From Sumerlaeia bacterium (GTDB lineage: Bacteria > Sumerlaeota > Sumerlaeia > SLMS01 > JAHLLQ01): 64,000 nucleotides of DNA. The notes below the pieces were generated by a model. That model was not told where the DNA came from, ran no database searches, and saw only the letters and a list, made by a program, of their open reading frames with translations. A program made the position numbers and the translations under genes. Positions 1 through 64,000 of this stretch are shown piece after piece. The stretch is from the NCBI GenBank assembly GCA_040219255.1, contig JAVJSW010000035.1, positions 1 through 64,000 on the forward strand, read 5' to 3'. The first letter of the stretch is position 1. Each line of letters begins with the position of its first letter.

Positions 1-140
1 CAACGCGCGACTGGCAAAAGCCGGATTGCGCAGCCTGACCGGCAGGTACCTGATGCTCAGAGGAAACGAAACCGCCGGATGCGACATCGCACGTCCGGTG
101 GTGTGAGAGGGGGGCAGGGCGACCTACCCCCCTACTCGAT
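1..140 (+). mobile_element. Group II intron (class IIC), 3' end: domains V and VI
   Basis: 71-102 ACCGCCGGA-TGCG-ACAT-CGCA-CG-TCCGGTGGT folds as a short domain V with CGC triad and CG bulge. It is followed by a domain VI hairpin (GAGAGGGGGGCAGG GCGA CCTACCCCCCT-A-CTC) with a bulged A and the canonical AT terminus at 139-140. Confidence 0.9.
2..106 (+). CDS. Group II intron reverse transcriptase/maturase, C-terminal tail (5'-truncated by the window)
   Basis: Open frame NARLAKAGLRSLTGRYLMLRG... resembles the C-terminus of IIC intron-encoded proteins; stop at 104-106, reading through domain V. Confidence 0.7.
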   Translation, partial: NARLAKAGLRSLTGRYLMLRGNETAGCDIARPVV

Positions 141-224
141 CATTTGGCCCAACCCTGAATAATCGGAGACTAGCGGAGGTATGCTCATCGAACACTATCA
201 ATTCACACCGGACCCGTTTCACCT

Positions 225-929
225 ATGCAGGAAAACGACGAAGATCGCCCCCTGACCGAGGAAGAACTTCAGGCGCTTCATTCTCTGGAAGAGACATTGA
301 AGGAAATCGACGCGGACTGTAAAATGGAGCGCCGGTCGTGGATTCTGACTTTCCATTGCTTGTCGATGCCGGTGCTGGCGATCATGACTTTGATCCTCAG
401 CAAGTACGCTTTTGATCGAACCACTGAGCTACTGCGCCTTTTTGGGGTCAGCACCGCCATCATGACCGGATTGGCCGTGTTTCTTCGCTCCTGGGGCCTT
501 GCACGTGGAGAGTATCCCCCCAATAATCCTAAGGACAAGAAGTGGGATATTCTGATTTACTCGGCCTTTTTTGGAGTTGTGGGCGGAGGCTTGGCAATTG
601 GTCCTGTGGCCTACATCAATGCGCGGTGGGATCGCTCGAAAGGCGAGGTTTACGAGCTTCTTGTGCTGGACTATGCGAACGGAGAGGACCGTGACTGGGC
701 GGAGGTTCCTCACTGGAAAGACGAACGGAAGACGAAATCCATCTGGATTCCCAAGCGCATTTACGAAGCGTTGGAGGAAGGCGATACCACACTGAAAATC
801 CGTGTCACTCGTGGAATCTTGGGAGTGGAGTATATGGCTGCCATGGGGAGTTTTGGTAGAGCCGAGGACGAAGCTTCACCTGAGGAAGACACCTCCTTAG
901 TGAGTCCCGGCGGCTCCTCTTCGAATTAG
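225..929 (+). CDS. Hypothetical membrane protein (about 3 TM helices)
   Basis: 234-aa ORF with hydrophobic segments; visibly more AT-rich than its neighbours; 3' end overlaps aat convergently. Confidence 0.7.
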   Translation: MQENDEDRPLTEEELQALHSLEETLKEIDADCKMERRSWILTFHCLSMPVLAIMTLILSKYAFDRTTELLRLFGVSTAIMTGLAVFLRSWGLARGEYPPNNPKDKKWDILIYSAFFGVVGGGLAIGPVAYINARWDRSKGEVYELLVLDYANGEDRDWAEVPHWKDERKTKSIWIPKRIYEALEEGDTTLKIRVTRGILGVEYMAAMGSFGRAEDEASPEEDTSLVSPGGSSSN

Positions 930-1658
930 TCCCTCTGGAAAAGCCAACGCCCCCGCCTCCCAAACCCCATCCGCCGCCCGCGCCCGCACGGCGCGCTCCA
1001 GCTCCGTCAGGTACCGCCCCCGGCTCCACACCGTGCCGCCGAGGCTGAGCAGGTGGTCCGTGGGCATTTGGGCGTCGAGGAAGTGGAAACCGTGGCGCCA
1101 GAGGTGGTCCGTCAGGGCCGCCAGCGCGATCTTCGAGGCGTTCGGCTGGAGCGAAAACATCGACTCGGCGAAGAACGCGCCGCCGATGGCCAGCCCGTAA
1201 ACCCCGCCAACCAACTCGTCCGCCGCGTTCCAGACTTCGACGCTGTGGCCGTGGCCGAGGCGGTGCAGCCGCGTGTAGGCTTTGACCATGCCGGGCGTGA
1301 TCCAGGTCTTGTCGGCGCCCCGGCCGGGGGCGCGGGCGCAGCCCTCCATCACGAGGCGGAAGGCTTGGTCCAGCGTCAGCCGCAGCGTCTCCCGGCGGGT
1401 GTGCTGGCGGATGGCTTTGCGCAGGCTCCGCGCGACGTGGAAGGCGCCGGGCCGGAAGACGAGGCGTTCGGGGGGCGAGTGCCACAGGATGGGGTCGTCG
1501 TCGCTATTGAACCAGGGGAAGATGCCGCTGCGGTAGGCGAGCAGGAGACGCTGGGGCGAGAGGTCGCCGCCGATGGCCAGGAGCCCGTCGTCCGGCGCCC
1601 AGGCGGCGGGGGGAAAGAGGAGGCGCTGGTCGAGGAGCCAGACGCGCGGGGCCTTCAC
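897..1658 (-). CDS. aat: Leucyl/phenylalanyl-tRNA--protein transferase
   Basis: Motifs GLLAIGGDLSPQRLLLAYRSGIFPW, HSVEVW, GGVYG..IG..FFAESMFS, NASKIAL. GTG start overlaps the pcp stop (GTGA). Confidence 0.93.
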   Translation of the reverse strand: MKAPRVWLLDQRLLFPPAAWAPDDGLLAIGGDLSPQRLLLAYRSGIFPWFNSDDDPILWHSPPERLVFRPGAFHVARSLRKAIRQHTRRETLRLTLDQAFRLVMEGCARAPGRGADKTWITPGMVKAYTRLHRLGHGHSVEVWNAADELVGGVYGLAIGGAFFAESMFSLQPNASKIALAALTDHLWRHGFHFLDAQMPTDHLLSLGGTVWSRGRYLTELERAVRARAADGVWEAGALAFPEGLIRRGAAGTH

Positions 1659-2236
1659 CGGTGGGCGCTCCGGGCGAGCCACTCCGCCAGCGCGGCGGCG
1701 AAGGTCTCGACGGCGTTGCTGTCCCAGCGGTCCGCGCCCGGGATGTGGACGAAGACCGCGGGGACGTTGACGCTTTCGCGCCACAGCCAATGCGCCACGC
1801 CATAGTAGGTGGCGTTGCAGACGTAGCCGCCGGCGTCGTCCGACAGGGCGGAGGCGAAGCCCCGTTGGCGCAGAAACTGGATCAGGGCCGGGCGCGGATA
1901 GGGCGAAGTCAGGGTGTCCGGGCCGCCGGGTCTCAGCCAATCGCCGATGCGCGCTCGGCCGCCGTTATCCGGCGCGCCTGAGGTGACTTCGTTTCGGGCG
2001 ATGTTTTCGACCGCCACCATCTGCCTTCCGGCCGCCATGCCGAGCATCAGGATTTCGCGGGGCAGCTCGCGCTTGGCGGTCTCGATCACGAGGCGGGGGG
2101 CTTCCTCGTAGAGCACCGGCAGCGCCAGCGTCCGCGCCACCCCGAGCGCCGCCACGGCGCGCAGGACCTCCAGGCTGGTGTTGGCGGCGTGAAGGCCGAA
2201 GGGCTCGAAAGCGGTCAGGAGCGGGCGGTTCGTCAT
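1655..2236 (-). CDS. pcp: Pyroglutamyl-peptidase I (C15)
   Basis: LLTAFEPFG...N.S, SDDAGGYVCN (catalytic Cys), FVHIP (catalytic His). Confidence 0.9.
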   Translation of the reverse strand: MTNRPLLTAFEPFGLHAANTSLEVLRAVAALGVARTLALPVLYEEAPRLVIETAKRELPREILMLGMAAGRQMVAVENIARNEVTSGAPDNGGRARIGDWLRPGGPDTLTSPYPRPALIQFLRQRGFASALSDDAGGYVCNATYYGVAHWLWRESVNVPAVFVHIPGADRWDSNAVETFAAALAEWLARSAHR

Positions 2237-2295
2237 GGGGGCGATTGTCCCGCGCAGCGTGGGTGGCGTTCAAGCCCTGATGCTTCTCGAGACTT

Positions 2296-2410
2296 GACGC
2301 AAGGACGCGAAGGACTGAAGGCGCAAGGGATTCGAAGCGGAAAGGCCTTTGAGTCACGGGATCTTTCCACTGATTCTTGCCGCCTTGCCGCTGATCCTTC
2401 GTGCTCTCGT
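2296..2410 (+). repeat. Degenerate intergenic inverted-repeat hairpin (purine-rich left arm, pyrimidine-rich right arm)
   Basis: CGCGAAGGA pairs with TCCTTCGTG and AAGGCGCAAG with CTTGCCGCCTT in nested order; inner GATTCGAAG/CTTTGAGTC stem. Confidence 0.4.
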
Positions 2411-2549
2411 TTCAGAAGACACCGAGGTTCTTGACGTTTCACCTCATCATCCAGCCTCCCTTGTCTCAAGCGGACCGCCTTTTCCCGGTTTCTCAATGTT
2501 GAATTGGCCCCTGCTGGCGCCACATCTTAATCTCAACAAGTTCAATCAT

Positions 2550-2583
2550 CTCTGTGCCATCCGTGACTCGGTGGCGATTTCCT
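2550..2583 (-). repeat. Solitary arm of the family-C repeat
   Basis: CTCTGTGCCATCCGTGACTCGGTGGCGATTTCCT matches the reverse complement of 20254-20287 at 30 of 34 positions. Confidence 0.7.
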
Positions 2584-2698
2584 CCAAGAGCCCGCCCCCA
2601 CGCCGCTCCAACTCGCGCCTTGACGGATACAAGGCGGCGGTTTCTCAATGCGGGCAATTCTCGGAACCATCCGAAGAGAAAGGCTTTTTCGCTCAGTC

Positions 2699-3832
2699 AT
2701 GACCGCCGCCCCCTCCGCCGCTCAAGGTACCTTCACGACCTCCTATCCCAATCGCTGGCCCGGCCTGATCGAGCGCTACCGCGATTTCCTGCCTGTGTCG
2801 GAGAAGACGCCGGTCATTACCCTCTGCGAGGGCAACACGCCCCTCATTCCCTGCTGCCACATCAGCGAAGCCTGCGGCAAAGGCGTCCGCGTCTGGGTCA
2901 AGTACGAAGGTCTCAACCCGACTGGTTCCTTCAAGGATCGCGGCATGACCATGGCCGTGTCGAAAGCGGCGGAGGAAGGCAGCAAGGTGGTGATGTGCGC
3001 CTCGACGGGGAATACGTCGGCTTCGGCGGCGGCCTACGCGGCCCGGGCCGGGATGAAGTGCGCCGTGCTGATCCCCGCCGGCAAGAACGTGGCCCTCGGC
3101 AAACTGGCCCAGGCCATGATCGCCGGCGCCCAGGTCATCCGCATCGACGGCAATTTCGACCAGGCCCTCGACATGGTGCGCGAGATCACCGAGAAGTATC
3201 CGATCACGCTGGTCAACTCGGTGAACCCCTACCGCATCGAAGGCCAGAAGACCGGCAGCTTCGAGATCTGCGATCAGCTCGGCGGGCGCGCGCCGCACCT
3301 GCACTGCATCCCCGTGGGCAACGCGGGCAACATCACGGCCTACTGGAAGGGCTATAAGGAATGGCAGGCGGCGGGGCGCATCGACCGCGTGCCGACCATG
3401 TGGGGTTTCCAGGCCGAAGGCGCCGCCCCCATCGTGCGCGGCCACAAGGTCGATAAGCCGGAAACGATCGCCACCGCGATCCGCATCGGCAACCCGGCTT
3501 CCTGGCAATTCGCGGAAGCCGCCCGCGATGAATCCGGCGGCCGCATCGACATGGTCACGGACCACGAAATCACCGAGGCGTCGAAGATGCTGGCCAGCAA
3601 GGAAGGCGTGTTCTGCGAGCCCGCCTCCGCCGCCAGCGTGGCCGGGCTTCTGAAGAGCGCCCAGGCGGGTCTGCTCGAACCGCTCGTCCGCGAGCACGGG
3701 GAACTCACCGTCGTGTGCATCCTCACCGGCCACGGGCTGAAGGATCCGGACTTCGCGATCCTCAACACGGGCGGCGCGAAAGAAATCCCCGCCACCATGG
3801 ACGCCGTGCTGGATGTGATGGGAATGGGTTGA
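2699..3832 (+). CDS. thrC: Threonine synthase
   Basis: EGNTPL, KYEGLNPTGSFKDRG (PLP lysine), CASTGNTSAS, PVGNAGNI, EPASAA, LTGHGLKDP. Confidence 0.95.
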   Translation: MTAAPSAAQGTFTTSYPNRWPGLIERYRDFLPVSEKTPVITLCEGNTPLIPCCHISEACGKGVRVWVKYEGLNPTGSFKDRGMTMAVSKAAEEGSKVVMCASTGNTSASAAAYAARAGMKCAVLIPAGKNVALGKLAQAMIAGAQVIRIDGNFDQALDMVREITEKYPITLVNSVNPYRIEGQKTGSFEICDQLGGRAPHLHCIPVGNAGNITAYWKGYKEWQAAGRIDRVPTMWGFQAEGAAPIVRGHKVDKPETIATAIRIGNPASWQFAEAARDESGGRIDMVTDHEITEASKMLASKEGVFCEPASAASVAGLLKSAQAGLLEPLVREHGELTVVCILTGHGLKDPDFAILNTGGAKEIPATMDAVLDVMGMG

Positions 3833-4002
3833 GTCACCGGGCCCCCAGCGTTCTCACAAAGATAATATCAAATCAAAACAAATCCATCGCGAGGGAACGC
3901 GCCTCAGACTTGTCCTTGAGGCACTCCGGCGCGCGTTCTCCCGCCATGCCTATGCCCTTGCAATCCAGGGATTCATGGGAATTTTGTCCTGATTGCGGCT
4001 TT

Positions 4003-4018
4003 GGGCGCAGGGTTTGCC
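4003..4018 (+). promoter_or_regulatory. Possible sigma-54 (-24/-12) promoter
   Basis: gGGCGCAGGGTTTGC has GG-N10-GC spacing and resembles TGGCACG-N4-TTGC; lies upstream of the PilZ-like gene. Confidence 0.3.
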
Positions 4019-4254
4019 TATGAACTTATCCGAGTCGTTCCGAGCCACAGCTCTTGTCATCGTTGCGGGTTCTCGCACACCCCGCCAATGCGGCCAGGAG
4101 AATCCGGATCTTCGGTTCGCCTTCATGCCAGGATCGGGACGACCCTCATCTCCAGACGGCCGGCTTGCGACGCGAAGTCGTGAGGTACGGATTGAGCGAA
4201 CGGGTGGACAACGAACTGAACTCCAAGAACCGAGGCGCGTTCAATAGTGATGCG

Positions 4255-5187
4255 ATGAATTGGGACAGCGGGGGAGGTGAGAGCTGTCAGCGCGGCGAAA
4301 CTCGCTATCAGTGCAATTTCCCCGGCGTCCTCAAGCTCCTCGCGCCCGAACTCTCCTTCGTTCCCTTCCGCATGGCCGTTCAAGTCCGCAACGTCAGCAC
4401 CAGCGGCGCCATGGTGGAAGTCAAGACGCTGGACATCGACAAGCGGACATTTCCTCTGCGGGGCCGCTTCTTCGAACTCAAACTGGCCCACTCGGCCATT
4501 CCGGAGCTGCGGGGACTGATCGCCTGGTCCGGGATCGAGGAAGGCCAAAGTCACCTGGGTCTGACGTACCACGAACCGAACCCGGAAATCGTCAACCGTG
4601 TCGCGAACGTCCCCATGCTCAAGGATGGTCTGCCCGTGGCGCGCAGCCGGCTGCCGATGCCCGTCCTGTCTCCTTTCGATTCGGTGGTTCGCGAAGAGGA
4701 AGCGGTGCTGCGCGGCACCGCGGAGGCCGCGACCGCGGTGGAATTCCGCCGCATGGGCGAAGACAGCGGACACTGGCGCCGCATCCCGGTGCGGAGCGGG
4801 GTTTTCGAACTGCGGCTTCCCCTGCCTTATTGCGGAGAAAACCTCTTCGAAGTGCGGTCACTCCATGAGGGCATCAGCTCGACCATTCTGCCGGTCGTGA
4901 TTCATCGGATCTTGGTCGATGCGCAGCAGGGCGCCGGCGCCCGTGTCCGGACCTCGCAACGCCCCGATGGCAAGCACTCTCTCAAATTCCAGCTTTCCGG
5001 CGGCCTTCGCCCGGCACTGCCGCTGCTCGACGAATTCGGGCGATTCTTCAAGCAGGCCGAAGAACTCGTCTTCGATGTCACACTGCTCTCCACGACGCCT
5101 TTCGATGCGGTGCGGGCCGCCGCTCTGGAGGATCGCGCCCGGGAATTCCGCGCCCGCGGCTCGGACCGCAAAGGCCGGCCGGTCTAG
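4255..5187 (+). CDS. PilZ-like domain protein with C-terminal extension (start uncertain; ORF open from 4054)
   Basis: QRGETRY (RxxxR) and NVSTSGA (D/NxSxxG) PilZ signatures, followed by a beta-rich region. Confidence 0.65.
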   Translation: MNWDSGGGESCQRGETRYQCNFPGVLKLLAPELSFVPFRMAVQVRNVSTSGAMVEVKTLDIDKRTFPLRGRFFELKLAHSAIPELRGLIAWSGIEEGQSHLGLTYHEPNPEIVNRVANVPMLKDGLPVARSRLPMPVLSPFDSVVREEEAVLRGTAEAATAVEFRRMGEDSGHWRRIPVRSGVFELRLPLPYCGENLFEVRSLHEGISSTILPVVIHRILVDAQQGAGARVRTSQRPDGKHSLKFQLSGGLRPALPLLDEFGRFFKQAEELVFDVTLLSTTPFDAVRAAALEDRAREFRARGSDRKGRPV

Positions 5188-5192
5188 CGGCC

Positions 5193-6788
5193 TCATGGCA
5201 GCGGGCCGGTCCTGAGCCACAAGCTGTAGGTTCCCCCTCGATCGGAGGCCGAAACCATGAACCCGAGGCGCTCGCCGTAGGCCTGCGGCTCACCGGCCGC
5301 GAAGAGCGGGTCCGCCGGGGCGGAGGCCGAAAGCGGATCCCGCGCGATCACCAGTGGCGCGCCGAAGCCGCGGTAATCGGACGGCGCCACCGCCCCTTCT
5401 CCCGCCACCTCTTCGAAGCCGGGCCCCAGATACCACTTCCACAGCGGCGCCGAGGCCCGGTGGAAGGAAGCCGAAGTCAGGGCGCCGGCGGGAAGCCGGG
5501 CGATGACTTCGGCGTTCACGGCGGCCGTTTCGGCGTAGGGCGAGCGCGATGGCTGGGGCATTGAGGCAAACACCGAGACAGCGATAGCCCCCGCCGCCGG
5601 TGCCATGCCCAGGAGTACCCAGTATATAGGAACACGCGCGGGAGGAGCAGCGTCGGCCCTCTCGCCCTGAGCCGAACTGATCCACAACTGTCCAAAGCGC
5701 ACGAAAGTCCACCCCCCGGCGAGCGCGATCCCTGGCGCGAGCTGCACGAAGCACCGCTCGACCTTCCACGGATAGAGCAACCAGAACGCCAGCGGCACCG
5801 CGATCATGGCGGCGATCAGGCGCAGCGTCCCGCCCGGCCACAGCTTGCTCTTCCACGCCCAAAGACAGCCGAGCAGCGCCGCGACGCCCAGGAAGTGATA
5901 CCCGTAAGCCATCAGAATTCCGACGTAGAGGTAGGCTTTGAAGCCATAGCCGCGTACGCCGTCGGTGCGCTCGAGGGCGGAGGCGGCGCCGGGCACGTGG
6001 GACCGGGTGAAGTTGGCGTAAAGCTCGCCGAAGAAACTGCGGAATTCCGGGTACGCATCCCTCAGGAGCCAATCGGCCGCAAGCAGCGCGCCCTCGATGG
6101 CGATCACGCAGCCGGCCGCCCCCGCGATCACCGCCATCCGCCGCCGGGGGGGCTCGGAAGGCCAGTACGCTACCAGAAGGGCCAGCAGCAGCGGCAGTAT
6201 GTTGTAATGGCAGGTGAACGCGAAAAACGCGCTGGCCCCCGCCAGCGCCCCCATCAGCAGCGGCCGACGCTCGATGTGCATCAGCCAGAGTGCCAGCATG
6301 GCGAAAAACAGCGCCGGGGTGGTGCTCAGGGCCGTGCGCGCGGAATGGGCCAGGAGCGGGCTGGCCACGCAGAAAATCCCCACCGCCCGCGCCGCCCAGG
6401 GCCAATCGAAGCGCCGCAGGGCCACCAGGTAGGTGAGCCAGACTATTCCGACAAAGGAGAGCGCGTTGATCCAGAGCGCAACGGAGGCTGACACGGATCC
6501 AGAGAAGATTCCTCCCAAGGCAAGCAATCCGACGTAACCTGGTTTGGCGGCGAAGAAAAGGGTCCCGCCGGTCTCATGGATCGACTCCGCCAAAGCTCCC
6601 AGACTCACGCCCCCAAGGACGCCCTTCAGGCCGAGGACGATCGTGTTGGCGGCGAGCAGGAAGTGCCCTTCGTCGTGGATGGCGACGCCCCGCTCTCCGA
6701 TGCCAACGCTGACCCAGAGGAGAGCGGCGAGGGGGAGGATGGCGGCTTTGAATCGGTGCGAGAGGCTGGTAGGACTGCTTGCGGGCAC
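5193..6788 (-). CDS. Multi-pass membrane protein, GT-C/ArnT(PMT)-like glycosyltransferase
   Basis: First TM followed by a DE motif (HDEGHF), KPGY, then many TM helices; start approximate. Confidence 0.65.
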   Translation of the reverse strand: MPASSPTSLSHRFKAAILPLAALLWVSVGIGERGVAIHDEGHFLLAANTIVLGLKGVLGGVSLGALAESIHETGGTLFFAAKPGYVGLLALGGIFSGSVSASVALWINALSFVGIVWLTYLVALRRFDWPWAARAVGIFCVASPLLAHSARTALSTTPALFFAMLALWLMHIERRPLLMGALAGASAFFAFTCHYNILPLLLALLVAYWPSEPPRRRMAVIAGAAGCVIAIEGALLAADWLLRDAYPEFRSFFGELYANFTRSHVPGAASALERTDGVRGYGFKAYLYVGILMAYGYHFLGVAALLGCLWAWKSKLWPGGTLRLIAAMIAVPLAFWLLYPWKVERCFVQLAPGIALAGGWTFVRFGQLWISSAQGERADAAPPARVPIYWVLLGMAPAAGAIAVSVFASMPQPSRSPYAETAAVNAEVIARLPAGALTSASFHRASAPLWKWYLGPGFEEVAGEGAVAPSDYRGFGAPLVIARDPLSASAPADPLFAAGEPQAYGERLGFMVSASDRGGTYSLWLRTGPLP

Positions 6789-7246
6789 GGACAAAGACTC
6801 CAGGAGGGGGGCTGGGGGCGGGCTTGATCGGCGGACAGTTCCCGCAGACAAGGCCCGAGGGGGCAAGGAAGGAGCACCGATAAAATTCCCACCGATTTTT
6901 TGAGCGTTGAATTTCTCTTGCCACACGTCTCGCCTCTCGGCAGTGCTAGTGGGAACTCGAAACTCAATGAAGTGAGTGTTTTCTGCCAGATTTCGAGCAA
7001 AGCGACAACGAGGAGGAGGGAAGCGTTCCGTTTTTTTCCTAGTCGGGCATTTTTTGACTTGTTCGCCATCACCGCGTCCGCGTTATCTGGCTAAAGAGTC
7101 CGAAAGTCACTCGGCAAGGCAAGCGGTGGCCCACCCTCGAACCACAAGTCGTTGTTGCGCCCGCTCCCTAGGGTCCCCCTTATCGGCCTCGAAAGAACGA
7201 AACTCCTGGGAGTCCTCACTTCTCCCAAAGGAAGAGTACACCGCCC

Positions 7247-8395
7247 ATGTTCGGATCCAAATCGATCATCGGCCTGGATGTCGGATCATCGAAGGTCAAG
7301 GCGATCCAGTTGAAGAAAAAGGGCAATCGCTTGGAGCTTGAGCGCTTCGGCATCGCCGACGTGTTTCCCAACGGCGACCGGTCGGCGGCTCAGGGCGATG
7401 TGCGCCAGTTGCAGATGCAAGCGGTGCGCCGAGCTCTGGAAGCTGGCAAGATCAACGCCAAGTACTGCGTCTCGGCGGTCAGCGGCGAGTCGATCATCGT
7501 CCGCTACATCCAACTCCCCCAGATGCCCGAAGCGGAGTTGAAGAACGCCCTCAGGTGGGAAGCGGAGGAATACATCCCCTTCTCCATCGAAGAGGTGAAC
7601 ATCGACTCCGTCGTTCTCGGTCCCTCCGCCACTCAAGGCAAGGTGGACGTGCTCTTGTGCGCCGCCAAGAAGGACATGGTCAGCGATCACCTCGAAATCG
7701 TGCGCAGCGTGAATCTGACGCCGGCCGTTGTGGACGTCGACTCCTTCGCGTTCCTCAACACGTTTGAGTACTGCTACCAGCCGCAGCCCACCGATTGCGT
7801 GGCGCTGGTGAACATCGGCGCGGAAATCACCAACATCAACATCTACATCGGCGGCACGTCGCGCTTCTCGCGCGATATCTCCGTCGCCGGCAACGCGATC
7901 ACCCAATCGATCGCACAGAAGACCGGCTTGCCCTTCGCGCAGGCCGAGGAACTCAAGCAAATCCTTGGCGCTCCCCTTCCAGAAGATCAGGGGGAAAACG
8001 ACGAGGAAGAGGAGTCCTCCCTCATCAGTTCGATCCGCGGCACGGTGGAACGCATCACCGGCTCGGACCTGGGAGACGACTCGCAGGAAGCGACCGCCGC
8101 GCGAGCCGCGCGCAACACGCTCGTTCAACTCATCAGCGAAATTCGCCGCTCGATCCAGTTCTTCGAGAACCAGGCTGGCGGCGCCACGATCTCCAAGCTT
8201 CTGCTGGGCGGCGGCTCTTCCCGCATGCCCCACTTGGCCGATTTCATGGCCTCGGAACTGGAAGTGCCGGTCGAAATCCTCGACCCTCTGCGCAACATCG
8301 CCGTCTCCAGTTCGGTCGATCAAGCGCTCCTGAGCAACTCGAAAGAATTCCTGGGCGTGGGCATTGGCCTCGCGCTGCGGGAGAAGGTGGCCTGA
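7247..8395 (+). CDS. pilM: Type IV pilus assembly protein PilM
   Basis: IGLDVGSSKVK, EAEEYIPF, VNIGAEIT, IRRSIQFF, LGGG, GLALR: actin-like PilM motifs. Confidence 0.95.
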   Translation: MFGSKSIIGLDVGSSKVKAIQLKKKGNRLELERFGIADVFPNGDRSAAQGDVRQLQMQAVRRALEAGKINAKYCVSAVSGESIIVRYIQLPQMPEAELKNALRWEAEEYIPFSIEEVNIDSVVLGPSATQGKVDVLLCAAKKDMVSDHLEIVRSVNLTPAVVDVDSFAFLNTFEYCYQPQPTDCVALVNIGAEITNINIYIGGTSRFSRDISVAGNAITQSIAQKTGLPFAQAEELKQILGAPLPEDQGENDEEEESSLISSIRGTVERITGSDLGDDSQEATAARAARNTLVQLISEIRRSIQFFENQAGGATISKLLLGGGSSRMPHLADFMASELEVPVEILDPLRNIAVSSSVDQALLSNSKEFLGVGIGLALREKVA

Positions 8396-8398
8396 CCG

Positions 8399-9271
8399 AT
8401 GATTCGTATCAACCTCCTTGCACAACAGCAGGCGTCCGGCAAAGCCGCCGCGGCCCCGAAAGCGGGCGGGGGCGGGGGCTTCAACGCCACCGGTCTCCTG
8501 GTCGCCGTGATCCTTCTGATCGCTCTCGGCGCGGCCCTCGGCTCGGCTTTAATGTTCTTCAACAGAGTGCGCGAGTCCCAATTGGCGGTCGAGCGACTGC
8601 AAGCCGAGAAGAAGAGCATCGACGCGGAGATTAATAAGAAGCGCGCCGATTCGGAAGATCTGGCTCGCACGCTCTCCGTGCTCAAAACCCAATACGTCGT
8701 CCTCCAGGCGCTCGATCCGCCGGACCGCCTCCTGTGGTCCCGCAAGCTCAACGTCCTTCCCATGTACGTCCCCGGCGGCATTTTCCTCACCGACATCACG
8801 GTGACGGAAAACGTGAAGGAAGTGGAGTTGCCCGAATCCCGCCGCCGCTACGCGGACTGGGAAAAGAACGACAAGAAGGGCACCCCGCCCACGCGCACCT
8901 TCAAGCCCGTCATCACGCAGCAGATGAGCCTCAAGGGAGTCTCCTTCGTGACGGAAGGCGGAAGTTCGGAGCGCATCCGCAAGATCATCGACTTCTACAA
9001 CGATCTGCGCGATAAGAAGGTCACGCTGGAGTGGAATGGCGAAGAAGTGAACTTCATGGATAAGTTCAAGGACGAGGAAGCGTTCTCGGATTTCGAGAGC
9101 GTGGAAATCGACAAGCGTCAATGCACGAAGTTCGCCTTCAACTTCACCACCCGTGAATTGAACACCCAGGTGGACCTGGAATCCGCCGAGTTGCCTGGCG
9201 CGGAAGCGCCCGCCGCCCGCCCCGCGGCCCGCCGCGGCCGGCCAGCCGCGGACGAGGGTAACGCCGAATGA
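8399..9271 (+). CDS. pilN: PilN-like protein
   Basis: MIRINLL PilM-binding motif, a TM helix and a coiled coil; directly after pilM. Confidence 0.85.
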   Translation: MIRINLLAQQQASGKAAAAPKAGGGGGFNATGLLVAVILLIALGAALGSALMFFNRVRESQLAVERLQAEKKSIDAEINKKRADSEDLARTLSVLKTQYVVLQALDPPDRLLWSRKLNVLPMYVPGGIFLTDITVTENVKEVELPESRRRYADWEKNDKKGTPPTRTFKPVITQQMSLKGVSFVTEGGSSERIRKIIDFYNDLRDKKVTLEWNGEEVNFMDKFKDEEAFSDFESVEIDKRQCTKFAFNFTTRELNTQVDLESAELPGAEAPAARPAARRGRPAADEGNAE

Positions 9272-9335
9272 ACCCCTTCGTGACAACCGTTTCTTCAACG
9301 ACCGAGATGTTGCCTCCGGAAGGATGCCGAGAGCC

Positions 9336-9893
9336 ATGAAGTTGACCGATCAACAAAAACAAGCCCTGATCGCCGGATTGATCCTGGCGGCGTTTCTAGG
9401 ATTCCTCAGCGGCTATTACTACATGATGGTCGTGAAACCGACCCTCACCCGAAACGACAAGGTGATCTCCGAATTGCGCGCGGAAGTCTCCACCAGCAAG
9501 CGGGAACTCGAACGCATCAACGCGATCCTGAACAACCCGCAGGAACTCCGGCGCCTGCAGGAAGTCGTTTCGCGGGCGGAACGCCGCCTTCCCAAGAAAA
9601 ACAGCACCATTGAATTCTTGACGGTGTTGCAGGAAAACCTGACTAAGACCGGATTGGCGACGACTCGTGTCTCTCCCAGTGGCGTCGTGAAACGCCAGAT
9701 GTACGAGGAGTATCCCTTCGCCATCAAGGGCTCGGGCCGCTACCACGCCATCGGTCAGTTCCTCAATCTGATCGAATGCAACCCGGAGCGGTTCATGCGC
9801 GTGAACAGCTTCACCATCGAGAACAACGACCGGCGCCCCAGCCAGCACCCGCTGAGCCTGGTGGTGTCCACGTTCACCTTCACCCCGCAGTAA
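9336..9893 (+). CDS. pilO: Type IV pilus assembly protein PilO
   Basis: TM, coiled coil, RLP, Y.E.P..I..SG.YH..GQFL; operon position. Confidence 0.88.
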   Translation: MKLTDQQKQALIAGLILAAFLGFLSGYYYMMVVKPTLTRNDKVISELRAEVSTSKRELERINAILNNPQELRRLQEVVSRAERRLPKKNSTIEFLTVLQENLTKTGLATTRVSPSGVVKRQMYEEYPFAIKGSGRYHAIGQFLNLIECNPERFMRVNSFTIENNDRRPSQHPLSLVVSTFTFTPQ

Positions 9894-9952
9894 GCGCCGT
9901 CCCGCGCCGGCCCGGGGGAACCTCCCCCGGCCGGCTCGAGGACCAGGAAAGG

Positions 9953-10846
9953 ATGGGAATGATGACAACTTGGCAACGAAAGACATTGGCCGCCCTCTTC
10001 GCCTTCGCGCTTGCATCCCCTGCGGGGACGCTTTTGGCACAGGACGAGGTGACCGCGGAACCGGCGATGGAAACGGAAGCGCCCGCTGTGGAAGAGGCGG
10101 AGCCCGCTCCCCCGGCGCCCACGGCCGAAATCCCCGCGGATGCGGAAGACCCGGGGCGGATCGAGGCCACGGTGGAAGAAATCCGCGCGATGATCAATCT
10201 GCCGCGCTCGGCCCAACTCGGCCGCGAAGCGGACGAGGACCTCGGAAGCCCGCAGAATATCTTCGCCGACGAATCGAACCGCCGCCAGCTCCTGGGCGAA
10301 GAACCCCAGTTCGTGTACGTCCCCATGGGCACGGACCCGATGATTATCCCTTGGATCCGCGCCCGCATCATCACGCAGGAGCTTCTCGAGGAAGTCGCGA
10401 ACCTGGAAACGAAGGGTACGTTGGCGAGCCTGGAGCGCGCCCTGACCTTGACCGACCGGATTCTCGATGACTATTACGACGAGACGACCGCCCCGATGGT
10501 TGAAGAGCGTCAGGACGAGATTCGCGGAAAGATCGAGGAGATTCTCGCCTCACCCCCCGAAGAAGCGGTGGACCCGGAAACGGGCCAATTGATCGCCGCC
10601 CCCCGCGCCCAGGCCCCCGATTTCCCAGAGTGGGTGGAAATCAATACCTTGGGCGTGATCGTGGACGCGGAAGATCCGACCGACTCGATGGTGCTGATCG
10701 GCAACGACATTCAGCAAGCCGGCGAGACGGTGAAACTCTACCCGACCGTGATGATCAAGGAAATCCTTCCGGACGAGGTCATCTACTCGTTCGAAGATTT
10801 TGAATATGCCATTCCAATCAAGGGTGATGTAATCGCTGATTCCTAA
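9953..10846 (+). CDS. Exported acidic protein in the PilP position
   Basis: Signal peptide, DP motif and beta-rich C-terminus; lies between pilO and pilQ. Confidence 0.6.
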   Translation: MGMMTTWQRKTLAALFAFALASPAGTLLAQDEVTAEPAMETEAPAVEEAEPAPPAPTAEIPADAEDPGRIEATVEEIRAMINLPRSAQLGREADEDLGSPQNIFADESNRRQLLGEEPQFVYVPMGTDPMIIPWIRARIITQELLEEVANLETKGTLASLERALTLTDRILDDYYDETTAPMVEERQDEIRGKIEEILASPPEEAVDPETGQLIAAPRAQAPDFPEWVEINTLGVIVDAEDPTDSMVLIGNDIQQAGETVKLYPTVMIKEILPDEVIYSFEDFEYAIPIKGDVIADS

Positions 10847-10932
10847 TCAGTTGTTGCGCCACGCGAGTTTTGATCGAACCTCTACCGAGTGACTTGAAAT
10901 AGGCCGATAAACCCAAAGGAGCCAAATGATCC

Positions 10933-12969
10933 ATGCGAAAGGCTGCCCCCTACGTGAAAGCAGCGGGAGGTCTCGCTGGTCTCCTGATGGCCGCCAGCCT
11001 GTGGGCCGGACCCACCCTGAGCGACTGGGAGATCCGGAGCGGTAACGCTTCCGAGAGTCTCACCGTGCTCTGGAGCGAGCCAGGAGAGTACACCCTCGAG
11101 GAGTACCCTTCGGCCCGCCAGATTGTGCTGACCATCCCGGAAGCGGAACTTCCCCAGCGGGGGCTTCCCGAGCCCCAATCCTCCCCCGCGTTGAAATCCA
11201 CCAAGATCCAGCGGATCACCCTCGTCGACGGGCGCGAAGCCCTTCGCATGACGGTGACGTTCGATGGCTGGCGTACGGTGCGCACCCGCGCCACCGCGCA
11301 GGGCATCACGATGACCTATCCCGTTCTGGAAACCGCTTCCCCGGCGCCGCCGGCCCCTCAGGCCACCGGCGCGCAGGAGCCCATCTTGCTCTCGAACGCG
11401 GATATCGAGGCTCTCAAGGCTGACCGCTACGGCTCCTCCAAAGCTCCCCAATCCGGCGCGGGCCAGACCCTCGGCGCCGATGGCGCCGACGACGCCGCCG
11501 ACATCAACTCGCCTTTCTACATCCCTCCGGACCTGACGCGCGAAGAGAAAATGCAGCAGCGCCGCATGGACCTGGGCACCATGGCGACGGAAGAGGCTCT
11601 CTCCCGCCGCGTGGACCTGGAATTCCGTGATGCGGAACTGACCAATGTGATCCGTATCATCGCGGAAAAACTGCGCCTGAACATCATCCTGTCTCCCGAT
11701 CAGGTCGGCGGCCGGGTCACGCTCAAGCTGCGGGACGTCGAATTGCGCAACGCCCTGGAAGCGATCTTGAAAGCCAACGAACTGGCCTACAAGGTCGAGC
11801 CCGGCGGCATCGTCCGCATCGTCAGCCGCGACTCCGTCAAGGCCCGCGATGTGGAAACGGTGACCCAGTCGATCCCGATCAACTGGATCGACTCCGGCGA
11901 ACTGCTCTCCATCCTCGAACCGTTCCTCAGCTCCAACGGCGTGATCCAAGCCGCGGACAAGTCCAACATCATCATCGTGGAAGACGTGCCCGAAAAGGTC
12001 ACGGAAGTCCAGCGCCTCATCGAACGTCTCGACATCCCCGAGAAGCAGGTCCGTATGGAATTGCGCCTCGTGGACATGACCGAGACGGCGCGGCGGGCTC
12101 TCGGTTTCCGCACCAATCTGACCGAGCAAAGCGACAACATCGCTCTCGTTCCTCTCGAGTTCACCGATGGCGGACAGCAGGGCATCCCTGGCGACGTGGA
12201 GCCCGGCGACGAGTTCCTCATTCCCCAGGTGGTGTCCAGCATGGGCGCCCTCTCGGGGGGCAACGCGCTGACTGTCCAGCACCTCAACGATCTCTCGATC
12301 TTCGGTAACGAGTACCTGCTCGATGTCAGCCTGGACGCCCAGGAAGACCGCGGCGAAGCCCAGACATTGGCTTCTCCGACGATCCTGTCGCTGAACAACG
12401 TTCCGGCCCTCATCGAAATCAAGCGCCAGGTTCCTTACCTGGACGCTCGTAATACGACTCAGGGCTCGGTCGCCGAAGTCAAATTCGCCGGCATCGGAAC
12501 GCGTGTGGGTCTGACGCCCCAGATCACCAACAACGGCTATGTGCAGATGTTGGTCGATACGGAGCAGAAGATTCTGAACGGCTTCTCGACCCTGAGCGGC
12601 AACGGCAACGTGCCGGTGGTGGACGAACGCTTCGCCAACACGGCGGTGATCGTGAAGGACGAACAGGTCGTCGCTCTCGGTGGCTTGCGTCAGTTTGAAG
12701 CGAACAATTCGGAAACCGGCGTGCCGTGGCTCTTGCGCGTGCCGGTCATCAGTTGGGCGTTCAAGAATCAGGTTTCGGACCAGATCAAGACGGACCTGTT
12801 CCTGTTCATTCGCCCCAGCATCATCAAGGACCCGAACCCCTCGGCCCACGAGATGGCGATGTACGAGAAGATCGATTACAACTGGGATCTGCCGGATTAC
12901 TTCTTCGATCAGGAAACGCTGCGCGACTCGCCCGGCGAACTCGACGACCCCCGGGTGAAGTACTACTAA
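10933..12969 (+). CDS. pilQ: Secretin, PilQ-like
   Basis: Signal peptide; N0 domain (VDLEFRDAEL..VIR); LDIPEKQVRME; P.I..LNN.PA.I; LTPQI; GVPWL..VP...W.FK. Confidence 0.9.
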   Translation: MRKAAPYVKAAGGLAGLLMAASLWAGPTLSDWEIRSGNASESLTVLWSEPGEYTLEEYPSARQIVLTIPEAELPQRGLPEPQSSPALKSTKIQRITLVDGREALRMTVTFDGWRTVRTRATAQGITMTYPVLETASPAPPAPQATGAQEPILLSNADIEALKADRYGSSKAPQSGAGQTLGADGADDAADINSPFYIPPDLTREEKMQQRRMDLGTMATEEALSRRVDLEFRDAELTNVIRIIAEKLRLNIILSPDQVGGRVTLKLRDVELRNALEAILKANELAYKVEPGGIVRIVSRDSVKARDVETVTQSIPINWIDSGELLSILEPFLSSNGVIQAADKSNIIIVEDVPEKVTEVQRLIERLDIPEKQVRMELRLVDMTETARRALGFRTNLTEQSDNIALVPLEFTDGGQQGIPGDVEPGDEFLIPQVVSSMGALSGGNALTVQHLNDLSIFGNEYLLDVSLDAQEDRGEAQTLASPTILSLNNVPALIEIKRQVPYLDARNTTQGSVAEVKFAGIGTRVGLTPQITNNGYVQMLVDTEQKILNGFSTLSGNGNVPVVDERFANTAVIVKDEQVVALGGLRQFEANNSETGVPWLLRVPVISWAFKNQVSDQIKTDLFLFIRPSIIKDPNPSAHEMAMYEKIDYNWDLPDYFFDQETLRDSPGELDDPRVKYY

Positions 12970-13003
12970 ACCCGTCCGCATCTCCGGCGAATTTCTCCAA
13001 GGT

Positions 13004-13036
13004 TGCCTCCCCGTTCCGCGGGGAGGCATTTCTTTT
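13004..13036 (+). terminator. Intrinsic terminator after pilQ
   Basis: TGCCTCCCCG/CGGGGAGGCA stem followed by TTTCTTTT. Confidence 0.75.
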
Positions 13037-13073
13037 GCCTCGAACTTCCGATCCTCCGAGTTGCCACCGCTCT

Positions 13074-13946
13074 ATGACCATGACTCGACCTTCCCACCCA
13101 TCTGGCCTCTCCAGCCATCCCTGGCGGCGGTCTCCACTGCTCGCTGGCGCGGTCTGGATTGTCTCCTGGGCCGCCACGGGGTTTGTCTTCGGGCCGGCTT
13201 TGGGGGAATTCTGGCTCGTTCATTTGCCCGAATTCGCATACTACTTCGTGGCCTTTTTGCCTTTGCTGATATTGATGGTCACCAGCCTGTGGGTGATGCG
13301 GACTTTGGCCGAGCTGCCGGCCGGGCGGAGATTGTTGCTACTGCTCGGGTTGGGTGCGGGTGCGGCGCTTTCCGCGGCCATCTGGTTCCTGCCGCCGGAA
13401 CTGCGTCTGGATGTGCAGGGGCCCCTTCTGCTGACGATGGGGATGGCGCTGGGTCTGGGATTGTCCCGGACTTTCCGCGAACGCGAGTGGATCTTCCCCA
13501 TTCTGGTCATCTTCGTCGCTGTCGACGCCTACAGCGTGCTGGCGGGCCCGACCAAGAAGACGCTGGAATCGGAGCAGGGCCAGCAGGTGGCCGAGTTGGT
13601 GATGGTCAGCTACCCGTCGGCGGGGGCGGGCGCGGGGGCGTTGGGTTCGGTGGCTTACTTCGGCCTTCCCGACGCGATCGTGATGGCGTTGTTCATCGGC
13701 TTGTCGGCGAAGTTCGGTCTCTCGATGGGGCGAACGATCGGGTCGCAGCTGGCTGGCATGCTGATCGCTCTGATGCTGGCGGGGCTGATGGGAGCGGGGG
13801 TCCCGGCGCTTCCCTACTTGTGCGGAGCGTTCGCCATTGTCCATCTTCGTTCGATCAAGACCGACCGAAAGACCGGCCGGACTCTAATTGTCTTCTTGAC
13901 CGGGTTGGCGGTGGCGCTGGCGGTGCTGCATGGCGCCCTTCACTGA
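13074..13946 (+). CDS. Multi-pass membrane protein, presenilin/SPP-like aspartic protease motifs
   Basis: Membrane-embedded D (VAVDAYSV..GPT), FGLPD (GxGD-like) and PALP motifs in A22-like order. Confidence 0.6.
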   Translation: MTMTRPSHPSGLSSHPWRRSPLLAGAVWIVSWAATGFVFGPALGEFWLVHLPEFAYYFVAFLPLLILMVTSLWVMRTLAELPAGRRLLLLLGLGAGAALSAAIWFLPPELRLDVQGPLLLTMGMALGLGLSRTFREREWIFPILVIFVAVDAYSVLAGPTKKTLESEQGQQVAELVMVSYPSAGAGAGALGSVAYFGLPDAIVMALFIGLSAKFGLSMGRTIGSQLAGMLIALMLAGLMGAGVPALPYLCGAFAIVHLRSIKTDRKTGRTLIVFLTGLAVALAVLHGALH

Positions 13947-14071
13947 TTGTCCTAGGGCGCTTTAGGGATTGACCACACCCGCGGCGCCCCCGGTAGCGTT
14001 GCCTTTTGTGCGGGCGAGGCTGCTTTGAGCCTCCAGTTCCCCCCACCGATCAGCGAGAGGCTTTGTTTTTG

Positions 14072-14596
14072 ATGGATGAACAGCGCGAACCGGCCGCCGA
14101 ATTCGAAGGCACCGGGAAACTGAGCAAGGACGACATCAAGGATCTGATCGAACTCGTGAGCGAGCGCGGGCTCGAGGAACTCGAGTACAAGACGGGAGAA
14201 TTCCGCATCCGGATCGTGGGCCGTCGCTCCTATCCTCCGGCCGCCCCGGCTCCCGCCGCCGCGCCCCAGCCCCATGCCGCGCTGCCGCCGGCCGAGGCTC
14301 CCGCCGCGTTGCCTTCCGCGGCGCCGGCCGCCCCCGCCCCTGATGACGAGGCCCGCTTCAAGAAGGTGACGTCGCCGATGATCGGCACCTTCTATCGCGC
14401 GCCGTCGCCCGACTCGCCTTCCTTTGTCGAAGTCGGCGACCGTGTGGACGACGAGTCGGTTCTGTGCATCATCGAAGCCATGAAGCTGATGAATGAAATC
14501 AAAGCCGAGATGCGCGGCACGGTGCGCAAGGTTCTCGTCGAAAACGGTCAACCGGTCGAGTACGGCCAGCCCATGTTCCTGATCGAGCCGAACTGA
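14072..14596 (+). CDS. accB: Biotin carboxyl carrier protein
   Basis: Pro/Ala linker, [21 protein letters not shown] biotinylation motif. Confidence 0.96.
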
Positions 14597-14613
14597 GGAC
14601 TCCTTACCCGCTG

Positions 14614-15966
14614 ATGTTTCGTAAAGTCTTAATCGCAAATCGTGGCGAAATCGCCGTGCGGATCATTCGCGCCTGCCGCGAAATGGGCATCAAGAGCGTG
14701 GCCGTCTATAGCGAGGCGGACCGCGACAGCCTGCACGTGCACATGGCCGACGAGGCTCTTTGTATCGGTCCACCTCCCGGCTCCGAGTCCTATCTGAACG
14801 TCGCCCGCATCATCAGCGCCGCGGAAGTCACCGACGCCGACGCCATCCACCCGGGCTATGGGTTTCTGGCGGAGAACGCGGACTTCGCGGAAATCTGCGC
14901 CGAGTGCAACATCACCTTTATCGGCCCCAGCCCGGAAGCCATCCGCATGATGGGCGACAAAGGCGTCGCCAAGCAAACCGCCAGCAAGTCGAACTGCCCG
15001 ACGGTGCCAGGCAGCGACGGGGCCATCGGCGACCGCAAGAAGGCGCGCAAACTGGCCAACGAAATCGGCTTCCCCGTGATGATCAAGGCCGTGGCCGGCG
15101 GCGGCGGGCGCGGAATGCGCTTCGTCCCGTCGGACGCGGAATTCGACAAGCTGTTCGATACCGCCCGCGCGGAAGCGGGCGCGGCCTTCGGCAACGCCTC
15201 CGTTTACATCGAAAAAGCCATCATCGAACCCAAGCACATCGAGGTCCAGATCCTGGCCGACGGCCACGGCAACGTGGCGCACCTGGGCGAGCGCGATTGC
15301 TCGGTGCAGCGCCGGCACCAGAAACTGCTGGAGGAAGCCCCCAGCGCCGTTGTGGACGAGGACCTGCGCATCGCCATGGGCGAGGCGGCGGTGAGCTTGG
15401 CCAGAGGCGTGAACTATCAGGGGGCGGGGACCATCGAGTACCTGCTCGACAAGGAGCGGAAGAACTTCTACTTCATCGAAATGAACACCCGCGTTCAGGT
15501 CGAGCACCCCGTGACCGAGTTGGTGACGGACATCGACATTGTGAAGGAACAGATCGCGGTGGCGGCGGGGGAGACGCTCTCGTTCCGCCAGAGCGATGTA
15601 CGAATCCACGGCCACAGCATCGAGTGCCGCGTGAACGCCGAGGACCCGGCGCGCAACTTCATGCCGAGCCCCGGCAAGCTGATCGACTATGTGCCCGCCG
15701 GTGGCCCCGGCGTGCGAGTGGACAGCGCCTGCTATCCGGGCTATACGATTCCGCCGTTCTACGATTCGATGGTGGCGAAGTTGATCGTGCACGACAAGAA
15801 CCGCGACATGGCCATCGCCCGCATGCAGCGTGCCCTGGACGAGTTCGTGGTCGAAGGTATCAAGACCACGATTCCGTTCTTCAAGGATCTGCTGAAAACC
15901 GACCTGTTCCGCAGCGGCGACTTCGGCACGAACTTCCTGGATTTGTGGAAGTGGAATCCGAAGTGA
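14614..15966 (+). CDS. accC: Biotin carboxylase
   Basis: [60 protein letters not shown]. Confidence 0.97.
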
Positions 15967-15971
15967 TTTTT

Positions 15972-16141
15972 ACCACGGAGACGCGGAGGCACGGAGAATT
16001 GGGATGAGGTCAAATTGGCGAAGACATGCCTTGCTGAAGTTCCTAAACTTTTAGGAACTTCAGCGAAATATTCGAGAGCTTCTCAAGAAGCTTCTCCCCT
16101 TCTTCGCCAACCACGTCTTCGTGTCTCCGTGCCTCCGTGGT
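15972..16141 (+). mobile_element. Gene-less inverted-repeat element, family B (MITE/REPIN-like)
   Basis: Left arm ACCACGGAGACGCGGAGGCACGGAGA (25/26 identical to 25546-25571); right arm TCTTCGTGTCTCCGTGCCTCCGTGGT; internal perfect palindrome at 16033-16064. Confidence 0.8.
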
Positions 16142-16223
16142 GAACCCTCCAGAAACCCTTGGCTTTCCGGCCACGCACCGTTAACCTTCGAACTTTCCGC
16201 CATCATTCCTCCCGGAGGCGCCC

Positions 16224-16781
16224 ATGGAACCCATGACCACTGTTCACGATGAAGATCAGGACGATGCCTATGGCACGCCGTTCGACACGCAGTACATCAT
16301 CGAGCAGGAAGGCCGCATCGAAGTCGGCGACGATGTGATCGCGCGGATCGCGGGCATCGCCTCGACCGAGGTGACGGGCGTGACGCTCGACAGTAAGTTC
16401 TCGCTGGCGGACCTGATCGGCCGCAAAGGCGAGCCGGTCAAGGGCATCGTGGTCGAACGCATCCCGGAAGAAAACGCCGTCCACATCCACTGCACGGTGC
16501 GCATCGAATACGGGCAAGACATGTACGAAACGGCCGTCCGGTTCCGCCACCATATCCGCAGCACCATCGAGAAGATGACCCGCCTGATCGTGAAGGGCGT
16601 GGACATCAAGATCGTGGGCATCACGCTGGCGGAGAAGGAAGAGCGGCTGGAGAAGGTTTCCACCGACAAACGATTGGAAGCGGACAAGAAACCGGAAGCC
16701 CTGCTCGGCCCTGTCCAGGCCGCGACGCCGGAGACGGAATCGGCCGTGGAAGATGATGTCGACGAAAAGCCGGAAAAGTAA
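16224..16781 (+). CDS. Asp23/Gls24 family envelope-stress protein
   Basis: G.IEV.DDVIARIAGIA..EV.GV, KGI.V, EYG, IEKMT.L.V..VDI.I.G; typical position after accBC. Confidence 0.88.
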   Translation: MEPMTTVHDEDQDDAYGTPFDTQYIIEQEGRIEVGDDVIARIAGIASTEVTGVTLDSKFSLADLIGRKGEPVKGIVVERIPEENAVHIHCTVRIEYGQDMYETAVRFRHHIRSTIEKMTRLIVKGVDIKIVGITLAEKEERLEKVSTDKRLEADKKPEALLGPVQAATPETESAVEDDVDEKPEK

Positions 16782-16791
16782 CGGCCACGGC

Positions 16792-17307
16792 GTGGGTACC
16801 GAGCATAAGTTTCTGAGCGATTACAACGCCGCCCGGGCCTGGGCAGGCGACCGCCGGGCCGGCGGCCAGCGCGTCGTTTTCACCAATGGCGTGTTCGATT
16901 TGCTGCACAATGGGCATCTGGATTCGTTGCGGCGGGCGCGGGCCGAGGGCGATTGGCTGATTGTGGCGCTGAACAGCGACGCGGCGGTGAAGCGCCTGAA
17001 GGGCGAGGGCCGGCCGGTTCTCGCGGAGGGGCAGCGGGCGCGGCTGCTGGGGGCGCTGGATTGCGTGGACGCGGTGGTGCTGTTTCACGAGGACACGCCT
17101 CGGGAAATCATCGAAGCGGTGGAGCCGGATGTGCTGGTCAAAGGCGGGCATTATACGATCCCGGAAATCGTGGGGCACGATTTTGTGCTTGAACGCGGGG
17201 GCCGAGTGCTGAGTCTTCCCCTGCTGCCGGGCTATTCGACGACGGATTTGGTGGCGCGGATCAAAGAACGCTTCGCCCCGGAATCCGTTGCCCCGCCCAC
17301 GGCCTGA
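16792..17307 (+). CDS. rfaE2: D-glycero-beta-D-manno-heptose 1-phosphate adenylyltransferase (RfaE domain II)
   Basis: VFTNGVFDLLHNGH, LNSD..V.RLKG..RP, F.EDTP, LVKGG.Y, YSTT. Confidence 0.92.
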   Translation: MGTEHKFLSDYNAARAWAGDRRAGGQRVVFTNGVFDLLHNGHLDSLRRARAEGDWLIVALNSDAAVKRLKGEGRPVLAEGQRARLLGALDCVDAVVLFHEDTPREIIEAVEPDVLVKGGHYTIPEIVGHDFVLERGGRVLSLPLLPGYSTTDLVARIKERFAPESVAPPTA

Positions 17308-17347
17308 CGCATTAGATTTTCCAAAACCTCTGGAAGGACCCCCTGCC

Positions 17348-17575
17348 ATGGCAGACGACGCCTCGATGGCTTTCCCCGATATTCAAAAGGACGCCCAGGT
17401 TCACCATCCGACTTTCGGGATGGGCAAGGTGCTGCAACGCACGGGCAAGGATGAGAAGACGGCCAAGGCCATCATCAAGTTCCGCGAGGAGGGCGAGAAG
17501 AAACTGGCTCTGCAGTTCGCCGACCTGACGGTGGACAAGGTGGACGAGGACGAGGCGGAAGGCGCGGCGCAGTAA
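17348..17575 (+). CDS. Small stand-alone PcrA/UvrD C-terminal Tudor-like protein
   Basis: VHHPTFGMGKV...IKF...GEKKL...FA.L matches the UvrD/PcrA CTD pattern; stop overlaps the gatC start. Confidence 0.7.
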   Translation: MADDASMAFPDIQKDAQVHHPTFGMGKVLQRTGKDEKTAKAIIKFREEGEKKLALQFADLTVDKVDEDEAEGAAQ

Positions 17576-17880
17576 TGGAGAAACTCGATCGCGTCGAAGC
17601 CATCGACAAAGACCGCGTGGCCCACGTGGCACTGCTGTCGCGCCTGGCGCTGACGGACGAGGAAATCGAGCAGTTCGCCGGTGAGTTGACAAAAGTCGTC
17701 GGTCACCTGAACAAGCTGGCCGAACTCGACCTCGACGATGTGCCGATGACGAGCCACGCCATCCCCATGAGCAACGTCTTCCGCCCCGACGCCGCCCGCC
17801 CCGGGCTGCCAACCGCGGAAGCTCTGGCCAACGCGCCGGAGCAAGAGGACGACTGTTTCAAGGTTCCTCAGATTATTTAG
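17575..17880 (+). CDS. gatC: Glu/Asp-tRNA amidotransferase subunit C
   Basis: VAHVALLSRLAL, L.ELD...V, NVFR.D, LANAP....FKVP.II. Confidence 0.93.
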   Translation: MEKLDRVEAIDKDRVAHVALLSRLALTDEEIEQFAGELTKVVGHLNKLAELDLDDVPMTSHAIPMSNVFRPDAARPGLPTAEALANAPEQEDDCFKVPQII

Positions 17881-17908
17881 TTCGGTACAAAATCCGAAGG
17901 AATTCCCC

Positions 17909-19387
17909 ATGTCTTTGAAAACCGCACGCGATCTGGCCGCTGCTTTGGCGGCGGGCGAGACAACGTCCCGCGAGGTGACGGAGAAGTATCTCGCCGCCAT
18001 CGAATCGCTCAATCCGACGTTGAACGCGTACATCACCACGCTGGCCGACGAGGCTTTGGCGGCGGCGGAGGCCAGCGATGGGCGCCGCAAGACGGGGCAG
18101 ACGCTGTCGCCCCTGGACGGTGTGCCGATCGCTATCAAGGACAACATCTGCACCCGGGGCGTGAAGACGACCTGCGCGAGCAAAATGCTCGAGGAGTTCC
18201 GCCCGCCCTATAACGCCACGGTGGTGACGAAGCTCGAAGCCTCTGGCCTCATCAACCTCGGCAAGGTCAACATGGACGAGTTCGCGATGGGCTCCTCGAC
18301 CGAGCACAGCCACGTGGGGCCTTCGCGGAATCCGTGGAATCCGAATTTTGTGCCGGGCGGTTCGTCCGGTGGTTCGGCGGTTGCGGTGGCAGCCGGCATG
18401 GCGCCCTGGAGCCTGGGCAGCGACACCGGCGGTTCGATCCGCCAGCCCGCTTCGTTCTGCGGCATCGTCGGGCTCAAGCCCACCTATGGCCGGGTAAGCC
18501 GCTACGGCCTGGTGGCATTCGCGTCGTCGCTGGATCAGATTGGGCCGCTGAGCGTGGATGTGCAGGACGCGGCGCTGCTGCTGGAAGTGATCGCCGGCCA
18601 CGACGACCGCGATTCCACCAGCAGTTCGCAGCCCACGGAGAAATACACCGAAGCGCTGGTGGGCGCCAAGGCGCTGGACGGTCTGAAGGTTGCCCGGCCG
18701 GTGGAGTTTTTCGAGACCGAAGGCATCGACCCGGAAGTCTCCGCCGCGTGCGAGAAGGCGCTGCAGACCATGAAGGACGCCGGGGCGACCATCGTGGACG
18801 TGAAAATGCCCCACGCCGAGGAGTACTCCGTTTCGACCTACTACGTTCTGGCGACGGCGGAAGCGTCGTCGAACCTGGCGCGGTACGATGGCGCGCACTA
18901 CGGCTATCGGGAACCGGGGACGCAGAACATCGTCGAAATGTTCTCGAAAACGCGGGCCGCGGGTTTTGGCGCCGAGGTCAAGCGCCGCATCATGCTCGGC
19001 ACGTTCGTGCTCTCGGCGGAGACCTTCGATGCCTACTACCGCCGCGCGGCGAAGGCCCGGACGCTGATCCAGAAGGATTACGCGGAGGCTTTGGAGAAGG
19101 CGGACGTGATTTTCGCGCCAACGGCTCCGAGCCCGGCCTTCAAGTTCGGCGATAAGACGGCCGATCCGCTGACGATGTATCTGTCGGATATCTTCACGCT
19201 GTCGCTGAATCTGGCGGGGTACTGCGGTATTTCGCTGCCGATTGGGCATTCGGAGGGGGGGCTGCCGATCGGAGCTCAGCTCTTTGGCGGCGCGTTCCAG
19301 GAATCGAAATTGCTGGCCTCCGCCCATGGGCTGGAAGAAGCCCTCGGCATCGCCAACCGGCGTGCCGCCACCCTCGCCGCCGTCTGA
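17909..19387 (+). CDS. gatA: Glu/Asp-tRNA amidotransferase subunit A
   Basis: KDNI, NMDEFAMGSSTE, GGSSGGSA, GSDTGGSIRQPA, SSNLARYDG, EVKRRIMLG. Confidence 0.97.
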   Translation: MSLKTARDLAAALAAGETTSREVTEKYLAAIESLNPTLNAYITTLADEALAAAEASDGRRKTGQTLSPLDGVPIAIKDNICTRGVKTTCASKMLEEFRPPYNATVVTKLEASGLINLGKVNMDEFAMGSSTEHSHVGPSRNPWNPNFVPGGSSGGSAVAVAAGMAPWSLGSDTGGSIRQPASFCGIVGLKPTYGRVSRYGLVAFASSLDQIGPLSVDVQDAALLLEVIAGHDDRDSTSSSQPTEKYTEALVGAKALDGLKVARPVEFFETEGIDPEVSAACEKALQTMKDAGATIVDVKMPHAEEYSVSTYYVLATAEASSNLARYDGAHYGYREPGTQNIVEMFSKTRAAGFGAEVKRRIMLGTFVLSAETFDAYYRRAAKARTLIQKDYAEALEKADVIFAPTAPSPAFKFGDKTADPLTMYLSDIFTLSLNLAGYCGISLPIGHSEGGLPIGAQLFGGAFQESKLLASAHGLEEALGIANRRAATLAAV

Positions 19388-19396
19388 TTTCGCTTC

Positions 19397-20212
19397 GTGG
19401 CTATTTACTATTACGTCAATCTGAATTGTCCGCCGCGTGAGCAACTCGGCGAGGAACCGCTCTTCGAAGGGGTTCGTGCCGCCGTGATGGCGCGGGAAAT
19501 CCGCGCGTCCTTTGTGGCCAAGTACGGCCCCGATGTGAAGCCGGAGCAGATGCGCTACCGCCAGCGCTTCACCACGCCCACCGGCGAAGAAGAATCCCGA
19601 GAACGGACCGTCGCCGACTTGCAGGACGACGCCGCCCTTCTCGAACCCCTCGCTCCTCATTGCAGCGGCTGTCTCGCCAGTATCACCGGCCACGCCTACG
19701 GCTGCTTCGGTTCGGTGTCGCTGCCGATTTCCGAGAAGGCCGAGCGGTGGCTGCTCTCGCGCATTCCCAAGCCGGGAACCAAGGCCGGAGAGTTCTATCG
19801 CGAAACCGCCATGGAGCGCTATGGCGGGCATGAAAACCTCGCCAACTGGCGCAAGGCGACGTTCCTCGAGTCGCCCAAACGCCTCGCCCGTCACGACATG
19901 GGCGATGGCGATCCGGTGACCAGCGATCAGTTGCTCCACGCCATGTTCCTGGTGGGCGACATCGCGCCCGCCCACGCCCTGGCGCTGCTGCTGTTCACCC
20001 AGGCCATCGTGGCCGACGACAACTCGACGGACAAGGCGCTGGAGGTCATCGAGCAGGTCGAGGCCACCGGTTCCAACACCGGCGTCTCCCAACTCGGTTT
20101 CTCTCTCATACCGGAAGAGGACGACGACCGTTCGATCCTGGACTTGAAGCTGTTCCTGGCGGGATGCTTCCGGGCGTTTTCCTTCGAGGTTCCGCTGGCG
20201 GTCTGGCTGTGA
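19397..20212 (+). CDS. Hypothetical protein with Cys cluster (C..CxxC..C)
   Basis: 271-aa ORF 9 nt after gatA with host-like codon usage; no family recognised. Confidence 0.7.
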   Translation: MAIYYYVNLNCPPREQLGEEPLFEGVRAAVMAREIRASFVAKYGPDVKPEQMRYRQRFTTPTGEEESRERTVADLQDDAALLEPLAPHCSGCLASITGHAYGCFGSVSLPISEKAERWLLSRIPKPGTKAGEFYRETAMERYGGHENLANWRKATFLESPKRLARHDMGDGDPVTSDQLLHAMFLVGDIAPAHALALLLFTQAIVADDNSTDKALEVIEQVEATGSNTGVSQLGFSLIPEEDDDRSILDLKLFLAGCFRAFSFEVPLAVWL

Positions 20213-20261
20213 TTGATGAGTGCGGATCGGCGGGGGGGCGTTCCTGGTCCTTAAGGAAATC

Positions 20262-20520
20262 ACCACAGAGTCACAGAGGGCACAGAGAGTGTTGTATTCA
20301 GAGGATTTATCAGGAGCATGGGGAAGGGGTCGTGGTGTTTGGGGGGATCGCGAGGCGACCACGGATTTTTTTTGTGTCCCCAGATGTGACGCAGGAATCC
20401 GAGAGGGTTGAACGACATCTGTGAATTGCGGGAAGAAAGGCTTCTCAACCGCAGGTGGCGTGGTTTGTGTTCGCCTTTTGCAATCTCTGTGAAAACTCCG
20501 TCCTCTGAGTGCTCTGTGGT
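20262..20520 (+). mobile_element. Gene-less inverted-repeat element, family C
   Basis: Left ACCACAGAGTCACAGAGGGCACAGAGA (3x CACAGAG); right TCTCTGTG...CTCTGAGTGCTCTGTGGT; AT-richer interior. Confidence 0.7.
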
Positions 20521-20582
20521 TGAATGCTCGATTCGGAGCGGTCCTGACGATATCGGGCTTGCAAATAGTTTCGTCATAGCTC

Positions 20583-20610
20583 TTGAGTCGTGCGCTGATT
20601 GTGGTACCAT
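20583..20610 (+). promoter_or_regulatory. Possible sigma-70 promoter for the aminotransferase operon
   Basis: TTGAGT-16 nt-TACCAT with a TG extended -10. Confidence 0.35.
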
Positions 20611-20658
20611 GCTAATGAGAACGAATACCCGACTCGTTCGCCGACTTTGTTGGTGGGA

Positions 20659-22323
20659 GTGACGGCCTTGCCCTACGATTTCCATTACGATCCCAAATTG
20701 AGTGCGATCACCCACGGGGCCCGGCTCCGCGCGCCTCTCTATCCCGACCCGGAAATGCCGATGGAGGATGTCGCTCCGCATGAGCAGGGCATTCCCGGTT
20801 CGCCGCGCAACGCGCTGTTCTATCAGGATCTGGTGCCGCTGCCGATGGCTTCGCACGGGGATGGGATCTATATTTACGACGAGCAGGGGCGCCGCTACCT
20901 GGACGGGTGCTCGGGGGCGATCTGCGCGAACCTGGGCCATGGCAACAAGCGGATCGCCGCCGTCGCGGCGGAGCAGGCGGGCAAAATCGCTTTCGCCTAT
21001 CGCACCCAGTTCGAGAGCCGGCCAGCGAACGAACTCGCCGACATGCTGGTGCGTCTGGCGCCTCCCGGGCTGAACCGCGTGTTCTTCGTCAACTCCGGTT
21101 CGGAATCGGTGGAGGCGGCGATCAAGCTGGCGCGCCAGTATTGGTGGTCGGTTGGTAAGCAAGGCAAGCACATGATCATCGCGCGGCGCCCGTCCTATCA
21201 CGGGGCGACGCTCGGGGCCTTGTCCGCCACGGCCTATGCGCCGCTGAACATTCCCTACCGGCCGATGTCGCTGAACTTCCCGAAGATCAGCGCGCCGTAT
21301 TGCTATCACTGTCCGCTGAACAAGGAATACCCGAGCTGCGAGATGGCCTGCGCGCGGGAACTGGAGCGCGCCATCCGCGTCCACGGGCCGGACAACATCG
21401 CGGCCTTTATCACCGAGCCCATTGGCGGTGCCAGCACCGGCGGTGCGGTGCCCCCGCCGGAGTGGTTCCCGATGGTGGCGGAGATCTGTAAGGAGTATAA
21501 CATCCTGCTGATCGTGGACGACGTGCTGACTGGCTGCGGGCGCACGGGTACGTTCTATGGTTTCGAGCATTGGGGCGTGACGCCGGACATTGTCGCACTG
21601 AGCAAGGGCCTCGGCGCGGGCTACACGCCGATCGGCGCCACGGTCGCCACCGACACCGTGGTTCAGCCGGTGATGGACAGCGGCGGCTTCATGCACGGCC
21701 ACACCTACGCGGGCAATCCGCTCTCGACAGCCATCGCGCGCGAGGTGTTGAAGATCACGCTGGAAGAAGGCCTGGTGGAGAACGCCGGCGCGATGGGCGT
21801 GGTGCTGCACGAGGGGCTGCACGAATTGATGGCGAAGTACCCGATCATCGGCGACGTGCGGGGCCGGGGTTTGCTGGCGGGCATTGAATTCGTCCGCGAC
21901 CGGGCGAAGCGCGAGCCGTTCCCGGCGCATTGGAACGTGGGCCGGGAAATCACACAGATCGCCCGCGAGCGCGGCCTGCTGATTTATCCGCGCCGTTCGC
22001 TGTACGGTCTTTCCGGCGACCACGTCTTGCTTGCCCCGCCGCTGATTATCAAGGAGGCAGGGATCGAGGAGATGCTGATGCTGTTCGAGCAATCGCTCGA
22101 GGAGTTGATGCCGCTCCTGGACAAGCACTACGAGCAGGACATCGCCGCTGAGGAAGCCTATCGCAACGAGAAGCGCTACGAGCTGGAGGACGAAATCCCC
22201 GCCTACGCGCTCGGCGATATTGAAGGCGTCCAAAGCGACCCGGAAGCCAACGTGACCTGGCAGATGCGCGAGGGCGAAACCGCCCATCCGGAAGATTTGG
22301 TGGAAGACCCGGAGATCCTGTAA
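20659..22323 (+). CDS. Class III PLP aminotransferase (YodT-like); start uncertain (20659-20761)
   Basis: YLDGCSGA...LGH, SGSESVE.A.KLARQY, SYHG.T, EPIGG, DDVLTG.GRTG, SKGLG.GY.P, GHTY.GNP. Confidence 0.92.
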   Translation: MTALPYDFHYDPKLSAITHGARLRAPLYPDPEMPMEDVAPHEQGIPGSPRNALFYQDLVPLPMASHGDGIYIYDEQGRRYLDGCSGAICANLGHGNKRIAAVAAEQAGKIAFAYRTQFESRPANELADMLVRLAPPGLNRVFFVNSGSESVEAAIKLARQYWWSVGKQGKHMIIARRPSYHGATLGALSATAYAPLNIPYRPMSLNFPKISAPYCYHCPLNKEYPSCEMACARELERAIRVHGPDNIAAFITEPIGGASTGGAVPPPEWFPMVAEICKEYNILLIVDDVLTGCGRTGTFYGFEHWGVTPDIVALSKGLGAGYTPIGATVATDTVVQPVMDSGGFMHGHTYAGNPLSTAIAREVLKITLEEGLVENAGAMGVVLHEGLHELMAKYPIIGDVRGRGLLAGIEFVRDRAKREPFPAHWNVGREITQIARERGLLIYPRRSLYGLSGDHVLLAPPLIIKEAGIEEMLMLFEQSLEELMPLLDKHYEQDIAAEEAYRNEKRYELEDEIPAYALGDIEGVQSDPEANVTWQMREGETAHPEDLVEDPEIL

Positions 22324-22350
22324 CCCCAACTGTTAGAAGCCCCGGCACCT

Positions 22351-23049
22351 ATGTCGAAAGTCAGCACCGTCTCCGGCGCCCTGCGCGCCGCCGTCAAGAG
22401 CGGCGACACGATCCTGGTGGGGGGGTTCGGCCGGGGCGGCGTGCCCTTTTCCTGCACGGAATTCCTGGCCGATCACCCCGATGAATTCCGCGATCTGACC
22501 CTCGTGAAGAACGACGCCAACGAACCCGGCCTGGGCATCGGCGCCATGTTCCGTAATCCGGGCCAGGTGAAGAAGCTGATTTCGACCCACATCGGTCTGA
22601 ACCCGGAATTCATCGGCCAGATGAACGCCAAGGAAATCGCCTGCGAGCTGATTCCCCAGGGGATTTTCGCCGAGAAGCTGCGTGCGGGAGGCGCCGGAAT
22701 TCCAGCCTTCCTGCACGACATCGGCATGGGCACGATCGTGGCCGAGGGCAAGCGGACGGTGGATTTCGACGGCCGGCCATGGATTCTGGAGAGCGCCTTG
22801 CGTGGCGATGTGGGGCTGTTGTGCGCCGACATGGCGGACGAGAAAGGCAACGCGTGGTGGCGCGGCACGAACCGCAACATGAACGTGGTAATGGGCATGG
22901 CCGCGCGGACGGTGATCGTGGAAGCCAAGCAGATCGTGCCGGTCGGCACCCTGCGCCCCGAAGACGTGCACCTGCCCGGCGTCTGCGTCACCGCCGTGGT
23001 GCCGGCGGGACCGAGGCGGCACTTACAGAAATTGGCCGCCGATGAATAG
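22351..23049 (+). CDS. CoA-transferase subunit A (YodS/AtoD-like)
   Basis: ILVGGFG..G.P, STHIGLNP, PQG..AEKLRAGGAGIP, AD..GN. Confidence 0.92.
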   Translation: MSKVSTVSGALRAAVKSGDTILVGGFGRGGVPFSCTEFLADHPDEFRDLTLVKNDANEPGLGIGAMFRNPGQVKKLISTHIGLNPEFIGQMNAKEIACELIPQGIFAEKLRAGGAGIPAFLHDIGMGTIVAEGKRTVDFDGRPWILESALRGDVGLLCADMADEKGNAWWRGTNRNMNVVMGMAARTVIVEAKQIVPVGTLRPEDVHLPGVCVTAVVPAGPRRHLQKLAADE

Positions 23050-23123
23050 GATCAATAGGATCAAGCGGCGCCAACGACCTTCGACAAGAAGACATCCCAT
23101 TCATCCCATCCATCTGCGGCTAA
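23032..23123 (+). mobile_element. Gene-less 92-bp inverted-repeat element, family A
   Basis: Left TTGGCCGCCGATGAATAGGATCAATAGGAT; right ATCCCATTCATCCCATCCATCTGCGGCTAA; same termini as 23787-24225. Confidence 0.82.
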
Positions 23124-23128
23124 CTCAA

Positions 23129-23800
23129 ATGACTCCTGAAGAACGTCTCCTGATCGAACGCGCGGCCCGGGAAATCGAGCCCGGTATGGTGGTGAATCTG
23201 GGCATTGGCCTGCCGACGAAAATCCCCGCCGTGTTGCCCGCCGGGTTCGATGTCACGTTTCACAGCGAGAATGGCTTCGCGGGGCTGGGGCCGCCGCTGG
23301 AGGGCGGGACGCCGGACAATGACGTGATCGATGCGGGAGGCCGCGCGGTGACGCTGGAACCGGGCGCGGCGTGTTTTGACTCCGTCACTAGTTTCTCCCT
23401 GGTGCGGGGCGGCAAGGTCGATCTGGCCATTCTCGGTGCCTTCGAAGTCAGCGTGGCCGGCGACCTGGCCAACTGGATGATCCCCGGCAAACTGACCCCC
23501 GGCATGGGCGGCGGGATGGAACTGGCCCAGAAAGCCCGCCGGGTTCTGGTGGTGAGCCGCCACCTGGACAAGCACGGGCGGGGCAAACTGGTGGACGTCT
23601 GCTCGCTGCCCCTGACGGCGGCGGGTTGCGTCAGCACGCTGGTGACGGAGCGGGCGGTGTTTCGCCGGGAGAAGGGCGGCCGCATGCGGCTGGTGAGCGT
23701 GGCGCCGGGGCTGAGCGTGGAAGACGCGCGGGAGGGCATGCCGGAGGGCCTGGAGGCCGAGGGGGCGTTGGAGGCGTGGGAGGGGGTTGGCCGCAGATGA
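23129..23800 (+). CDS. CoA-transferase subunit B (YodR/AtoA-like)
   Basis: VNLGIGLPT, SENG (catalytic Glu), GDLANW.IPG...GMGG.M.L, C.LPLT. Confidence 0.93.
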   Translation: MTPEERLLIERAAREIEPGMVVNLGIGLPTKIPAVLPAGFDVTFHSENGFAGLGPPLEGGTPDNDVIDAGGRAVTLEPGAACFDSVTSFSLVRGGKVDLAILGAFEVSVAGDLANWMIPGKLTPGMGGGMELAQKARRVLVVSRHLDKHGRGKLVDVCSLPLTAAGCVSTLVTERAVFRREKGGRMRLVSVAPGLSVEDAREGMPEGLEAEGALEAWEGVGRR

Positions 23801-24225
23801 ATGCCGATGAATACAGATTGAAAATCGATGAGCTGACCTATCGAATCAATGGCTGCATCTATGAGGTGGCGAATGTCTTGGGTCATGGGTTCTTGGAAAA
23901 GGTCTATGAGAATGCGCTTGCCTGTGAACTCAGGAATCAGAAGTTTAGGGTAGAGCAGCAGAAACCTCTGCCCGTGCTTTACAAAGGAAATATGGTTGGC
24001 GATTATTTTGCTGACCTGCTTGTCGAAAATACTGTCTTGATCGAGCTCAAGTCAATTACCACCAGTTTCCAACCTGTACATCTGGCGCAATGCATGAATT
24101 ACTTGCGCGCAACAAACCTGCACGTCTGCCTGCTCGTCAATTTTGGCAAACCAAAGGTTGAAATCAAACGTGTCGTGCGAAATCTCTAACTCCTAATCCT
24201 ATTCATCCCATTCATCTGCGGCTAA
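23787..24225 (+). mobile_element. GxxExxY cassette enclosed by family-A inverted repeats
   Basis: Left TTGGCCGCAGATGAATGCCGATGAATACAGATT; right AATCCTATTCATCCCATTCATCTGCGGCTAA; the enclosed gene is AT-richer than its flanks. Confidence 0.8.
23797..24189 (+). CDS. GxxExxY protein (PD-(D/E)xK nuclease superfamily)
   Basis: LGHGFLEKVYENAL, ADLLVE..V.IELK, Q..NYL.AT......NFG. Confidence 0.95.
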   Translation: MNADEYRLKIDELTYRINGCIYEVANVLGHGFLEKVYENALACELRNQKFRVEQQKPLPVLYKGNMVGDYFADLLVENTVLIELKSITTSFQPVHLAQCMNYLRATNLHVCLLVNFGKPKVEIKRVVRNL

Positions 24226-24231
24226 AAAATC

Positions 24232-25521
24232 ATGAATCACCTCCCCCCCGATTTCCCCCAAGCCCTCTCCGCCCGCCGTGATTGGGCCATCTCGAACCTG
24301 GCCCGGCTGACCGAGGAACCGACGCTTCTCGGCAATGAAGCCTCCGGCCAGGACGTCGTCGCTGAACTCTACGAAGCCGTCGGGCTCGATGTCGAGATGA
24401 TCGACGTGGACCCGGATGTGTTGGCGTCGAAGCCGGGGTGGTCGCCGGTGGATTGGTCGTATGAGGGGCGCCCTTGTGTGGCTGGGACGCATGAGCCGGG
24501 CGGTTCGCCGGAGGGGCGGTCGCTGGTGTTCAACAGCCACATTGACGTGGTCAGTCCGGAGCCGGTGCAGCTCTGGACGACGCATCCGTTCGAGGCGGAA
24601 ATCTTCGACGGCGAGGACGGCCGGCCGTGGATGCGCGGGCGCGGCGCGGGCGACATGAAGGCGGGGACGCTGGCGTATCTGTGGGCGCTGGGGGCGTTGC
24701 GCGATGCGGGTCTGGAGCCGGCCAGCAAGGTGATCTGTCAATCGCCCATCGAGGAAGAATGCACGGGCAATGGGGCGTTGGCGCTCTGCGAGGCCGGATA
24801 CCTGGGCGACGCGTGCCTGATCCCCGAGCCCTTCGCGGAGACCATCCTCACCGCCCAGGTGGGCGTGCTCTGGTTCGATGTGACGGTTCTGGGCCGCACG
24901 ACGCACGTGCTGGGCGCCGGGCGGGGTGTGAACGCGATCGAGAAAACGTTCCCGATTATCACGGCGCTGCGGGCCCTGGAGGAAGAAATCAACGCTTCGA
25001 TTCCGGCGCTCTACGAAGGCATCGAGCACCCGATCAACCTGAACGTCGGCATCATCGACGGCGGCGATTGGGGCAGTACGGTGGCGGGCGAGTGCACGAC
25101 GCGTTTCCGCCTGGGCCTGTTCCCCGGCGAGAAAATCCCGGACCTGAAGCGCCGCGTCGAGCAGCGCGTGGCCGAGGTGGCCGCGGCGGATCCATGGCTG
25201 AAGAACTTCCCGCCGACGGTGAACTACGTCGGCTTTCACGCGGAGGGCTGCACCTTCGACGGCGCGAGCGATTTCGGCCGCGACCTCGCAGCGATCCATC
25301 GCGATCTGCGCGGTTCGGCGGCGGCGGAACTGCGCTGCACGGCGACGACCGACGTGCGGTTTTTTAACCTGTACTATGATGTGCCGGCGACGTGCTATGG
25401 CCCCATCGCGAAGGACATCCACGGCGTGGACGAGTGCGTGAGCCTGGACAGCATGAGCCGCGTGGCAGAGGTGATGGCGCACCTGATCGCGAGGTGGTGC
25501 GGGGTTCGGAAGCGGGGGTGA
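24232..25521 (+). CDS. ArgE/DapE-family M20 deacylase (YodQ-like)
   Basis: FNSHIDVV, GRGAGDMKAG, EEECTGNG, IPEP, TTD.R, YGP....IH..DE. Confidence 0.93.
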   Translation: MNHLPPDFPQALSARRDWAISNLARLTEEPTLLGNEASGQDVVAELYEAVGLDVEMIDVDPDVLASKPGWSPVDWSYEGRPCVAGTHEPGGSPEGRSLVFNSHIDVVSPEPVQLWTTHPFEAEIFDGEDGRPWMRGRGAGDMKAGTLAYLWALGALRDAGLEPASKVICQSPIEEECTGNGALALCEAGYLGDACLIPEPFAETILTAQVGVLWFDVTVLGRTTHVLGAGRGVNAIEKTFPIITALRALEEEINASIPALYEGIEHPINLNVGIIDGGDWGSTVAGECTTRFRLGLFPGEKIPDLKRRVEQRVAEVAAADPWLKNFPPTVNYVGFHAEGCTFDGASDFGRDLAAIHRDLRGSAAAELRCTATTDVRFFNLYYDVPATCYGPIAKDIHGVDECVSLDSMSRVAEVMAHLIARWCGVRKRG

Positions 25522-25545
25522 TGGGGTAGGGGATTTTCTCAATTA

Positions 25546-25973
25546 ACCACGGAGACACGGAGGCACGGAGATGTTATTGGCCGAGGATGTAACCAATCAA
25601 GTCATTGGAGCTGCGATTGAGGTCCATCGCGCTTTGGGCCCGGGCTTGCTTGAGTCGATATACGAGGAGTGCTTGAGCCATGAACTCAAGTTGCGGGGGC
25701 TCGGTTTTCAGCGCCAGGTACCCTTGCCGATCCGCTACAAAGATTTAGAGCTTCCAGATTCCTACCGCATGGACCTTGTCGTCGAAAACCTGGTAGTTAT
25801 CGAACTTAAATCGGTGATCAAGCTTGAACCAATTCACAAGGCGCAGCTCCTGACATACTTAAAGTTGTCGCGCTTGCCTGTTGGGCTGCTACTTAACTTC
25901 AATACACCTGTCCTAAAGGACGGCCTTGTGCGCCTCGTTCTCTAGCCTCTCCGTGCCTCCGTGTCTCCGTGGT
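25546..25973 (+). mobile_element. GxxExxY cassette enclosed by a perfect 26-bp inverted repeat (family B)
   Basis: 25546-25571 ACCACGGAGACACGGAGGCACGGAGA is the exact reverse complement of 25948-25973. Confidence 0.88.
25571..25945 (+). CDS. GxxExxY protein (PD-(D/E)xK nuclease superfamily)
   Basis: VIGAAIEVHRALGPGLLESIYEECL, RMDLVVE..V.IELKSV, AQLLTYLKL....GLLLNFN. Confidence 0.96.
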   Translation: MLLAEDVTNQVIGAAIEVHRALGPGLLESIYEECLSHELKLRGLGFQRQVPLPIRYKDLELPDSYRMDLVVENLVVIELKSVIKLEPIHKAQLLTYLKLSRLPVGLLLNFNTPVLKDGLVRLVL

Positions 25974-26020
25974 AAAAAGATATCCCCCGGGGGCGTCCAT
26001 CTCGCGGTTTCAAACTCCTT

Positions 26021-27793
26021 CTATTCCCCACCCGCCTCCATCGGCGAACCGTCGCCGGTGGTTTTGACGCGGGCTTTCAGGATGCCGAGTTCCTCGCGGA
26101 GTTTTTCGATGCGTTTGCGCTGGCCGTCGAGGCGGTCGCGTTCGGTGCGGACGAAGCGGGTGTAGGGGCCGATGGCGTCGCGGATGCGATCGACGGAGCG
26201 GTCGATTTCGCGCTCGAATTCGGACTTCAGCGCCGTGGCCACTTTGCGCCGCAGATCGCTGACCTGCTTGCGGAAGGCCTGCTTCATTTCCTTGCGTTTT
26301 TTCGGGATGATGTAGAGCCCGCCGACCGTCAGCAGCACACCCAGGGCCACGCCGGTCACGTCGAGCCACACCAGTTGGGTGGCCATGATCAGCGCCGCGC
26401 CCACACCGACGCCGCCGACCATGCCCAGCAGCGTCGTGGCGAAGGTGGTCTGGATCATGCCCGCCAGGCGGTCCGACTCCTTGTTGCGGTCGTAGGACTC
26501 GACGGTGCGCCGCGTCTTGCCAATGACATCGTCCAGGAGGCGGGCCCGTTCGCCGGCGAATTCGCGGTTGATGTTGCCGATCATGCGGTCCTGGTATCGT
26601 TGGCGGCGCTGCTCGACATGCTGCATCACGCTGGTCCACTGGCGCAGGTCCGCCGCCACGATCCAGTCCAGAATCTCGTTCACGCGGCGCTCGACTTCCG
26701 ACGCCGTGTCGGCCACCACTTCGTGCTCGAAGTTGTCGCGGATCAGCTCTTTGCTCATCAGTTCTTTGATGCGGGTGATGCGGACGTGTTCTTCGATGAA
26801 GTCGAGGCCGCGCTTTTCGAATTCGAGGAGCACGTTGTCCACCTTGGCCAGGCGGTATCCGAAATCGCGGCGCATGTCGTCGCGGTACGTGTTCAGTTGG
26901 CCGTCGATGTCTTCGATGGAGCGGATGTCGTCCTTGAGCACGGCGACGCGTTCGGTGGCGCCTTCGACGGCTTGTTCGCTGATTTGGATGCCGACGCCGA
27001 GGGGGCTGAGGAGTTTGAGGCGGATGCGTTCGCCTTGGTCCAGGGTGTCGCGGATGAAGTGCTCGAGGTCGTGAAAGCCGGACGCCTTGATGCGTTCGTC
27101 GTCCGGGCCGGCGCCGTCGAGCTTGGCCTTGAGGGCGCGCTTGGCCGACACGGGGAAGATGGGTGGCTCGGATTCGAGGGTCTGGCTGGCGCCGCTGCGC
27201 AGGAACTGAAGGACCGGTTCGCGCTCGTCCTCGTCCAGGAGATCGGCCTTGTTCATGACGACCACGACGCGTTTGCCCCACTTGCGGATGAGGTCGAGAA
27301 AGGTGCGTTCGGTTTCCGTGTAGGCCTGGACGGCGCTCGTGACAAAGAGAACGAGGTCGCTGCGGGGGACGAATTCGCGGGTGATCTTTTCGTGTTCGCG
27401 GACGATGGCGTTCGTGCCCGGAGTGTCCACGATAGCCAGCTCGCGCAGGATTTCCACGGGCGCCTGAATCGCGTCGGTGTGTTCGTCGATAGGTTCGACT
27501 TTCTCCGCGTCGCCGTAGCGCAGGATGCCGACGCGCTGGGTGGTGGGAGTGGCGCCTTCTTTCAGGAGCCGCTTGCCAACGAGAGCGTTGATAAAGGTGG
27601 ACTTGCCGGAATTGAACTCGCCCACGACGACCAGCAGAAAGAGGTCGTCGAGCCCGCTCAGCGCATCCGCCAAGGTTTCGCGCACGCTTTCTTCCGCTTC
27701 GAACTCCTGAAGCGTCGACTTCAAATCCGACAGGGTGGAACGGGTTTCGTTGAGGAGTGTCAGTTGATGATCGTTGAGAATGCGGGCGAGCAT
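26021..27793 (-). CDS. Bacterial dynamin-like GTPase
   Basis: GEFNSGKS (G1), PTT (G2), DTPG (G3), NKAD (G4); helical stalk and C-terminal hydrophobic paddle. Confidence 0.9.
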   Translation of the reverse strand: MLARILNDHQLTLLNETRSTLSDLKSTLQEFEAEESVRETLADALSGLDDLFLLVVVGEFNSGKSTFINALVGKRLLKEGATPTTQRVGILRYGDAEKVEPIDEHTDAIQAPVEILRELAIVDTPGTNAIVREHEKITREFVPRSDLVLFVTSAVQAYTETERTFLDLIRKWGKRVVVVMNKADLLDEDEREPVLQFLRSGASQTLESEPPIFPVSAKRALKAKLDGAGPDDERIKASGFHDLEHFIRDTLDQGERIRLKLLSPLGVGIQISEQAVEGATERVAVLKDDIRSIEDIDGQLNTYRDDMRRDFGYRLAKVDNVLLEFEKRGLDFIEEHVRITRIKELMSKELIRDNFEHEVVADTASEVERRVNEILDWIVAADLRQWTSVMQHVEQRRQRYQDRMIGNINREFAGERARLLDDVIGKTRRTVESYDRNKESDRLAGMIQTTFATTLLGMVGGVGVGAALIMATQLVWLDVTGVALGVLLTVGGLYIIPKKRKEMKQAFRKQVSDLRRKVATALKSEFEREIDRSVDRIRDAIGPYTRFVRTERDRLDGQRKRIEKLREELGILKARVKTTGDGSPMEAGGE

Positions 27794-27941
27794 AGGGGCG
27801 GTGTCTTCGGGTCGCGGGAATCGGGCACAGCCATGTAGCCCGCGAGGCGGGGAATCGGGCAACCCCCTTTTGAGTCTTCGGCTTGGGCGGAGGAGGAATC
27901 TGGAACCGCGGAGGGACGCGGATCGGCTTGGATTCGGCTCC

Positions 27942-30533
27942 TCAATACACGACAAACGAATCGCCGACCGGCTCGGGGTTCAGGAGTACCTTGGGCAGTG
28001 CCAGGTTCGTGTCGGCGCCGCCGGGGTCGCTCGCCGTTCCGCCCTCCAATCCGGTCCACCCAGCGTCCCATCCCACCGGGGAGCGCGGATCCGGATCGAG
28101 CGCGAAGCCGTAGAAATCCCGCACCTCCACGGTCAAAGGCAGCGGTTGACCCTCCGCATAGGCGCCCAGGCTGGCTTCTCGCAGCGACACCTCTCCCTCC
28201 CAGGAATCGTAGTGGTATCGCAGAGCCGTGGGCACCCCCGCCCCCCTTCTCACCCAGCCGTCCGCGGTACTGGGCGTGAGGTTGAGACTCCTTGGCGTCC
28301 CGGTCCGCTGAGGCACTTGGAGGGTTACGACCGGCTGAAACGGCACATGATCCTGCCCGGTGTAGAGCCCCGGACCGGCGGCGCCTCCGTCAGTGCGCAT
28401 CGGCTTGTTGAATTGCAGCAGAACGCGATAGCCGTCGCCGGCCAGTAACGGCCGGAACTGTTCGCTGGACAAGACCCGGGCCACCGCCGATCCCTTGGGC
28501 GCCGGAGTCCACCGCGCGGTGGCGATCAACTCCTCCGGCGACTGCAAGGTGCCGTCGCCGTTTTCGTCGCGCCAGAGCGTCATGCGCTCCAGAATCGGCG
28601 GTCCCGCCGCATAGTACATCGCCAGCAGAAGCGCCGCCCGGTTTTCCTCCACGGTCTGCGTCACCTCGTCCTCGGGCAGTACAAAGGTCGGGCCGCTGGC
28701 GGACGGATCGCGATAGCGGGGCGTGGGGTATTCGATGGTGAAACTGGGGACCTTGTAGGTATTCGCCATGAATTCGTCGGTGGCGCCGATTTCTCCGCCG
28801 GGAAACACCGGCAGATCCGCGTAGCTGCCAGCCACGCCGTTGATTTCCCGAAAGGTGAACTGCATCCGCTCGGTCAACACCGCTGTCTGGGCGTCCGAGC
28901 TTTGCGACCCATTGAACACGTTATAGATCGCCGGGATAGCCCCATGGATGTCGGCGTAGAATCGAAGCTGGCGCGTGGTGAAGAAATCCGCCGCGGCGCT
29001 GGCGAGGACCTGGGATTCGGGCTCGGAGCGCGCGAAGGGGCCGCGATAGAGGCTCGATGTCGGCGTGCCGCTCGACCCGCGCCCGAAGCCGATGTCGAAA
29101 TTCCGATTCAGGTCCACGCCGTTCAGCGCGTCGCCTTCTGTCTCCAGGACTTCGTCCACGCCGTTCATGCTCTTGCGCCGCATGCGGCCGTCGCTGTCGC
29201 CGATATAGCGCGCCGGGTTGCGTTGCGTTTGCAGGAAGCCATCCACGTTCAAGACCGGGATGAAAGCGATTTGCAGGCTATCGACCAGGTATGTGGCGAG
29301 CGTGTCGCTGCCGTAACCATCGGCCAGGAACGTCATCGTCTGCGTCACGATCTCCGGGCTCGCCCATTCCCGGGGATGGACCGTGCCGTTGACAAAAGCG
29401 CCGCCCTCGGGACCGCCGCCCGGCGCCGTGTCGTTGGCGTCGCCCAGCAGATACCCCACGATGTCGCGCCCGTCGAAGGTCTGGCCCAGCACCCACGACG
29501 TCACATGCTCGTGCTCCAGCGTCAGCGCCATGCCCTTGGCCAGCAGCCCGGCATAGCTGCGGAACCCTTCGAAGGCTTCCGTCGTATCCATCGGCACGGG
29601 CACCGGATAGCCCAACTGGTTTTCGGTGAACTCGCGAATGGAGGAGGCGCCTTTGGGGCGGACGAAGGCGGGGTCGTGGTTCGCGGCGAGTTCGGCCATG
29701 ATGAGGGCGTTGCGGTAGGCGGTCGAACCGGCCGGCTGCTCGGACAGAACCGCCACGGCCAAATCGAGGGCTTCCGCTGGCTCGCCGGTCGCGAGGGACA
29801 CGGCGTAGTTGAGGCCGATGTCTTTGCAGGAAAGGTAGCTCTGGCGCGGGTCGCTCGGAATCCGAAGCGATTCGAGTTCGCGTAGAGCGACCTCCCAAGG
29901 AACATACACCACCTCCGCATCCTTCGGCTCACTCAAATGCTTGCCGTTCGCCAAATCCTCCAACTGCCGCTGGACGTGCCAACGGCGGGAACGAAAGTCG
30001 AACGCGGGCTCCAGCAGCGGTCCGTGGCATCCGTCCACAACGACGAGGGTCTCCGGCGCCGTCTCCCAGATGGGGTCGGCGAGGAGTTCGCGGTAAGGGG
30101 CGGTCCGCGCTTCGTTCCATCCAGAATCGCGCATGTCTCTCCCAAGGGCGACGCGATGCTCGACGATCTCGAGAACTTCGCAGAGCAAGAACTCACGCCC
30201 CGCCACCGGCAACTCCTGTCGCTTGACCAACTCCAAGGTTTCCAGAAGCGAAAGGGGTCCGTCGAAAACGGTGAAGTCCTTGGCGATGAAAACACCGCTG
30301 AGCGACGCCAACCGCAGCGCCAGCAGTTCAACCTCGTCCTCGTAAAGCGCATCGCGATCTTCCTCGCGCGCGAAGCGCAAATGCTCGAACGAGGGCGGGG
30401 TGTACTCGTAGCAGAGCATTTTGTCGATGATGGGACCGAAGTCGGGCCCCACACCAGACGCTTGGCCAGCCAACCCGAGTGACACCAAGGCAGGACAGAT
30501 GAACCGAGCGATTCGGCCCCGAAATACCCTCAC
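27942..30533 (-). CDS. Secreted M14 zinc carboxypeptidase domain protein
   Basis: Signal peptide; HPREW, NVDG, RK, GVDLNRNF, YRGP...SEPE, DIH. Confidence 0.88.
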   Translation of the reverse strand: MRVFRGRIARFICPALVSLGLAGQASGVGPDFGPIIDKMLCYEYTPPSFEHLRFAREEDRDALYEDEVELLALRLASLSGVFIAKDFTVFDGPLSLLETLELVKRQELPVAGREFLLCEVLEIVEHRVALGRDMRDSGWNEARTAPYRELLADPIWETAPETLVVVDGCHGPLLEPAFDFRSRRWHVQRQLEDLANGKHLSEPKDAEVVYVPWEVALRELESLRIPSDPRQSYLSCKDIGLNYAVSLATGEPAEALDLAVAVLSEQPAGSTAYRNALIMAELAANHDPAFVRPKGASSIREFTENQLGYPVPVPMDTTEAFEGFRSYAGLLAKGMALTLEHEHVTSWVLGQTFDGRDIVGYLLGDANDTAPGGGPEGGAFVNGTVHPREWASPEIVTQTMTFLADGYGSDTLATYLVDSLQIAFIPVLNVDGFLQTQRNPARYIGDSDGRMRRKSMNGVDEVLETEGDALNGVDLNRNFDIGFGRGSSGTPTSSLYRGPFARSEPESQVLASAAADFFTTRQLRFYADIHGAIPAIYNVFNGSQSSDAQTAVLTERMQFTFREINGVAGSYADLPVFPGGEIGATDEFMANTYKVPSFTIEYPTPRYRDPSASGPTFVLPEDEVTQTVEENRAALLLAMYYAAGPPILERMTLWRDENGDGTLQSPEELIATARWTPAPKGSAVARVLSSEQFRPLLAGDGYRVLLQFNKPMRTDGGAAGPGLYTGQDHVPFQPVVTLQVPQRTGTPRSLNLTPSTADGWVRRGAGVPTALRYHYDSWEGEVSLREASLGAYAEGQPLPLTVEVRDFYGFALDPDPRSPVGWDAGWTGLEGGTASDPGGADTNLALPKVLLNPEPVGDSFVVY

Positions 30534-30880
30534 AACGCCAACCCCTCATCCCGATCCCGGACTCTCCGGCGTTCGATCTCTCGCAGCTTCTCCGCCACCG
30601 CTTCGCCCAGGTCGATGCCGCGCGCGTTGGCGTAGTTCACGACCGCGATCAGCACGTCGGCGGCTTCGTCGGCCAGTTCTTCTTGCGGGATGGAGCGGCC
30701 TTTCCAGAGCTTCTTTTCCTTGTTCGCCACCTCGCCCGCCTCGCCGGCCAGTTCGAGGGCGAAGAACTCCGCCGGGCGCGCGGGAAAGGCCGCCGCGTTG
30801 TAGGCGGCGAAACCCGCCTGCGCCCGCGAGAGCGCGTCATGAAGCGCGGGGATGAAACTCAGATCGGGATCGTCGGACAT
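30530..30880 (-). CDS. MazG-like nucleotide pyrophosphohydrolase
   Basis: ELAGEAGEVAN..KK, EELADEAADV, IDL.EAV..K; GTGA overlap with the next gene. Confidence 0.82.
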   Translation of the reverse strand: MSDDPDLSFIPALHDALSRAQAGFAAYNAAAFPARPAEFFALELAGEAGEVANKEKKLWKGRSIPQEELADEAADVLIAVVNYANARGIDLGEAVAEKLREIERRRVRDRDEGLAL

Positions 30881-31077
30881 GAGAGCAACATCGGCACCGG
30901 AGAAATGGCGGAACGATTGGAGCCGTCGTCGCAGGCGATGTCCATGCCATTCCCACGCGCCGGGCCTGTCTCAGAGTCGTTTTCCATCCCTCTTTCTTCT
31001 CGGCGCCCCTTCCGGTTGACCCGTTTCCTTTCGCCTCGCCAATCCTATCGTCAAGACACCGAATTGGCGGACGAGCG

Positions 31078-34000
31078 ATGAAGAACGTGGCGAGACGAGT
31101 GGCGGCTGCCTTGACAGCCCTGGCGATTCTTGGTGGCGCGACCCGCGCCGAAGCCGTCCCGGACGGCTTCGAGGACGTCGCCATCCACTGGTTCGACCTC
31201 ACCTTCTGCACCGCCATGGAGGCTCTGCCCACGGGCCATCTGGTCACCGCCATGCGTGACGGCAAGATCTATGTCTGGGACCCGGAAGTCGAGCGCCCCG
31301 GCGCCGCCTCCACGCTTTTCGCCCAACTCGACACCACCATCACCCACGAAGGCGGCGTCATCGGCATGCTGGTGCATCCCGATTTCGAGTCCAATGGCTG
31401 GATTTACTTCACCTACACGCAAACCCGCCCCGGCGACAACCCGGTCCACATCACCATCACCCGCCTGACCGCCGATCCGCAAGACCCGCAGAGCGCCATC
31501 CCCGACAGCGACGTCGAGATTTTCACCCTCCCCGACGATCCGGCCACCGACATTCACTACGGCGGCGGCCTTGTCTGCGGGCCCGATGGCATGCTCTATC
31601 TCGGCCTCGGCGACGACGGCCAGGGACTGCCCTTGCCCCAGGACCCGGACTCGCTCCGCGGCAAGATCCTCCGCATGAACCCCGACGGCTCCGTCCCGCC
31701 CGGCAATCCAGACTTCGGCAAAGGCCCTACCCTCGTCTATGCCCTCGGTGTACGCAATCCCTTCCGCCTGATGGTCGATCACCCCAACGGCGTCATCTGG
31801 TTCGCCGACGTCGGCAATTCCCTCTGGGAAGAATACAACCTGCTTCAACCCGCGGCCAACTACGGCTGGCCCTTCCTGGAAGGCCCCCTCTCCGCCAATC
31901 CCGGCGTCACCCCGCCGCCCAATTACCTCGAACCCCAAGTCGCCCTGCCGCACATGGCCGGAGCCCCCGGCGGCGACGGCGTCTCCTTTACCGATTCGAT
32001 CATCTATCGTGGCAATCAATTCCCCAGCGTCTATCGCGACATGCACCTGCTGGGCGACTGGCGATTTGGCCATGGTTATATCTATGAAATCAAGAAGTCC
32101 GCTCCCGACCGGATCACCCATGTCGAACGATGGCACGAAACCCTCGGTCCCATCACCGACCTCGTCGAACTCAACGGTGAACTCTACTACTCCACCACCC
32201 AATTTTTCTTCGCCAGCGGCACCGTCGCCAGCGCCATCCGCAAGATCTCCTACACCAGCAACGAGCCCCCGCAAATCAACATCGCCCCGAACCGCCTCTC
32301 GGGCCCCATCCCCCTGACCATCACCTTCGAAGGTTCGGTCAGTGACGAAGCGCCCGAGGAACTCAGCTACTTCTGGGACTTTGGCCCCGCCGGCGAATCG
32401 CGTGAAGCGTTGCCCACCGTTACCTTTATTGAGCCTTCCACCACCTTCGTTACCCTGGAAGTCCGGGACCGCGGCGGTCTGACCGCATCCAAGGGCTGGA
32501 CCATCACCGCCGAAGGCATCTACGACGTCGATCTTCAGGCCCGCGTTCTCGATGTGCGCACCGGCGTTCCCCGCCCCTTCGATGGCTTCCTCCACGTCCG
32601 CGAAGACCGCGAGGCGGCCCCCATCCTCCTTGACGCGCCCATCCTCGACGGCCAGGTCCACCTCGTTCGGGACGACGTCGAGGTCATGGTCAACCGCCTC
32701 GAAATCACGATCCAGGGCGCGGGCGTCGTGCCCTACACCTGGAAGCTTTCCCCCACCGACTTCGCCTTCACCGATTCCCGCGAGGTCCTCGTCAGCCCCC
32801 ATGCGATTCTCGGCACCGTCTCCGACACCTCGGGCGCGCCCCTGCCCGCAGTGCCGCTCGTGGTCCGCGCCCACGATGGAACCGGTTTCCAGCCCATCCC
32901 TTCGCCCCGGCTCCAGAACCCCATCGGCGAGCGCCACACCGATCCCTTCGGCGCCTATCATTTCGCCCTGCCCGACGCCTTGGCGGGCCAACTCCTCGAG
33001 TTCTCCGCCTTCCCCGGCCGCGCCATCGAAGAAGGCCAGCACGCCCCCTGGACCTGGAACCTCTTCGCCCCCCGGAACGCCGGCATGATCCACCACCAGG
33101 TCCTCTCCCGCTGGCCCTCGAAGGTGGGCGCATGCGATTACGAACCTTCCCCCAGCCCCTCCGTTCCCTGGAGCGAGGTCTCCACCATCCTGACCCGCAA
33201 CTGCACCGGCTGCCACGGCCAGAGAAACCCCAACGCCGGTCTCGACCTCACCGGACCCTTCGCCTATGGCGAACTCATGACCCGCTGGAGCAACGAGGCC
33301 ATCGGACTGCGCCTCGTTCAACCGGGCCGTCCCGCAGCCAGTTTCCTTTCGGAGAAGATCGCCTGCGAGCAACCCCAGTCCGGCTCCGTCATGCCCCCCA
33401 CCGGCGGCCTCATCCCGCCAGCCGACCAACAGCGCATCCTCGACTGGATCGCCGCGGGCGCACCCTCCGGCGATCCCACATCTATCACCCTCACCCTGCA
33501 CGCCACCTCCACCAGCGGACCCGAACCGCTGATCTCCACCATCCACGCCGGGATCGACGGCGGCGTCCCGCCCTTTGAAATCGTCTGGCATTTCGCCGAC
33601 GGCGCTCGTCGCGAGGACGCCATCTGGATGACCTATCCCTTCGCCGCGGGCCCCGGCGATGGCACCACCTCCGTCACCGTGGCCATCATCGACAGCGCCC
33701 TGCCCGCCCCCAATCGCGCCTCCGCCACACTCGTCCTTCATCCCACGCCCGTCGATCCGCCCTCTACAGGCTCCATCACCGCCGCCATCGATCCGGCGGC
33801 GCGCCTCGTCGTCCACCAGCCAGCCCGCCTCAACGGCTCGTCATCCACTAGCGATTCCGGCACGATCCTGCGCTATCTGTGGGACTTCGGGGACGACGGA
33901 TCGACCGACTGGATCGGTTCCGATCCCCTGGCTGTGATCACGCCCGCGGCCGCCGGCGAACTGCCCGTTCGCCTCACCGTAATCGACTCGGGCAACCGTT

Positions 34001-34080
34001 CCGATACCACCGCGACTCTTTTCCTGGTCGAGTCCCCCGCCGAGCCGGCCCCCGCCTTCTCTGGCCTGACCGTCCGCTGA
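31078..34080 (+). CDS. Secreted PQQ-dependent sugar dehydrogenase (GSDH) family protein with PKD domains and a cytochrome c domain
   Basis: HYGG....GPDG.LY...GD, GKILR, G.RNPFR, NYGWP; PKD-like YFWDFG and YLWDFGD; heme motif CTGCH. Confidence 0.85.
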   Translation: MKNVARRVAAALTALAILGGATRAEAVPDGFEDVAIHWFDLTFCTAMEALPTGHLVTAMRDGKIYVWDPEVERPGAASTLFAQLDTTITHEGGVIGMLVHPDFESNGWIYFTYTQTRPGDNPVHITITRLTADPQDPQSAIPDSDVEIFTLPDDPATDIHYGGGLVCGPDGMLYLGLGDDGQGLPLPQDPDSLRGKILRMNPDGSVPPGNPDFGKGPTLVYALGVRNPFRLMVDHPNGVIWFADVGNSLWEEYNLLQPAANYGWPFLEGPLSANPGVTPPPNYLEPQVALPHMAGAPGGDGVSFTDSIIYRGNQFPSVYRDMHLLGDWRFGHGYIYEIKKSAPDRITHVERWHETLGPITDLVELNGELYYSTTQFFFASGTVASAIRKISYTSNEPPQINIAPNRLSGPIPLTITFEGSVSDEAPEELSYFWDFGPAGESREALPTVTFIEPSTTFVTLEVRDRGGLTASKGWTITAEGIYDVDLQARVLDVRTGVPRPFDGFLHVREDREAAPILLDAPILDGQVHLVRDDVEVMVNRLEITIQGAGVVPYTWKLSPTDFAFTDSREVLVSPHAILGTVSDTSGAPLPAVPLVVRAHDGTGFQPIPSPRLQNPIGERHTDPFGAYHFALPDALAGQLLEFSAFPGRAIEEGQHAPWTWNLFAPRNAGMIHHQVLSRWPSKVGACDYEPSPSPSVPWSEVSTILTRNCTGCHGQRNPNAGLDLTGPFAYGELMTRWSNEAIGLRLVQPGRPAASFLSEKIACEQPQSGSVMPPTGGLIPPADQQRILDWIAAGAPSGDPTSITLTLHATSTSGPEPLISTIHAGIDGGVPPFEIVWHFADGARREDAIWMTYPFAAGPGDGTTSVTVAIIDSALPAPNRASATLVLHPTPVDPPSTGSITAAIDPAARLVVHQPARLNGSSSTSDSGTILRYLWDFGDDGSTDWIGSDPLAVITPAAAGELPVRLTVIDSGNRSDTTATLFLVESPAEPAPAFSGLTVR

Positions 34081-34090
34081 CGAGGCCGCT

Positions 34091-34879
34091 TCAGCCGTCC
34101 AGCCGGGTCACTTCGCCGCTTCTGCGCCGCGGGTCCGTCTCTCGGTGCAAGTCCTCGTATGCCCGCCGCGCCACATCGAGCGACTCCTCCAACTCGCGCA
34201 GATTGCGCTCCGCCGACGCCAGCTCCCGATCCGCCAAATCCGGCACCTCGATGGAAACCTTCTCCATCGCCTCCGCCAGCCGCCGCAGGTGTCCCATCAT
34301 CTTCTTGCGGTTGTTGCGCAGGTGCGCGATTTTATGCTCGTAGGCCACCACCTTCGCCCCACGCGATCCCTCGATCAGATTGCTTAGCCTCTCCTGCAAG
34401 AACGCCAGCCGATTGAACAGAGCGATCGCCTCCGCGTAATTCTCTTCCACCATCGGCTGGAAATGCGCCCGCTTCACCGGCGCCACCAGATCGCTTTCCA
34501 GCACCTCCGCGACCTCGTCATAGAGCACCTCGATCTGATCGAACAGCTCCAGGATGTCCTTGCTTCCGCCCGCCGCCTCGATGGCTTCGCGAAGCTGCCG
34601 CTTCGTCAGATCCTCCTTCTCCTCCGCCTGCTTCTCCCACCGGTGCAGCACCCGGTCGCGAAACATCGGGCCCCGCAGCGCTAAGTTGTACAATCCCCCC
34701 AGCACACTGACGCCTAGCCCTCCCGCCAGAATCTGGAGACTCAGCGGCGAAGGATCGACCGTCAGCGCCCACACCCCCGCCAGCAACCCCACCCCCAGCG
34801 GAATCAGGCTGATGGGATGCTCGGCGACCTCCAGAAGGATGGCATTGCGAAGTTTAGCGGATTTGTCGCTGGCGGTCAT
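34091..34879 (-). CDS. Hypothetical membrane-anchored coiled-coil protein
   Basis: Two N-terminal TM helices followed by long charged helices. Confidence 0.72.
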   Translation of the reverse strand: MTASDKSAKLRNAILLEVAEHPISLIPLGVGLLAGVWALTVDPSPLSLQILAGGLGVSVLGGLYNLALRGPMFRDRVLHRWEKQAEEKEDLTKRQLREAIEAAGGSKDILELFDQIEVLYDEVAEVLESDLVAPVKRAHFQPMVEENYAEAIALFNRLAFLQERLSNLIEGSRGAKVVAYEHKIAHLRNNRKKMMGHLRRLAEAMEKVSIEVPDLADRELASAERNLRELEESLDVARRAYEDLHRETDPRRRSGEVTRLDG

Positions 34880-34889
34880 GGGGGCGGAA

Positions 34890-35069
34890 AACCACAGAGT
34901 CTGATTGGTGTGAAGGTCTGACGGTCACAAAGAATACCACGCCTGCAAACGGATATTCAGAAGAATGAGCCGAGGAGCAAAAGGCTGCCAAAGGCGTAAT
35001 CCCGGAGAGCCGTTTTCCTTCCTCTGCGTAACCCCAAAGCACTGTGCTCAACGCAGCATCCCTGTGGTT
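34890..35069 (-). mobile_element. Degenerate gene-less inverted-repeat element, family C-like
   Basis: AACCACAGAG (34890) and CCCTGTGGTT (35060-35069) bracket the AT-richer intergenic gap; the coaX stop codon overlaps the terminus. Confidence 0.55.
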
Positions 35070-35859
35070 AGCCCGCCGGCGCGTTCCGCGCCCAGATCCG
35101 CCGGATGCCCCGCAGTGTCAAGTTCGGCTCCACCGCGTGCAGCCGCGCCATATCCGGCGCCATCAGCCGCGACAGACCCCCCGTCGCCACAATCTTCAGC
35201 TCGTAGCCCAACTGCGCCTCCGCCCGTCGGATCACGCCCTCCACCGCGTCGATGGCGCCGTAGTAGAGACCCGACTGCATCGACTCGACGGAGTTGCGGC
35301 CGATGGGCTGCTCGGGGCGTTGGATAGCGATCTGCGGCAGCTTCGACGCCCGCCGGTACAGCGCGTCCGCGGTGGTCTCCACCCCCGCCAGGATGGCCCC
35401 GCCCAGATAGTCGCCCTCGCGGTCCACGATGTTGATCGTCGTCGCCGTGCCGAAATCCACGATTGCCAGGCCCGGGCCATAGCGCTCGCTTGCCGCCGCC
35501 GCGTCCGCCAGCCGGTCCATGCCCACCTGGCTCGGCACGGTGTAGCGGTTCTCCAGCCCCAACTTCATCTCCGTCGTCAGTACCACTGGCTCGATGCCCA
35601 GCGCCGACGCCGTGGCCTTCGCCACCGACGCCGTGAACGCCGGTACCACCGAGCACAACGCCGCCCCGCACCAACCGTCCCATCCGGCGTCGCGCAGCCC
35701 ATCGAGGAACCGCAGCGTAATCGCCAGTTCGTCGCTCGTCTGGTCCGTACGCGTCGCGATGCGCCAGGTGCGGCGCACTTCGTCGCCGTCCATCACCCCG
35801 AAAACCGTGTGCGTGTTGCCGATGTCGATGGCCAGAAAAGGCGCCGCTGCCTGGGTCAC
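35068..35859 (-). CDS. coaX: Type III pantothenate kinase
   Basis: LAIDIGNT, SVVP, G.DR, VDFGTATT, GG.I..G, ATGG. Confidence 0.95.
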   Translation of the reverse strand: MTQAAAPFLAIDIGNTHTVFGVMDGDEVRRTWRIATRTDQTSDELAITLRFLDGLRDAGWDGWCGAALCSVVPAFTASVAKATASALGIEPVVLTTEMKLGLENRYTVPSQVGMDRLADAAAASERYGPGLAIVDFGTATTINIVDREGDYLGGAILAGVETTADALYRRASKLPQIAIQRPEQPIGRNSVESMQSGLYYGAIDAVEGVIRRAEAQLGYELKIVATGGLSRLMAPDMARLHAVEPNLTLRGIRRIWARNAPAG

Positions 35860-37940
35860 AGACCGACTCCGGCGGGCGCCGCGAAGCGCCAGATACCCGT
35901 TCCCGGCCGCATGATCTGGCCCTCCTTTTCCCACACCACGCGCCCGTTGAGCACCGTGTAGTGCGGCGCCAGATGGCTTGGCTCTTCCTCTTGCGGGTCG
36001 AGAATCACCCTCGGGAACACCGCCAGATCGGCCCGCGCCCCCACCCGCACCACGCCGGTGCGCTGCAAACGGAACGCGTGCGCCATCCGGATCGTCAGCG
36101 AATTCACCAGCACCGACACCGACATCTCCGACGCCGCGTTGCGCGCCAGAATGGTCTTCGCCAGCCAACCAGGGCTCGGCGTCTCGGGCAACAACGACGG
36201 CACCGCCGCCAGCGACAGCAAATCCGGCGCGTCGTCCTTCGGGCAGCGGCAGAAATAAATCTGCTTCGGGTGTTCCAGGAATTCCTTTGCCAGCGCGCAC
36301 AGCGACTCATGATCGCAGGGCGCCTCGCGCACCGGTTGTTTCGTCGACCGGTACGATACCACCAGCCGTGTCTCGCGCGCCGAGCCCGCCCCCAGGAACG
36401 CCACGTCGGCGCGCAGAGACTGCTCCGGATCCTCGAGTTGCAAGTTCGGAATCGCCGGATGGAACAGATGCGCAAACTCGCCCAGCTGCCGCGCCGTCAT
36501 GCCCACTTCCCGGATCATGAAGCCCGCCAGCTCGGTCATGCCATGGCGCTCGCGAATCACCTGCGGCGCCTCCACCGCTTCCAGCGCCACAACATGGATC
36601 GGAGGCGATTGAGCCCGCGCTTTCTGGGCGAAAGCTTCCCGCTCGCGCGCATTGGCGAATGGCCCGAATCCCGCCGCGATCGTCGTGAACCCAGCCTTCA
36701 GATAGGGCACCGCCGCGTCTGGCGAGAATGCCTCCGGCGCGTAAACGCGGCTCGTGGCGAAACCGATCAGCCCCGGCATCGCCAGGTAGCCACTCAGGTC
36801 GATGGTTCTTTTCCGCAGCGTCTCGCCCGCGATGTCCCCCAGGTTCACGATCGCGCTGTCGTGCGGGGGCGGAATCGTATCCGTCATGCGCTTGCGCCGC
36901 GTGCTGTCGATCCATGCCACATCGCCCCGCACCAGCCGCCGCGCGCCCCCGTCCATGATATCCGCCCCGGTGCCGAGGAAATCCACAAACTCCGCACCGC
37001 TGTCGTACGGAAGCTTCTCGTACTGGGCCCCTGTTGCGGGCTTGTCCAGCCCGTGCGCCACCGAAGCCAGGCCCGCCACCAGCGACAGCGCGAACGCCCG
37101 CCGCACGAACTCGTCGCCGCCCTGGTCCTCCGGCGCGCCGTCCGGGGCATCGAACCAGCCGCCCGCCTCGATCAGGATACTGCACACGCCCCAGCGCATC
37201 ATCCCATCGCCGAACGCCGTCGGCATATAGTTCGCCGTGTAGCGCGCCAGCCCGCCGCCACAGTACTTGCGCGCCGCCGCCGCCATATGGCCCACCACCG
37301 TCTTGGCCTTCAGACGCACCTCATTGTCTTCGTTCTCGTGATTGTAGGGTCCCGCCTGGTACGCCAACGCCACCAGATGGCCCTCGGTGGTGGACTTGCG
37401 CGGGCCCATGTCGTGCAGATTGAACCCGTACTCCGGATCGAAGCGATCCTTCAACGCCTTCAGCGCCCGTCCCTCCGGTGTCGCCAGCGCCGCCGCGTCC
37501 CGGTTCAGATCGATGCACTGGGCGTTTTGGCGGGTGAACCGCGCCACACCGTCCGGATTGACCATCGGCAGTACGCAAATATCGAGCTTGGAGAGAATGG
37601 TGTCATAGGGCGCCGCCTCGTGCCGCGCCGCCAGATCGAATAAAAACGCGCACAACCCCGCGCTGCAGTCCGGTTCGTCGCCGTGCTGCCGCGCCCAGAT
37701 CATCACCCGCCGACCCGAGGGATTGCCGAAGCGCAACGTCCACAGCGGCCGCCCCTCCGAACTCGAGCCGCACCGGTCGAACTCCACATCGAACGGCGCT
37801 TGCTCCACAAACGAGTTCAGGACCCGCCCCAGGTCGTCGTGCGTGAATCGAAACCACTCGCCATTCCACGCCTTGGCGGGGGCGAGCGCTTTCCAAAGCG
37901 CCGCGGTGGGCAGAAGTTCCTCTGTCAGGCTGTTCGGCAT
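35856..37940 (-). CDS. M14 peptidase fused to a degenerate amidohydrolase-like domain
   Basis: N-terminal QHGDE, NPDG, DLNRD, NLHD; C-terminal IDLSG..AMPGLI, G....GARADL.VF, TVLNGRVV. Confidence 0.82.
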   Translation of the reverse strand: MPNSLTEELLPTAALWKALAPAKAWNGEWFRFTHDDLGRVLNSFVEQAPFDVEFDRCGSSSEGRPLWTLRFGNPSGRRVMIWARQHGDEPDCSAGLCAFLFDLAARHEAAPYDTILSKLDICVLPMVNPDGVARFTRQNAQCIDLNRDAAALATPEGRALKALKDRFDPEYGFNLHDMGPRKSTTEGHLVALAYQAGPYNHENEDNEVRLKAKTVVGHMAAAARKYCGGGLARYTANYMPTAFGDGMMRWGVCSILIEAGGWFDAPDGAPEDQGGDEFVRRAFALSLVAGLASVAHGLDKPATGAQYEKLPYDSGAEFVDFLGTGADIMDGGARRLVRGDVAWIDSTRRKRMTDTIPPPHDSAIVNLGDIAGETLRKRTIDLSGYLAMPGLIGFATSRVYAPEAFSPDAAVPYLKAGFTTIAAGFGPFANAREREAFAQKARAQSPPIHVVALEAVEAPQVIRERHGMTELAGFMIREVGMTARQLGEFAHLFHPAIPNLQLEDPEQSLRADVAFLGAGSARETRLVVSYRSTKQPVREAPCDHESLCALAKEFLEHPKQIYFCRCPKDDAPDLLSLAAVPSLLPETPSPGWLAKTILARNAASEMSVSVLVNSLTIRMAHAFRLQRTGVVRVGARADLAVFPRVILDPQEEEPSHLAPHYTVLNGRVVWEKEGQIMRPGTGIWRFAAPAGVGL

Positions 37941-38018
37941 GATCGGGTCGTGGTCCTTGAACGCTTCGGTTTCCGCCAGAGTCTCAGGAAGGCAAAGAGC
38001 GGGCAAGCCCTGAGCCCC

Positions 38019-38052
38019 AAAAAAAGCCCCGCCATGACAAGCACGGCGGGGC
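38019..38052 (-). terminator. Intrinsic terminator of the TRL-like operon
   Basis: Minus strand GCCCCGCCGTG/CATGGCGGGGC stem followed by T7. Confidence 0.8.
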
Positions 38053-38104
38053 AACAAACTTTCCAGGCGCGGCACCCCATCGGTCCTCCGCCGGGAAGGC
38101 TTCC

Positions 38105-38446
38105 TTACTGGCCATACACCGTGGTGGTGTACACCTGATACACGCCCAGGATGCTAAAGAAGTGCGCATCCACGTGCTCCACGGTGGTGATCCCTCCGGC
38201 CTGCGCGGCGCCCGAAATGCTCGAGTCCCCCGTGGCCACCAGATTCAGGATCGTCGTGCTCTCCACAGAACCGCTCTTCTGGCCCATCTTCTGACCGTTG
38301 AAGGTCACGTCGATGGGGAAGGCGGTTTCCGCGTAGCCAATGCCCAAGGCCGGACGAACCGGCGTGCGGATCGCTGCCCCGCAGCCCGCAAGCAAGCCCA
38401 CGGCCAGGCACAATACGGAAAGGAAAGCGAGTCGTCTCATCTTCAT
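38105..38446 (-). CDS. TRL-like family lipoprotein
   Basis: Lipobox LAGC; K.G......IL.LVATGDSSI..AA..GGIT.V.HVD......ILGVY....T.VYG. Confidence 0.85.
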   Translation of the reverse strand: MKMRRLAFLSVLCLAVGLLAGCGAAIRTPVRPALGIGYAETAFPIDVTFNGQKMGQKSGSVESTTILNLVATGDSSISGAAQAGGITTVEHVDAHFFSILGVYQVYTTTVYGQ

Positions 38447-38464
38447 AACAGGTTCCTTTCCCGG

Positions 38465-38887
38465 TTAGCGTCCATAAACGTTGATGGTCATTTCCCGATA
38501 CACGCCCAGCACGTTGAACACGCTGTAGTCGGCATAGGAGACCTCGCTGATACCGCCGTCCTCGGCGATCGTTTTCACATCCACCGGCTGCCACGTGAAC
38601 GACAGCAGACCGTATGTGAACGGCACGTTCAGGAACCGCGCCTGACCGCTCGCGGAGCGCAAGCCGGCGACCTGTGTCTCGTTCACGTTGTAGACGAGGG
38701 GAGCTTTGGTTTCCTGGAAAAGAAATCCAGGTGGTGGAACGACCGGAGCGTGCTCCTGGAATTGGGCGAACGGCGAAGACCCGCCATACACCGCGCGGCT
38801 CGTAAACGCCGAACCGCATCCGGAAGAGAGGCACGCGATCCCGGTCAACGCGACCAGAAACGTGAAGAAACGAGCGACTTTACCCAT
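38465..38887 (-). CDS. TRL-like family lipoprotein
   Basis: Lipobox-like SSGC; GGISEV.YADY...NVLGVY......VYG. Confidence 0.78.
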   Translation of the reverse strand: MGKVARFFTFLVALTGIACLSSGCGSAFTSRAVYGGSSPFAQFQEHAPVVPPPGFLFQETKAPLVYNVNETQVAGLRSASGQARFLNVPFTYGLLSFTWQPVDVKTIAEDGGISEVSYADYSVFNVLGVYREMTINVYGR

Positions 38888-38891
38888 GGGC

Positions 38892-39218
38892 TTAGTTCCC
38901 GTAGGCGATCGTCGTGAACTTCTGATAAATGCCCAGCACGTTGAAGAATTGGTAATCCACCTGATTCACCGTGGACACGCCGCCGTTCTGCGCCGCCGTC
39001 GTCAGGCTGCAATCCCCCAGAGCCACCAGGCCCAGATAGGAAACGGACTCGGCACTACCAGAGCGCGAGGACATCTGCGTGCTCTGCGCGTCCACGTCGA
39101 TGATCGACTTCGTGTCCTGATAAATCATCCCCGGAGGAGGCATCACGGGGGCGGAATAGCAACCGGCGAGAACAAAAATAGAGGCCGCGCTGAGAGCAGC
39201 AAGGGCGATACGCTTCAT
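38892..39218 (-). CDS. TRL-like family lipoprotein
   Basis: Lipobox LAGC; LGLVALGDCS...AA..GG...V..VDY...NVLGIY....T..YG. Confidence 0.85.
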   Translation of the reverse strand: MKRIALAALSAASIFVLAGCYSAPVMPPPGMIYQDTKSIIDVDAQSTQMSSRSGSAESVSYLGLVALGDCSLTTAAQNGGVSTVNQVDYQFFNVLGIYQKFTTIAYGN

Positions 39219-39684
39219 GGGATCGAATTCTCCTGTGCGAAATACGGGATAGGAAGACGCCATGTCACCTGCGAAGTGCCTGCCGAGGCAGCCGGGCTCA
39301 CAAAGCGTCTTTCACGGCCCACTAGCCCAACGTCCTAGCGATGGGGCAAGTCTTTTCAGCCCCGCCAAAACCGCTCCGCGAACCTTGAACCGCAGAGAAA
39401 CCACCGACGGCGATCAGCCCTAGCTTCCAAGCTGGGAAACTCGGAGGGGCGAAACTTGCCACCCATGGCAACAAGCGACAATCCGAGGTTCGTTGAATTT
39501 GTTGGGTCTAAAAGGAGACTTCATGATCGCTTTGATGGTGTCTCTGTGAAGACTCTGTCGTTTTTATCCTCTCTGTTCGAAGAACCGCCGGCCCGTCTGG
39601 CTAGCCTCAGCCTTTCCTTGTGCCGCCGCGCCGCTTTCCTTTAGTGTCGTTCCATGATACCCGCTCAGAAAGCGAGTCCGTCCC

Positions 39685-40932
39685 TTGTCCGTTCGTTCCT
39701 TCCAACCCTTTGCCGCCACCGTCATGACGGCGGGTCTCCTCGGTGTCTGCCTGACCAGCGCTCCGGCCCAGGACTTCTCCCTCCAACGCGTGTTCCCCCA
39801 GTTGTCCTTTAGTCAGCCCACCGATTTGACGGAACTACCCAACGGCACGAACCGCTTGGTGGTGCTGGAGAAAACCGGCCACGCCCAATCCTTTCCCCGC
39901 ACCGCCGATCCGGCGCCGGGCGAAGTGCAGACTTTCTACGACCTGCGGGGCCAGGTTTCCACCACCAGCGAGCGCGGCCTCCTGGCTATCGCGTTCGACC
40001 CGGATTACGCGACCAACGGCGAATTCTATCTGCACTACAGTCCCTCGGTCACCAGCGGCGACACGCGCATTTCCCGCTTCACCGATAGCGATCCGAGTGA
40101 CGGCACCGCCGCGGGGGCGACAGAGGAAATCATCCTTGAGGTGGATCAGCCCTTCTCCAACCACAACGGCGGCTCGATCCATTTCGGACCCGACGGCATG
40201 CTTTACATCGCCCTAGGCGACGGCGGCAGCGGCGGCGACCCGCAGGGCAACGGCCAGAACAGCACCACGCTGCTTGGCTCGATCCTGCGCCTCGACGTGC
40301 GCGGCACGTCGGACCCGGGGCTGGCCTACGCCATTCCAGACGACAATCCCTTCGTCGGCGGAGGCCCGGCGGGCCCGGCCACGCGCGAGGAAATCTTTGC
40401 CTGGGGCCTGCGCAACCCCTTCCGCATGAGCTTCGACATGGTCACCGGCGAACTCTTCGCCGCCGACGTCGGCCAGAACTGCATCGAGGAAGTCGATCAC
40501 ATCGTCTCCGGCGCGAACTACGGCTGGAACGAGCGCGAAGGCGATCAGTGCTATCAGCCCGGCACCTGCAACCCGACGATCAGCTGCTCGACCGCTGGAT
40601 TCACAGAGCCCATCGCCACCTACGGCCGCGGCGAAGGCAGCTCGATCACCGGCGGCTACGTTTACTATGGCGACACCGCGCCGACCCTGCACAGCCACTA
40701 CCTCTACGGCGATTTCGGCAGCGGCCGGCTCTGGGCGATCCCCGTCGATGAGAACGGGGCCGCGGGTCCCGCTCAAGTCCTCATCTCCAACACCGGCCTG
40801 TCCATCGTGACCTTCGGCCAGACCCTCGATGGCGAGGTGTACATCGTTCACTTCGGCGGCGAGATCTACCGGATCGATGGTCCTCAGCCCGCCCCCGTCG
40901 AGGGATGGGTGATCTACGACGACAAGATGTAA
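39685..40932 (+). CDS. Secreted PQQ-dependent sugar dehydrogenase (GSDH) family protein
   Basis: ERGLL..AFDP.Y, NHNGG...FGPDG.LY...GDGG, GLRNPFR, DVGQ...EE, NYGW, SITGG.VY. Confidence 0.9.
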   Translation: MSVRSFQPFAATVMTAGLLGVCLTSAPAQDFSLQRVFPQLSFSQPTDLTELPNGTNRLVVLEKTGHAQSFPRTADPAPGEVQTFYDLRGQVSTTSERGLLAIAFDPDYATNGEFYLHYSPSVTSGDTRISRFTDSDPSDGTAAGATEEIILEVDQPFSNHNGGSIHFGPDGMLYIALGDGGSGGDPQGNGQNSTTLLGSILRLDVRGTSDPGLAYAIPDDNPFVGGGPAGPATREEIFAWGLRNPFRMSFDMVTGELFAADVGQNCIEEVDHIVSGANYGWNEREGDQCYQPGTCNPTISCSTAGFTEPIATYGRGEGSSITGGYVYYGDTAPTLHSHYLYGDFGSGRLWAIPVDENGAAGPAQVLISNTGLSIVTFGQTLDGEVYIVHFGGEIYRIDGPQPAPVEGWVIYDDKM

Positions 40933-40939
40933 CGCCCCA

Positions 40940-42106
40940 ATGCTCTGCCGATACTGCTTCCTGACCGCTTCGCTCCTTTTCGCCGGGATCGCTCCCGCCG
41001 GTGAGGCGGAACCCCATGGCCTGCCCCTTCCCCGCCAGGCCAACACGGGCCTGCTCATCGGGGTCCTTCCACCGGACAACCCGGACGACCCGACGACTTT
41101 TCCCATGAAGCTCAGCGATCTGCCGGCCCTTTTGGCCGCGGGATCGGGCCAGGGCCACACCGTGCCGGGCGTTGTCCCCTACGCCCCCAACTCGCCCCTG
41201 TGGTCCGACGGAGCGGAGAAGGAACGCTACCTGGCTCTCCCGGGGCTTGAAACCATCGAGTGGAAGTTGGCCGGCAGTTGGGATTTCCCCGATGGCACCG
41301 TGCTGGTGAAGAACTTTCTGCTGCCGCTCGACGAGCGCCAGCCCGCCGTGACTCTGCAACGCATCGAAACCCGGGTGATGCTGAAAATGGCGAGCCAGTG
41401 GCACGGATACTCCTACGAATGGAACGCGGACGAAACGGACGCCGATCTGGTCGGCGTCGCGGGCAAGAGCCGCTCCTTCACCCTGACTGATTCGCAGGGC
41501 CAGCCCTTCGATTATGTCTGGGATTATCCATCGCGGGGCGACTGCTTCCGGTGCCACACGCGCGTCGCGAACCGCGTGCTGGGCCTGAACACGCCGGCTA
41601 TCAATGGCGACTTCCACTATCCGGCGAGCGACGTGACCGACAATCAACTGGCGGCCATGGAGTACGTCGGCCTTTTCAGCGATCCGCTCCCCTCCGCACC
41701 GGCCGAATTGCCCGCCATGCCCGACTACCGCGATGAGACGCATCCGTCGCTGGAAGAGCGCGCGAAAGCCCTCCTCGCCGCGAACTGCGCCATGTGCCAC
41801 CAGCCCGACGGCCCGACGGCGGCGCTCATCGACTTGCGATGGGAGACGCCGCTGGACGCCATGGACCTGATCGGCGGCTACCCGATCCGGGGAAATCTGG
41901 GTCTGCCCAACCCCAGTATCGTCGATCCGGGGATGCCGGACAATTCGATCCTGCTTTTGCGCGACGAATCCCGCGACCCGGTGATCATGATGCCGCCACT
42001 GGGCACCCGGCGGGCCGACACCGCGGGCACCAGCCTGATCCGTGACTGGATTGTCAGCCTCGGCGGCACCGGAGAAATGCTGCACGGCTGGGTGCTGTAT
42101 CAGTGA
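40940..42106 (+). CDS. Diheme cytochrome c family protein
   Basis: PLWSDGA.K.R, FP.GTV.VK.F, IETR; two heme motifs CFRCH and CAMCH; MPP. Confidence 0.85.
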   Translation: MLCRYCFLTASLLFAGIAPAGEAEPHGLPLPRQANTGLLIGVLPPDNPDDPTTFPMKLSDLPALLAAGSGQGHTVPGVVPYAPNSPLWSDGAEKERYLALPGLETIEWKLAGSWDFPDGTVLVKNFLLPLDERQPAVTLQRIETRVMLKMASQWHGYSYEWNADETDADLVGVAGKSRSFTLTDSQGQPFDYVWDYPSRGDCFRCHTRVANRVLGLNTPAINGDFHYPASDVTDNQLAAMEYVGLFSDPLPSAPAELPAMPDYRDETHPSLEERAKALLAANCAMCHQPDGPTAALIDLRWETPLDAMDLIGGYPIRGNLGLPNPSIVDPGMPDNSILLLRDESRDPVIMMPPLGTRRADTAGTSLIRDWIVSLGGTGEMLHGWVLYQ

Positions 42107-42327
42107 GGAGGCGCTGGGCGAGCGCTCCAAAAAAACAAGACTTATACGGTCTGCATAAATTAACGATTTTTCAAATCACACACCCTCTTGACAGGCTACA
42201 AAGTTTGCTGTCTAGGTGAATGCTCGCTAAAAAGGCAGCCAGCTTATTCGGCGCCACGACGTTGGCTTTCGCTTCGAGCTAATTTGAAGAAATCTCGTCT
42301 GACATTGCTCAGAGAAGAGGCAGCACA

Positions 42328-44832
42328 ATGGCTATTTATCGCCGAGGGGTCATCTCCGCCGGCCCCTTTTCCTTCGTCCTTGTGAGCAGTATCGCGGTTT
42401 CCATCGCCGCGATAGACTCGCCTGTCACCGCTCAGGTTCCCGCCGGCTACTATGACTCCGCCACCGGCCTGACGGGAAGCCAACTCCGCCAAGCTCTTCA
42501 CGATATCATCGATAGTCATGTGGTGATTCCCTACAGTTCCTCGAGCTTCGATGCGCACGATGCGATCGATATTCTCGACGAAGACCCCACCAACACCAAC
42601 AATGTTTTGCTGTTGTATTCCACCGCCACCGCTCCCAAGAGCACCTGGCCGGATTACAACCGCGAGCACGTCTGGCCCCAGTCGCTTGGCGCCACCAGCG
42701 GCACGCCGGGTTACAGCGACATGCACCACCTCTACGCCGCCGACGCCAATGTGAACTCCTCGCGCGGCAACAAGTACTTCGACTGGTGCGTCAGCGGCTG
42801 CGACTTCCACGTGGAAGCGCCGGAAAGCTTCTACGACCTCGATAGCTGGGAGCCAGCAGACTATCACAAGGGCGATGTCGCCCGCGCCATCCTTTATATG
42901 GACGTCCGTTACGAAGGCGATGTGGCCGGCGAACTCGACTTGGTCGTTGGGAATTTCATGCCCACCACCGGCTGCGACTGCATGGGCTGGCTCGACACGC
43001 TCCTTGAGTGGCACGTCCTCGATCCCGTCGACGACCGCGAGCGTCTGCGCAACGATCAGATTTATTACAGCATTCAGGCGAACCGAAACCCCTTCATCGA
43101 TAATCCGCAATGGGTTTGCGAGATCTGGGGCGGCGCGGCCTGCACCGGCGATCCGACCCCGACGCCCACCCCGACTCCGACCCCCACGCCGACGCCGACG
43201 CCCGATCCAGGTACGACCGGCACACCGTGGATCAATGAACTGCACTACGACAACGACAGCACAGACACCGGCGAAGGCGTCGAAATCGCCGGTCCGGCGG
43301 GCATGGACCTCTCTGGCTGGAGCCTCGTCGCCTACAACGGCAACGGCGGCACGGCCTATGGCACCACGAACCTGAGCGGCGTTCTCCCGAACGAAAGCAA
43401 TGGCGTCGGCGCCCTCTGGTTCGCCATCGGTGGCCTGCAGAATGGCTCGCCCGATGGCGTGGCGCTCGTCGACAACAGCGGCGCCGTCGTCCAATTCCTC
43501 AGCTACGAGGGCACCCTGCAAGCCGTCGATGGCCCCGCCGCGGGAACCACATCGGTCGATATCGGCGTGGAAGAAACGACTTCCACCCCTGTTGGCAGCA
43601 GCCTGCAACTCATCGGAACCGGCGCCTCCTATGCCGAGTTCAGCTGGTCGGGCCCAAGCGCTGGCTCCCCCGGCAGCCTGAACGCCAATCAGAGCATCAC
43701 AGCCGAACCCACCCCGACGCCTACTCCTACACCCACCCCGACACCAACGCCTACTCCCACGCCAACGCCGACCCCAACGCCTACTCCTACACCCACCCCG
43801 ACGCCGACGCCTACTCCGACCCCAACCCCAACGCCAACGCCGACACCGACTCCTACGCCGACGCCCATCGCGGGTACCGCCTGGGTCAACGAACTTCACT
43901 ACGATAACGACGGCACCGACACCGGTGAAGGCGCCGAGATTGCCGGAACGGCGGGCTTGGACCTGACTGGCTGGTCGCTGGTGGCTTACAACGGTAATGG
44001 TGGAACCGTGTACGACACGGTGGCTCTGAGCGGCATCCTCCCCGATGAAGGCTATGGCTTCGGCGCTCTGTGGTTCGACATGGCGGGCTTGCAGAATGGC
44101 TCGCCAGACGGCATCGCCCTCATCGATGGTCTTGGTGGGGTGGTGCAGTTCCTCAGCTATGAGGGCACCTTCCTGGCCGCCGACGGCGCCGCCGCTGGCC
44201 TGACCTCGACCGACATCGGAGTCCAAGAAGCCTCCACCTCCCCGGTGGGCGACAGCCTCCAGCTCACCGGCACCGGCACGGCCTACGCCGAATTCACCTG
44301 GTCCGGCTCAAGCGCCGGCTCACCTGGCAGTCTGAACGCCTCGCAGTCTATCACCGGCGAACCCACCCCGACGCCGACCCCCACTCCTACTCCGACACCG
44401 ACGCCCACGCCGACACCCACTCCGACGCCGACGCCTACTCCGACCCCAACGCCGACGCCGACACCTACACCCACTCCGACGCCAACCCCGACACCGACGC
44501 CCACGCCGACTCCTTCCGCGACCACGATGAGCGTTAGTTCGCTGACGGTCGAGAAGGTGAGTCAGGGCAAGGGGGACTCGAGCGCGACCGCGCACGTAAC
44601 GGTCCTCGATAATACGGGGGCGCCGGTTGCTGGAGCCGCCGTGACGGTGACCTTTAGCAACGGCCTAAGCGAAACCCGCTCGGGTGTGACGAATGGCAGC
44701 GGCATCGCTTCCATCGCCAGCACCGGTCTGACCCGTAACCGCAATACCGTCATCGCCTGTGTCGACTCGATCACCGAGGCATCCTTGATGTATGATCCGG
44801 CTGCGAATTCCACCACCTGCGCGAGCTGGTAA
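42328..44832 (+). CDS. Secreted endonuclease I family nuclease with two repeated lamin-tail-like domains, Pro-Thr linkers and a C-terminal Ig-like domain
   Basis: [43 protein letters not shown]; duplicated WINELHYDN domain. Confidence 0.92.
43708..43866 (+). repeat. (Pro-Thr)n coding repeat; similar tracts at 43153-43203 and 44362-44514
   Basis: CCN-ACN hexamer repeats with variable third codon positions. Confidence 0.95.
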
Positions 44833-44886
44833 TCCCAGTCCTCAATCCTTGTGAAGCACTGCACGGCTTGAGCTGACGCCATCTTC

Positions 44887-44930
44887 AAAGAGAAGCCCCC
44901 TCGGTCCGGGACCGAGGGGGCTTCTTTGTT
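44887..44930. terminator. Bidirectional intrinsic terminator
   Basis: 16-bp stem AGAAGCCCCCTCGGTC/GACCGAGGGGGCTTCT between convergent genes. Confidence 0.85.
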
Positions 44931-44954
44931 CAGGCAGGTTGTTAGGGATGGAGA

Positions 44955-45668
44955 CTAATTCACCGCCACCGGCGAGCCGATTTCGTAGAGCAGGTGGGTG
45001 ATTTCGGCCTTGGCGTCCATGAAGTCCGCGACGGCTTGCGCCTCGCTTTCGCTCAGCTCGAACCCGTTGAGCATGCAGGGCGATGCCATTTGGGTTTCCA
45101 CCAGATTGAAACCGGTCTTGGAGCTGACGCGGGCCACGGTGGACTCGAGGGTTTGCAGCGTGTATTGAGCCTGGCGAATGGTTTCAAGGCGATCGAGCAC
45201 GGCACTGGCGTCTTCGCGGTCGCGTTCGGTGCGGGCGATCTGGAGGACCCGCTGGGCCGTATCCCGGGCGTCGTCATACTGCTTGGCATAAACCTGGGCG
45301 CGCATGACGCGGCGCTGAAGGCTCGGGTCTTCAAGCAGTTGAGGGAACTCCGTTTCCAGCCGCTCATAACGGCCGAGACCGCTGAGGTAATCGCCGTCGA
45401 CGAAGGAGGAGGTGATCCGCGAGGCGTGGAAGGTGGTGAGGCGCTTGTTGGCGCGCTCGAGGTGTTCCTGTGCCTGACGGAGGGCTTCCGGGGAGAAGTC
45501 CGTGGGGCGCGAGACGATCTCTTGCGACTGGTCGCGGACTTCGCCGAATCGCCCTTCCTTTTCCGCGTCCGCCAGGGACTTGAGCTGCTGCTGCTCGGCG
45601 CTCGAGCAGCCGAGGGTGGCGGCGGCCAGGAGAGCGGTGCAGAGCAGGGCGGAGAGTTTGCGTTTCAT
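44955..45668 (-). CDS. Hypothetical helical (TPR-like) lipoprotein
   Basis: Lipobox TLGC; helical repeats; last gene of the minor-pilin operon. Confidence 0.72.
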   Translation of the reverse strand: MKRKLSALLCTALLAAATLGCSSAEQQQLKSLADAEKEGRFGEVRDQSQEIVSRPTDFSPEALRQAQEHLERANKRLTTFHASRITSSFVDGDYLSGLGRYERLETEFPQLLEDPSLQRRVMRAQVYAKQYDDARDTAQRVLQIARTERDREDASAVLDRLETIRQAQYTLQTLESTVARVSSKTGFNLVETQMASPCMLNGFELSESEAQAVADFMDAKAEITHLLYEIGSPVAVN

Positions 45669-45707
45669 GGTTGCGGGTCCTTTTCTCGTCGAGGTTGGCG
45701 GTGGGGC

Positions 45708-48542
45708 TTATTGATAGCCGTCGACGTACTCGCGGAATTTTTCGGTCAGGGTGAAGGGGACGAAGTTGTCGCGGGTGCCGGAGGAACTGACGTTGCCATC
45801 TTCGTCGTAGCGGTCCGGCAGGCCGAGGAACACGACCTGGGTGCTGCCGGTCTGGCTCAGCGGGAAGTTGAGCGGATTGGGCCGGTCTTCCAGGCGCTTG
45901 TCGTAGTACAGCGAGCCCACGTCGTTGAGGTACTTCTTATCGCGGGTGCCGTTCTTGCCACTCTTGGCGGAAAGAATCTGAATGTCGCGGGCGATAACGG
46001 TGCCGTAGAACTGCAGGAAGTTGTTCCCTTTGCCGTCCACCAGGTTGCCGCCCACGATGCCGTTGTCGGCATAGAGCACGCCCTGCAAGACCTTGATCCA
46101 GTCGACGTCGTCGAGGCTGTCTTTGTCACCCACGGTGCCAGTGTAGGTCTTGCCCGAGATGGAGACTTTGGGCTTCTGGGTGAAGAAGAAGAGGTCTTCG
46201 CTGTCGAACCAGCCGCCGCTATGTTCGCCATAGGTCTTGTCCTTGGGAAGCTCGGAAATCAGATTCGAACCCAAAGGCAGCAGACCCGGGGTGGAGATGT
46301 ACCAGTACTTGTAGATCGAGTTCTTATCATCTTTGGTGCCCGGATGGGAATCGCCGTTGAAGTTCAGGTGCTTGCGGGTGGGGTCGAAGAGGGGATTGCT
46401 GTCGCTCGTGTCCAGACCCTCGCCGAAGGTCATCTTGTAGTTCTGGGTGACGACCGGTGTCTTCAGGTTGCCCTCGTTGTAGTAGTGCCAGTTGCCATCG
46501 ATCCAGGTGCCGCCCTCCGCGCCGTCCATCAGGTAGGCGGGATTGAGCATGTGGTTGAACTTGTTGTTGATGCCGTCGCGGCCGGCGTATCGGCCCCAGC
46601 TCTGGTCGAGGCCCGGATCGTTGATGTTCACCATGTTACCGAACACGAAGCCCATCAGACCCTTGGTGTAGCCGCCCCCTTTGTCGTAATAGTGGAGGTA
46701 GTTTCCGATGACGATGTTGCCGCCGGCCACCAGGCCGAGTTGGTCCGTGCCGTCCATTTGCGGATTGTCCCAGTCTCCCGCGGCCACCCGCTCCTGGTGA
46801 TCCATGTAGATCAAGTCGTTGGGCACGAAGATGTTGCGGTGGGTGATGATGCTGCCATGGCCATCGACGTAGCCCTTGACGAGCGCGTCGCCGCGGATGA
46901 CCACCTGCTCGTTGGCGACGATGGGGTTTTTCTTGCTGCCCACGATCATCAGGTTGCGGTCCGGGGCGTAGACCGGATTGCCGTTGGAATCGAGACTGTT
47001 ATCCGGATAGACGCCTCGGATTGTGCCCGAAGGATCGCCCGAGGTGCTGACAAAGTTGTTGTCGATCAGGTCGTCGAGGCTGGGGGCGATGCCCGACAAT
47101 TCGGCGTCCCAATAGTAGTTGCCATTGCTTTCGCGATAGACGGCCGGCAGTTCGCCCTCTTCCGTCACCATGTTGCCGGAATCGTCTTCCTCGTGGTCGC
47201 TCTCCGGCATCCCGTCGCCGTCGATATCCGCGTCCAGTGCGTTCGGAACGCCGTCGCCGTCGAGGTCGTCGTTGGGATGGAGGCCCGAATTGAGCGGGAT
47301 GGCCTTGTTGCGATCGTAAATGCGATCGATGGAGCGCCCGACCGGATCGCCGGCGGCGTCGCCGTAGGTGATCCAAGTCGAGGGATTGGCCGGGTCGGGT
47401 TTGTAGGTGATGGCGAGGTTGTTGTCGCGCGGCTTGACTTCCAGCAGCGACTCGCCGCTCGCCGCCATCGCCATGGCGCGCGGTTCGAACCAGTCGAGCA
47501 GGTTCTTCTTCACGCTCGGCCAAAGCTGCGGCAGGTCGTCCCGGTTGCTTTCGATGTCCTTGAAGGGATTGCTGCTGGCGAAGGGGCCCTTGTCGGACTC
47601 CCACTGATTCTTCAGGGCCGCCGCGTTGGCGGAGTAGACGAAGTTGTCCTGGCCGGGGTTCTTCAGCATGCCTTCCTGATACTTCTTGTGCGTCGCCCCA
47701 TTCAGAGAAACGCGGTCGAAGTTGCCGTTCAGATAGAGATTGCCGTCCTGGTACGATTGGCCGCCCCCGATGCCGTTGTCCCAGGAGAACTCGACTTCGA
47801 ACCGATCGTCCGCGCGGACCTGGCCCAGGTCGCCGTACATGTGCAGGTGGCAGATCGAGCAGTCCGACAACTGATAACCGAGCAGCAGGAAGTTGAAAAT
47901 GTTGGTGGATTGGAGACCGTGCCGCATCGTCATCGAAACGACCGCCTGATCGGGATCGTCATCGGTGCCGGCCACCGCCGTCATGGTGATGCTGTAGCCG
48001 ATTTCCTGCTCCAGTCCCTGATCCACGCCGAAGCTGCCATCGATGGCGCTGTGAGTGATCGTGGACTGGGTCACATAGGTGCGCACGTTGCCGTTGAGGG
48101 GCTGGAGGGACGGATCGTCCGTATCCCAATCCGTGATTCCCGGAAGGTCCAGGCTGGAGTCATTCATCCAGTCCCAGCGGACATCCTCCGAATCCCAATC
48201 GATGTCGGACTCCGCCTTCGTGCCGTCGATCCGCTCGGCGCCCAGGATGTCGGCGACGTATTCGTAATTGTCCTCCAGCGTGCTGAAGGACGACTGGTTG
48301 AAGTTCACGGAAGTGAGTTGGCAGAGCACATCGCTCTTGGCCCGTTCCAGGGCCCCTTCCGCCAGGTAGTGGGCTTGCAGGCGGCGCAAGTTGCGATGCA
48401 CCTGGTGCGTGTCGTTTCGAAGCCCCAGAAGGGACGCGATGATCACGATGCTGAGAATGACCGAGATACCCATCGCGACAAGGAGCGTCGAGCCGCGCTT
48501 TGTTTTCGTGAGACGGATGAGAAGCTTTCGGGATGCTTTCAT
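45708..48542 (-). CDS. Large PilX-like minor pilin/adhesin
   Basis: RG|STLLVAM class III signal without Glu5; A.YLAEGALE (PilX-N pattern); D.DGDG Ca-binding-like repeats; CSICH. Confidence 0.78.
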   Translation of the reverse strand: MKASRKLLIRLTKTKRGSTLLVAMGISVILSIVIIASLLGLRNDTHQVHRNLRRLQAHYLAEGALERAKSDVLCQLTSVNFNQSSFSTLEDNYEYVADILGAERIDGTKAESDIDWDSEDVRWDWMNDSSLDLPGITDWDTDDPSLQPLNGNVRTYVTQSTITHSAIDGSFGVDQGLEQEIGYSITMTAVAGTDDDPDQAVVSMTMRHGLQSTNIFNFLLLGYQLSDCSICHLHMYGDLGQVRADDRFEVEFSWDNGIGGGQSYQDGNLYLNGNFDRVSLNGATHKKYQEGMLKNPGQDNFVYSANAAALKNQWESDKGPFASSNPFKDIESNRDDLPQLWPSVKKNLLDWFEPRAMAMAASGESLLEVKPRDNNLAITYKPDPANPSTWITYGDAAGDPVGRSIDRIYDRNKAIPLNSGLHPNDDLDGDGVPNALDADIDGDGMPESDHEEDDSGNMVTEEGELPAVYRESNGNYYWDAELSGIAPSLDDLIDNNFVSTSGDPSGTIRGVYPDNSLDSNGNPVYAPDRNLMIVGSKKNPIVANEQVVIRGDALVKGYVDGHGSIITHRNIFVPNDLIYMDHQERVAAGDWDNPQMDGTDQLGLVAGGNIVIGNYLHYYDKGGGYTKGLMGFVFGNMVNINDPGLDQSWGRYAGRDGINNKFNHMLNPAYLMDGAEGGTWIDGNWHYYNEGNLKTPVVTQNYKMTFGEGLDTSDSNPLFDPTRKHLNFNGDSHPGTKDDKNSIYKYWYISTPGLLPLGSNLISELPKDKTYGEHSGGWFDSEDLFFFTQKPKVSISGKTYTGTVGDKDSLDDVDWIKVLQGVLYADNGIVGGNLVDGKGNNFLQFYGTVIARDIQILSAKSGKNGTRDKKYLNDVGSLYYDKRLEDRPNPLNFPLSQTGSTQVVFLGLPDRYDEDGNVSSSGTRDNFVPFTLTEKFREYVDGYQ

Positions 48543-48627
48543 GGCGGGAGAACCTTCCCAGTGATTTCTTGTGTGAGGGCGGAAGAGGGTTCGGGGTGGA
48601 AAGGAAGGGCGTCTTGCCGTTCGGAGA

Positions 48628-49350
48628 TCAGCCGTTGCGGAATCCCGACGAGATGTTGACGACGTATTGCCAGCCGGGGTCGTCGCCGAGATCCTCGAGA
48701 CCGAAGAGCAGTTCCCCGGTCGCGTCGTCTTCGTAGTCGCCGTCGCCGTTGCCGTCGAACTCCCGGTACACCGTGTGGGGGGGCTGAAGCCTGGGGAACA
48801 TACGGGCGCGGATCGTGATAGCCGTCACCGTCAAATCCGTCAGGTCGGAGTCGTCTTCTTCGAGGCTGTCGAACTCGCGGAAGAGAACCTCTTCCCACTC
48901 CAGATTGGCGAATCGCCCGATCAGATTGTGCTGGTGGACCTGCGATCCGCTCACCGCGTCGAACGTGGTACGGGTCAGATTCTCGGTGGTTTCGTTATAT
49001 TCCCATTCGATGCGTTCGCCCCGAATGGCGTCGAAGAGGCGGAGGACGCGAACGACATCGCTGCCATCGGTGACCGTTTCGACCCCGGTCCAATTGGCGG
49101 CGTTGTAGAGTTCGGAGGAGGTACGCTGGATATCGTTCACCATGCGGTTGACGGCGATTTTGGCTTCGATGCGGGCCCGTGTCTGGGCCGCGATGGTCGC
49201 CTGGGCGCGCAGAACGAAGATCATCGAATACATCATCGGAACCGTGACGAAGAGCATGATCGACGTGGCGATCAGCAATTCCATCAGGGTGGCGGCGCGG
49301 CGGCGATTCGTTGGCTGGGCGCGCAGGGCAATTTTCGTTCGGCGAATCAC
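48628..49350 (-). CDS. Minor pilin, PilW-like
   Basis: RRA|ATLMELLIATSI prepilin-like N-terminus; AGGAGG ribosome-binding site upstream. Confidence 0.78.
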   Translation of the reverse strand: MIRRTKIALRAQPTNRRRAATLMELLIATSIMLFVTVPMMYSMIFVLRAQATIAAQTRARIEAKIAVNRMVNDIQRTSSELYNAANWTGVETVTDGSDVVRVLRLFDAIRGERIEWEYNETTENLTRTTFDAVSGSQVHQHNLIGRFANLEWEEVLFREFDSLEEDDSDLTDLTVTAITIRARMFPRLQPPHTVYREFDGNGDGDYEDDATGELLFGLEDLGDDPGWQYVVNISSGFRNG

Positions 49351-49400
49351 GGGGAAACCCTCCTGGGGCGGTTTGGGGGCGGGGTGCTCATGGGGGCGCC

Positions 49401-50066
49401 CTATTCGACAATGCGTCCGCGGGCTTCGAGAGCGCCGATCGTGCGCTGCAGGTACTGAGCTTGGCCGCGGCCGTTGAGTTCGGAAATGTAGGTGATCAGC
49501 GCGTAGGTATCGAGTCCGTTGGGACCATCGATGGACAGGCGCGCGCGGTTGCCTTCGTCCAGTTCCACCACCACTTCCACTTTGTAATAACGGACATCGT
49601 ACGCCAGGGTGCGGCCTTCCGGATTGGTCGCCGTGTGGGTCGTCTGCAGCGGCGTGTAGAACACGCGTGAGCGGCCCAGCATGCCACTGTAGCCCGCGCG
49701 GTCCGTGTCGCCGTCGAGGAGGTCCTGGCCGGGGAGGAACTCGAAGCGCAGGGCGGTGGCTTCATAGCGCTCCGGGTCGGCTCCGGGGGCGGGGAAATCG
49801 CCCGAGCGCTCGTTGTTCGGATCGGGGTCCATGACCTCGATCAAGTCGAACCAGGAGCGGTTGCGGATATCTTCCATCCGGGCTTCCATGAAGCGGCTCA
49901 CTTGCGCCAGCCGGTCGTTGCGCGTGGAAGCCCGCTGATAGAAAATCACCGAGAAGATGGCCGAGATCACGACGATGGCGACGATGGAGACGGCAATCAG
50001 AACCTCGATCAGCGAAAAGCCGGCGAGTCGGCCTCGGGCAAACTGGGAAAGACGTTTGGGTGCCAT
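49401..50066 (-). CDS. Minor pilin, PilV-like
   Basis: AG|FSLIEVLIAVSI prepilin cleavage/methylation motif. Confidence 0.88.
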   Translation of the reverse strand: MAPKRLSQFARGRLAGFSLIEVLIAVSIVAIVVISAIFSVIFYQRASTRNDRLAQVSRFMEARMEDIRNRSWFDLIEVMDPDPNNERSGDFPAPGADPERYEATALRFEFLPGQDLLDGDTDRAGYSGMLGRSRVFYTPLQTTHTATNPEGRTLAYDVRYYKVEVVVELDEGNRARLSIDGPNGLDTYALITYISELNGRGQAQYLQRTIGALEARGRIVE

Positions 50067-50313
50067 GGGCGTTCATCCTTGTGGGGGACCGGTTCGACAG
50101 GCGATGTGGCAGACCGGGGTAAGGGTCGGCGGAATCGGCTGGCGCCGTGGGGTCGCGTCTCGAAGGCGCACCGGTCACGATGGAAGAAGAGAATGCACGG
50201 ACCAAACCAATCCGAAGGTTGGGCTTAAGTCGAGCATTTGTAGCTGTTTATGGCAAATGAGGAGATGGAAGGGCTGGGTAAGGGCTGGCCGCTTGCACAG
50301 ATTCGGTGCAGGC

Positions 50314-51135
50314 CTACGCTTCCCGGCGGGACACCGATTTCCCATCCATCGGTTGATAGCGGCGTGTGCGAATCCGCAAGACGTCGAGGAACATCTTCGC
50401 CGAATCGCGGATAGGGGACACCCGGCTGGCGGGGCTGTTGATCCACCGCACGGGGACCTCCTCGATGCGGAAGCCGTACTTGCGGGCCAGGAAAAGAATC
50501 TCCACGTCGAAGGAAAATCCGCTCATCGTCTGGCGGGGAAAGACCGCTTCGGCGGCTTCGGCGGTAAAGAGCTTGAACCCGCATTGGGTGTCGCGCACGC
50601 CGGGCACCGCCAGGGCCTGGACCAGCAGGTTGAAGGTGCGGCCCATGGCTTCGCGGTAGAAGGGCTGGCGCACTTCGAGTTGCGATTCGGCGAGCGCCCG
50701 CGAGGCCACCAGCACGCCGGCGTCGGTTTTCTTGCGCCGGGCCAGCAGTCGGTCCAGCTCCTCGATCGGCGTCGAATTGTCGGCGTCAGTAAACAGGCGC
50801 AGGTGCCCTCGGGCGGCGAGCATGCCGCGTTTGATGCTGGCGCCTTTGCCCCGGTTCTTCGGATTGCGCAGCAGCGCGCAGCGGTCGTCGCCCGCCAGCG
50901 CCTCGCGCGCCGCCGCCGCCGTGCCGTCCGACGAGCCATCGTCCACCACCAGCAGTTCCCAGCTCCAGGGCTGGCCGTTGAGGTACGACCGGATGGCCGC
51001 GATGGTGGCGGGCAGGCGCTCTTCTTCGTTGTAGGCGGGCACCACGATCGAGATGGCCGGAGCGGCCGTGCGGCGCTTCGGGGCGGGGTCGGAGACGGGT
51101 TCTTCGGCGGCGGGTATCGGTTCGGCGGCATCCAT
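50314..51135 (-). CDS. GT2 polyprenol-phosphate glycosyltransferase (dolichyl-phosphate glucosyltransferase-like)
   Basis: SIVVPAYNEE.RL, VDDGS.DGT, NRGKG, FTDAD.STP, DTQCGFKLF, FDVE.L. Confidence 0.92.
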   Translation of the reverse strand: MDAAEPIPAAEEPVSDPAPKRRTAAPAISIVVPAYNEEERLPATIAAIRSYLNGQPWSWELLVVDDGSSDGTAAAAREALAGDDRCALLRNPKNRGKGASIKRGMLAARGHLRLFTDADNSTPIEELDRLLARRKKTDAGVLVASRALAESQLEVRQPFYREAMGRTFNLLVQALAVPGVRDTQCGFKLFTAEAAEAVFPRQTMSGFSFDVEILFLARKYGFRIEEVPVRWINSPASRVSPIRDSAKMFLDVLRIRTRRYQPMDGKSVSRREA

Positions 51136-51257
51136 AAGACGTTCTTGGTACGGGCCCCCCGCGCGGGCGGCAAGCGGGGAGTGTGTCCTGTGGGCCGCGG
51201 AATTTTCCGTCGGGTGACGGGGAGCGGAATCTTCCAGGGGGCCGCCGCGGGCGCGCG

Positions 51258-52310
51258 CTATCGCACCAGCCCGAGCCGGCCGGCGATCTCCAAGGCGGCG
51301 GCGCTGTCGGCGAAGCGGGCCATGGGGACGCCCAGTTCGCGGGCCTCGGCGGCGCATAGGTCGGCGGCGGTCTGGCGCGCGGTGCCGGTTTCGTGCGGCG
51401 TCACGTCGCGCAGCAGGACGGCGTGGATGCGGGCGGGGCCGTACTCGCGGACGGCCTGCAGGTACAGGTGCGGGTCGCGCTGGCCGGTGTCGCCGATCAG
51501 GAGGAAGGGCAGATCCGGGTAGGCTTCCATCACGGAGCGCACCTTCATCAGCTTGTGGGCGTGGCCCCTTTTCGCTTCGCGGGTGCGGTCGGAGGCGGAG
51601 CCCTTCAGCAGCAGCGGACCGGAGGGGATGCCGTTGTGGGCCAGAAAGTCGTCGAGCATGTCGTAGAGGCTCCAGGACGAGCTGCTGACGTAGAAGACCG
51701 GATTGCCGTCGCGGCCCGTGGGACCGCCCTGCAGAGCGCGGTAGAAATCCGCCACACCATGGAAGGCGCGGCGCGTATGGGCGTTGTGGAAGAAGGTCAG
51801 CTTGGCGGCGCGCAAGAGGTTGCCGAGTTGCGTGTCGATGACGGTGTCGTCGAGATCGCTGATGACGCCAAAGCGGGCGCTGGCGGGGGGGACGAAGATC
51901 TTGCCGGTGGCTTCCACGCCGGTGTGCGGCAGGCGCAGTGGCACGGTCTGCCAGAGGGGCGCGCGCGTCAGGTTTGGCGTCGTCGGCAGATGAAAAGTGA
52001 AGAAGCCGTCCTCGAAGGTTCGGGCCAGGTGGCGCTTGCCGCGGAAGGTCGCCTCCACCAGGGCGTCAGGGACGTCTTTCGTGACCCAGCGTGCGTAGGA
52101 GGCTTTGAAGTTCATCCAGGCGGAATCGTCCGGGCTGGGGACGGCGGGCCCTTCCTTGGCCAGAACACGGCCCGTGAGAAAGGCCCCGTCGGCGGTACAG
52201 AAGCCGCGATAGGGTTGGATGCGGGTGATGGTTTCGCGGCGGAGAATACGGCTGCCCAGGCGGGTCAGAAGGGGCGCGGGAACGGCGGCATCGAGGGTCG
52301 TGGTGGCCAC
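51258..52310 (-). CDS. App1-family phosphatidate phosphatase (DUF2183)
   Basis: GVISDLDDTV, FYVSSS.W.LY, P.GP..L, L.GD.GQ.DP..Y, RDV. Confidence 0.88.
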   Translation of the reverse strand: MATTTLDAAVPAPLLTRLGSRILRRETITRIQPYRGFCTADGAFLTGRVLAKEGPAVPSPDDSAWMNFKASYARWVTKDVPDALVEATFRGKRHLARTFEDGFFTFHLPTTPNLTRAPLWQTVPLRLPHTGVEATGKIFVPPASARFGVISDLDDTVIDTQLGNLLRAAKLTFFHNAHTRRAFHGVADFYRALQGGPTGRDGNPVFYVSSSSWSLYDMLDDFLAHNGIPSGPLLLKGSASDRTREAKRGHAHKLMKVRSVMEAYPDLPFLLIGDTGQRDPHLYLQAVREYGPARIHAVLLRDVTPHETGTARQTAADLCAAEARELGVPMARFADSAAALEIAGRLGLVR

Positions 52311-52466
52311 GGCGGTGAGTCCTTCCGGAAGACGTCACTGCCTAAGTGAGCACAAACGATCCATTCGCCAAGCGTTACTATCGAGCCTGACGAAAGTCTA
52401 TCGGGGCGGGAATGGGGCCCTAACAATCGGGGCTTGCCGGAAACGGCTCGCTAACATTGCGCCTTG

Positions 52467-53699
52467 TCAGACTTCGACTTCAACCTCGCGGTCGCTTCGG
52501 CATTGGGCCAGGACGCGCGCGACGGCGCCGCTGTCGATCAAGCCCAGGCCGGCGGCGTGCTCGGCGGCGGCGGCGCTGTCCTCCACCAGGAGCATGGGCA
52601 CGCCGAGGTTCTCCGCCTCGGCGGCGCAGTGGCGCACGCGGCGCTCGTGCTTTTCGCTTTCCCATTGGCTGTGGACGTCGCGGATGTAGATGGCGGCGAT
52701 GCGCTCGGGTCCGAACTCGCGGGCCGCCCGCAGGTACAGAAACGGGTCGTGCTGACCCGAATCGCCCACCAGGACGAAGGGCATCGACGGGTAGGTATTT
52801 ATGATCTGGCGGGCTTTCTCCAGCTTATGGCTGTGGCCGGCGCTGATGAACCGGTTGCGATCGAGACCCACGTCCTGCAGCATGATGGGGCCGGCGGGGA
52901 TGTCGTTGTGGGCCAGGAATTCCTCGAGCAGATCGTAGAGATTCCACGCCGAACTCGAAACGTAGAAGATCGGATTGCCATCGTGGCCGGAGGTACCGGC
53001 CTGAAGCGCGCGGTAGAATTCCGAAATGCCCTCGAAGGGCTGGCGGGTCTTGGCGTTTTTCAGAAAGGCCAGCCGCGCCGCGCGCCAGATGTTGGTGATG
53101 TGGCTGCGCAGAACGGTGTCGTCCATGTCGCTGATCACGCCAAAGCGAGCCGAATCGGTGGGGCACATGATCTGGCCCGTGGTTTCGATGGCGGCGCCTC
53201 GGCCCAGGCCGGAGGGCGGGGTGCGGGGCAGTCGCAACTCGACCCGTTCCCAGAGCCGGTCGGCCACGCAGCGGGTTTCCTCCAGATCGAAGGTGAAGTC
53301 GAAATACCCCTCCTCGTCCGTCCGGGTGGTCAGGACGGTCTCGCCGATGCGGGCTTCGACCGGTTCCTTGGGGACTTCGCGGCTGACCCAGCGCTTGAAA
53401 GCCGCCCGCAGGTTGTCGCGCCAGGAGTCGAGTTCTTCGGCGCCGCGCGGCGCCGAATCGGCGAAGACCCGGCCGTTCACGAAAGCCCGCCGGCCATTGG
53501 AGTAACCGCGATAGGGCACGATGCGGGTGGGTTTGTAGCGCCCGAGCTTCTTGCTCAGTGCCCGCCAGGTCCTGTCCCAGGTGACCTCGAGGGCCCATGC
53601 GATCGCCTTCAGCCAGCGCTGGAGGCGATTGCGGGCGCCTTCGTCGACGGTCGGATCGGTGATGTCGGGGTCTCGGTCGTGGGCAAGGGTGGTGGACAT
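52467..53699 (-). CDS. App1-family phosphatidate phosphatase (DUF2183), paralog
   Basis: GVISDMDDTV, FYVSSSAWNLY, VGDSGQHDP, IRDV. Confidence 0.88.
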   Translation of the reverse strand: MSTTLAHDRDPDITDPTVDEGARNRLQRWLKAIAWALEVTWDRTWRALSKKLGRYKPTRIVPYRGYSNGRRAFVNGRVFADSAPRGAEELDSWRDNLRAAFKRWVSREVPKEPVEARIGETVLTTRTDEEGYFDFTFDLEETRCVADRLWERVELRLPRTPPSGLGRGAAIETTGQIMCPTDSARFGVISDMDDTVLRSHITNIWRAARLAFLKNAKTRQPFEGISEFYRALQAGTSGHDGNPIFYVSSSAWNLYDLLEEFLAHNDIPAGPIMLQDVGLDRNRFISAGHSHKLEKARQIINTYPSMPFVLVGDSGQHDPFLYLRAAREFGPERIAAIYIRDVHSQWESEKHERRVRHCAAEAENLGVPMLLVEDSAAAAEHAAGLGLIDSGAVARVLAQCRSDREVEVEV

Positions 53700-53776
53700 G
53701 AAAAAGGGGAGAAACCTTTCGCGGGTTTCTCCCCGAGCCTTGCAGGAACCGGGCCTCGCTGGCGGTTTGAGGCCGG

Positions 53777-55171
53777 TTAGCCGAAGCCCACGTTCAGGTC
53801 GCGGAGCACGAGGCCGGCGGGGACTTTCGGGGTGAAGCTGACGGAATTGAAGGGCAGCAGTTCCCCGTTCTCCGCCGTCTGGATCACCGATTCCTTGCTC
53901 ATCGGGTTGCTGAAGAAGGCGGCGCAGCCCTTGCGGCGCTTGATCAGATCGAGGGAGCCGAGAATGGTGCGCGAATAGAGCACGTCGTCCTCTTGCAGTT
54001 CGACCTCCGGATTGCCGATCCAACCGCGGCTGATGATGAACTTGTGGAGAAGCACGGGGGCCGTCTTCTTGAAGTCGTCGGTCATCATTTCGTCGTCGAT
54101 CATCTCCTCCAGGTTCGCGTCCTCGCGCAGCGTCAGTTGCCAGGAGCGGCCATTGGGGAGGGCCATGACGAAGCGGGGTTGCTCGGTGGGGCCGGTCTTT
54201 TTCTTGCGGCCTCCCTTGCCGGCGGCGGGGTCGAGCATTTTCTTCACTTGCTCGGCGGCCTTGGCCAACTCCTTCATGTTGAGCTTGAACTCTTCCATTT
54301 CGAAGTACTCTTCGAGGTCCTCGACGACGATGTCGATGTCGGCATCGGCGGCGACCTCCCGCGAGAGGATGAGGTTGTCGGAGTAGGAGATGAGGTCTTC
54401 GTCTTCGGCGCGCTGGAGGAACATGAGGACGAAGTCGTAGGGCTGGCGGCCATCGCGGCGGCCGGTTTCCTCGCGTTTCATGTCGCGGTACTTCAGGGCC
54501 GTTTCATAGCGGTGATGGCCGTCGGCGATGTAGAGCCGGCGGGGCTTCATGAAGTCGTGGATGCGCAGCACCGGGTCCTTCTTGTAAACCATCCAGAGGC
54601 GATGGCGGGTGCCATCCTCGGTGGTGAAGTCCTCGATGGGCTCGCGCTTCTTCATGGCCTCGTTGAGGACCGACTTCACTTCGGCGTCCGGGTCCGAGTA
54701 GAGCATGTGGAGGGGGCTGAGGTTGACCTCGATGGCGCGCAGGAGCTTGAGGCGGTCCTTCTTGGGCGATTCGTGGGTCAGCTTCATGGAGCGGACTTTT
54801 CCGCTGCGGAAGTCCTGAAGCTTGACGAGGGCGAAGAAGCCCAGGCGGGTCTGCGGTCCTTCGCGGTCTTCGGCGTGGAAGGTCTGCTCGTAGACGTAGA
54901 AGCACTTGCGCTGCTCGTCGGAGAGGACACCCTCCGCTTTCCATGCGCGATAGCACTCGGCGGCGCGGACGTAGCGGTTGCTGGCGTCGTCGTCGCTGGC
55001 GGTTTCGTGGCCCGCCAGGAGACGGACGATGTTGAACGGGCTTCGCTCGTGGAGATCCTTTTGCTTAGCCGGATCGATTTCGTCGTACGGCGGGGCGAGA
55101 ACGTCGCCCAGCGAGAAATCGGCGTCTTTGTGTGCGTAGCGGGTCCCCGCGAAGGGCAACACGTCTGCCAT
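53777..55171 (-). CDS. DUF1015 family protein
   Basis: PF.G.RY, APPYD.I, FYVYEQ.F, DRLKL, YIADGHHRYETA, F.PK...GLV. Confidence 0.9.
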   Translation of the reverse strand: MADVLPFAGTRYAHKDADFSLGDVLAPPYDEIDPAKQKDLHERSPFNIVRLLAGHETASDDDASNRYVRAAECYRAWKAEGVLSDEQRKCFYVYEQTFHAEDREGPQTRLGFFALVKLQDFRSGKVRSMKLTHESPKKDRLKLLRAIEVNLSPLHMLYSDPDAEVKSVLNEAMKKREPIEDFTTEDGTRHRLWMVYKKDPVLRIHDFMKPRRLYIADGHHRYETALKYRDMKREETGRRDGRQPYDFVLMFLQRAEDEDLISYSDNLILSREVAADADIDIVVEDLEEYFEMEEFKLNMKELAKAAEQVKKMLDPAAGKGGRKKKTGPTEQPRFVMALPNGRSWQLTLREDANLEEMIDDEMMTDDFKKTAPVLLHKFIISRGWIGNPEVELQEDDVLYSRTILGSLDLIKRRKGCAAFFSNPMSKESVIQTAENGELLPFNSVSFTPKVPAGLVLRDLNVGFG

Positions 55172-55352
55172 AGGGAAAAGCCATCCTTTCCTTCGGCGGC
55201 CAGCGCTCGGAGGGCCAAAGAATTCAGCCGCGCCGGTCCGTCAGGGGGCGGCAACCTGCCGGAGGCGCGCGAAGCCCGTCAAGGGTCAGTTGCGCTCGCG
55301 ACTCGGCTTGAAGCGCCGAATTCCTCCCTTCCCGCCTCCAGGCCCGTCCCCG

Positions 55353-57368
55353 TCAATTCACCAAAGCGCTCTCGATCTTCTCCTCGTTCACGTCCTTCCA
55401 CGGGCTCAGCAACAGCGACTGCACGTGAATCAGGCCGTTGCCGAACTGAGCCGGGGTCGGGCTGTGCTGGGTTAGGGTCAGCGTATTGACGGCGCCGGAT
55501 TCGATCGCTCCGGCTGGAATTCGCAGCGCAACGGTGCGTTCATTCTGGGTGCTGACGACATGGAAATGGCCGGTCCGCCGCCCGTTGATCGCGACCGACA
55601 ATTCCCGCACGCGGGAATCGAGGGGCATTTCAAGCTTGAGCAGGAGCACCGCCTCGGCCTCCAGTCCGAGCGAAGGCGCTGGCTGGAACACCCATTCGGC
55701 TTCGCGCTGGAAGATGGCGAAGCGGTTCGCGGCGGCTTCCGCCCGCACGCCCCGCGAGAGGAAACGCTCGGCGTTGGGTTCGGAGGCGGAGATGGTCTTG
55801 CCCGTCAGCACCGGCTCAAGCCCGTCGTAGCCCACCAGCGACCGGTACGGCCCGCCGCCGGTCCAGTACCAGGCCAGACTCCCGTGCTTCCAATCCCACC
55901 AGAAGTCGTCGATTTCGGCGGCGGGGACGTATTCCTCCGGAAAGGAATAAACCATGGTTGCGGCACGGCCTTGGAACAGAACGGCGGGCAGCGCCAGAAC
56001 GCACACCAGAGCGATCCCCCACAGGCGCCTGCCCAGCCACGCCAGCACCGGCGCCGAGGCCAGCAGGGCGCTGGGGAAGAAATCGGCCTGGAGCCGCGGG
56101 CCGGCGGCCCACCCGCCGTGCCACTGGCGGAACGCGCACAGCACCAGGAAAATCCCTACCGCGAACGCCAGATGGGCCAGCAGAAACGCCGTGCGGATGT
56201 GCTCGGGGCTCGGCCGGGCGAGCAGCAGCGTCTTGAAGTCCCGCCAAGGCCGATGGCGCATGGCGCCTGAAATCCACCAACCCAGCCCGCCCACGAACAG
56301 CAGCGTCCACGGCATGAATAGGAACATGCCCCGCGTCGGCGAAAACAGCATCGCCAACCCCCGCCCCGCCATCGCCACGGGCGATCCGCCAAAGCCCGCC
56401 TCGCCCGCCGCCTTGGCCACGTAGGACCCAAGCAGCCCGCCCATGGCGGCCTTGTTCAGCGCGAATCCCGCCACCGCCGCGAGCAAACCTCCCAGGGCCG
56501 GTTTCCAAACACCCGCCCGCATCGCATACAGCGCCCACGCGAAGAACAGCACCCCCCAAAGGCCGAAGGTCGTGCGGCAGAAGAACGCCCACACGGCGAA
56601 AAATCCGGCGAGGACGAGCGCGGTGGTCTCGATGGTGGGCTGGAGGCGGCCACTACGGAGCAGCGGTAAGGCGAAGAGGCAGCTCAAAATCAGAGAAAAC
56701 AGCGCCCCCGTCTGCGTCCAGCCGGAATGCGCCAGGCTGCCATGCACCGGCGACCCAAGGCCGAACAACAGGAAGGCCCCGATCAGCGCCATCTGGGCGG
56801 ACAGAAATTCGAGCAGCACGAGGAAGAGCGCCCCGACCGCCAGCGCCATGATCAGGCAGGCGGCGGTCTTGATCGCCGGGCCGATCTCGGCGATGCTCGG
56901 GTAGGTCCCGGCGGCCTCCAGGAGCCTGAGCCCCACGGCGGTGAAAACCACGGTCCCCACAGGATACACCGATACGGCGCGTCCGTCGTCTCCCCGCGCG
57001 GCCCAGCCCCCGAGCGGTATGGCGGGATCATTGTAGGCGGGATGGTTGGCCAGGGAAAATTCCCCCGTCCGCGCCGCCCAGTACGCCAAATCTGTCAACC
57101 CCCGCGAGTCCCCGCCGTTCCAGTTCGTGCCGCCCTGCATGAACAGAAAAAACGACAGAACGGCCAGGATCGACGCCACGACGTACCGGTGCCGGCGCAG
57201 AAACGCATCCGCCTCGGGGTGGCGGGCATCGGCCGGGGCGACCGGTGATTTCACCGGCGCATTGCCCGGCGAGGGCTCGCGCGGCTGCACGTCCCGCCCA
57301 TCGGGCGGGGCGCTCCGCGGCGGAGCCACGATGGCTTTGGCGGGTGCGGACTTCTTCTTGTTAGCCAT
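55353..57368 (-). CDS. Multi-pass membrane protein, possible GT-C glycosyltransferase
   Basis: GD after the first TM, S.YP.G, L.SP.RG.F...P, W.GG...GPR patterns; C-terminal beta-rich domain. Confidence 0.65.
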   Translation of the reverse strand: MANKKKSAPAKAIVAPPRSAPPDGRDVQPREPSPGNAPVKSPVAPADARHPEADAFLRRHRYVVASILAVLSFFLFMQGGTNWNGGDSRGLTDLAYWAARTGEFSLANHPAYNDPAIPLGGWAARGDDGRAVSVYPVGTVVFTAVGLRLLEAAGTYPSIAEIGPAIKTAACLIMALAVGALFLVLLEFLSAQMALIGAFLLFGLGSPVHGSLAHSGWTQTGALFSLILSCLFALPLLRSGRLQPTIETTALVLAGFFAVWAFFCRTTFGLWGVLFFAWALYAMRAGVWKPALGGLLAAVAGFALNKAAMGGLLGSYVAKAAGEAGFGGSPVAMAGRGLAMLFSPTRGMFLFMPWTLLFVGGLGWWISGAMRHRPWRDFKTLLLARPSPEHIRTAFLLAHLAFAVGIFLVLCAFRQWHGGWAAGPRLQADFFPSALLASAPVLAWLGRRLWGIALVCVLALPAVLFQGRAATMVYSFPEEYVPAAEIDDFWWDWKHGSLAWYWTGGGPYRSLVGYDGLEPVLTGKTISASEPNAERFLSRGVRAEAAANRFAIFQREAEWVFQPAPSLGLEAEAVLLLKLEMPLDSRVRELSVAINGRRTGHFHVVSTQNERTVALRIPAGAIESGAVNTLTLTQHSPTPAQFGNGLIHVQSLLLSPWKDVNEEKIESALVN

Positions 57369-57557
57369 AGGGGAGGGAAACCGCTTACGGGCTGGGATTG
57401 TCGGGAGAAGAAAAGCGTGGAAGGCCTCCGCCGCGCGGCGCAAGGGGACAGAGAGCAACGGGGCTCCGCCCAGCCGCCCCCTGCCGAATTCGTCTCGCCA
57501 TTGGTGCCCCCGCCTCGCTAGGCTTCCCCCTTGAAGCCGCCGCCAGGACCGCGCCCC

Positions 57558-58970
57558 ATGACCGAACAGGACCCGCCCCCGGCTCCGCCCATCGTCCCCA
57601 ATGAACCGCCCGAGGCGCCCACCGAGGAAACGCCCCTGCCGATTTACCCCGGGCCGCCGTTGCGTGTGCGCAAACGCCGCTACATTCTTTACTTCGTCAT
57701 GATCACCGCCTTGCTCATGCTGGTCACCGGCAACGTGCGCGTCTTTCATCAGGACGAACAGGGCTTCGTGCGCCTGCAACGGCTCTATGGCGGCACCGGC
57801 CCGATCCGCACCGCCGAGCGCCTGCCCACCGATCCGGAGATGCTGGCGCAGGAACTCAACATCGAACTCAGCCGTGTCCGCGAAGCCGAGCACGTTCTCA
57901 ACGCTTATCAGAACCGTCTCGAAGGCATGAACCTCGGCATCTTCGATTGGGCCGTGCGGTTCAACATCGGCGACTACACCGTCTTCATCAGCTATCAGAT
58001 TTTCCTGAACATGGCGGTGGCGGGCATTATCGCGGCGATTCTGTTCCTGCGCGCCCGCGACCGAGCCGCCCGCGAAGTGATCGACCGCCAGAACCACCGG
58101 TTCCGCGAATTGAACGAGCGCCTCGAAGGCAAAGTCCTCGAAGCCCAGCAACTCCTCCAGCAACTCCAGCGCACCCAGGACAAACTGGTCGGCGCGGAGA
58201 AACTCGCCAGCGTCGGGCGTCTGTCGGCCACCCTGGCCCACGAAATCCGCAATCCTCTGTCCATCATGAAATCCGCCGCCGGTATGGCCATGGAGGACTT
58301 CGACCGCGACGCCCCCCAGGCCCAGGCCCTCGAAATGATCCGTGGCGAAATCGACCGCCTGAACAAAATCATCACCGAACTCCTCGATTTCGCCCGTCCC
58401 AAACCGGCCCGCCTCGACGCCCACAACCTCAACTTCCTGGTCAAATCCTGGCTCACCCGTGTCAAGAACCAGATCGCCGAAGACGGCGTCGAAATCGAGA
58501 TCGACCTCGCCGAGGACCTCCCCCTCATCGCCGCCGACTCGGACCAACTCTATCAGGTTTTCCTCAACGTCCTGTTCAACGCCCGCGACGCCCTCAAACC
58601 CAACGGCGGCGGCACCATCGACATCGTCACCGAACCGGCCGGCGAACGCGGCGTCTTTCTGGAAATCCACGACGACGGCCCTGGCATGGACCCGGAAACG
58701 TTACAGCAGATCTACGAACCGTTCTTCACCACCAAGACCCACGGCTCCGGCCTGGGCCTGCCGCTCGTGCAGCAACTGATGGAGGGCATGGGCGGCAACG
58801 CCTACATCGAATCCACCCCCGGAGCCGGCACCGCCGTCCACCTCTTCCTGCGCACCAGCGACATCGCCAAGGCCGAGGAAACCGCCACCACCATCGACCG
58901 CATCCAGTGGACGGAGAAGGAAGAGCGGATGCGCAAGGAGGCGGAGGCCCGGCAAGTCTCGTCGTCCTAG
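57558..58970 (+). CDS. Sensor histidine kinase (NtrB/PilS-like)
   Basis: Two TMs; LAHEIRNPL H-box; NARDA, DDGPG, EPFFTTK, GSGLGL. Confidence 0.93.
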   Translation: MTEQDPPPAPPIVPNEPPEAPTEETPLPIYPGPPLRVRKRRYILYFVMITALLMLVTGNVRVFHQDEQGFVRLQRLYGGTGPIRTAERLPTDPEMLAQELNIELSRVREAEHVLNAYQNRLEGMNLGIFDWAVRFNIGDYTVFISYQIFLNMAVAGIIAAILFLRARDRAAREVIDRQNHRFRELNERLEGKVLEAQQLLQQLQRTQDKLVGAEKLASVGRLSATLAHEIRNPLSIMKSAAGMAMEDFDRDAPQAQALEMIRGEIDRLNKIITELLDFARPKPARLDAHNLNFLVKSWLTRVKNQIAEDGVEIEIDLAEDLPLIAADSDQLYQVFLNVLFNARDALKPNGGGTIDIVTEPAGERGVFLEIHDDGPGMDPETLQQIYEPFFTTKTHGSGLGLPLVQQLMEGMGGNAYIESTPGAGTAVHLFLRTSDIAKAEETATTIDRIQWTEKEERMRKEAEARQVSSS

Positions 58971-59069
58971 TTCTTGCTCTAGCGGATCGCCCGCGAGCAA
59001 ACCGTTGCGCCGCCGCATCGCCCCGCCTTTGCTCCCTCCTACACCCACCGCCCCCGAAAGGTCCCCCCC

Positions 59070-60456
59070 ATGCCCCCCCGTTACCGCCTTCTCATCGTGG
59101 ACGACGAGCCCCAGATGGGGCGTATTCTCAGCCTGGTCGCGTCGCGTTGGGGGTATGATGTGCAGACCGCCAGCAACGGCCACGACGCCCTGGCCAAGCT
59201 CGAAGAATTCCCCGCCGACGTCGTCCTCAGCGACCTGAAAATGCCCGGCATGGAGGGCGATCAGCTCCTGCGCGAGGTCAAGTCCCGCCAGCCCGATCTG
59301 CCCTTTGTCCTCATGACCGCCCACGCCACGGTCAAGAGCGCCGTCGAGGCCATGAAGTCCGGCGCGTTCGACTACATCATGAAGCCCTTCGACAACGACG
59401 AGGTGAAGGTGATCCTCGAGCGCGCCCTCGAGCATCGCCAACTCGTCGCCGAGAACAAACGCCTGCGCGCCGAGGCGGATGTGCGATTCGACTCGGGCAA
59501 CCTGATCGGCGAAAGCGCCGCCATGCACCAGGTCCTCGGCATGATCGAACGCGTCGCCCCCACCAAGGCCACCGTCCTGATCAGCGGCGAAAGCGGCGTC
59601 GGCAAGGAACTCGTGGCCCGCGCCATCCATCAGCACAGCGACCGCCGCGACCGTCCTTTTGTGGCCCTGAACTGCGCCGCGCTGACGGAAACACTGCTGG
59701 AAAGCGAACTCTTCGGCCATGAAAAGGGCTCCTTCACCGGCGCCACCCGCACCCGCCGAGGCAAGTTCGAAGAAGCCGATGGCGGCACCATTTTCCTCGA
59801 TGAAATCGGCGAGACCAACAACGCCTTCCAAACCAAACTGCTCCGCGTCCTGCAAGAGGGAACCTTCGAACGCGTCGGCGGCAACGAAACCAATCGCGTC
59901 GACGTGCGCGTCCTGGCCGCTACGAACCGCGACCTGCAACAGCGCGTCCGCGAAGGCGAATTCCGCGAGGACCTCTACTATCGCCTCCAGGTCGTTCCGA
60001 TCCACATTCCGCCGCTGCGCGAACGGCGCGAGGACGTCGAAGCCCTCGCCACCCACTTCGCCGGCCGCCATCGAAGCCCTCAAGGCCCAGGAATGGCGCG
60101 GCAACGTGCGCGAACTGCAAAACACCATCGAACGCGCCGTGATCCTGACTCGCGATGAAATCGTCGAACCGGGCGACCTCTTCCTGCCCCACGAAACCGG
60201 CAAACTGCAAGCCGCCGCCGCCGCCGGAGCCCCCGTCACCACCGATCCCCGCAACAGCGCCGACACCATCGACAAAGACCTCGCCTACTCGCCCCTCAAC
60301 GAATTCGTGGACGAAATGACCAAACGCCACGTCCTGCGCGCCCTCGACCAGAAGCATTGGAAAAAGCAAGAAGCCGCCGACATGCTCGGCATCGACCGCG
60401 CCACCCTCTACCGCATGATCAAGCGGTTCGGGTTGGACTCGCAGACGGAGGGTTAA
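59070..60456 (+). pseudogene. Sigma-54 response regulator (NtrC/AtoC/PilR family) with an internal deletion and frameshift near 60060
   Basis: Receiver, [29 protein letters not shown] in one frame; W.GNVREL.N..ERA and the HTH (LGIDRATLYR) continue in another frame. Confidence 0.82.
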
Positions 60457-60730
60457 AGGGAACGTGGGCGGGACGCGCCTTGCAAGTCGGAAAAAGGCCA
60501 GGCAGCCGTAAGGTTTAAGCCAAACCCGCCTGCATCGGCCCTCGGGGTCCTGAACCAGCCTGAGAATCCGCCACCGTTGTTCCGGGGAAACGCTCCCCGC
60601 CCGCGTTCCATTTCTGGGCGCCACGCGTTCGGCGAAGCCAGCGTCAGGATCGAGGAATTCGCCGAACGGGTCGGGCGCATGGTGATGGAGCTGGAAGCGG
60701 CGGTGGAGCGCAATTCCTGAACAAACCCGC

Positions 60731-60770
60731 AAAAACAAAGCCCCCGCCTCGGGAAACCGAGACGGGGGCT
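60731..60770 (-). terminator. Intrinsic terminator
   Basis: Minus strand AGCCCCCGTCTCGG/CCGAGGCGGGGGCT stem followed by TTGTTTTT. Confidence 0.8.
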
Positions 60771-60819
60771 GGTTCCCGGCAGGTGGTGGAAATCCCGCCG
60801 GAAGATATGGACTGGTGGC

Positions 60820-63800
60820 TCACAAGCCGGCGCAGGAAGCGCTGTTCGAAGCCGGATCGTAGGTCAGGCCGGATGCCGAGATGTTGTCAACGCAGAAGGT
60901 GAAGCTGACGCCGCCTTTGGCGCTGCTGCTGGTGTCGAACACCACGACGCCGCTGCCATTGGTGGTGCCGGAAACGGACTCGTTGTAGGACCCGGTGAAG
61001 GTGCCATCGACAATCGCGCCAGATACCGGCGATCCGGAACCGTCAATGACAGTCACGGTGGCGCGGCCGGTCTTGTTGCCGCCACCGATGTTGACCGTTT
61101 CCACGGTCAGGGCGGAGACATGAACGATGGCGCCGCCGGTGCCGCCGCTGGTGGGCGTCGCGCTGGCTTCGGCGCTGTCGGCCGAGATATTACCCGCCGC
61201 GTCTTCGGCGTTCACAACGTAGTAGTACGTCGTGCCGTTTGTCACGGTCGAGTCGGAATAGGCTTCGTTGGTCAACAGCGTGCCGTTCAGAGCGGTGTAG
61301 GGACCGCCGCTGGTGGTGGCGCGCGAGACGGTGTAACCCGCCAGATCGGTTTCGCCATTGGCGTTCCAGGAGAGGCTTACAGAGGCGTCGCCACCAGTCG
61401 CCGCCAGACCGGTCGGAGCCGCCGGAGGCGTGGTGTCCGAACCGCCCGAGGCCGCGGAAACCACGTAGAGGTGATCGATGGAAACGGTATCCAGGGCGCT
61501 TTGGCCGGCCGTGCGGTTGGTGTCTTCGATGCGGATGTACAGCGTGCCGCTGACATCCTGCGGGAAGATATAGGACTGATAGGTGTCCGTGTCGCTGCTG
61601 GCGGTGATGGTGATGGCCGGTGTGTAGCTGGCGTTGTCTTTCGACCAGGAAATGACGAAGTCATCGCCTTCGCTGTTCGCGGCGCGGTGGGCGTCCACAG
61701 AGAGCGTATAGCCGCTGCCGGTGGGGACGCTAAGCTGCCAGGTGTGGCTCAGCAGGCTGGTGCGGCTCGCGGGCTTGCCGCCGCTCTCGCCTTCGCGCAG
61801 GACCTGGCTCACGTCGTTCTGGCTCTGGGTCGAGACGTAGGAACCGCTGGCGATGGTGCCCGCGTCGGTGGCGAAGTCGGCGGAAGCCACGGCGACCTGA
61901 TCGACGGCGTCGGGCGTGGCGTTGACTTCGGCGCTGTCGGCCGATTCGTTGCCCGAGAAATCGAGCGCCGAAACCACGTAGTAGTAAGTTGAGCCGTTGG
62001 TCACTCCGCTGTCCGTGTAGGCGCTGGTGTTGATGTTCGAAGCGATGACGCTGTAGGGGCCGCCGGTGGCGGAACCGCGATAGACGTTATAGCCGTCGAG
62101 GTCCGTTTCCGAGTTGTCGGCCCAGTCGAGGGCGACTTGGTTGCTGCCGGCTGTGGCGGCTAGACCCGTCGGAGCGGCGGGCGGCGTGGTGTCGGGGCTG
62201 GTCTTCCAAGGCATGTCGGGCCAGGCCGCCGGGTTGGCGTAGGCGGTGGACAGATCGGTGAAGTAGCCAAGGGCCTCCATCACGCCGTGGCGGAACGGCG
62301 AGGTGCCGTCGAAGCCCTTGGTGCGGGTGATGCCGATCTGACCGGCCACGTCCACTCCGCTGTTGTAGGCGTCGGTCGTCACGCCCAGCAGGCGGGAGCC
62401 GGTGTAGGCGGCGATGTGGGTGTCGCAGCGGCTGCTGAAGGATGTGTTGTCCGAGGTGTAGATTTGGGGCAGGACGCCGTCGATGGCGCCATTGCTCAGC
62501 CACACCGGCCAGTCCTGATAGTTGAAGTTGATGGCGTCGTTGAAGCGCCCGATCGGATAGGCCAGCAGGATGTTGTTCGGATCGATGGCGGTAATGGTGT
62601 TGTAGATTTCTTGAACGGTGCTGGTGATGGCGTCCTTGCGGAACTGAATCCAGTCCGCGTCGTACGGATCCGGCGTGCCGGACTTGGCGTACTGGGCGTT
62701 GAACGCCGCGATGGCGTCGGGGTGATAACCAAAGTCGGTGTTCGTGCGGGTAAAGGACGTCTGTGGGTAGCGGATGCGATCGAGGATGATGCCGTCGCAG
62801 TTGTAGTTCATCATGATGTCGCCGGCGATGTTCGCCAGGTAAACGCGAACGTCGGGCAGGGCGGCTTCGAGCCACAGACCGCTGCTGTTGTGCGTCGTCG
62901 TCTGCACGATGGGGCTGCCGCCGTTGTAGAAGTAGGTCCGCCATTCCGGATGCGTATTGATGACGTGGTTCGACCGGAAGTCGGTGTCCACGCCATCGGT
63001 CACGAGATGCGTATTGACGTAGGCGAAGACCTTGAGCCCGGCGGCCTGGCCGCGGGTGGTGAACTCTTCCAGGACGTCGATGGAACCGGCGGCGCTGGTG
63101 CGCGGTTCGTTGTTCGGGAAGGTCGAATCGGTCTTGTTCGGGAAGTACGTCGCGTCGCCGCGATAGCGCGTGTGGATCGCGATCGAGTTGTAGTTCAGCC
63201 CGGCGATTTCATCGACCCAGTTCTGGATCGCGATGGTATCGTTGATGTCGTCGAAAATGGTAATCACCGCCAGGCGCATTTCGGCTGGATCGGTTCCGCC
63301 GGTTCCGCCGCCGGTGCTGGTAAAGCGCACCGCGTCGGCGATGACGGCGGCTGCCGCGGGCGTGCTGCCCAGCGCATCCAGCGTCACCGTCGCATTGCCC
63401 GCAGCGAAATTCCACGTGCCCAGCGATTGCCACGACAGCGAATTCACCGTCTGATCGACAAAGGCTTCCTGCGTGCCGCCGCTGGTGGAAACGGTGTAGC
63501 GCGCGGCCGTCGGGCGGTTGGAACCCGCCACGTAGATCACGCTGACCTCGTAGTCGCCCGCCTCTGGCAGGCTCGCTGTCCAGGAGGCCGTGTTCGGGTC
63601 GCCGGTCTGGGCAAAGCGGTAGGTCCCGCCGTTGTAGCCCGCGGCGCCGCTGGTGGACCAGCCGCCGGTTTCCGCGTACGCAGGCGACCCATCGTCGTTA
63701 TCGACGACCACTTCCGTGCCGCCGCCGGTCGTCGTGCCGGTGATGCGGGCGTTGACTTCCAGGCGAGCCTCGCCGCCAAAGGGATCGGTGCCGATGTAGG

Positions 63801-64000
63801 TGTTGTACATCGTGTCGCCAGGGCAGGCCGTCGCCGAAGCATCGCGGTGGCCGCCGAGGAACGGCGTGTTCGGATCGCTGCCGTAGGACCCGGTGCCGAG
63901 GCCGGTGAAGGGATCGGGGATCTTCCACGCGATCAGGTCGTAGATCGCGTTGCGCTGCTCGACCGTCGGTTGATCGAAGATGGGCGTGTGAAAGTAGCCC
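60820..64000 (-). CDS. Multidomain protein: amidase_2-like + golvesin-C-like + GHL10 (DUF187) glycoside hydrolase + FN3 repeats + Ig-like C-terminus (5'-truncated)
   Basis: The frame stays open to the window end with GHRD...TACPG; VVVDNDD...W module; RGDA.Y, DGI.LD.IRYP, QDW..W, PQIY; DTTPPAAPTGL FN3 repeats. Confidence 0.85.
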   Translation of the reverse strand, partial: GYFHTPIFDQPTVEQRNAIYDLIAWKIPDPFTGLGTGSYGSDPNTPFLGGHRDASATACPGDTMYNTYIGTDPFGGEARLEVNARITGTTTGGGTEVVVDNDDGSPAYAETGGWSTSGAAGYNGGTYRFAQTGDPNTASWTASLPEAGDYEVSVIYVAGSNRPTAARYTVSTSGGTQEAFVDQTVNSLSWQSLGTWNFAAGNATVTLDALGSTPAAAAVIADAVRFTSTGGGTGGTDPAEMRLAVITIFDDINDTIAIQNWVDEIAGLNYNSIAIHTRYRGDATYFPNKTDSTFPNNEPRTSAAGSIDVLEEFTTRGQAAGLKVFAYVNTHLVTDGVDTDFRSNHVINTHPEWRTYFYNGGSPIVQTTTHNSSGLWLEAALPDVRVYLANIAGDIMMNYNCDGIILDRIRYPQTSFTRTNTDFGYHPDAIAAFNAQYAKSGTPDPYDADWIQFRKDAITSTVQEIYNTITAIDPNNILLAYPIGRFNDAINFNYQDWPVWLSNGAIDGVLPQIYTSDNTSFSSRCDTHIAAYTGSRLLGVTTDAYNSGVDVAGQIGITRTKGFDGTSPFRHGVMEALGYFTDLSTAYANPAAWPDMPWKTSPDTTPPAAPTGLAATAGSNQVALDWADNSETDLDGYNVYRGSATGGPYSVIASNINTSAYTDSGVTNGSTYYYVVSALDFSGNESADSAEVNATPDAVDQVAVASADFATDAGTIASGSYVSTQSQNDVSQVLREGESGGKPASRTSLLSHTWQLSVPTGSGYTLSVDAHRAANSEGDDFVISWSKDNASYTPAITITASSDTDTYQSYIFPQDVSGTLYIRIEDTNRTAGQSALDTVSIDHLYVVSAASGGSDTTPPAAPTGLAATGGDASVSLSWNANGETDLAGYTVSRATTSGGPYTALNGTLLTNEAYSDSTVTNGTTYYYVVNAEDAAGNISADSAEASATPTSGGTGGAIVHVSALTVETVNIGGGNKTGRATVTVIDGSGSPVSGAIVDGTFTGSYNESVSGTTNGSGVVVFDTSSSAKGGVSFTFCVDNISASGLTYDPASNSASCAGL

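Follow-up and report, generated by a model that had tools for sequence, protein, structure and literature searches.

Heptamer-repeat arms around GxxExxY genes and at scattered gene-less sites point to a widespread selfish DNA element

The window analysed here is a 64,000-nucleotide stretch of a Sumerlaeia bacterium contig (JAVJSW010000035.1, assembly GCA_040219255.1). It contains two small GxxExxY genes, each tightly enclosed, as the original prediction had described, by inverted repeats of about three short tandem units (Table 1). The resulting cassettes, A1 and B1, are discrete inserts of 434-439 bp whose only open reading frame encodes a GxxExxY protein of 124-130 amino acids, in keeping with the proposal of a minimal element that carries no DDE, HUH or recombinase enzyme. 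The elements are flanked by protein-coding genes (scoB, an M20 peptidase gene and accC), and an rRNA search of positions 15800-26200 returned no match. Both cassettes are poor in GC, at 0.46-0.52 against 0.67-0.69 in their neighbours (A1, 0.456; B1, 0.523 versus 0.668 for the adjacent gene).

Table 1. Cassettes, their genes and related repeat elements in the window
Feature	Position	Strand	Description
Single arm	2550..2573	-	three units, partnerless
B0, gene-less, CACGGAG-type arms	15969..16144		starts 2 nt past the accC stop codon
C1, gene-less	20259..20520		clean three-unit CACAGAG left arm; right arm decayed, with an indel
A0, gene-less, GATGAAT-type arms	23032..23123		between scoA and scoB
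Cassette A1, GATGAAT-type arms	23787..24225	+	439 bp insert
GxxExxY gene of A1	23797..24189	+	130 aa; PF13366 match
Cassette B1 (left arm, GxxExxY gene, right arm)	25543..25976	+	434 bp insert, inverted repeat
GxxExxY gene of B1	25571..25945	+	124 aa; G25-E28-Y31, D68, E78, K80
Possible remnant	34890..35069		just one unit per end

The 44-nt arms of B1 (25543-25586 and 25933-25976) are 84% complementary, and a 26-nt core within them (25546-25571 and 25948-25973), composed of three CACGGAG units, is 100% complementary. Folded as RNA, B1 is closed by a 26-bp stem (z = -6.4 against shuffled sequences), and the ends of A1 close a whole 445-nt stretch with a stem of about 25 bp (z = -4.7 against shuffles). 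The arms also provide translation signals: a stop for the gene upstream and, for the nuclease, either its ribosome site or its start. In B1, a GGAGG ribosome site lies 7 nt ahead of the ATG, within the left arm; in A1, the nuclease ATG and the TGA of the preceding gene share bases as ATGA, the upstream ORF ending at 23800. The stop codons of scoA (23047-23049, in the left arm of A0) and scoB both fall within arms.

Gene-less copies with matching ends had been proposed for both cassettes, and the match is good for B0 and partial for A0. B0 lies downstream of the accC ORF (end at 15966) and has arms at 15969-16002 and 16111-16144 that are 79% complementary across a gap of 108 nt and match the B1 arms at 93% and 86% identity. 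Its interior holds two more small hairpins, and a search of that interior for a GxxExxY remnant found none. The right ends of A0 (23094-23123) and A1 share 93% identity, whereas the A0 arms pair weakly: the repeat tool joins only 12 nt in one register, and by reading, the pairing of the outer ends is in a slipped register. Among the elements assigned to a third family, C, the left arm of C1 stands up well, while its decayed right arm leaves no ungapped inverted repeat of at least 12 nt that the repeat tool could find, and the sites at 2550-2573 and 34890-35069 show one arm and one unit per end, respectively.

The placement of GxxExxY in the PD-(D/E)xK superfamily is confirmed by profile matches, a conserved D...ExK triad and the restriction-endonuclease-like fold of the structural model. 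The B1 protein scores 149.3 bits against PF13366 and 153.4 bits against TIGR04256, and the A1 protein, with which it shares 42% identity, scores 137.9 and 143 bits; both ORFs exceed both curated cut-offs (22 and 35 bits, respectively). Across 48 sequences, G25 and K80 are invariant, and E28, Y31, D68 and E78 are conserved in at least 90%. An AF2 model of the B1 protein (pLDDT 96.5) finds only PD-(D/E)xK nucleases among its top structural matches (Z up to 7.9), including Cas4 SSO0001 at Z 7.8 and Hjc at Z 6.7; these matches reflect the shared fold, and none exceeds fold-level background. On our reading, the protein is a minimal PD-(D/E)xK enzyme whose D-(x9)-E-x-K site is intact. A dimer of the protein could not be supported. 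The family is very large, with 24,592 clusters at 50% identity for E up to 0.001 and 8,557 for E up to 1e-10; it is rare on plasmids (8/72,556 records), none of 50,697 phage records contains it, and defence models gave no match except a weak one to Cas4 (E 0.0027). A survey of PD-(D/E)xK proteins lists the function of GxxExxY as "Unknown" (PMC3424549), the sole functional note found.

Genome-wide counts show that the arms extend far beyond the window. This genome contains 176 matches to a three-unit CRCNRAK pattern, compared with 9 in a reversed-sequence control, and a public tool gives 177 against 9. The heptad consensus, CRCNGAK, is degenerate, with about three copies per arm at a spacing of 8-10 nt. 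Four of the five PF13366 genes in the genome are armed, with arms directly adjoining the ORF. Gene-less relatives are far more numerous than genes (about 170 arms versus 4 armed genes), and there are 31 strict pairs among the 176 arms. The layout is comparable to that of RAYT/REPIN. Gene-less copies enclose 50-230 nt of unrelated sequence, and none of the interiors checked shows any remnant of a GxxExxY gene. One sub-family comprises at least nine similar copies, with an identity of 85-90% as judged by eye in the alignment, which shows that it has multiplied recently in this genome.

The division of the arms into separate cognate families A, B and C is not supported. Their units vary around a single degenerate word, mixed-type and nested arms occur (one element is concentric, A-type inside B-type), and CACAGAG, the commonest gene-less arm type, has no matching gene in this assembly. 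Comparison of the repeats with the protein tree, suggested as a check of that division, leads to the same result. Mapped onto an 80-protein tree, the exact unit word is unclustered, requiring 24 changes against 25.2 +/- 1.2 when shuffled (118/500 shuffles as low), while host phylum requires 27 against 41.0 +/- 1.3. Because the unit word departs from the protein tree, cognate pairing at the sub-family level is unsupported.

Across genomes, the arms and the gene go together, and the enclosure is general. Flanking inverted repeats scoring at least 14 are present at 47/80 GxxExxY loci from 15 named phyla and in 4/80 mismatched flank pairs. Within the phylum, CRCNRAK arms lie on both sides of 13/28 GxxExxY loci and 0/30 S23p loci, so that arm class is tied to cargo. 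Arm number likewise co-varies with gene number, as predicted: rho is 0.73 over 75 genomes that are related and not independent, and in the same 75 related genomes the partial correlation of CRCNRAK arm number is 0.66 with GxxExxY given S23p and 0.26 with S23p. The median is 3 arms in the 13 of these related genomes without GxxExxY and 63.5 in the remainder; six genomes with S23p and without GxxExxY hold 1-25 arms.

Comparison with syntenic relatives shows that the cassette is an insertion relative to kin. A1 has no counterpart between scoB and the M20 peptidase gene in 8/8 of them, where the spacer measures 11-96 nt against 431 nt here, and in 6/8 relatives the scoA/scoB junction varies between an overlap of 4 nt and a spacer of 22 nt. 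Of the filled and empty sites that were predicted, the absence of the insert from the orthologous junction therefore holds, while an empty site at nucleotide resolution was not found and no target duplication is seen. In a search for 9-mer duplications, 44 cassettes and 31 simple gene-less elements gave none, with distributions equal to control. Neighbouring genes mostly share one orientation: those upstream lie on the same strand in 34 cases and on the opposite strand in 5 (38 ambiguous), and those downstream in 36 and 5 (32 ambiguous). A 9-bp target duplication is the kind that DDE-type elements make, and a 328-bp gene-less, arm-bearing sub-family of this genome has one, matching 9/9 in 5/17 copies and 8/9 in 4/17, against 0/272 and 3/272 in control pairs. 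Therefore, at least some arm-bearing DNA moves by other means.

Together, the scattered heptamer arms and the boxed genes point to a widespread selfish DNA element. The reading we favour, tentatively and at a little under an even chance, is that A1 and B1 are gene-bearing members of a selfish hairpin cassette family whose arms are acted on by the encoded nuclease. The CRCNGAK arrays would be putative binding or cutting sites of this enzyme, whose targets may include its own arms and, in trans, the many gene-less copies, which it would thereby spread or maintain. Insertion would land at, or survive only at, gene junctions, with no long target duplication. Since the arms carry a stop for the upstream gene together with a Shine-Dalgarno site or ATG, the host operon would stay intact and the nuclease would be expressed from read-through transcripts. 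We infer that the protein recognises the arms and drives their spread, and likewise that mobilisation is the work of the nuclease; PD-(D/E)xK nucleases cut, and we know of no joining step. A broader and more doubtful possibility is that an undescribed class of mobile DNA has GxxExxY proteins as its enzymes. Its members would be transposase-free hairpin cassettes with arms of CRCNGAK heptads read by the nuclease, spreading along with many gene-less satellites to operon junctions in most bacterial phyla. With S23p cassettes, this class could explain two long-standing puzzles, the excess of intergenic heptamer repeats and the origin of ORF-bearing rRNA intervening sequences (IVS).

The gene could instead be a passenger, although we consider this rather unlikely. 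The hairpin arms would then be a mobile or structural unit moved by an unlinked transposase, by host recombination between arms or by insertion at hairpin tips, and GxxExxY, perhaps a structure-specific nuclease, a toxin-like gene or a defence gene, would ride in the loop as S23p does in its own hairpins and in 23S rRNA IVS. S23p, an unrelated four-helix-bundle protein and not a nuclease, does lie between tandem-unit inverted repeats of other words at 17/30 loci, and therefore the architecture needs no nuclease. The duplications of the 328-bp sub-family, the A-type arms nested inside B-type, the inside-out arms at 4/28 GxxExxY loci and a unit word unlinked to the protein tree all favour such cargo, and so do two genomes that lack the gene and have 25 arms apiece (G045 and the closed genome G066, in which the arms look well kept). 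Set against this is the phylum-wide agreement of arm class with cargo, and arm number follows GxxExxY far more than S23p. Moreover, the 9-bp duplication of the 328-bp family is missing from the cassettes and from simple gene-less elements, the two Y1_Tnp (RAYT-type) genes of the genome (C68 and C56) fail to explain the arms, one of them being flanked by a different palindrome, and defence models give no match beyond the weak one to Cas4.

Under an RNA-level role, which appears improbable, the arms would act mainly in the transcript, the closing stem serving as an RNase III site or a stabiliser through which the nuclease mRNA is released or controlled. The gene-less copies would be REP-like elements for processing or stability within operons, and an old spread would have left the elements mostly fixed. 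The strong closing stems of A1 and B1 agree with this, as do the Shine-Dalgarno, start and stop signals within the arms, the position of elements inside operons in the orientation of their neighbours, and a protein tree that follows phylum; size and design also resemble the 428-444-nt IVS of Coxiella as the available portion of PMC4990558 gives them. A stem requires complementarity alone, yet one degenerate word recurs with the gene in 15 named phyla, S23p has other words, the inserts are lineage-specific relative to kin, and the copies that are alike at about 85-90% (by eye) indicate recent rather than old spread. That the repeats are low-complexity sequence or mis-assembly unconnected to the genes has a negligible probability. 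The assembly is a draft of 83 contigs, and several contig ends carry long perfect palindromes resembling assembly artefacts, but the reversed control yields few arms, B0, the left end of B1 and the right end of A1 also lie on independent contigs of public runs, and the same packaging is present in closed genomes and many independent assemblies.

Linking GxxExxY to a defined DNA or RNA word offers a direct and cheap function assay for this family. If the nuclease drives the spread, the cassettes would join REP/RAYT and IS/MITE as a further autonomous/non-autonomous repeat system, one based on another enzyme fold, and the annotation of intergenic repeats and small ORFs would be affected in many phyla. 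Arms that rewrite gene ends, including stop codons and ribosome sites, also matter for gene calling and operon expression.

A literature search found no published description of such hairpin cassettes, and several known systems share some of their features. IS/MITE pairs, such as the Correia type, are small and intergenic, have terminal inverted repeats and occur in autonomous and non-autonomous forms. The cassettes share these repeats, the small size, the intergenic sites and the forms with and without a gene, but they have no transposase of a known class and no 9-mer target duplication; the separate 328-bp sub-family is the one that resembles a classical MITE. A small PD-(D/E)xK core is also common to homing endonucleases, Hjc and Cas4. 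Homing does not disperse an element to many unrelated sites, and unlike free-standing PD-(D/E)xK homing endonucleases, the cassettes are scattered over many such sites.

Two further systems come closer in design. The available portion of PMC4990558 describes ORF-bearing 23S rRNA IVS in Coxiella burnetii and Leptospira that have lower GC than the host and whose origin and means of movement are unknown; in Coxiella burnetii these are 428-444 nt long, with a 28-bp stem cut by RNase III. By that account, the cassettes resemble them in their length of about 430 nt, long terminal inverted-repeat stem, single small loop ORF and low GC. Unlike the IVS, they lie between protein genes and outside an rRNA helix, encode a nuclease fold instead of the four-helix-bundle S23p, have many gene-less copies and bear CRCNGAK heptad arms, which occur at none of the phylum's 30 S23p loci. 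In the available portions of PMC3116915 and PMC3733652, REP/RAYT systems consist of REPINs and their Y1 HUH transposase, and the latter text defines the REP repeat as a palindrome of 20-40 bp with a GTAG or CGTC tag. As far as that portion of PMC3733652 goes, both systems place a low-copy enzyme gene between inverted copies of a short repeat that is intergenic, far more numerous than the gene and mostly arranged in inverted pairs able to form hairpins, with no target duplication evident. They differ in the enzyme, which here has a PD-(D/E)xK fold matching PF13366 only, whereas RAYT is HUH/Y1, and in the arms, which here consist of about three tandem CRCNGAK heptads instead of one tagged palindrome. 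The unrelated interiors of the gene-less copies and the location of the genome's own Y1 genes elsewhere, one with its different palindrome, further distinguish the heptad-arm cassettes from REP/RAYT.

Two ORFs of the window, which lies on contig C35 of a 5.35-Mb draft assembly of 83 contigs (GC 0.636), exceed the cut-offs of both PF13366 (PDDEXK_3) and TIGR04256 (GxxExxY) by a wide margin, and their products, small proteins of a PD-(D/E)xK nuclease family, are 42% identical. Both genes had been noted as boxed by inverted repeats of short tandem units, and this is borne out: the arm core of cassette B1 pairs perfectly, and the ends of cassette A1 close as RNA. RNA folding closes each entire element through its ends (B1, z = -6.4; A1, z = -4.7), a result that 0 of 100 shuffles matched for either element. 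GC is lower in the cassettes (0.46-0.52) than in their neighbours (0.67-0.69). The gene-less partners noted before are both present, B0 clearly and A0 with the weaker pairing listed in the table, while the three sites put forward as related family-C elements come down to one decayed element, one lone arm and one doubtful remnant. Rfam searches of the elements returned no family at E up to 0.1, and the only match in the window at gathering scores is a piece of group II intron near its start.

Features of the window and of the host and related genomes (positions without a contig are those of the window; C numbers are contigs, L numbers loci)
Feature	Location	Description
Cassette B1	25543-25976	arms 44 nt, 84% complementary; 26-nt core of three CACGGAG units, perfect pairing
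GxxExxY ORF of B1	25571-25945	
Cassette A1	23787-24225	arms of GATGAAT-type units, period about 10 nt
GxxExxY ORF of A1	23797-24189	
Gene-less element B0	15969-16144	
Gene-less element A0	23032-23123	pairing weak in repeat tool
"Family C" site	20259-20520	decayed element
"Family C" site	2550-2573	lone arm
"Family C" site	34890-35069	doubtful remnant
GTPase-like gene	within 25976-27955	large, opposite strand
Group II intron domains	70-140 (+)	RF00029, 43.3 bits (gathering score 40)
Fifth GxxExxY paralogue	C49:77714-78049	no arms
CRISPR-like array	C49:1-820	contig start; repeat of about 23-36 nt, spacing about 66 nt
328-bp family, L241	C68:22994-23321	
328-bp family, L242	C77:91696-92024	
328-bp family, L243	C22:21294-21596	
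Y1 (RAYT-type) gene	C56:126182-126939	
Y1 (RAYT-type) gene	C68:109316-109603	
Hairpin elements, L276	genome G066, C1:2506152-2509175	CGCGAAG-type, well kept; about a dozen in the whole genome

The arms are abundant in the host genome, where three consecutive CRCNRAK units occur 176 times against 9 in the reversed sequence. The consensus CRCNGAK rests on this roughly 20-fold excess and on individual arm sequences, as well as on word counts made with a search pattern in which positions 1 and 6 were fixed as C and A. Of the five PF13366 genes in the genome, four are directly abutted by arms, whose word differs from gene to gene (CACGGAG, GATGAAT, CGCNGAG and GCAAAG). The fifth has no arms; it is the weakest match (68 bits), has a GC of 0.60, near that of the genome, and could be an ancient copy or a domesticated one. 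Its contig also opens with a CRISPR-like run of repeats. Several contig ends (C1 1-293, C12 2-350, C14 1-242, and on C38, C48, C53, C65 and C74) carry palindromes of 94-139 nt that are perfect or nearly so and are most likely assembly artefacts.

The pairing of nuclease gene and repeat is real and general. Among 80 loci found with the B1 protein, one genome per species (75 with a named phylum, from 15 phyla), flank inverted repeats scoring at least 14 occur at 47, compared with 4 of 80 mismatched flank pairs, a control that is inflated because words are common to different loci. In the window's own phylum such repeats accompany 18 of 28 usable loci. Some loci carry inside-out arms, whose outer ends face the gene (L222, L223, L230, L237, and also L014, L025, L033 and L041), as expected if the gene is part of a cassette array or has a separate hairpin element on each side.

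Arm number also follows gene number, as the original prediction required. Across 75 genomes of the phylum the correlation with PF13366 genes reaches rho 0.73, a figure that overstates the support because these genomes are kin, and the median is 3 arms in the 13 genomes lacking such a gene against 63.5 in the remainder. Two genomes depart from this trend: G045 and G066, the latter closed, lack a GxxExxY gene but contain 25 arms each, which in G066 look well kept. Locus L276 lies in G066, which has no PF13366 match but contains about a dozen CGCGAAG-type hairpin elements clustered in a few regions.

The division into families A, B and C as separate cognate pairs is not supported. Mapped on the 80-protein tree, whose power is limited by few columns and many open forks, the exact unit word needs 24 changes against 25.2 +/- 1.2 when shuffled (118 of 500 shuffles as low), so that it clusters no more than in shuffles. 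The coarse CAC/CGC class needs 10 against 14.0 +/- 1.3 (3 of 500 shuffles), and host phylum 27 against 41.0 +/- 1.3 (0 of 500). Since close protein pairs carry different words, and positions 2 and 4 often vary among the units of a single arm, the three families look like variants of one degenerate word.

Translation signals lie within the arms. The stop codon of scoA (23047-23049) lies inside the left arm of A0 and that of scoB (23798-23800) inside the left arm of A1, where the nuclease start overlaps it (ATGA). In B1 the GGAGG of the second unit stands 7 nt ahead of the ATG, and B0 begins 2 nt past the accC stop. Neighbours at the 80 loci mostly read in the same direction: on the upstream side 34 are on the same strand, 5 on the opposite one and 38 ambiguous, and the downstream counts are 36, 5 and 32. 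The elements therefore occupy operon junctions without breaking operons. Host transcripts are probably the source of nuclease expression.

The best available reading, a tentative one, is that the GxxExxY nuclease and the arms form a repeat-plus-nuclease system. A rather unlikely alternative is that the arms are moved by other means and GxxExxY rides as cargo. It draws on S23p, a four-helix-bundle protein without nuclease function found in 53 of 75 genomes of the phylum, though not in the window's own: inverted arrays of short tandem units, with different words, enclose 17 of 30 S23p loci, and therefore the architecture needs no nuclease. In the same genomes, CRCNRAK arms flank 13 of 28 GxxExxY loci and 0 of 30 S23p loci. 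The word is tied to the protein family, a tie that a bare hairpin would not need and that is read either as the encoded protein recognising the arms or as constrained common descent. Arm counts point the same way, with a partial rho of 0.66 for GxxExxY given S23p and only 0.26 for S23p given GxxExxY, and the six genomes that have S23p without GxxExxY hold 1-25 arms. That the arms act mainly in the transcript, a view that the closing of both cassettes as RNA would suit, is improbable.

Comparison with kin shows how the elements lie relative to conserved gene order. Eight relatives retain the order scoA, scoB, M20 peptidase; seven belong to the same family and the eighth to the same order. At the scoB-peptidase junction all eight have no intervening gene and a spacer of 11-96 nt, against 431 nt in the window, and at the scoA-scoB junction, the site of A0, six of the eight show anything from a 4-nt overlap to a 22-nt gap. 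B1 stands at a synteny break: the M20 peptidase gene is followed by a thiolase gene in the eight relatives, but by B1 and then the GTPase-like gene in the window. In two genomes of one genus (loci L097 and L098 of G004 and G009), other tandem-unit repeats, GTGAAGN-like and GAATTAT-like, lie at the scoA-scoB junction and after the M20 peptidase gene. The A0 and B1 junctions are repeated targets of distinct hairpin families. The A1 insert is absent from its junction in all eight relatives. Metagenome contigs searched with the M20 peptidase gave 65% protein identity at best, so they include no close strain and resolve no empty site to the nucleotide. Three public runs of one study, with low-depth contigs, cover B0 and two cassette ends and contain no joint that skips an element; no RNA run is listed among those containing the stretch.

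No 9-bp target duplication appears at the cassettes: the flanks of 44 cassettes and 31 simple gene-less elements contain no 9-mer direct repeats above control. The gene-less copies, with interiors of 50-230 nt, form sequence families of their own; arms of mixed type occur, and one element has A-type arms nested within B-type arms. Their origin as deletion derivatives was rejected, since tblastn and profile searches of the interiors and the 328-bp family recovered no GxxExxY remnant. The 17 copies of this 328-bp sub-family have a further inverted repeat outside the heptad arms. The sub-family also shows a 9-bp target duplication: 5 copies agree at 9/9 bases and 4 copies at 8/9, whereas 272 control pairs give 0 and 3 such cases. 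It is therefore a true MITE moved by classical transposition, its transposase not being found in the assembly. Both Y1 genes of the genome lie away from the cassettes. The one on C56 has on either side inverted 28-nt palindromes that belong to another repeat family, and RAYT was rejected as the mover on this ground. GC-rich palindromes akin to these occur throughout the genome, so that a separate REP/RAYT system is present.

The AlphaFold2 model of the B1 protein (pLDDT 96.5) resembles PD-(D/E)xK nucleases only, at the level of the shared fold. The best Foldseek match is Cas4 (E 6e-3); in a wide structure search Z reaches 7.9, and Hjc scores 6.7. Residues G25, E28, Y31, D68, E78 and K80 are conserved. 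Sequence search of solved structures gave nothing under E 0.5, PADLOC a weak Cas4 match only, and PHROGs no match. The family is very large. Plasmids seldom carry it (8 of 72,556 records), and none of 50,697 phage records does. The best-scoring relatives in a large library (P0001-P0011) are two-domain GxxExxY proteins of 263-295 aa, which could be genuine fusions or pairs of neighbouring cassettes annotated as a single ORF.

The sole functional note found on GxxExxY is the entry "Unknown" in a PD-(D/E)xK survey (PMC3424549). The literature searched on GxxExxY and PDDEXK_3, outside supplements and subscription journals, names the family in passing and does not describe the repeat pairing; nor do searches on PDDEXK with inverted repeats, REPIN/RAYT of PVC phyla, small nucleases with hairpins, and heptanucleotide repeats. 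Heptamer repeats between bacterial genes are recorded as unexplained, with no link to a GxxExxY gene in the relevant part of the source (PMC4679880). With no known transposase and no 9-bp target duplication, the cassettes are not classical IS/MITE elements. Their layout is that known from REP/RAYT, with a different enzyme fold and a different repeat. The ORF-bearing intervening sequences of 23S rRNA measure 428-444 nt, have a 28-bp stem and are excised by RNase III (PMC4990558); they share the design of the cassettes, while their site, ORF and words differ.

What the first reader, a model, noticed from the sequence alone, without database searches (positions are those of the whole stretch)
25546..25973. 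GxxExxY gene inside a perfect 26-bp inverted repeat of 8-nt units
Seen: ACCACGGAGACACGGAGGCACGGAGA (3x CACGGAGR) is exactly mirrored 2 nt after the stop codon. The last base of the left arm is the A of the ATG, and the arm contains GGAGG a few nt upstream, so the repeat also supplies a ribosome-binding site. The gene is AT-richer than the host genes. Inference: a recent or actively maintained cassette, whose arm pairing could sequester its own RBS.
Basis: partly seen in the sequence, partly recalled or inferred. Interest (0 to 1): 0.8.

Follow-up and report, generated by a model that had tools for sequence, protein, structure and literature searches.

The report
Hairpin-armed GxxExxY nuclease gene cassette
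A small nuclease gene boxed between two perfectly mirrored repeat arms was inserted behind a housekeeping gene; it belongs to a very widespread family of hairpin repeats that seems undescribed and behaves like mobile DNA.

Summary
A perfect 26-nt inverted repeat (3 x CACGGAGR; 25546-25571 / 25948-25973) encloses a 124-aa GxxExxY (TIGR04256 / PF13366, PD-(D/E)XK) gene. The arm ends on the A of the ATG and carries GGAGG 7 nt upstream.

It is not a one-off. Arms of 8-nt units, with different sequences, flank 4 of the 5 GxxExxY genes in this genome. About 60 gene-less foldbacks share the arm design. Both cassettes in the window are missing from the same operon in 11 relatives. In a relative, a sister cassette was duplicated with homology ending at the arms.

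The exact 26-mer occurs in at least 122 places, in roughly ten phyla, and in 7 viral contigs. Arm word type follows protein clade, in two independent sets. Arm mismatches show no RNA-strand (G:U) bias and spare the words.

Best reading (about 0.55): a selfish, REPIN/RAYT-like repeat system whose enzyme is a PD-(D/E)XK nuclease. RBS sequestration is predicted by folding, but looks like a by-product.

This scan's notes hold 561 findings in at least 476 genomes matching 'GxxExxY inverted repeat'; the eight I read describe the same kind of cassette. My paper searches found no description.

The parts
25546..25571 (+). Left arm: ACC + 3 x CACGGAGR. It contains the SD-like GGAGG (25559-25563) and ends on the A of the ATG.
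25571..25945 (+). GxxExxY gene, 124 aa, PD-(D/E)XK nuclease fold. Motif G25-L-L-E28-S-I-Y31; D68, E78 and K80 are invariant in 39 relatives.
25948..25973 (-). Right arm, the exact reverse complement of the left arm, starting 2 nt after the stop codon.
15972..16141 (.). Gene-less foldback of the same arm type (arms 15972-15997 and 16116-16141, with 1 and 3 mismatches to the 26-mer). Its 118-nt core is itself palindromic.
   Evidence: DNA fold z = -11.1
23787..24225 (+). Second GxxExxY cassette, with a different arm word (GATGAAT type). Left arm about 23787-23819, ORF 23797-24189, right arm about 24196-24225. Its ATG overlaps the TGA of the upstream CoA-transferase B gene (ATGA at 23797-23800).
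   Evidence: arm extents beyond 17 nt were read by eye
23035..23120 (.). Gene-less foldback with GATGAAT/GGATCAAT-type arms between the two CoA-transferase subunit genes. The stop codon of the upstream gene lies inside the left arm.
   Evidence: read from the sequence
24232..25521 (+). Host gene upstream of the cassette: ArgE/DapE-family deacylase (M20 peptidase), co-oriented with the cassette. Its stop lies 24 nt before the left arm.
26021..27955 (-). Host gene downstream, convergent: dynamin-like GTPase. In relatives a different gene follows the deacylase.

Best explanation
Positions 25546-25973 are a complete copy of a hairpin-armed GxxExxY cassette, about 430 bp long, inserted behind the deacylase gene. 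Each arm is a module. It has a short terminal motif (genome consensus AAWTCAC; here TTAAC / TTTAC) followed by two to four 7-nt words of the form CRCNRAK, spaced 8-9 nt apart. The two arms are inverted copies of each other. The gene between them encodes a small PD-(D/E)XK nuclease. Shown: the architecture; its recurrence around paralogues and homologues with different words; its absence from the orthologous site in relatives; a duplication bounded by the arms in a relative; many gene-less foldbacks with the same arms; and word class tracking protein clade. Inferred: the nuclease recognises the phased words of its own arm class. It then cuts at the arms, as duplex, hairpin or cruciform, so that gene-bearing copies and the far more numerous gene-less foldbacks are copied or moved. 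This is the relation RAYT transposases have to REPINs, but with a different enzyme fold. Also inferred: the gene has no promoter of its own and is read from the upstream host gene, using the Shine-Dalgarno sequence supplied by the arm. Arm pairing in that transcript would then keep its translation low.
For: (1) Recurrence with different sequences. In this genome, 4 of 5 GxxExxY genes have flanking inverted arms of 8-nt units: CACGGAGR, GATGAATR, CGCNGAGR and GCAAAGNN. Across 37 genomes of the class, 51 of 90 genes reach an inverted-repeat score of 16 or more. The reversed control gives 0 of 90 and the complement control 3 of 90. Among metagenome relatives, 54 of 80 score 14 or more, against 0 of 80 controls.
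(2) Tight packaging: a median of 8 nt from arm to start codon, 6.5 nt from stop to arm, and a median span of 471 nt (n = 50).
(3) Insertion. None of 11 relatives' loci holding the deacylase gene has a GxxExxY match on either side of it. The junction sequences were read in 10 of them.
(4) Duplication as a unit. Two copies in G025 are 95.7% identical over 468 nt. The homology ends at the outer end of the right arm and 13 nt outside the left arm, and the flanks are unrelated.
(5) Gene-less majority. G000 has 114 three-word GAG arrays against 1 in the control and 64 inverted pairs. Of 80 loci holding the exact 26-mer, 48 have a partner arm, 3 hold a full GxxExxY gene and 4 hold fragments.
(6) Enzyme and repeat are linked. 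On a tree of 82 proteins, arm class changes 14 times, against a mean of 28.3 and a minimum of 24 in 300 shuffles. A deep split with 98% SH-aLRT support separates clades with words ending in AT from clades with words ending in AG. The independent metagenome set, all relatives of this protein, has GAG 46, AAG 4, other 4, and no AT-type among 54.
(7) Co-occurrence. The 5 of 41 genomes without a TIGR04256 match have 1, 0, 0, 0, 0 GAG arrays and at most 1 AT array. By contrast, 27 of the 36 genomes with the gene have 3 or more.
(8) Signs of decay and foreign origin. 11 of 108 matches have in-frame stops. GC is 0.51 against 0.65. The exact arm occurs in 8 stretches of 7 viral contigs.
(9) Words rather than pairing are conserved. 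The mismatch rate is 4.1% in words and 17.6% in spacers, with no G:U strand bias.
(10) The catalytic residues D68, E78 and K80 are invariant, and the model is confident (pLDDT 96).
(11) The upstream neighbour is co-oriented in 35 of 47 assignable cases, and no promoter-like site precedes the gene.
Against: There is no direct evidence that this particular copy has moved or can move. It has no close duplicate in G000. No public contig joins across an empty site. The nearest protein found is 67% identical.
No target-site duplication was seen in the one duplicated pair. A lone PD-(D/E)XK nuclease is not known to carry out transposition; that statement is from recall.
39 of 90 genes lack clear arms, including the fifth copy in this genome.
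G012 has 35 GAG arrays but only a 75-codon fragment with an in-frame stop. Nine of the 36 gene-bearing genomes have fewer than 3 arrays under my strict patterns.
The exact 26-mer flanks proteins that are only 54-64% identical to this one. So something other than the enclosed protein could be constraining the arm.
The tree test cannot separate specific recognition from simple co-inheritance of the gene and its arms.
Foldbacks show no preference among intergenic classes: 31 tandem, 15 divergent and 11 convergent, against a background of 1136, 417 and 420 (crude gene calls).
Fold search gives only a generic nuclease fold. The best hit has Z = 8.1 to an uncharacterised protein.
Confidence: 0.55

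Rival explanations
1. RNA-level element. The arms exist to form a long double-stranded RNA stem in host transcripts. RNase III would process that stem, as it does for the intervening sequences of 23S rRNA. This would excise or insulate the cassette, or stabilise or terminate neighbouring mRNAs. The nuclease gene would be a passenger.
For: The 26 arm pairs form in both the MFE and the centroid RNA fold. The cassettes sit inside operons and are co-oriented with the upstream gene in 35 of 47 cases. Three such elements are wedged into one operon in the window. The layout of an inverted stem around a small ORF resembles the Coxiella 23S IVS, described as a 428-nt selfish element with an ORF (PMC4990558, abstract seen in the listing).
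Against: Arm mismatches show no excess of sense-strand G:U-compatible changes (41 versus 44), and 63 of 148 are transversions. The spacer bases, which would have to pair, mismatch 4 times more often than the words. 15 of 57 placed foldbacks lie between divergent genes. The 23S rRNA of this genome matches all 2925 model positions in 2932 nt, so it has no insertion. No Rfam family matches.
Confidence: 0.15
2. The arms belong to something else. The phased words would be binding arrays for a host protein or for an unlinked mobilising enzyme. GxxExxY would merely be frequent cargo, for example an addiction or defence gene that rides in these foldbacks.
For: Most foldbacks carry no gene. G012 keeps 35 arrays with only a broken gene. 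The arm is identical across phyla while the enclosed proteins are only 54-64% identical. The genome also has two Y1 (IS200/RAYT-type) transposase genes.
Against: Arm class follows GxxExxY clade in two independent sets. Genomes without the gene have at most 1 array (0 of 5 reach 3). GxxExxY is the only protein-coding cargo I found between arms in G000. Neither Y1 gene has a word array within 900 nt, and one is flanked by its own, different palindrome.
Confidence: 0.2
3. The inverted repeat would be a translational control device of this gene, in which arm pairing hides the RBS and start codon until something opens the stem.
For: GGAGG and the AUG lie inside the predicted stem. In 50 cassettes the arm ends a median of 8 nt before the start codon, so the arm often supplies or abuts the ribosome-binding region.
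Against: The same arms flank cores with no gene. In 2 of the 3 full-length genes found between exact arms, the gene lies on the other strand relative to the matched arm. There is no RNA-strand bias in mismatches. The second cassette in the window has no SD-like sequence; instead it uses an ATGA overlap with the upstream gene.
Confidence: 0.1

Closest known systems
REPIN / RAYT systems (REP doublets forming hairpins and their REP-associated tyrosine transposases; Bertels and Rainey 2011, PMC3116915 and PMC3337134, abstracts read)
   Same: Short intergenic repeats are arranged as inverted doublets that fold back. There are many gene-less copies and a few copies that flank a single small enzyme gene. 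Distinct repeat groups pair with distinct enzyme lineages within one genome.
   Different: The enzyme here is a PD-(D/E)XK nuclease, not an HUH Y1 transposase. The arm is a phased array of 7-nt words, not a REP palindrome. The gene is multi-copy (5 here, up to 8 in relatives). The exact arm sequence is shared across phyla. A separate, REP/RAYT-like pair (a Y1 gene flanked by its own palindrome) coexists in this genome with a different repeat.
Intervening sequences (IVS) of bacterial 23S rRNA that carry a small ORF (for example Coxiella burnetii, PMC4990558, abstract seen in the listing)
   Same: An element of about 430 nt, bounded by an inverted stem, enclosing one small ORF, and regarded as selfish.
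   Different: This element is not in rRNA. The ORF belongs to a different family: TIGR02436 has no match in this genome. RNase III processing is untested here.
MITEs and their parent insertion sequences
   Same: Terminal inverted repeats, and gene-less short derivatives that outnumber the gene-bearing copies.
   Different: There is no DDE or other known transposase inside. No target-site duplication was seen in the one duplicated pair examined. The cores of gene-less copies are mostly unrelated to the gene and to each other.
Multicopy intergenic sequence families noted in Geobacter bemidjiensis (Aklujkar et al. 2010, PMC2996986; passages read)
   Same: That paper reports palindromic families and direct repeats of 6-42 nt occupying intergenic regions. 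The exact 26-mer of this window occurs in Geobacteraceae MAGs.
   Different: The passages I read make no link to a nuclease gene. I could not open the supplementary tables and figures that list the sequences, so I cannot say whether these are the same repeats.

Membership tests
GxxExxY protein (TIGR04256) / PDDEXK_3 (PF13366) | Score above the curated cut-off of the family models | tested here: met
   153.4 bits against a cut-off of 35; 149.3 bits against 22
GxxExxY protein (TIGR04256) / PDDEXK_3 (PF13366) | The name-giving G-x-x-E-x-x-Y motif | tested here: met
   G25-L-L-E28-S-I-Y31 in the translation. G25, E28 and Y31 are invariant in 39 sequences.
PD-(D/E)XK nuclease superfamily | Catalytic D ... 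(D/E)-x-K residues on the core beta-sheet, and the alpha-beta-beta-beta-alpha-beta fold | tested here: met
   D68, E78 and K80 are invariant. The model has pLDDT 96 with helix-helix-3 strands-helix-strand order. The top structural matches are nearly all PD-(D/E)XK nucleases: 3ijm Z = 8.1, Cas4 4ic1 Z = 7.8, BpuSI Z = 7.6, Hjc Z = 6.3. Catalytic activity itself is untested.
REPIN/RAYT system | Inverted doublets of an over-represented intergenic repeat that form hairpins | tested here: met
   64 inverted pairs in G000. 114 three-word arrays against 1 in the control. Of 60 non-overlapping foldbacks, 57 were placed between genes, 1 lay inside an ORF and 2 lay at contig ends. Folds are strong.
REPIN/RAYT system | The associated enzyme is a Y1 HUH (IS200/IS605-like) transposase flanked by the repeats | tested here: not met
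   The enclosed gene is PD-(D/E)XK. The genome's two PF01797 genes have no word arrays within 900 nt.
REPIN/RAYT system | Excision or transposition intermediates detectable in population sequencing | tested here: inconclusive
   Only three low-depth contig sets were available, and none showed a joint.
23S rRNA intervening sequence with ORF | Located inside the 23S rRNA gene | tested here: not met
   The cassette lies between protein-coding genes. The 23S gene at C56:103441-106372 has no insertion.
23S rRNA intervening sequence with ORF | The ORF belongs to the S23p / four-helix-bundle family (TIGR02436) | tested here: not met
   The ORF is TIGR04256. TIGR02436 has 0 matches in G000.
23S rRNA intervening sequence with ORF | The stem is cleaved by RNase III | not testable with these tools
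   No RNA run is listed for this DNA.
MITE / insertion sequence with terminal inverted repeats | Target-site duplication flanking the inverted repeats | tested here: not met
   The two G025 copies have unrelated bases directly outside the homologous block. This is a single pair, in a relative.

The most novel reading that the evidence does not exclude
GxxExxY nucleases and the phased-word foldback repeats together form an undescribed, cross-phylum class of mobile or self-propagating DNA. It would be a functional analogue of REPIN/RAYT built on a PD-(D/E)XK nuclease. Each nuclease clade would read its own 7-nt word (AG-ending or AT-ending). The elements would colonise intergenic spacers and operon junctions in at least ten phyla and in phages.
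Probability: 0.5. Interest if true: 0.85.

Novelty: new variant of a known kind. Interest (0 to 1): 0.7.

Why it matters
GxxExxY / PDDEXK_3 is a very large protein family whose function is listed as unknown in the superfamily survey (PMC3424549, passage read). If its members are the enzymes of a repeat system, that would give the family a function. It would also explain a class of intergenic repeats that breaks assemblies: many of the fetched stretches ran to the end of their contig close to the gene. And it would add a second, mechanistically different example of the enzyme-plus-hairpin-repeat partnership known from REPIN/RAYT. The word-to-clade link found here gives a directly testable prediction. 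The two nucleases in this one window (CACGGAG arms and GATGAAT arms) should each prefer their own arm.

Tried and rejected
- RNA evidence: no RNA holder is listed for window 24900-26600.
- Empty site or excision: the contigs of 3 DNA runs from one study showed no joint across the cassette. One contig confirmed the left junction. The other matches were arms of other loci.
- Homodimer prediction: the queue was full. Nothing was folded.
- Rfam at E <= 1 over 15500-26500: two sub-threshold chance rows only.
- PDB by sequence: nothing better than E = 0.5.
- Foldseek against PDB: nothing at E <= 0.001.
- Remnants of the gene in G000 gene-less cores: blastx found none except the two gene-bearing ones.
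- IVS idea: the 23S gene has no insertion, and the genome has no four-helix-bundle gene.
- Integron cassette idea: dropped without a test, because the arms flank both sides of the gene rather than forming one attC at the 3' end.
- Clade-specific residues: only three columns separate the two protein clades at 70% or more. They are near L26, L99 and D117 by window numbering, after correcting an offset of one. I draw nothing from them.
- Close relatives of this very cassette in metagenomes: the best is 67% identical, so recent transfer of this copy could not be traced.
- Literature: 'GxxExxY' gave 3 papers, and the one I read into mentions the domain only in passing. 'PDDEXK_3' gave 1 paper. 'PF13366' or 'TIGR04256' gave 2. 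'nonanucleotide repeats' with Geobacter, and 'nonanucleotide' with bemidjiensis, gave 0. An IVS / four-helix-bundle / inverted-repeat search gave 22 papers, and none of the 15 listed titles concerns this family.

Full report
**What is there.** One search shows the 26-mer ACCACGGAGACACGGAGGCACGGAGA at 25546-25571 and its exact reverse complement at 25948-25973.
- The arm is three CACGGAGR units behind ACC.
- Its last base is the A of the ATG of a 124-codon ORF, 25571-25945. The TAG stop is followed by 2 nt and then the right arm.
- GGAGG sits 7 nt before the ATG.
- At up to 3 mismatches the 26-mer matched 4 times in the window and 0 times in 100 shuffles.
- The ORF scores 153 bits on TIGR04256 (GxxExxY) and 149 bits on PF13366 (PDDEXK_3).
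- GC is 0.51-0.53 in the cassette and 0.62-0.69 in the flanking genes.
- A public contig independently spans the left junction.

**It is one of a family.** The window is G000:C35:1-64000, in a 5.35-Mb draft genome of 83 contigs with GC 63.6%.
- The genome has 5 GxxExxY genes. Four are flanked by inverted arms built of 8-nt units, each with a different word: CACGGAGR, GATGAATR, CGCNGAGR and GCAAAGNN.
- One of these is also in the window, at 23787-24225. Its ATG overlaps the TGA of the upstream CoA-transferase B gene.
- The window also holds two gene-less foldbacks, at 15972-16141 (same arm as the finding) and at 23035-23120.
- Genome-wide, a loose pattern finds 442 arrays of two or more words, against 125 in the reversed genome, and 64 inverted pairs.
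- The strict three-word GAG pattern finds 114 arrays, against 1 in the control.
- Outside the first word the arms share a terminal motif, AAWTCAC (T at -4 in 87%, A at -2 in 84%, C at -1 in 86% of 128 arms).
- With crude gene calls, 57 of 60 non-overlapping foldbacks were placed between genes, 1 lay inside an ORF and 2 lay at contig ends. They show no preference among tandem, convergent and divergent spacers.

**Relatives.** TIGR04256 matches 36 of 41 genomes of the same class, 108 places in all, 11 of them with in-frame stops.
- I fetched 80 regions and analysed 90 genes with alignments of 95 aa or more.
- 51 of the 90 have an ungapped inverted-repeat score of 16 or more between their two flanks. 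The reversed control gives 0 of 90 and the complement control 3 of 90.
- The arm ends a median of 8 nt before the start codon, and the other arm begins a median of 6.5 nt after the stop. The median span is 471 nt (n = 50).
- Words vary (CACGGAG, CACAGAG, CGCAGAG, CACGAAG, CGCAAAG, CACGAAT, CGCGAAT, CACAGAT, ACAAGATT and others) but share the form CRCNRAK with a period of 8-9 nt.

**Insertion and duplication.**
- In relatives the deacylase gene follows the CoA-transferase B gene within about 20-150 nt, and is itself followed at once by another conserved ORF.
- None of the 11 relatives' loci has a GxxExxY match on either side of the deacylase gene. I read the junctions in 10 of them.
- Two loci, from G004 and G009, carry a different 8-nt array (GTGAAGAG type) directly after the deacylase stop.
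- So both cassettes in the window are lineage-specific insertions. In G000 the gene that follows the deacylase in relatives is not there; its best homologue lies on another contig at 51% identity.
- In G025, two cassettes on different contigs are 95.7% identical over 468 nt. The homology stops at the outer end of the right arm and 13 nt outside the left arm. The flanks are unrelated and show no target-site duplication.

**Breadth.**
The record titles name Planctomycetota, Acidobacteriota, Geobacteraceae/Desulfuromonadaceae, Bacteroidota, Gemmatimonas, Nitrospirota, Kiritimatiellales, Verrucomicrobia, Lentisphaerae, Spirochaetes, Alteromonadaceae and Sumerlaeia.
- Of the 80 loci with flanks, 48 have a partner arm (7 or fewer mismatches) within 900 nt. 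Three hold a full GxxExxY gene, 54-64% identical to this one, and two of those three lie on the other strand relative to the matched arm. Four hold fragments.
- The 26-mer also occurs in 8 stretches of 7 viral contigs.
- Within the class, arm copies are 93-100% identical to this one, although the orthologous deacylase DNA is only 65-73% identical.

**Enzyme and repeat go together.**
- On a maximum-likelihood tree of 82 proteins, the arm class of the 52 labelled rows changes 14 times. In 300 label shuffles the mean was 28.3 and the minimum 24. Eight of the 90 genes were left out because their translation held a stop codon.
- A split with 98% SH-aLRT support separates a clade whose arms use AT-ending words from one whose arms use AG-ending words. 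The two cassettes of this window fall on opposite sides.
- An independent set of 80 metagenome relatives of this protein (54-67% identity) gave 54 with arms scoring 14 or more, against 0 of 80 controls. Their classes were GAG 46, AAG 4 and other 4, of which 3 are CAGTGAG; none was AT-type.
- Kinship inflates such tests, and co-inheritance of gene and arms would give the same pattern, so recognition is inferred and not shown.
- At the genome level, the five genomes without the gene have 1, 0, 0, 0, 0 GAG arrays and 0, 0, 0, 1, 0 AT arrays. The single AT hit is in a genome whose control count is 5. By contrast, 27 of the 36 genomes with the gene have 3 or more arrays. My hand calculation gives a one-sided Fisher p of about 0.003, uncorrected for phylogeny.

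**DNA or RNA?**
- Both RNA and DNA folds pair the arms completely. The gene-less copy folds almost end to end (z = -11.1).
- Among 148 arm mismatches in 57 cassettes, 41 would be G:U in the sense RNA, 44 would be G:U in the antisense RNA, and 63 are transversions (p = 0.83).
- Mismatches are four times more frequent in the spacer bases (66 of 375) than in the words (31 of 756).
- This argues that the word, and not Watson-Crick pairing in the mRNA, is what is kept.
- No Rfam family matches. The genome's 23S rRNA has no insertion, and there is no four-helix-bundle (TIGR02436) gene.

**The protein.**
- In an alignment of 39 sequences G23, G25, E28, Y31, Y65, D68, E78, K80, Y96, L106, N109 and F110 are invariant.
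- The AlphaFold model is confident (pLDDT 96, pTM 0.88).
- Structure searches return almost only PD-(D/E)XK nucleases, at modest scores: Foldseek's best is Cas4 SSO0001 at E = 8e-3. VIA-align gives 3ijm Z = 8.1, 4ic1 Z = 7.8, BpuSI Z = 7.6 and Hjc Z = 6.3.
- No closer functional assignment follows from these.

**Expression.**
- No sigma-70-like site precedes the gene, and no terminator-like site lies in 23600-26300.
- The upstream neighbour is co-oriented in 35 of 47 assignable cassettes, while the downstream neighbour shows no bias (28 versus 21).
- Native genes in G000 are co-oriented with a neighbour about 58% of the time, so this is a modest excess.
- The reading that the gene is expressed by read-through, with the arm supplying the SD and arm pairing damping translation, is inference.

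**A contrast inside the same genome.** G000 has two Y1 (PF01797) transposase genes.
- One is flanked by copies of a different palindrome, GAGCGCGAGCGTCCCGCTCGCA.
- Neither has a word array within 900 nt.
- The word foldbacks are therefore not the repeats of those genes.

**Literature.** Searches for GxxExxY, PDDEXK_3, PF13366 and TIGR04256 found 3, 1 and 2 papers.
- In two papers I read the matching passages. One mentions a GxxExxY domain in passing, beside a reverse transcriptase. The superfamily survey lists the function of PF13366 as unknown.
- The other papers I saw only as listed titles, and none of those titles concerns repeats.
- The REPIN/RAYT abstracts describe the closest known logic.
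- The G. bemidjiensis genome paper notes palindromic and direct-repeat intergenic families without linking them to a gene. Its supplements could not be opened.
- Notes of this scan hold 561 findings in at least 476 genomes that match the words 'GxxExxY inverted repeat'. The eight I read describe the same kind of cassette. I treated these as leads only.

**Verdict.** This is a real, clean and probably recent copy of a hairpin-armed GxxExxY cassette. The family-level evidence favours a selfish repeat system with its own nuclease (about 0.55). An RNA-processing role (0.15), arms that belong to another factor (0.2) and RBS control as the main purpose (0.1) are less likely. Mobility and nuclease specificity remain untested.

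Noticed in passing
window 22351-25521: Three repeat elements are wedged into one operon. A gene-less foldback sits between the CoA-transferase A and B genes, and the stop of A lies inside its arm. A GxxExxY cassette sits between B and the deacylase gene, with an ATGA stop/start overlap and six extra codons on B compared with relatives. The studied cassette follows the deacylase gene.
   Followed up: partly
G000 contigs C12, C14, C28, C56, C68, C69, C77 (e.g. C14:12584-12879): Eight copies of a foldback share a similar core of about 256 nt. Four more elements have a core of the same length (256-258 nt) but unrelated sequence. By my reading of the alignment the eight copies share no ORF. The conserved length without conserved sequence is unexplained.
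   Followed up: partly
G000 C56:125921-127640 and C68:109316-109603: Two Y1 (IS200/RAYT-type) transposase genes. The one on C56 is flanked by copies of the palindrome GAGCGCGAGCGTCCCGCTCGCA. A related motif, GGGCGTCCCGCCC, occurs 41 times in the genome. This looks like a separate, REP/RAYT-like system.
   Followed up: partly
L006 (G004) and L007 (G009), directly after the deacylase stop: A different 8-nt array (GTGAAGAG / GTGAAGGG units) occupies the same junction where G000 has the cassette. The stop codon of the deacylase gene lies within the first units.
   Followed up: no
window 25973-26021 and relatives' loci L002-L011: Synteny with relatives ends at the cassette. Relatives have a conserved ORF straight after the deacylase gene, while G000 has a convergent dynamin-like GTPase gene. 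The best homologue of the relatives' ORF is on contig C1 at 51% identity.
   Followed up: partly
Loci fetched: 24 of the 80 fetched stretches reached an end of their contig, often within a few hundred bases of the GxxExxY gene. This suggests the repeats break short-read assemblies.
   Followed up: no
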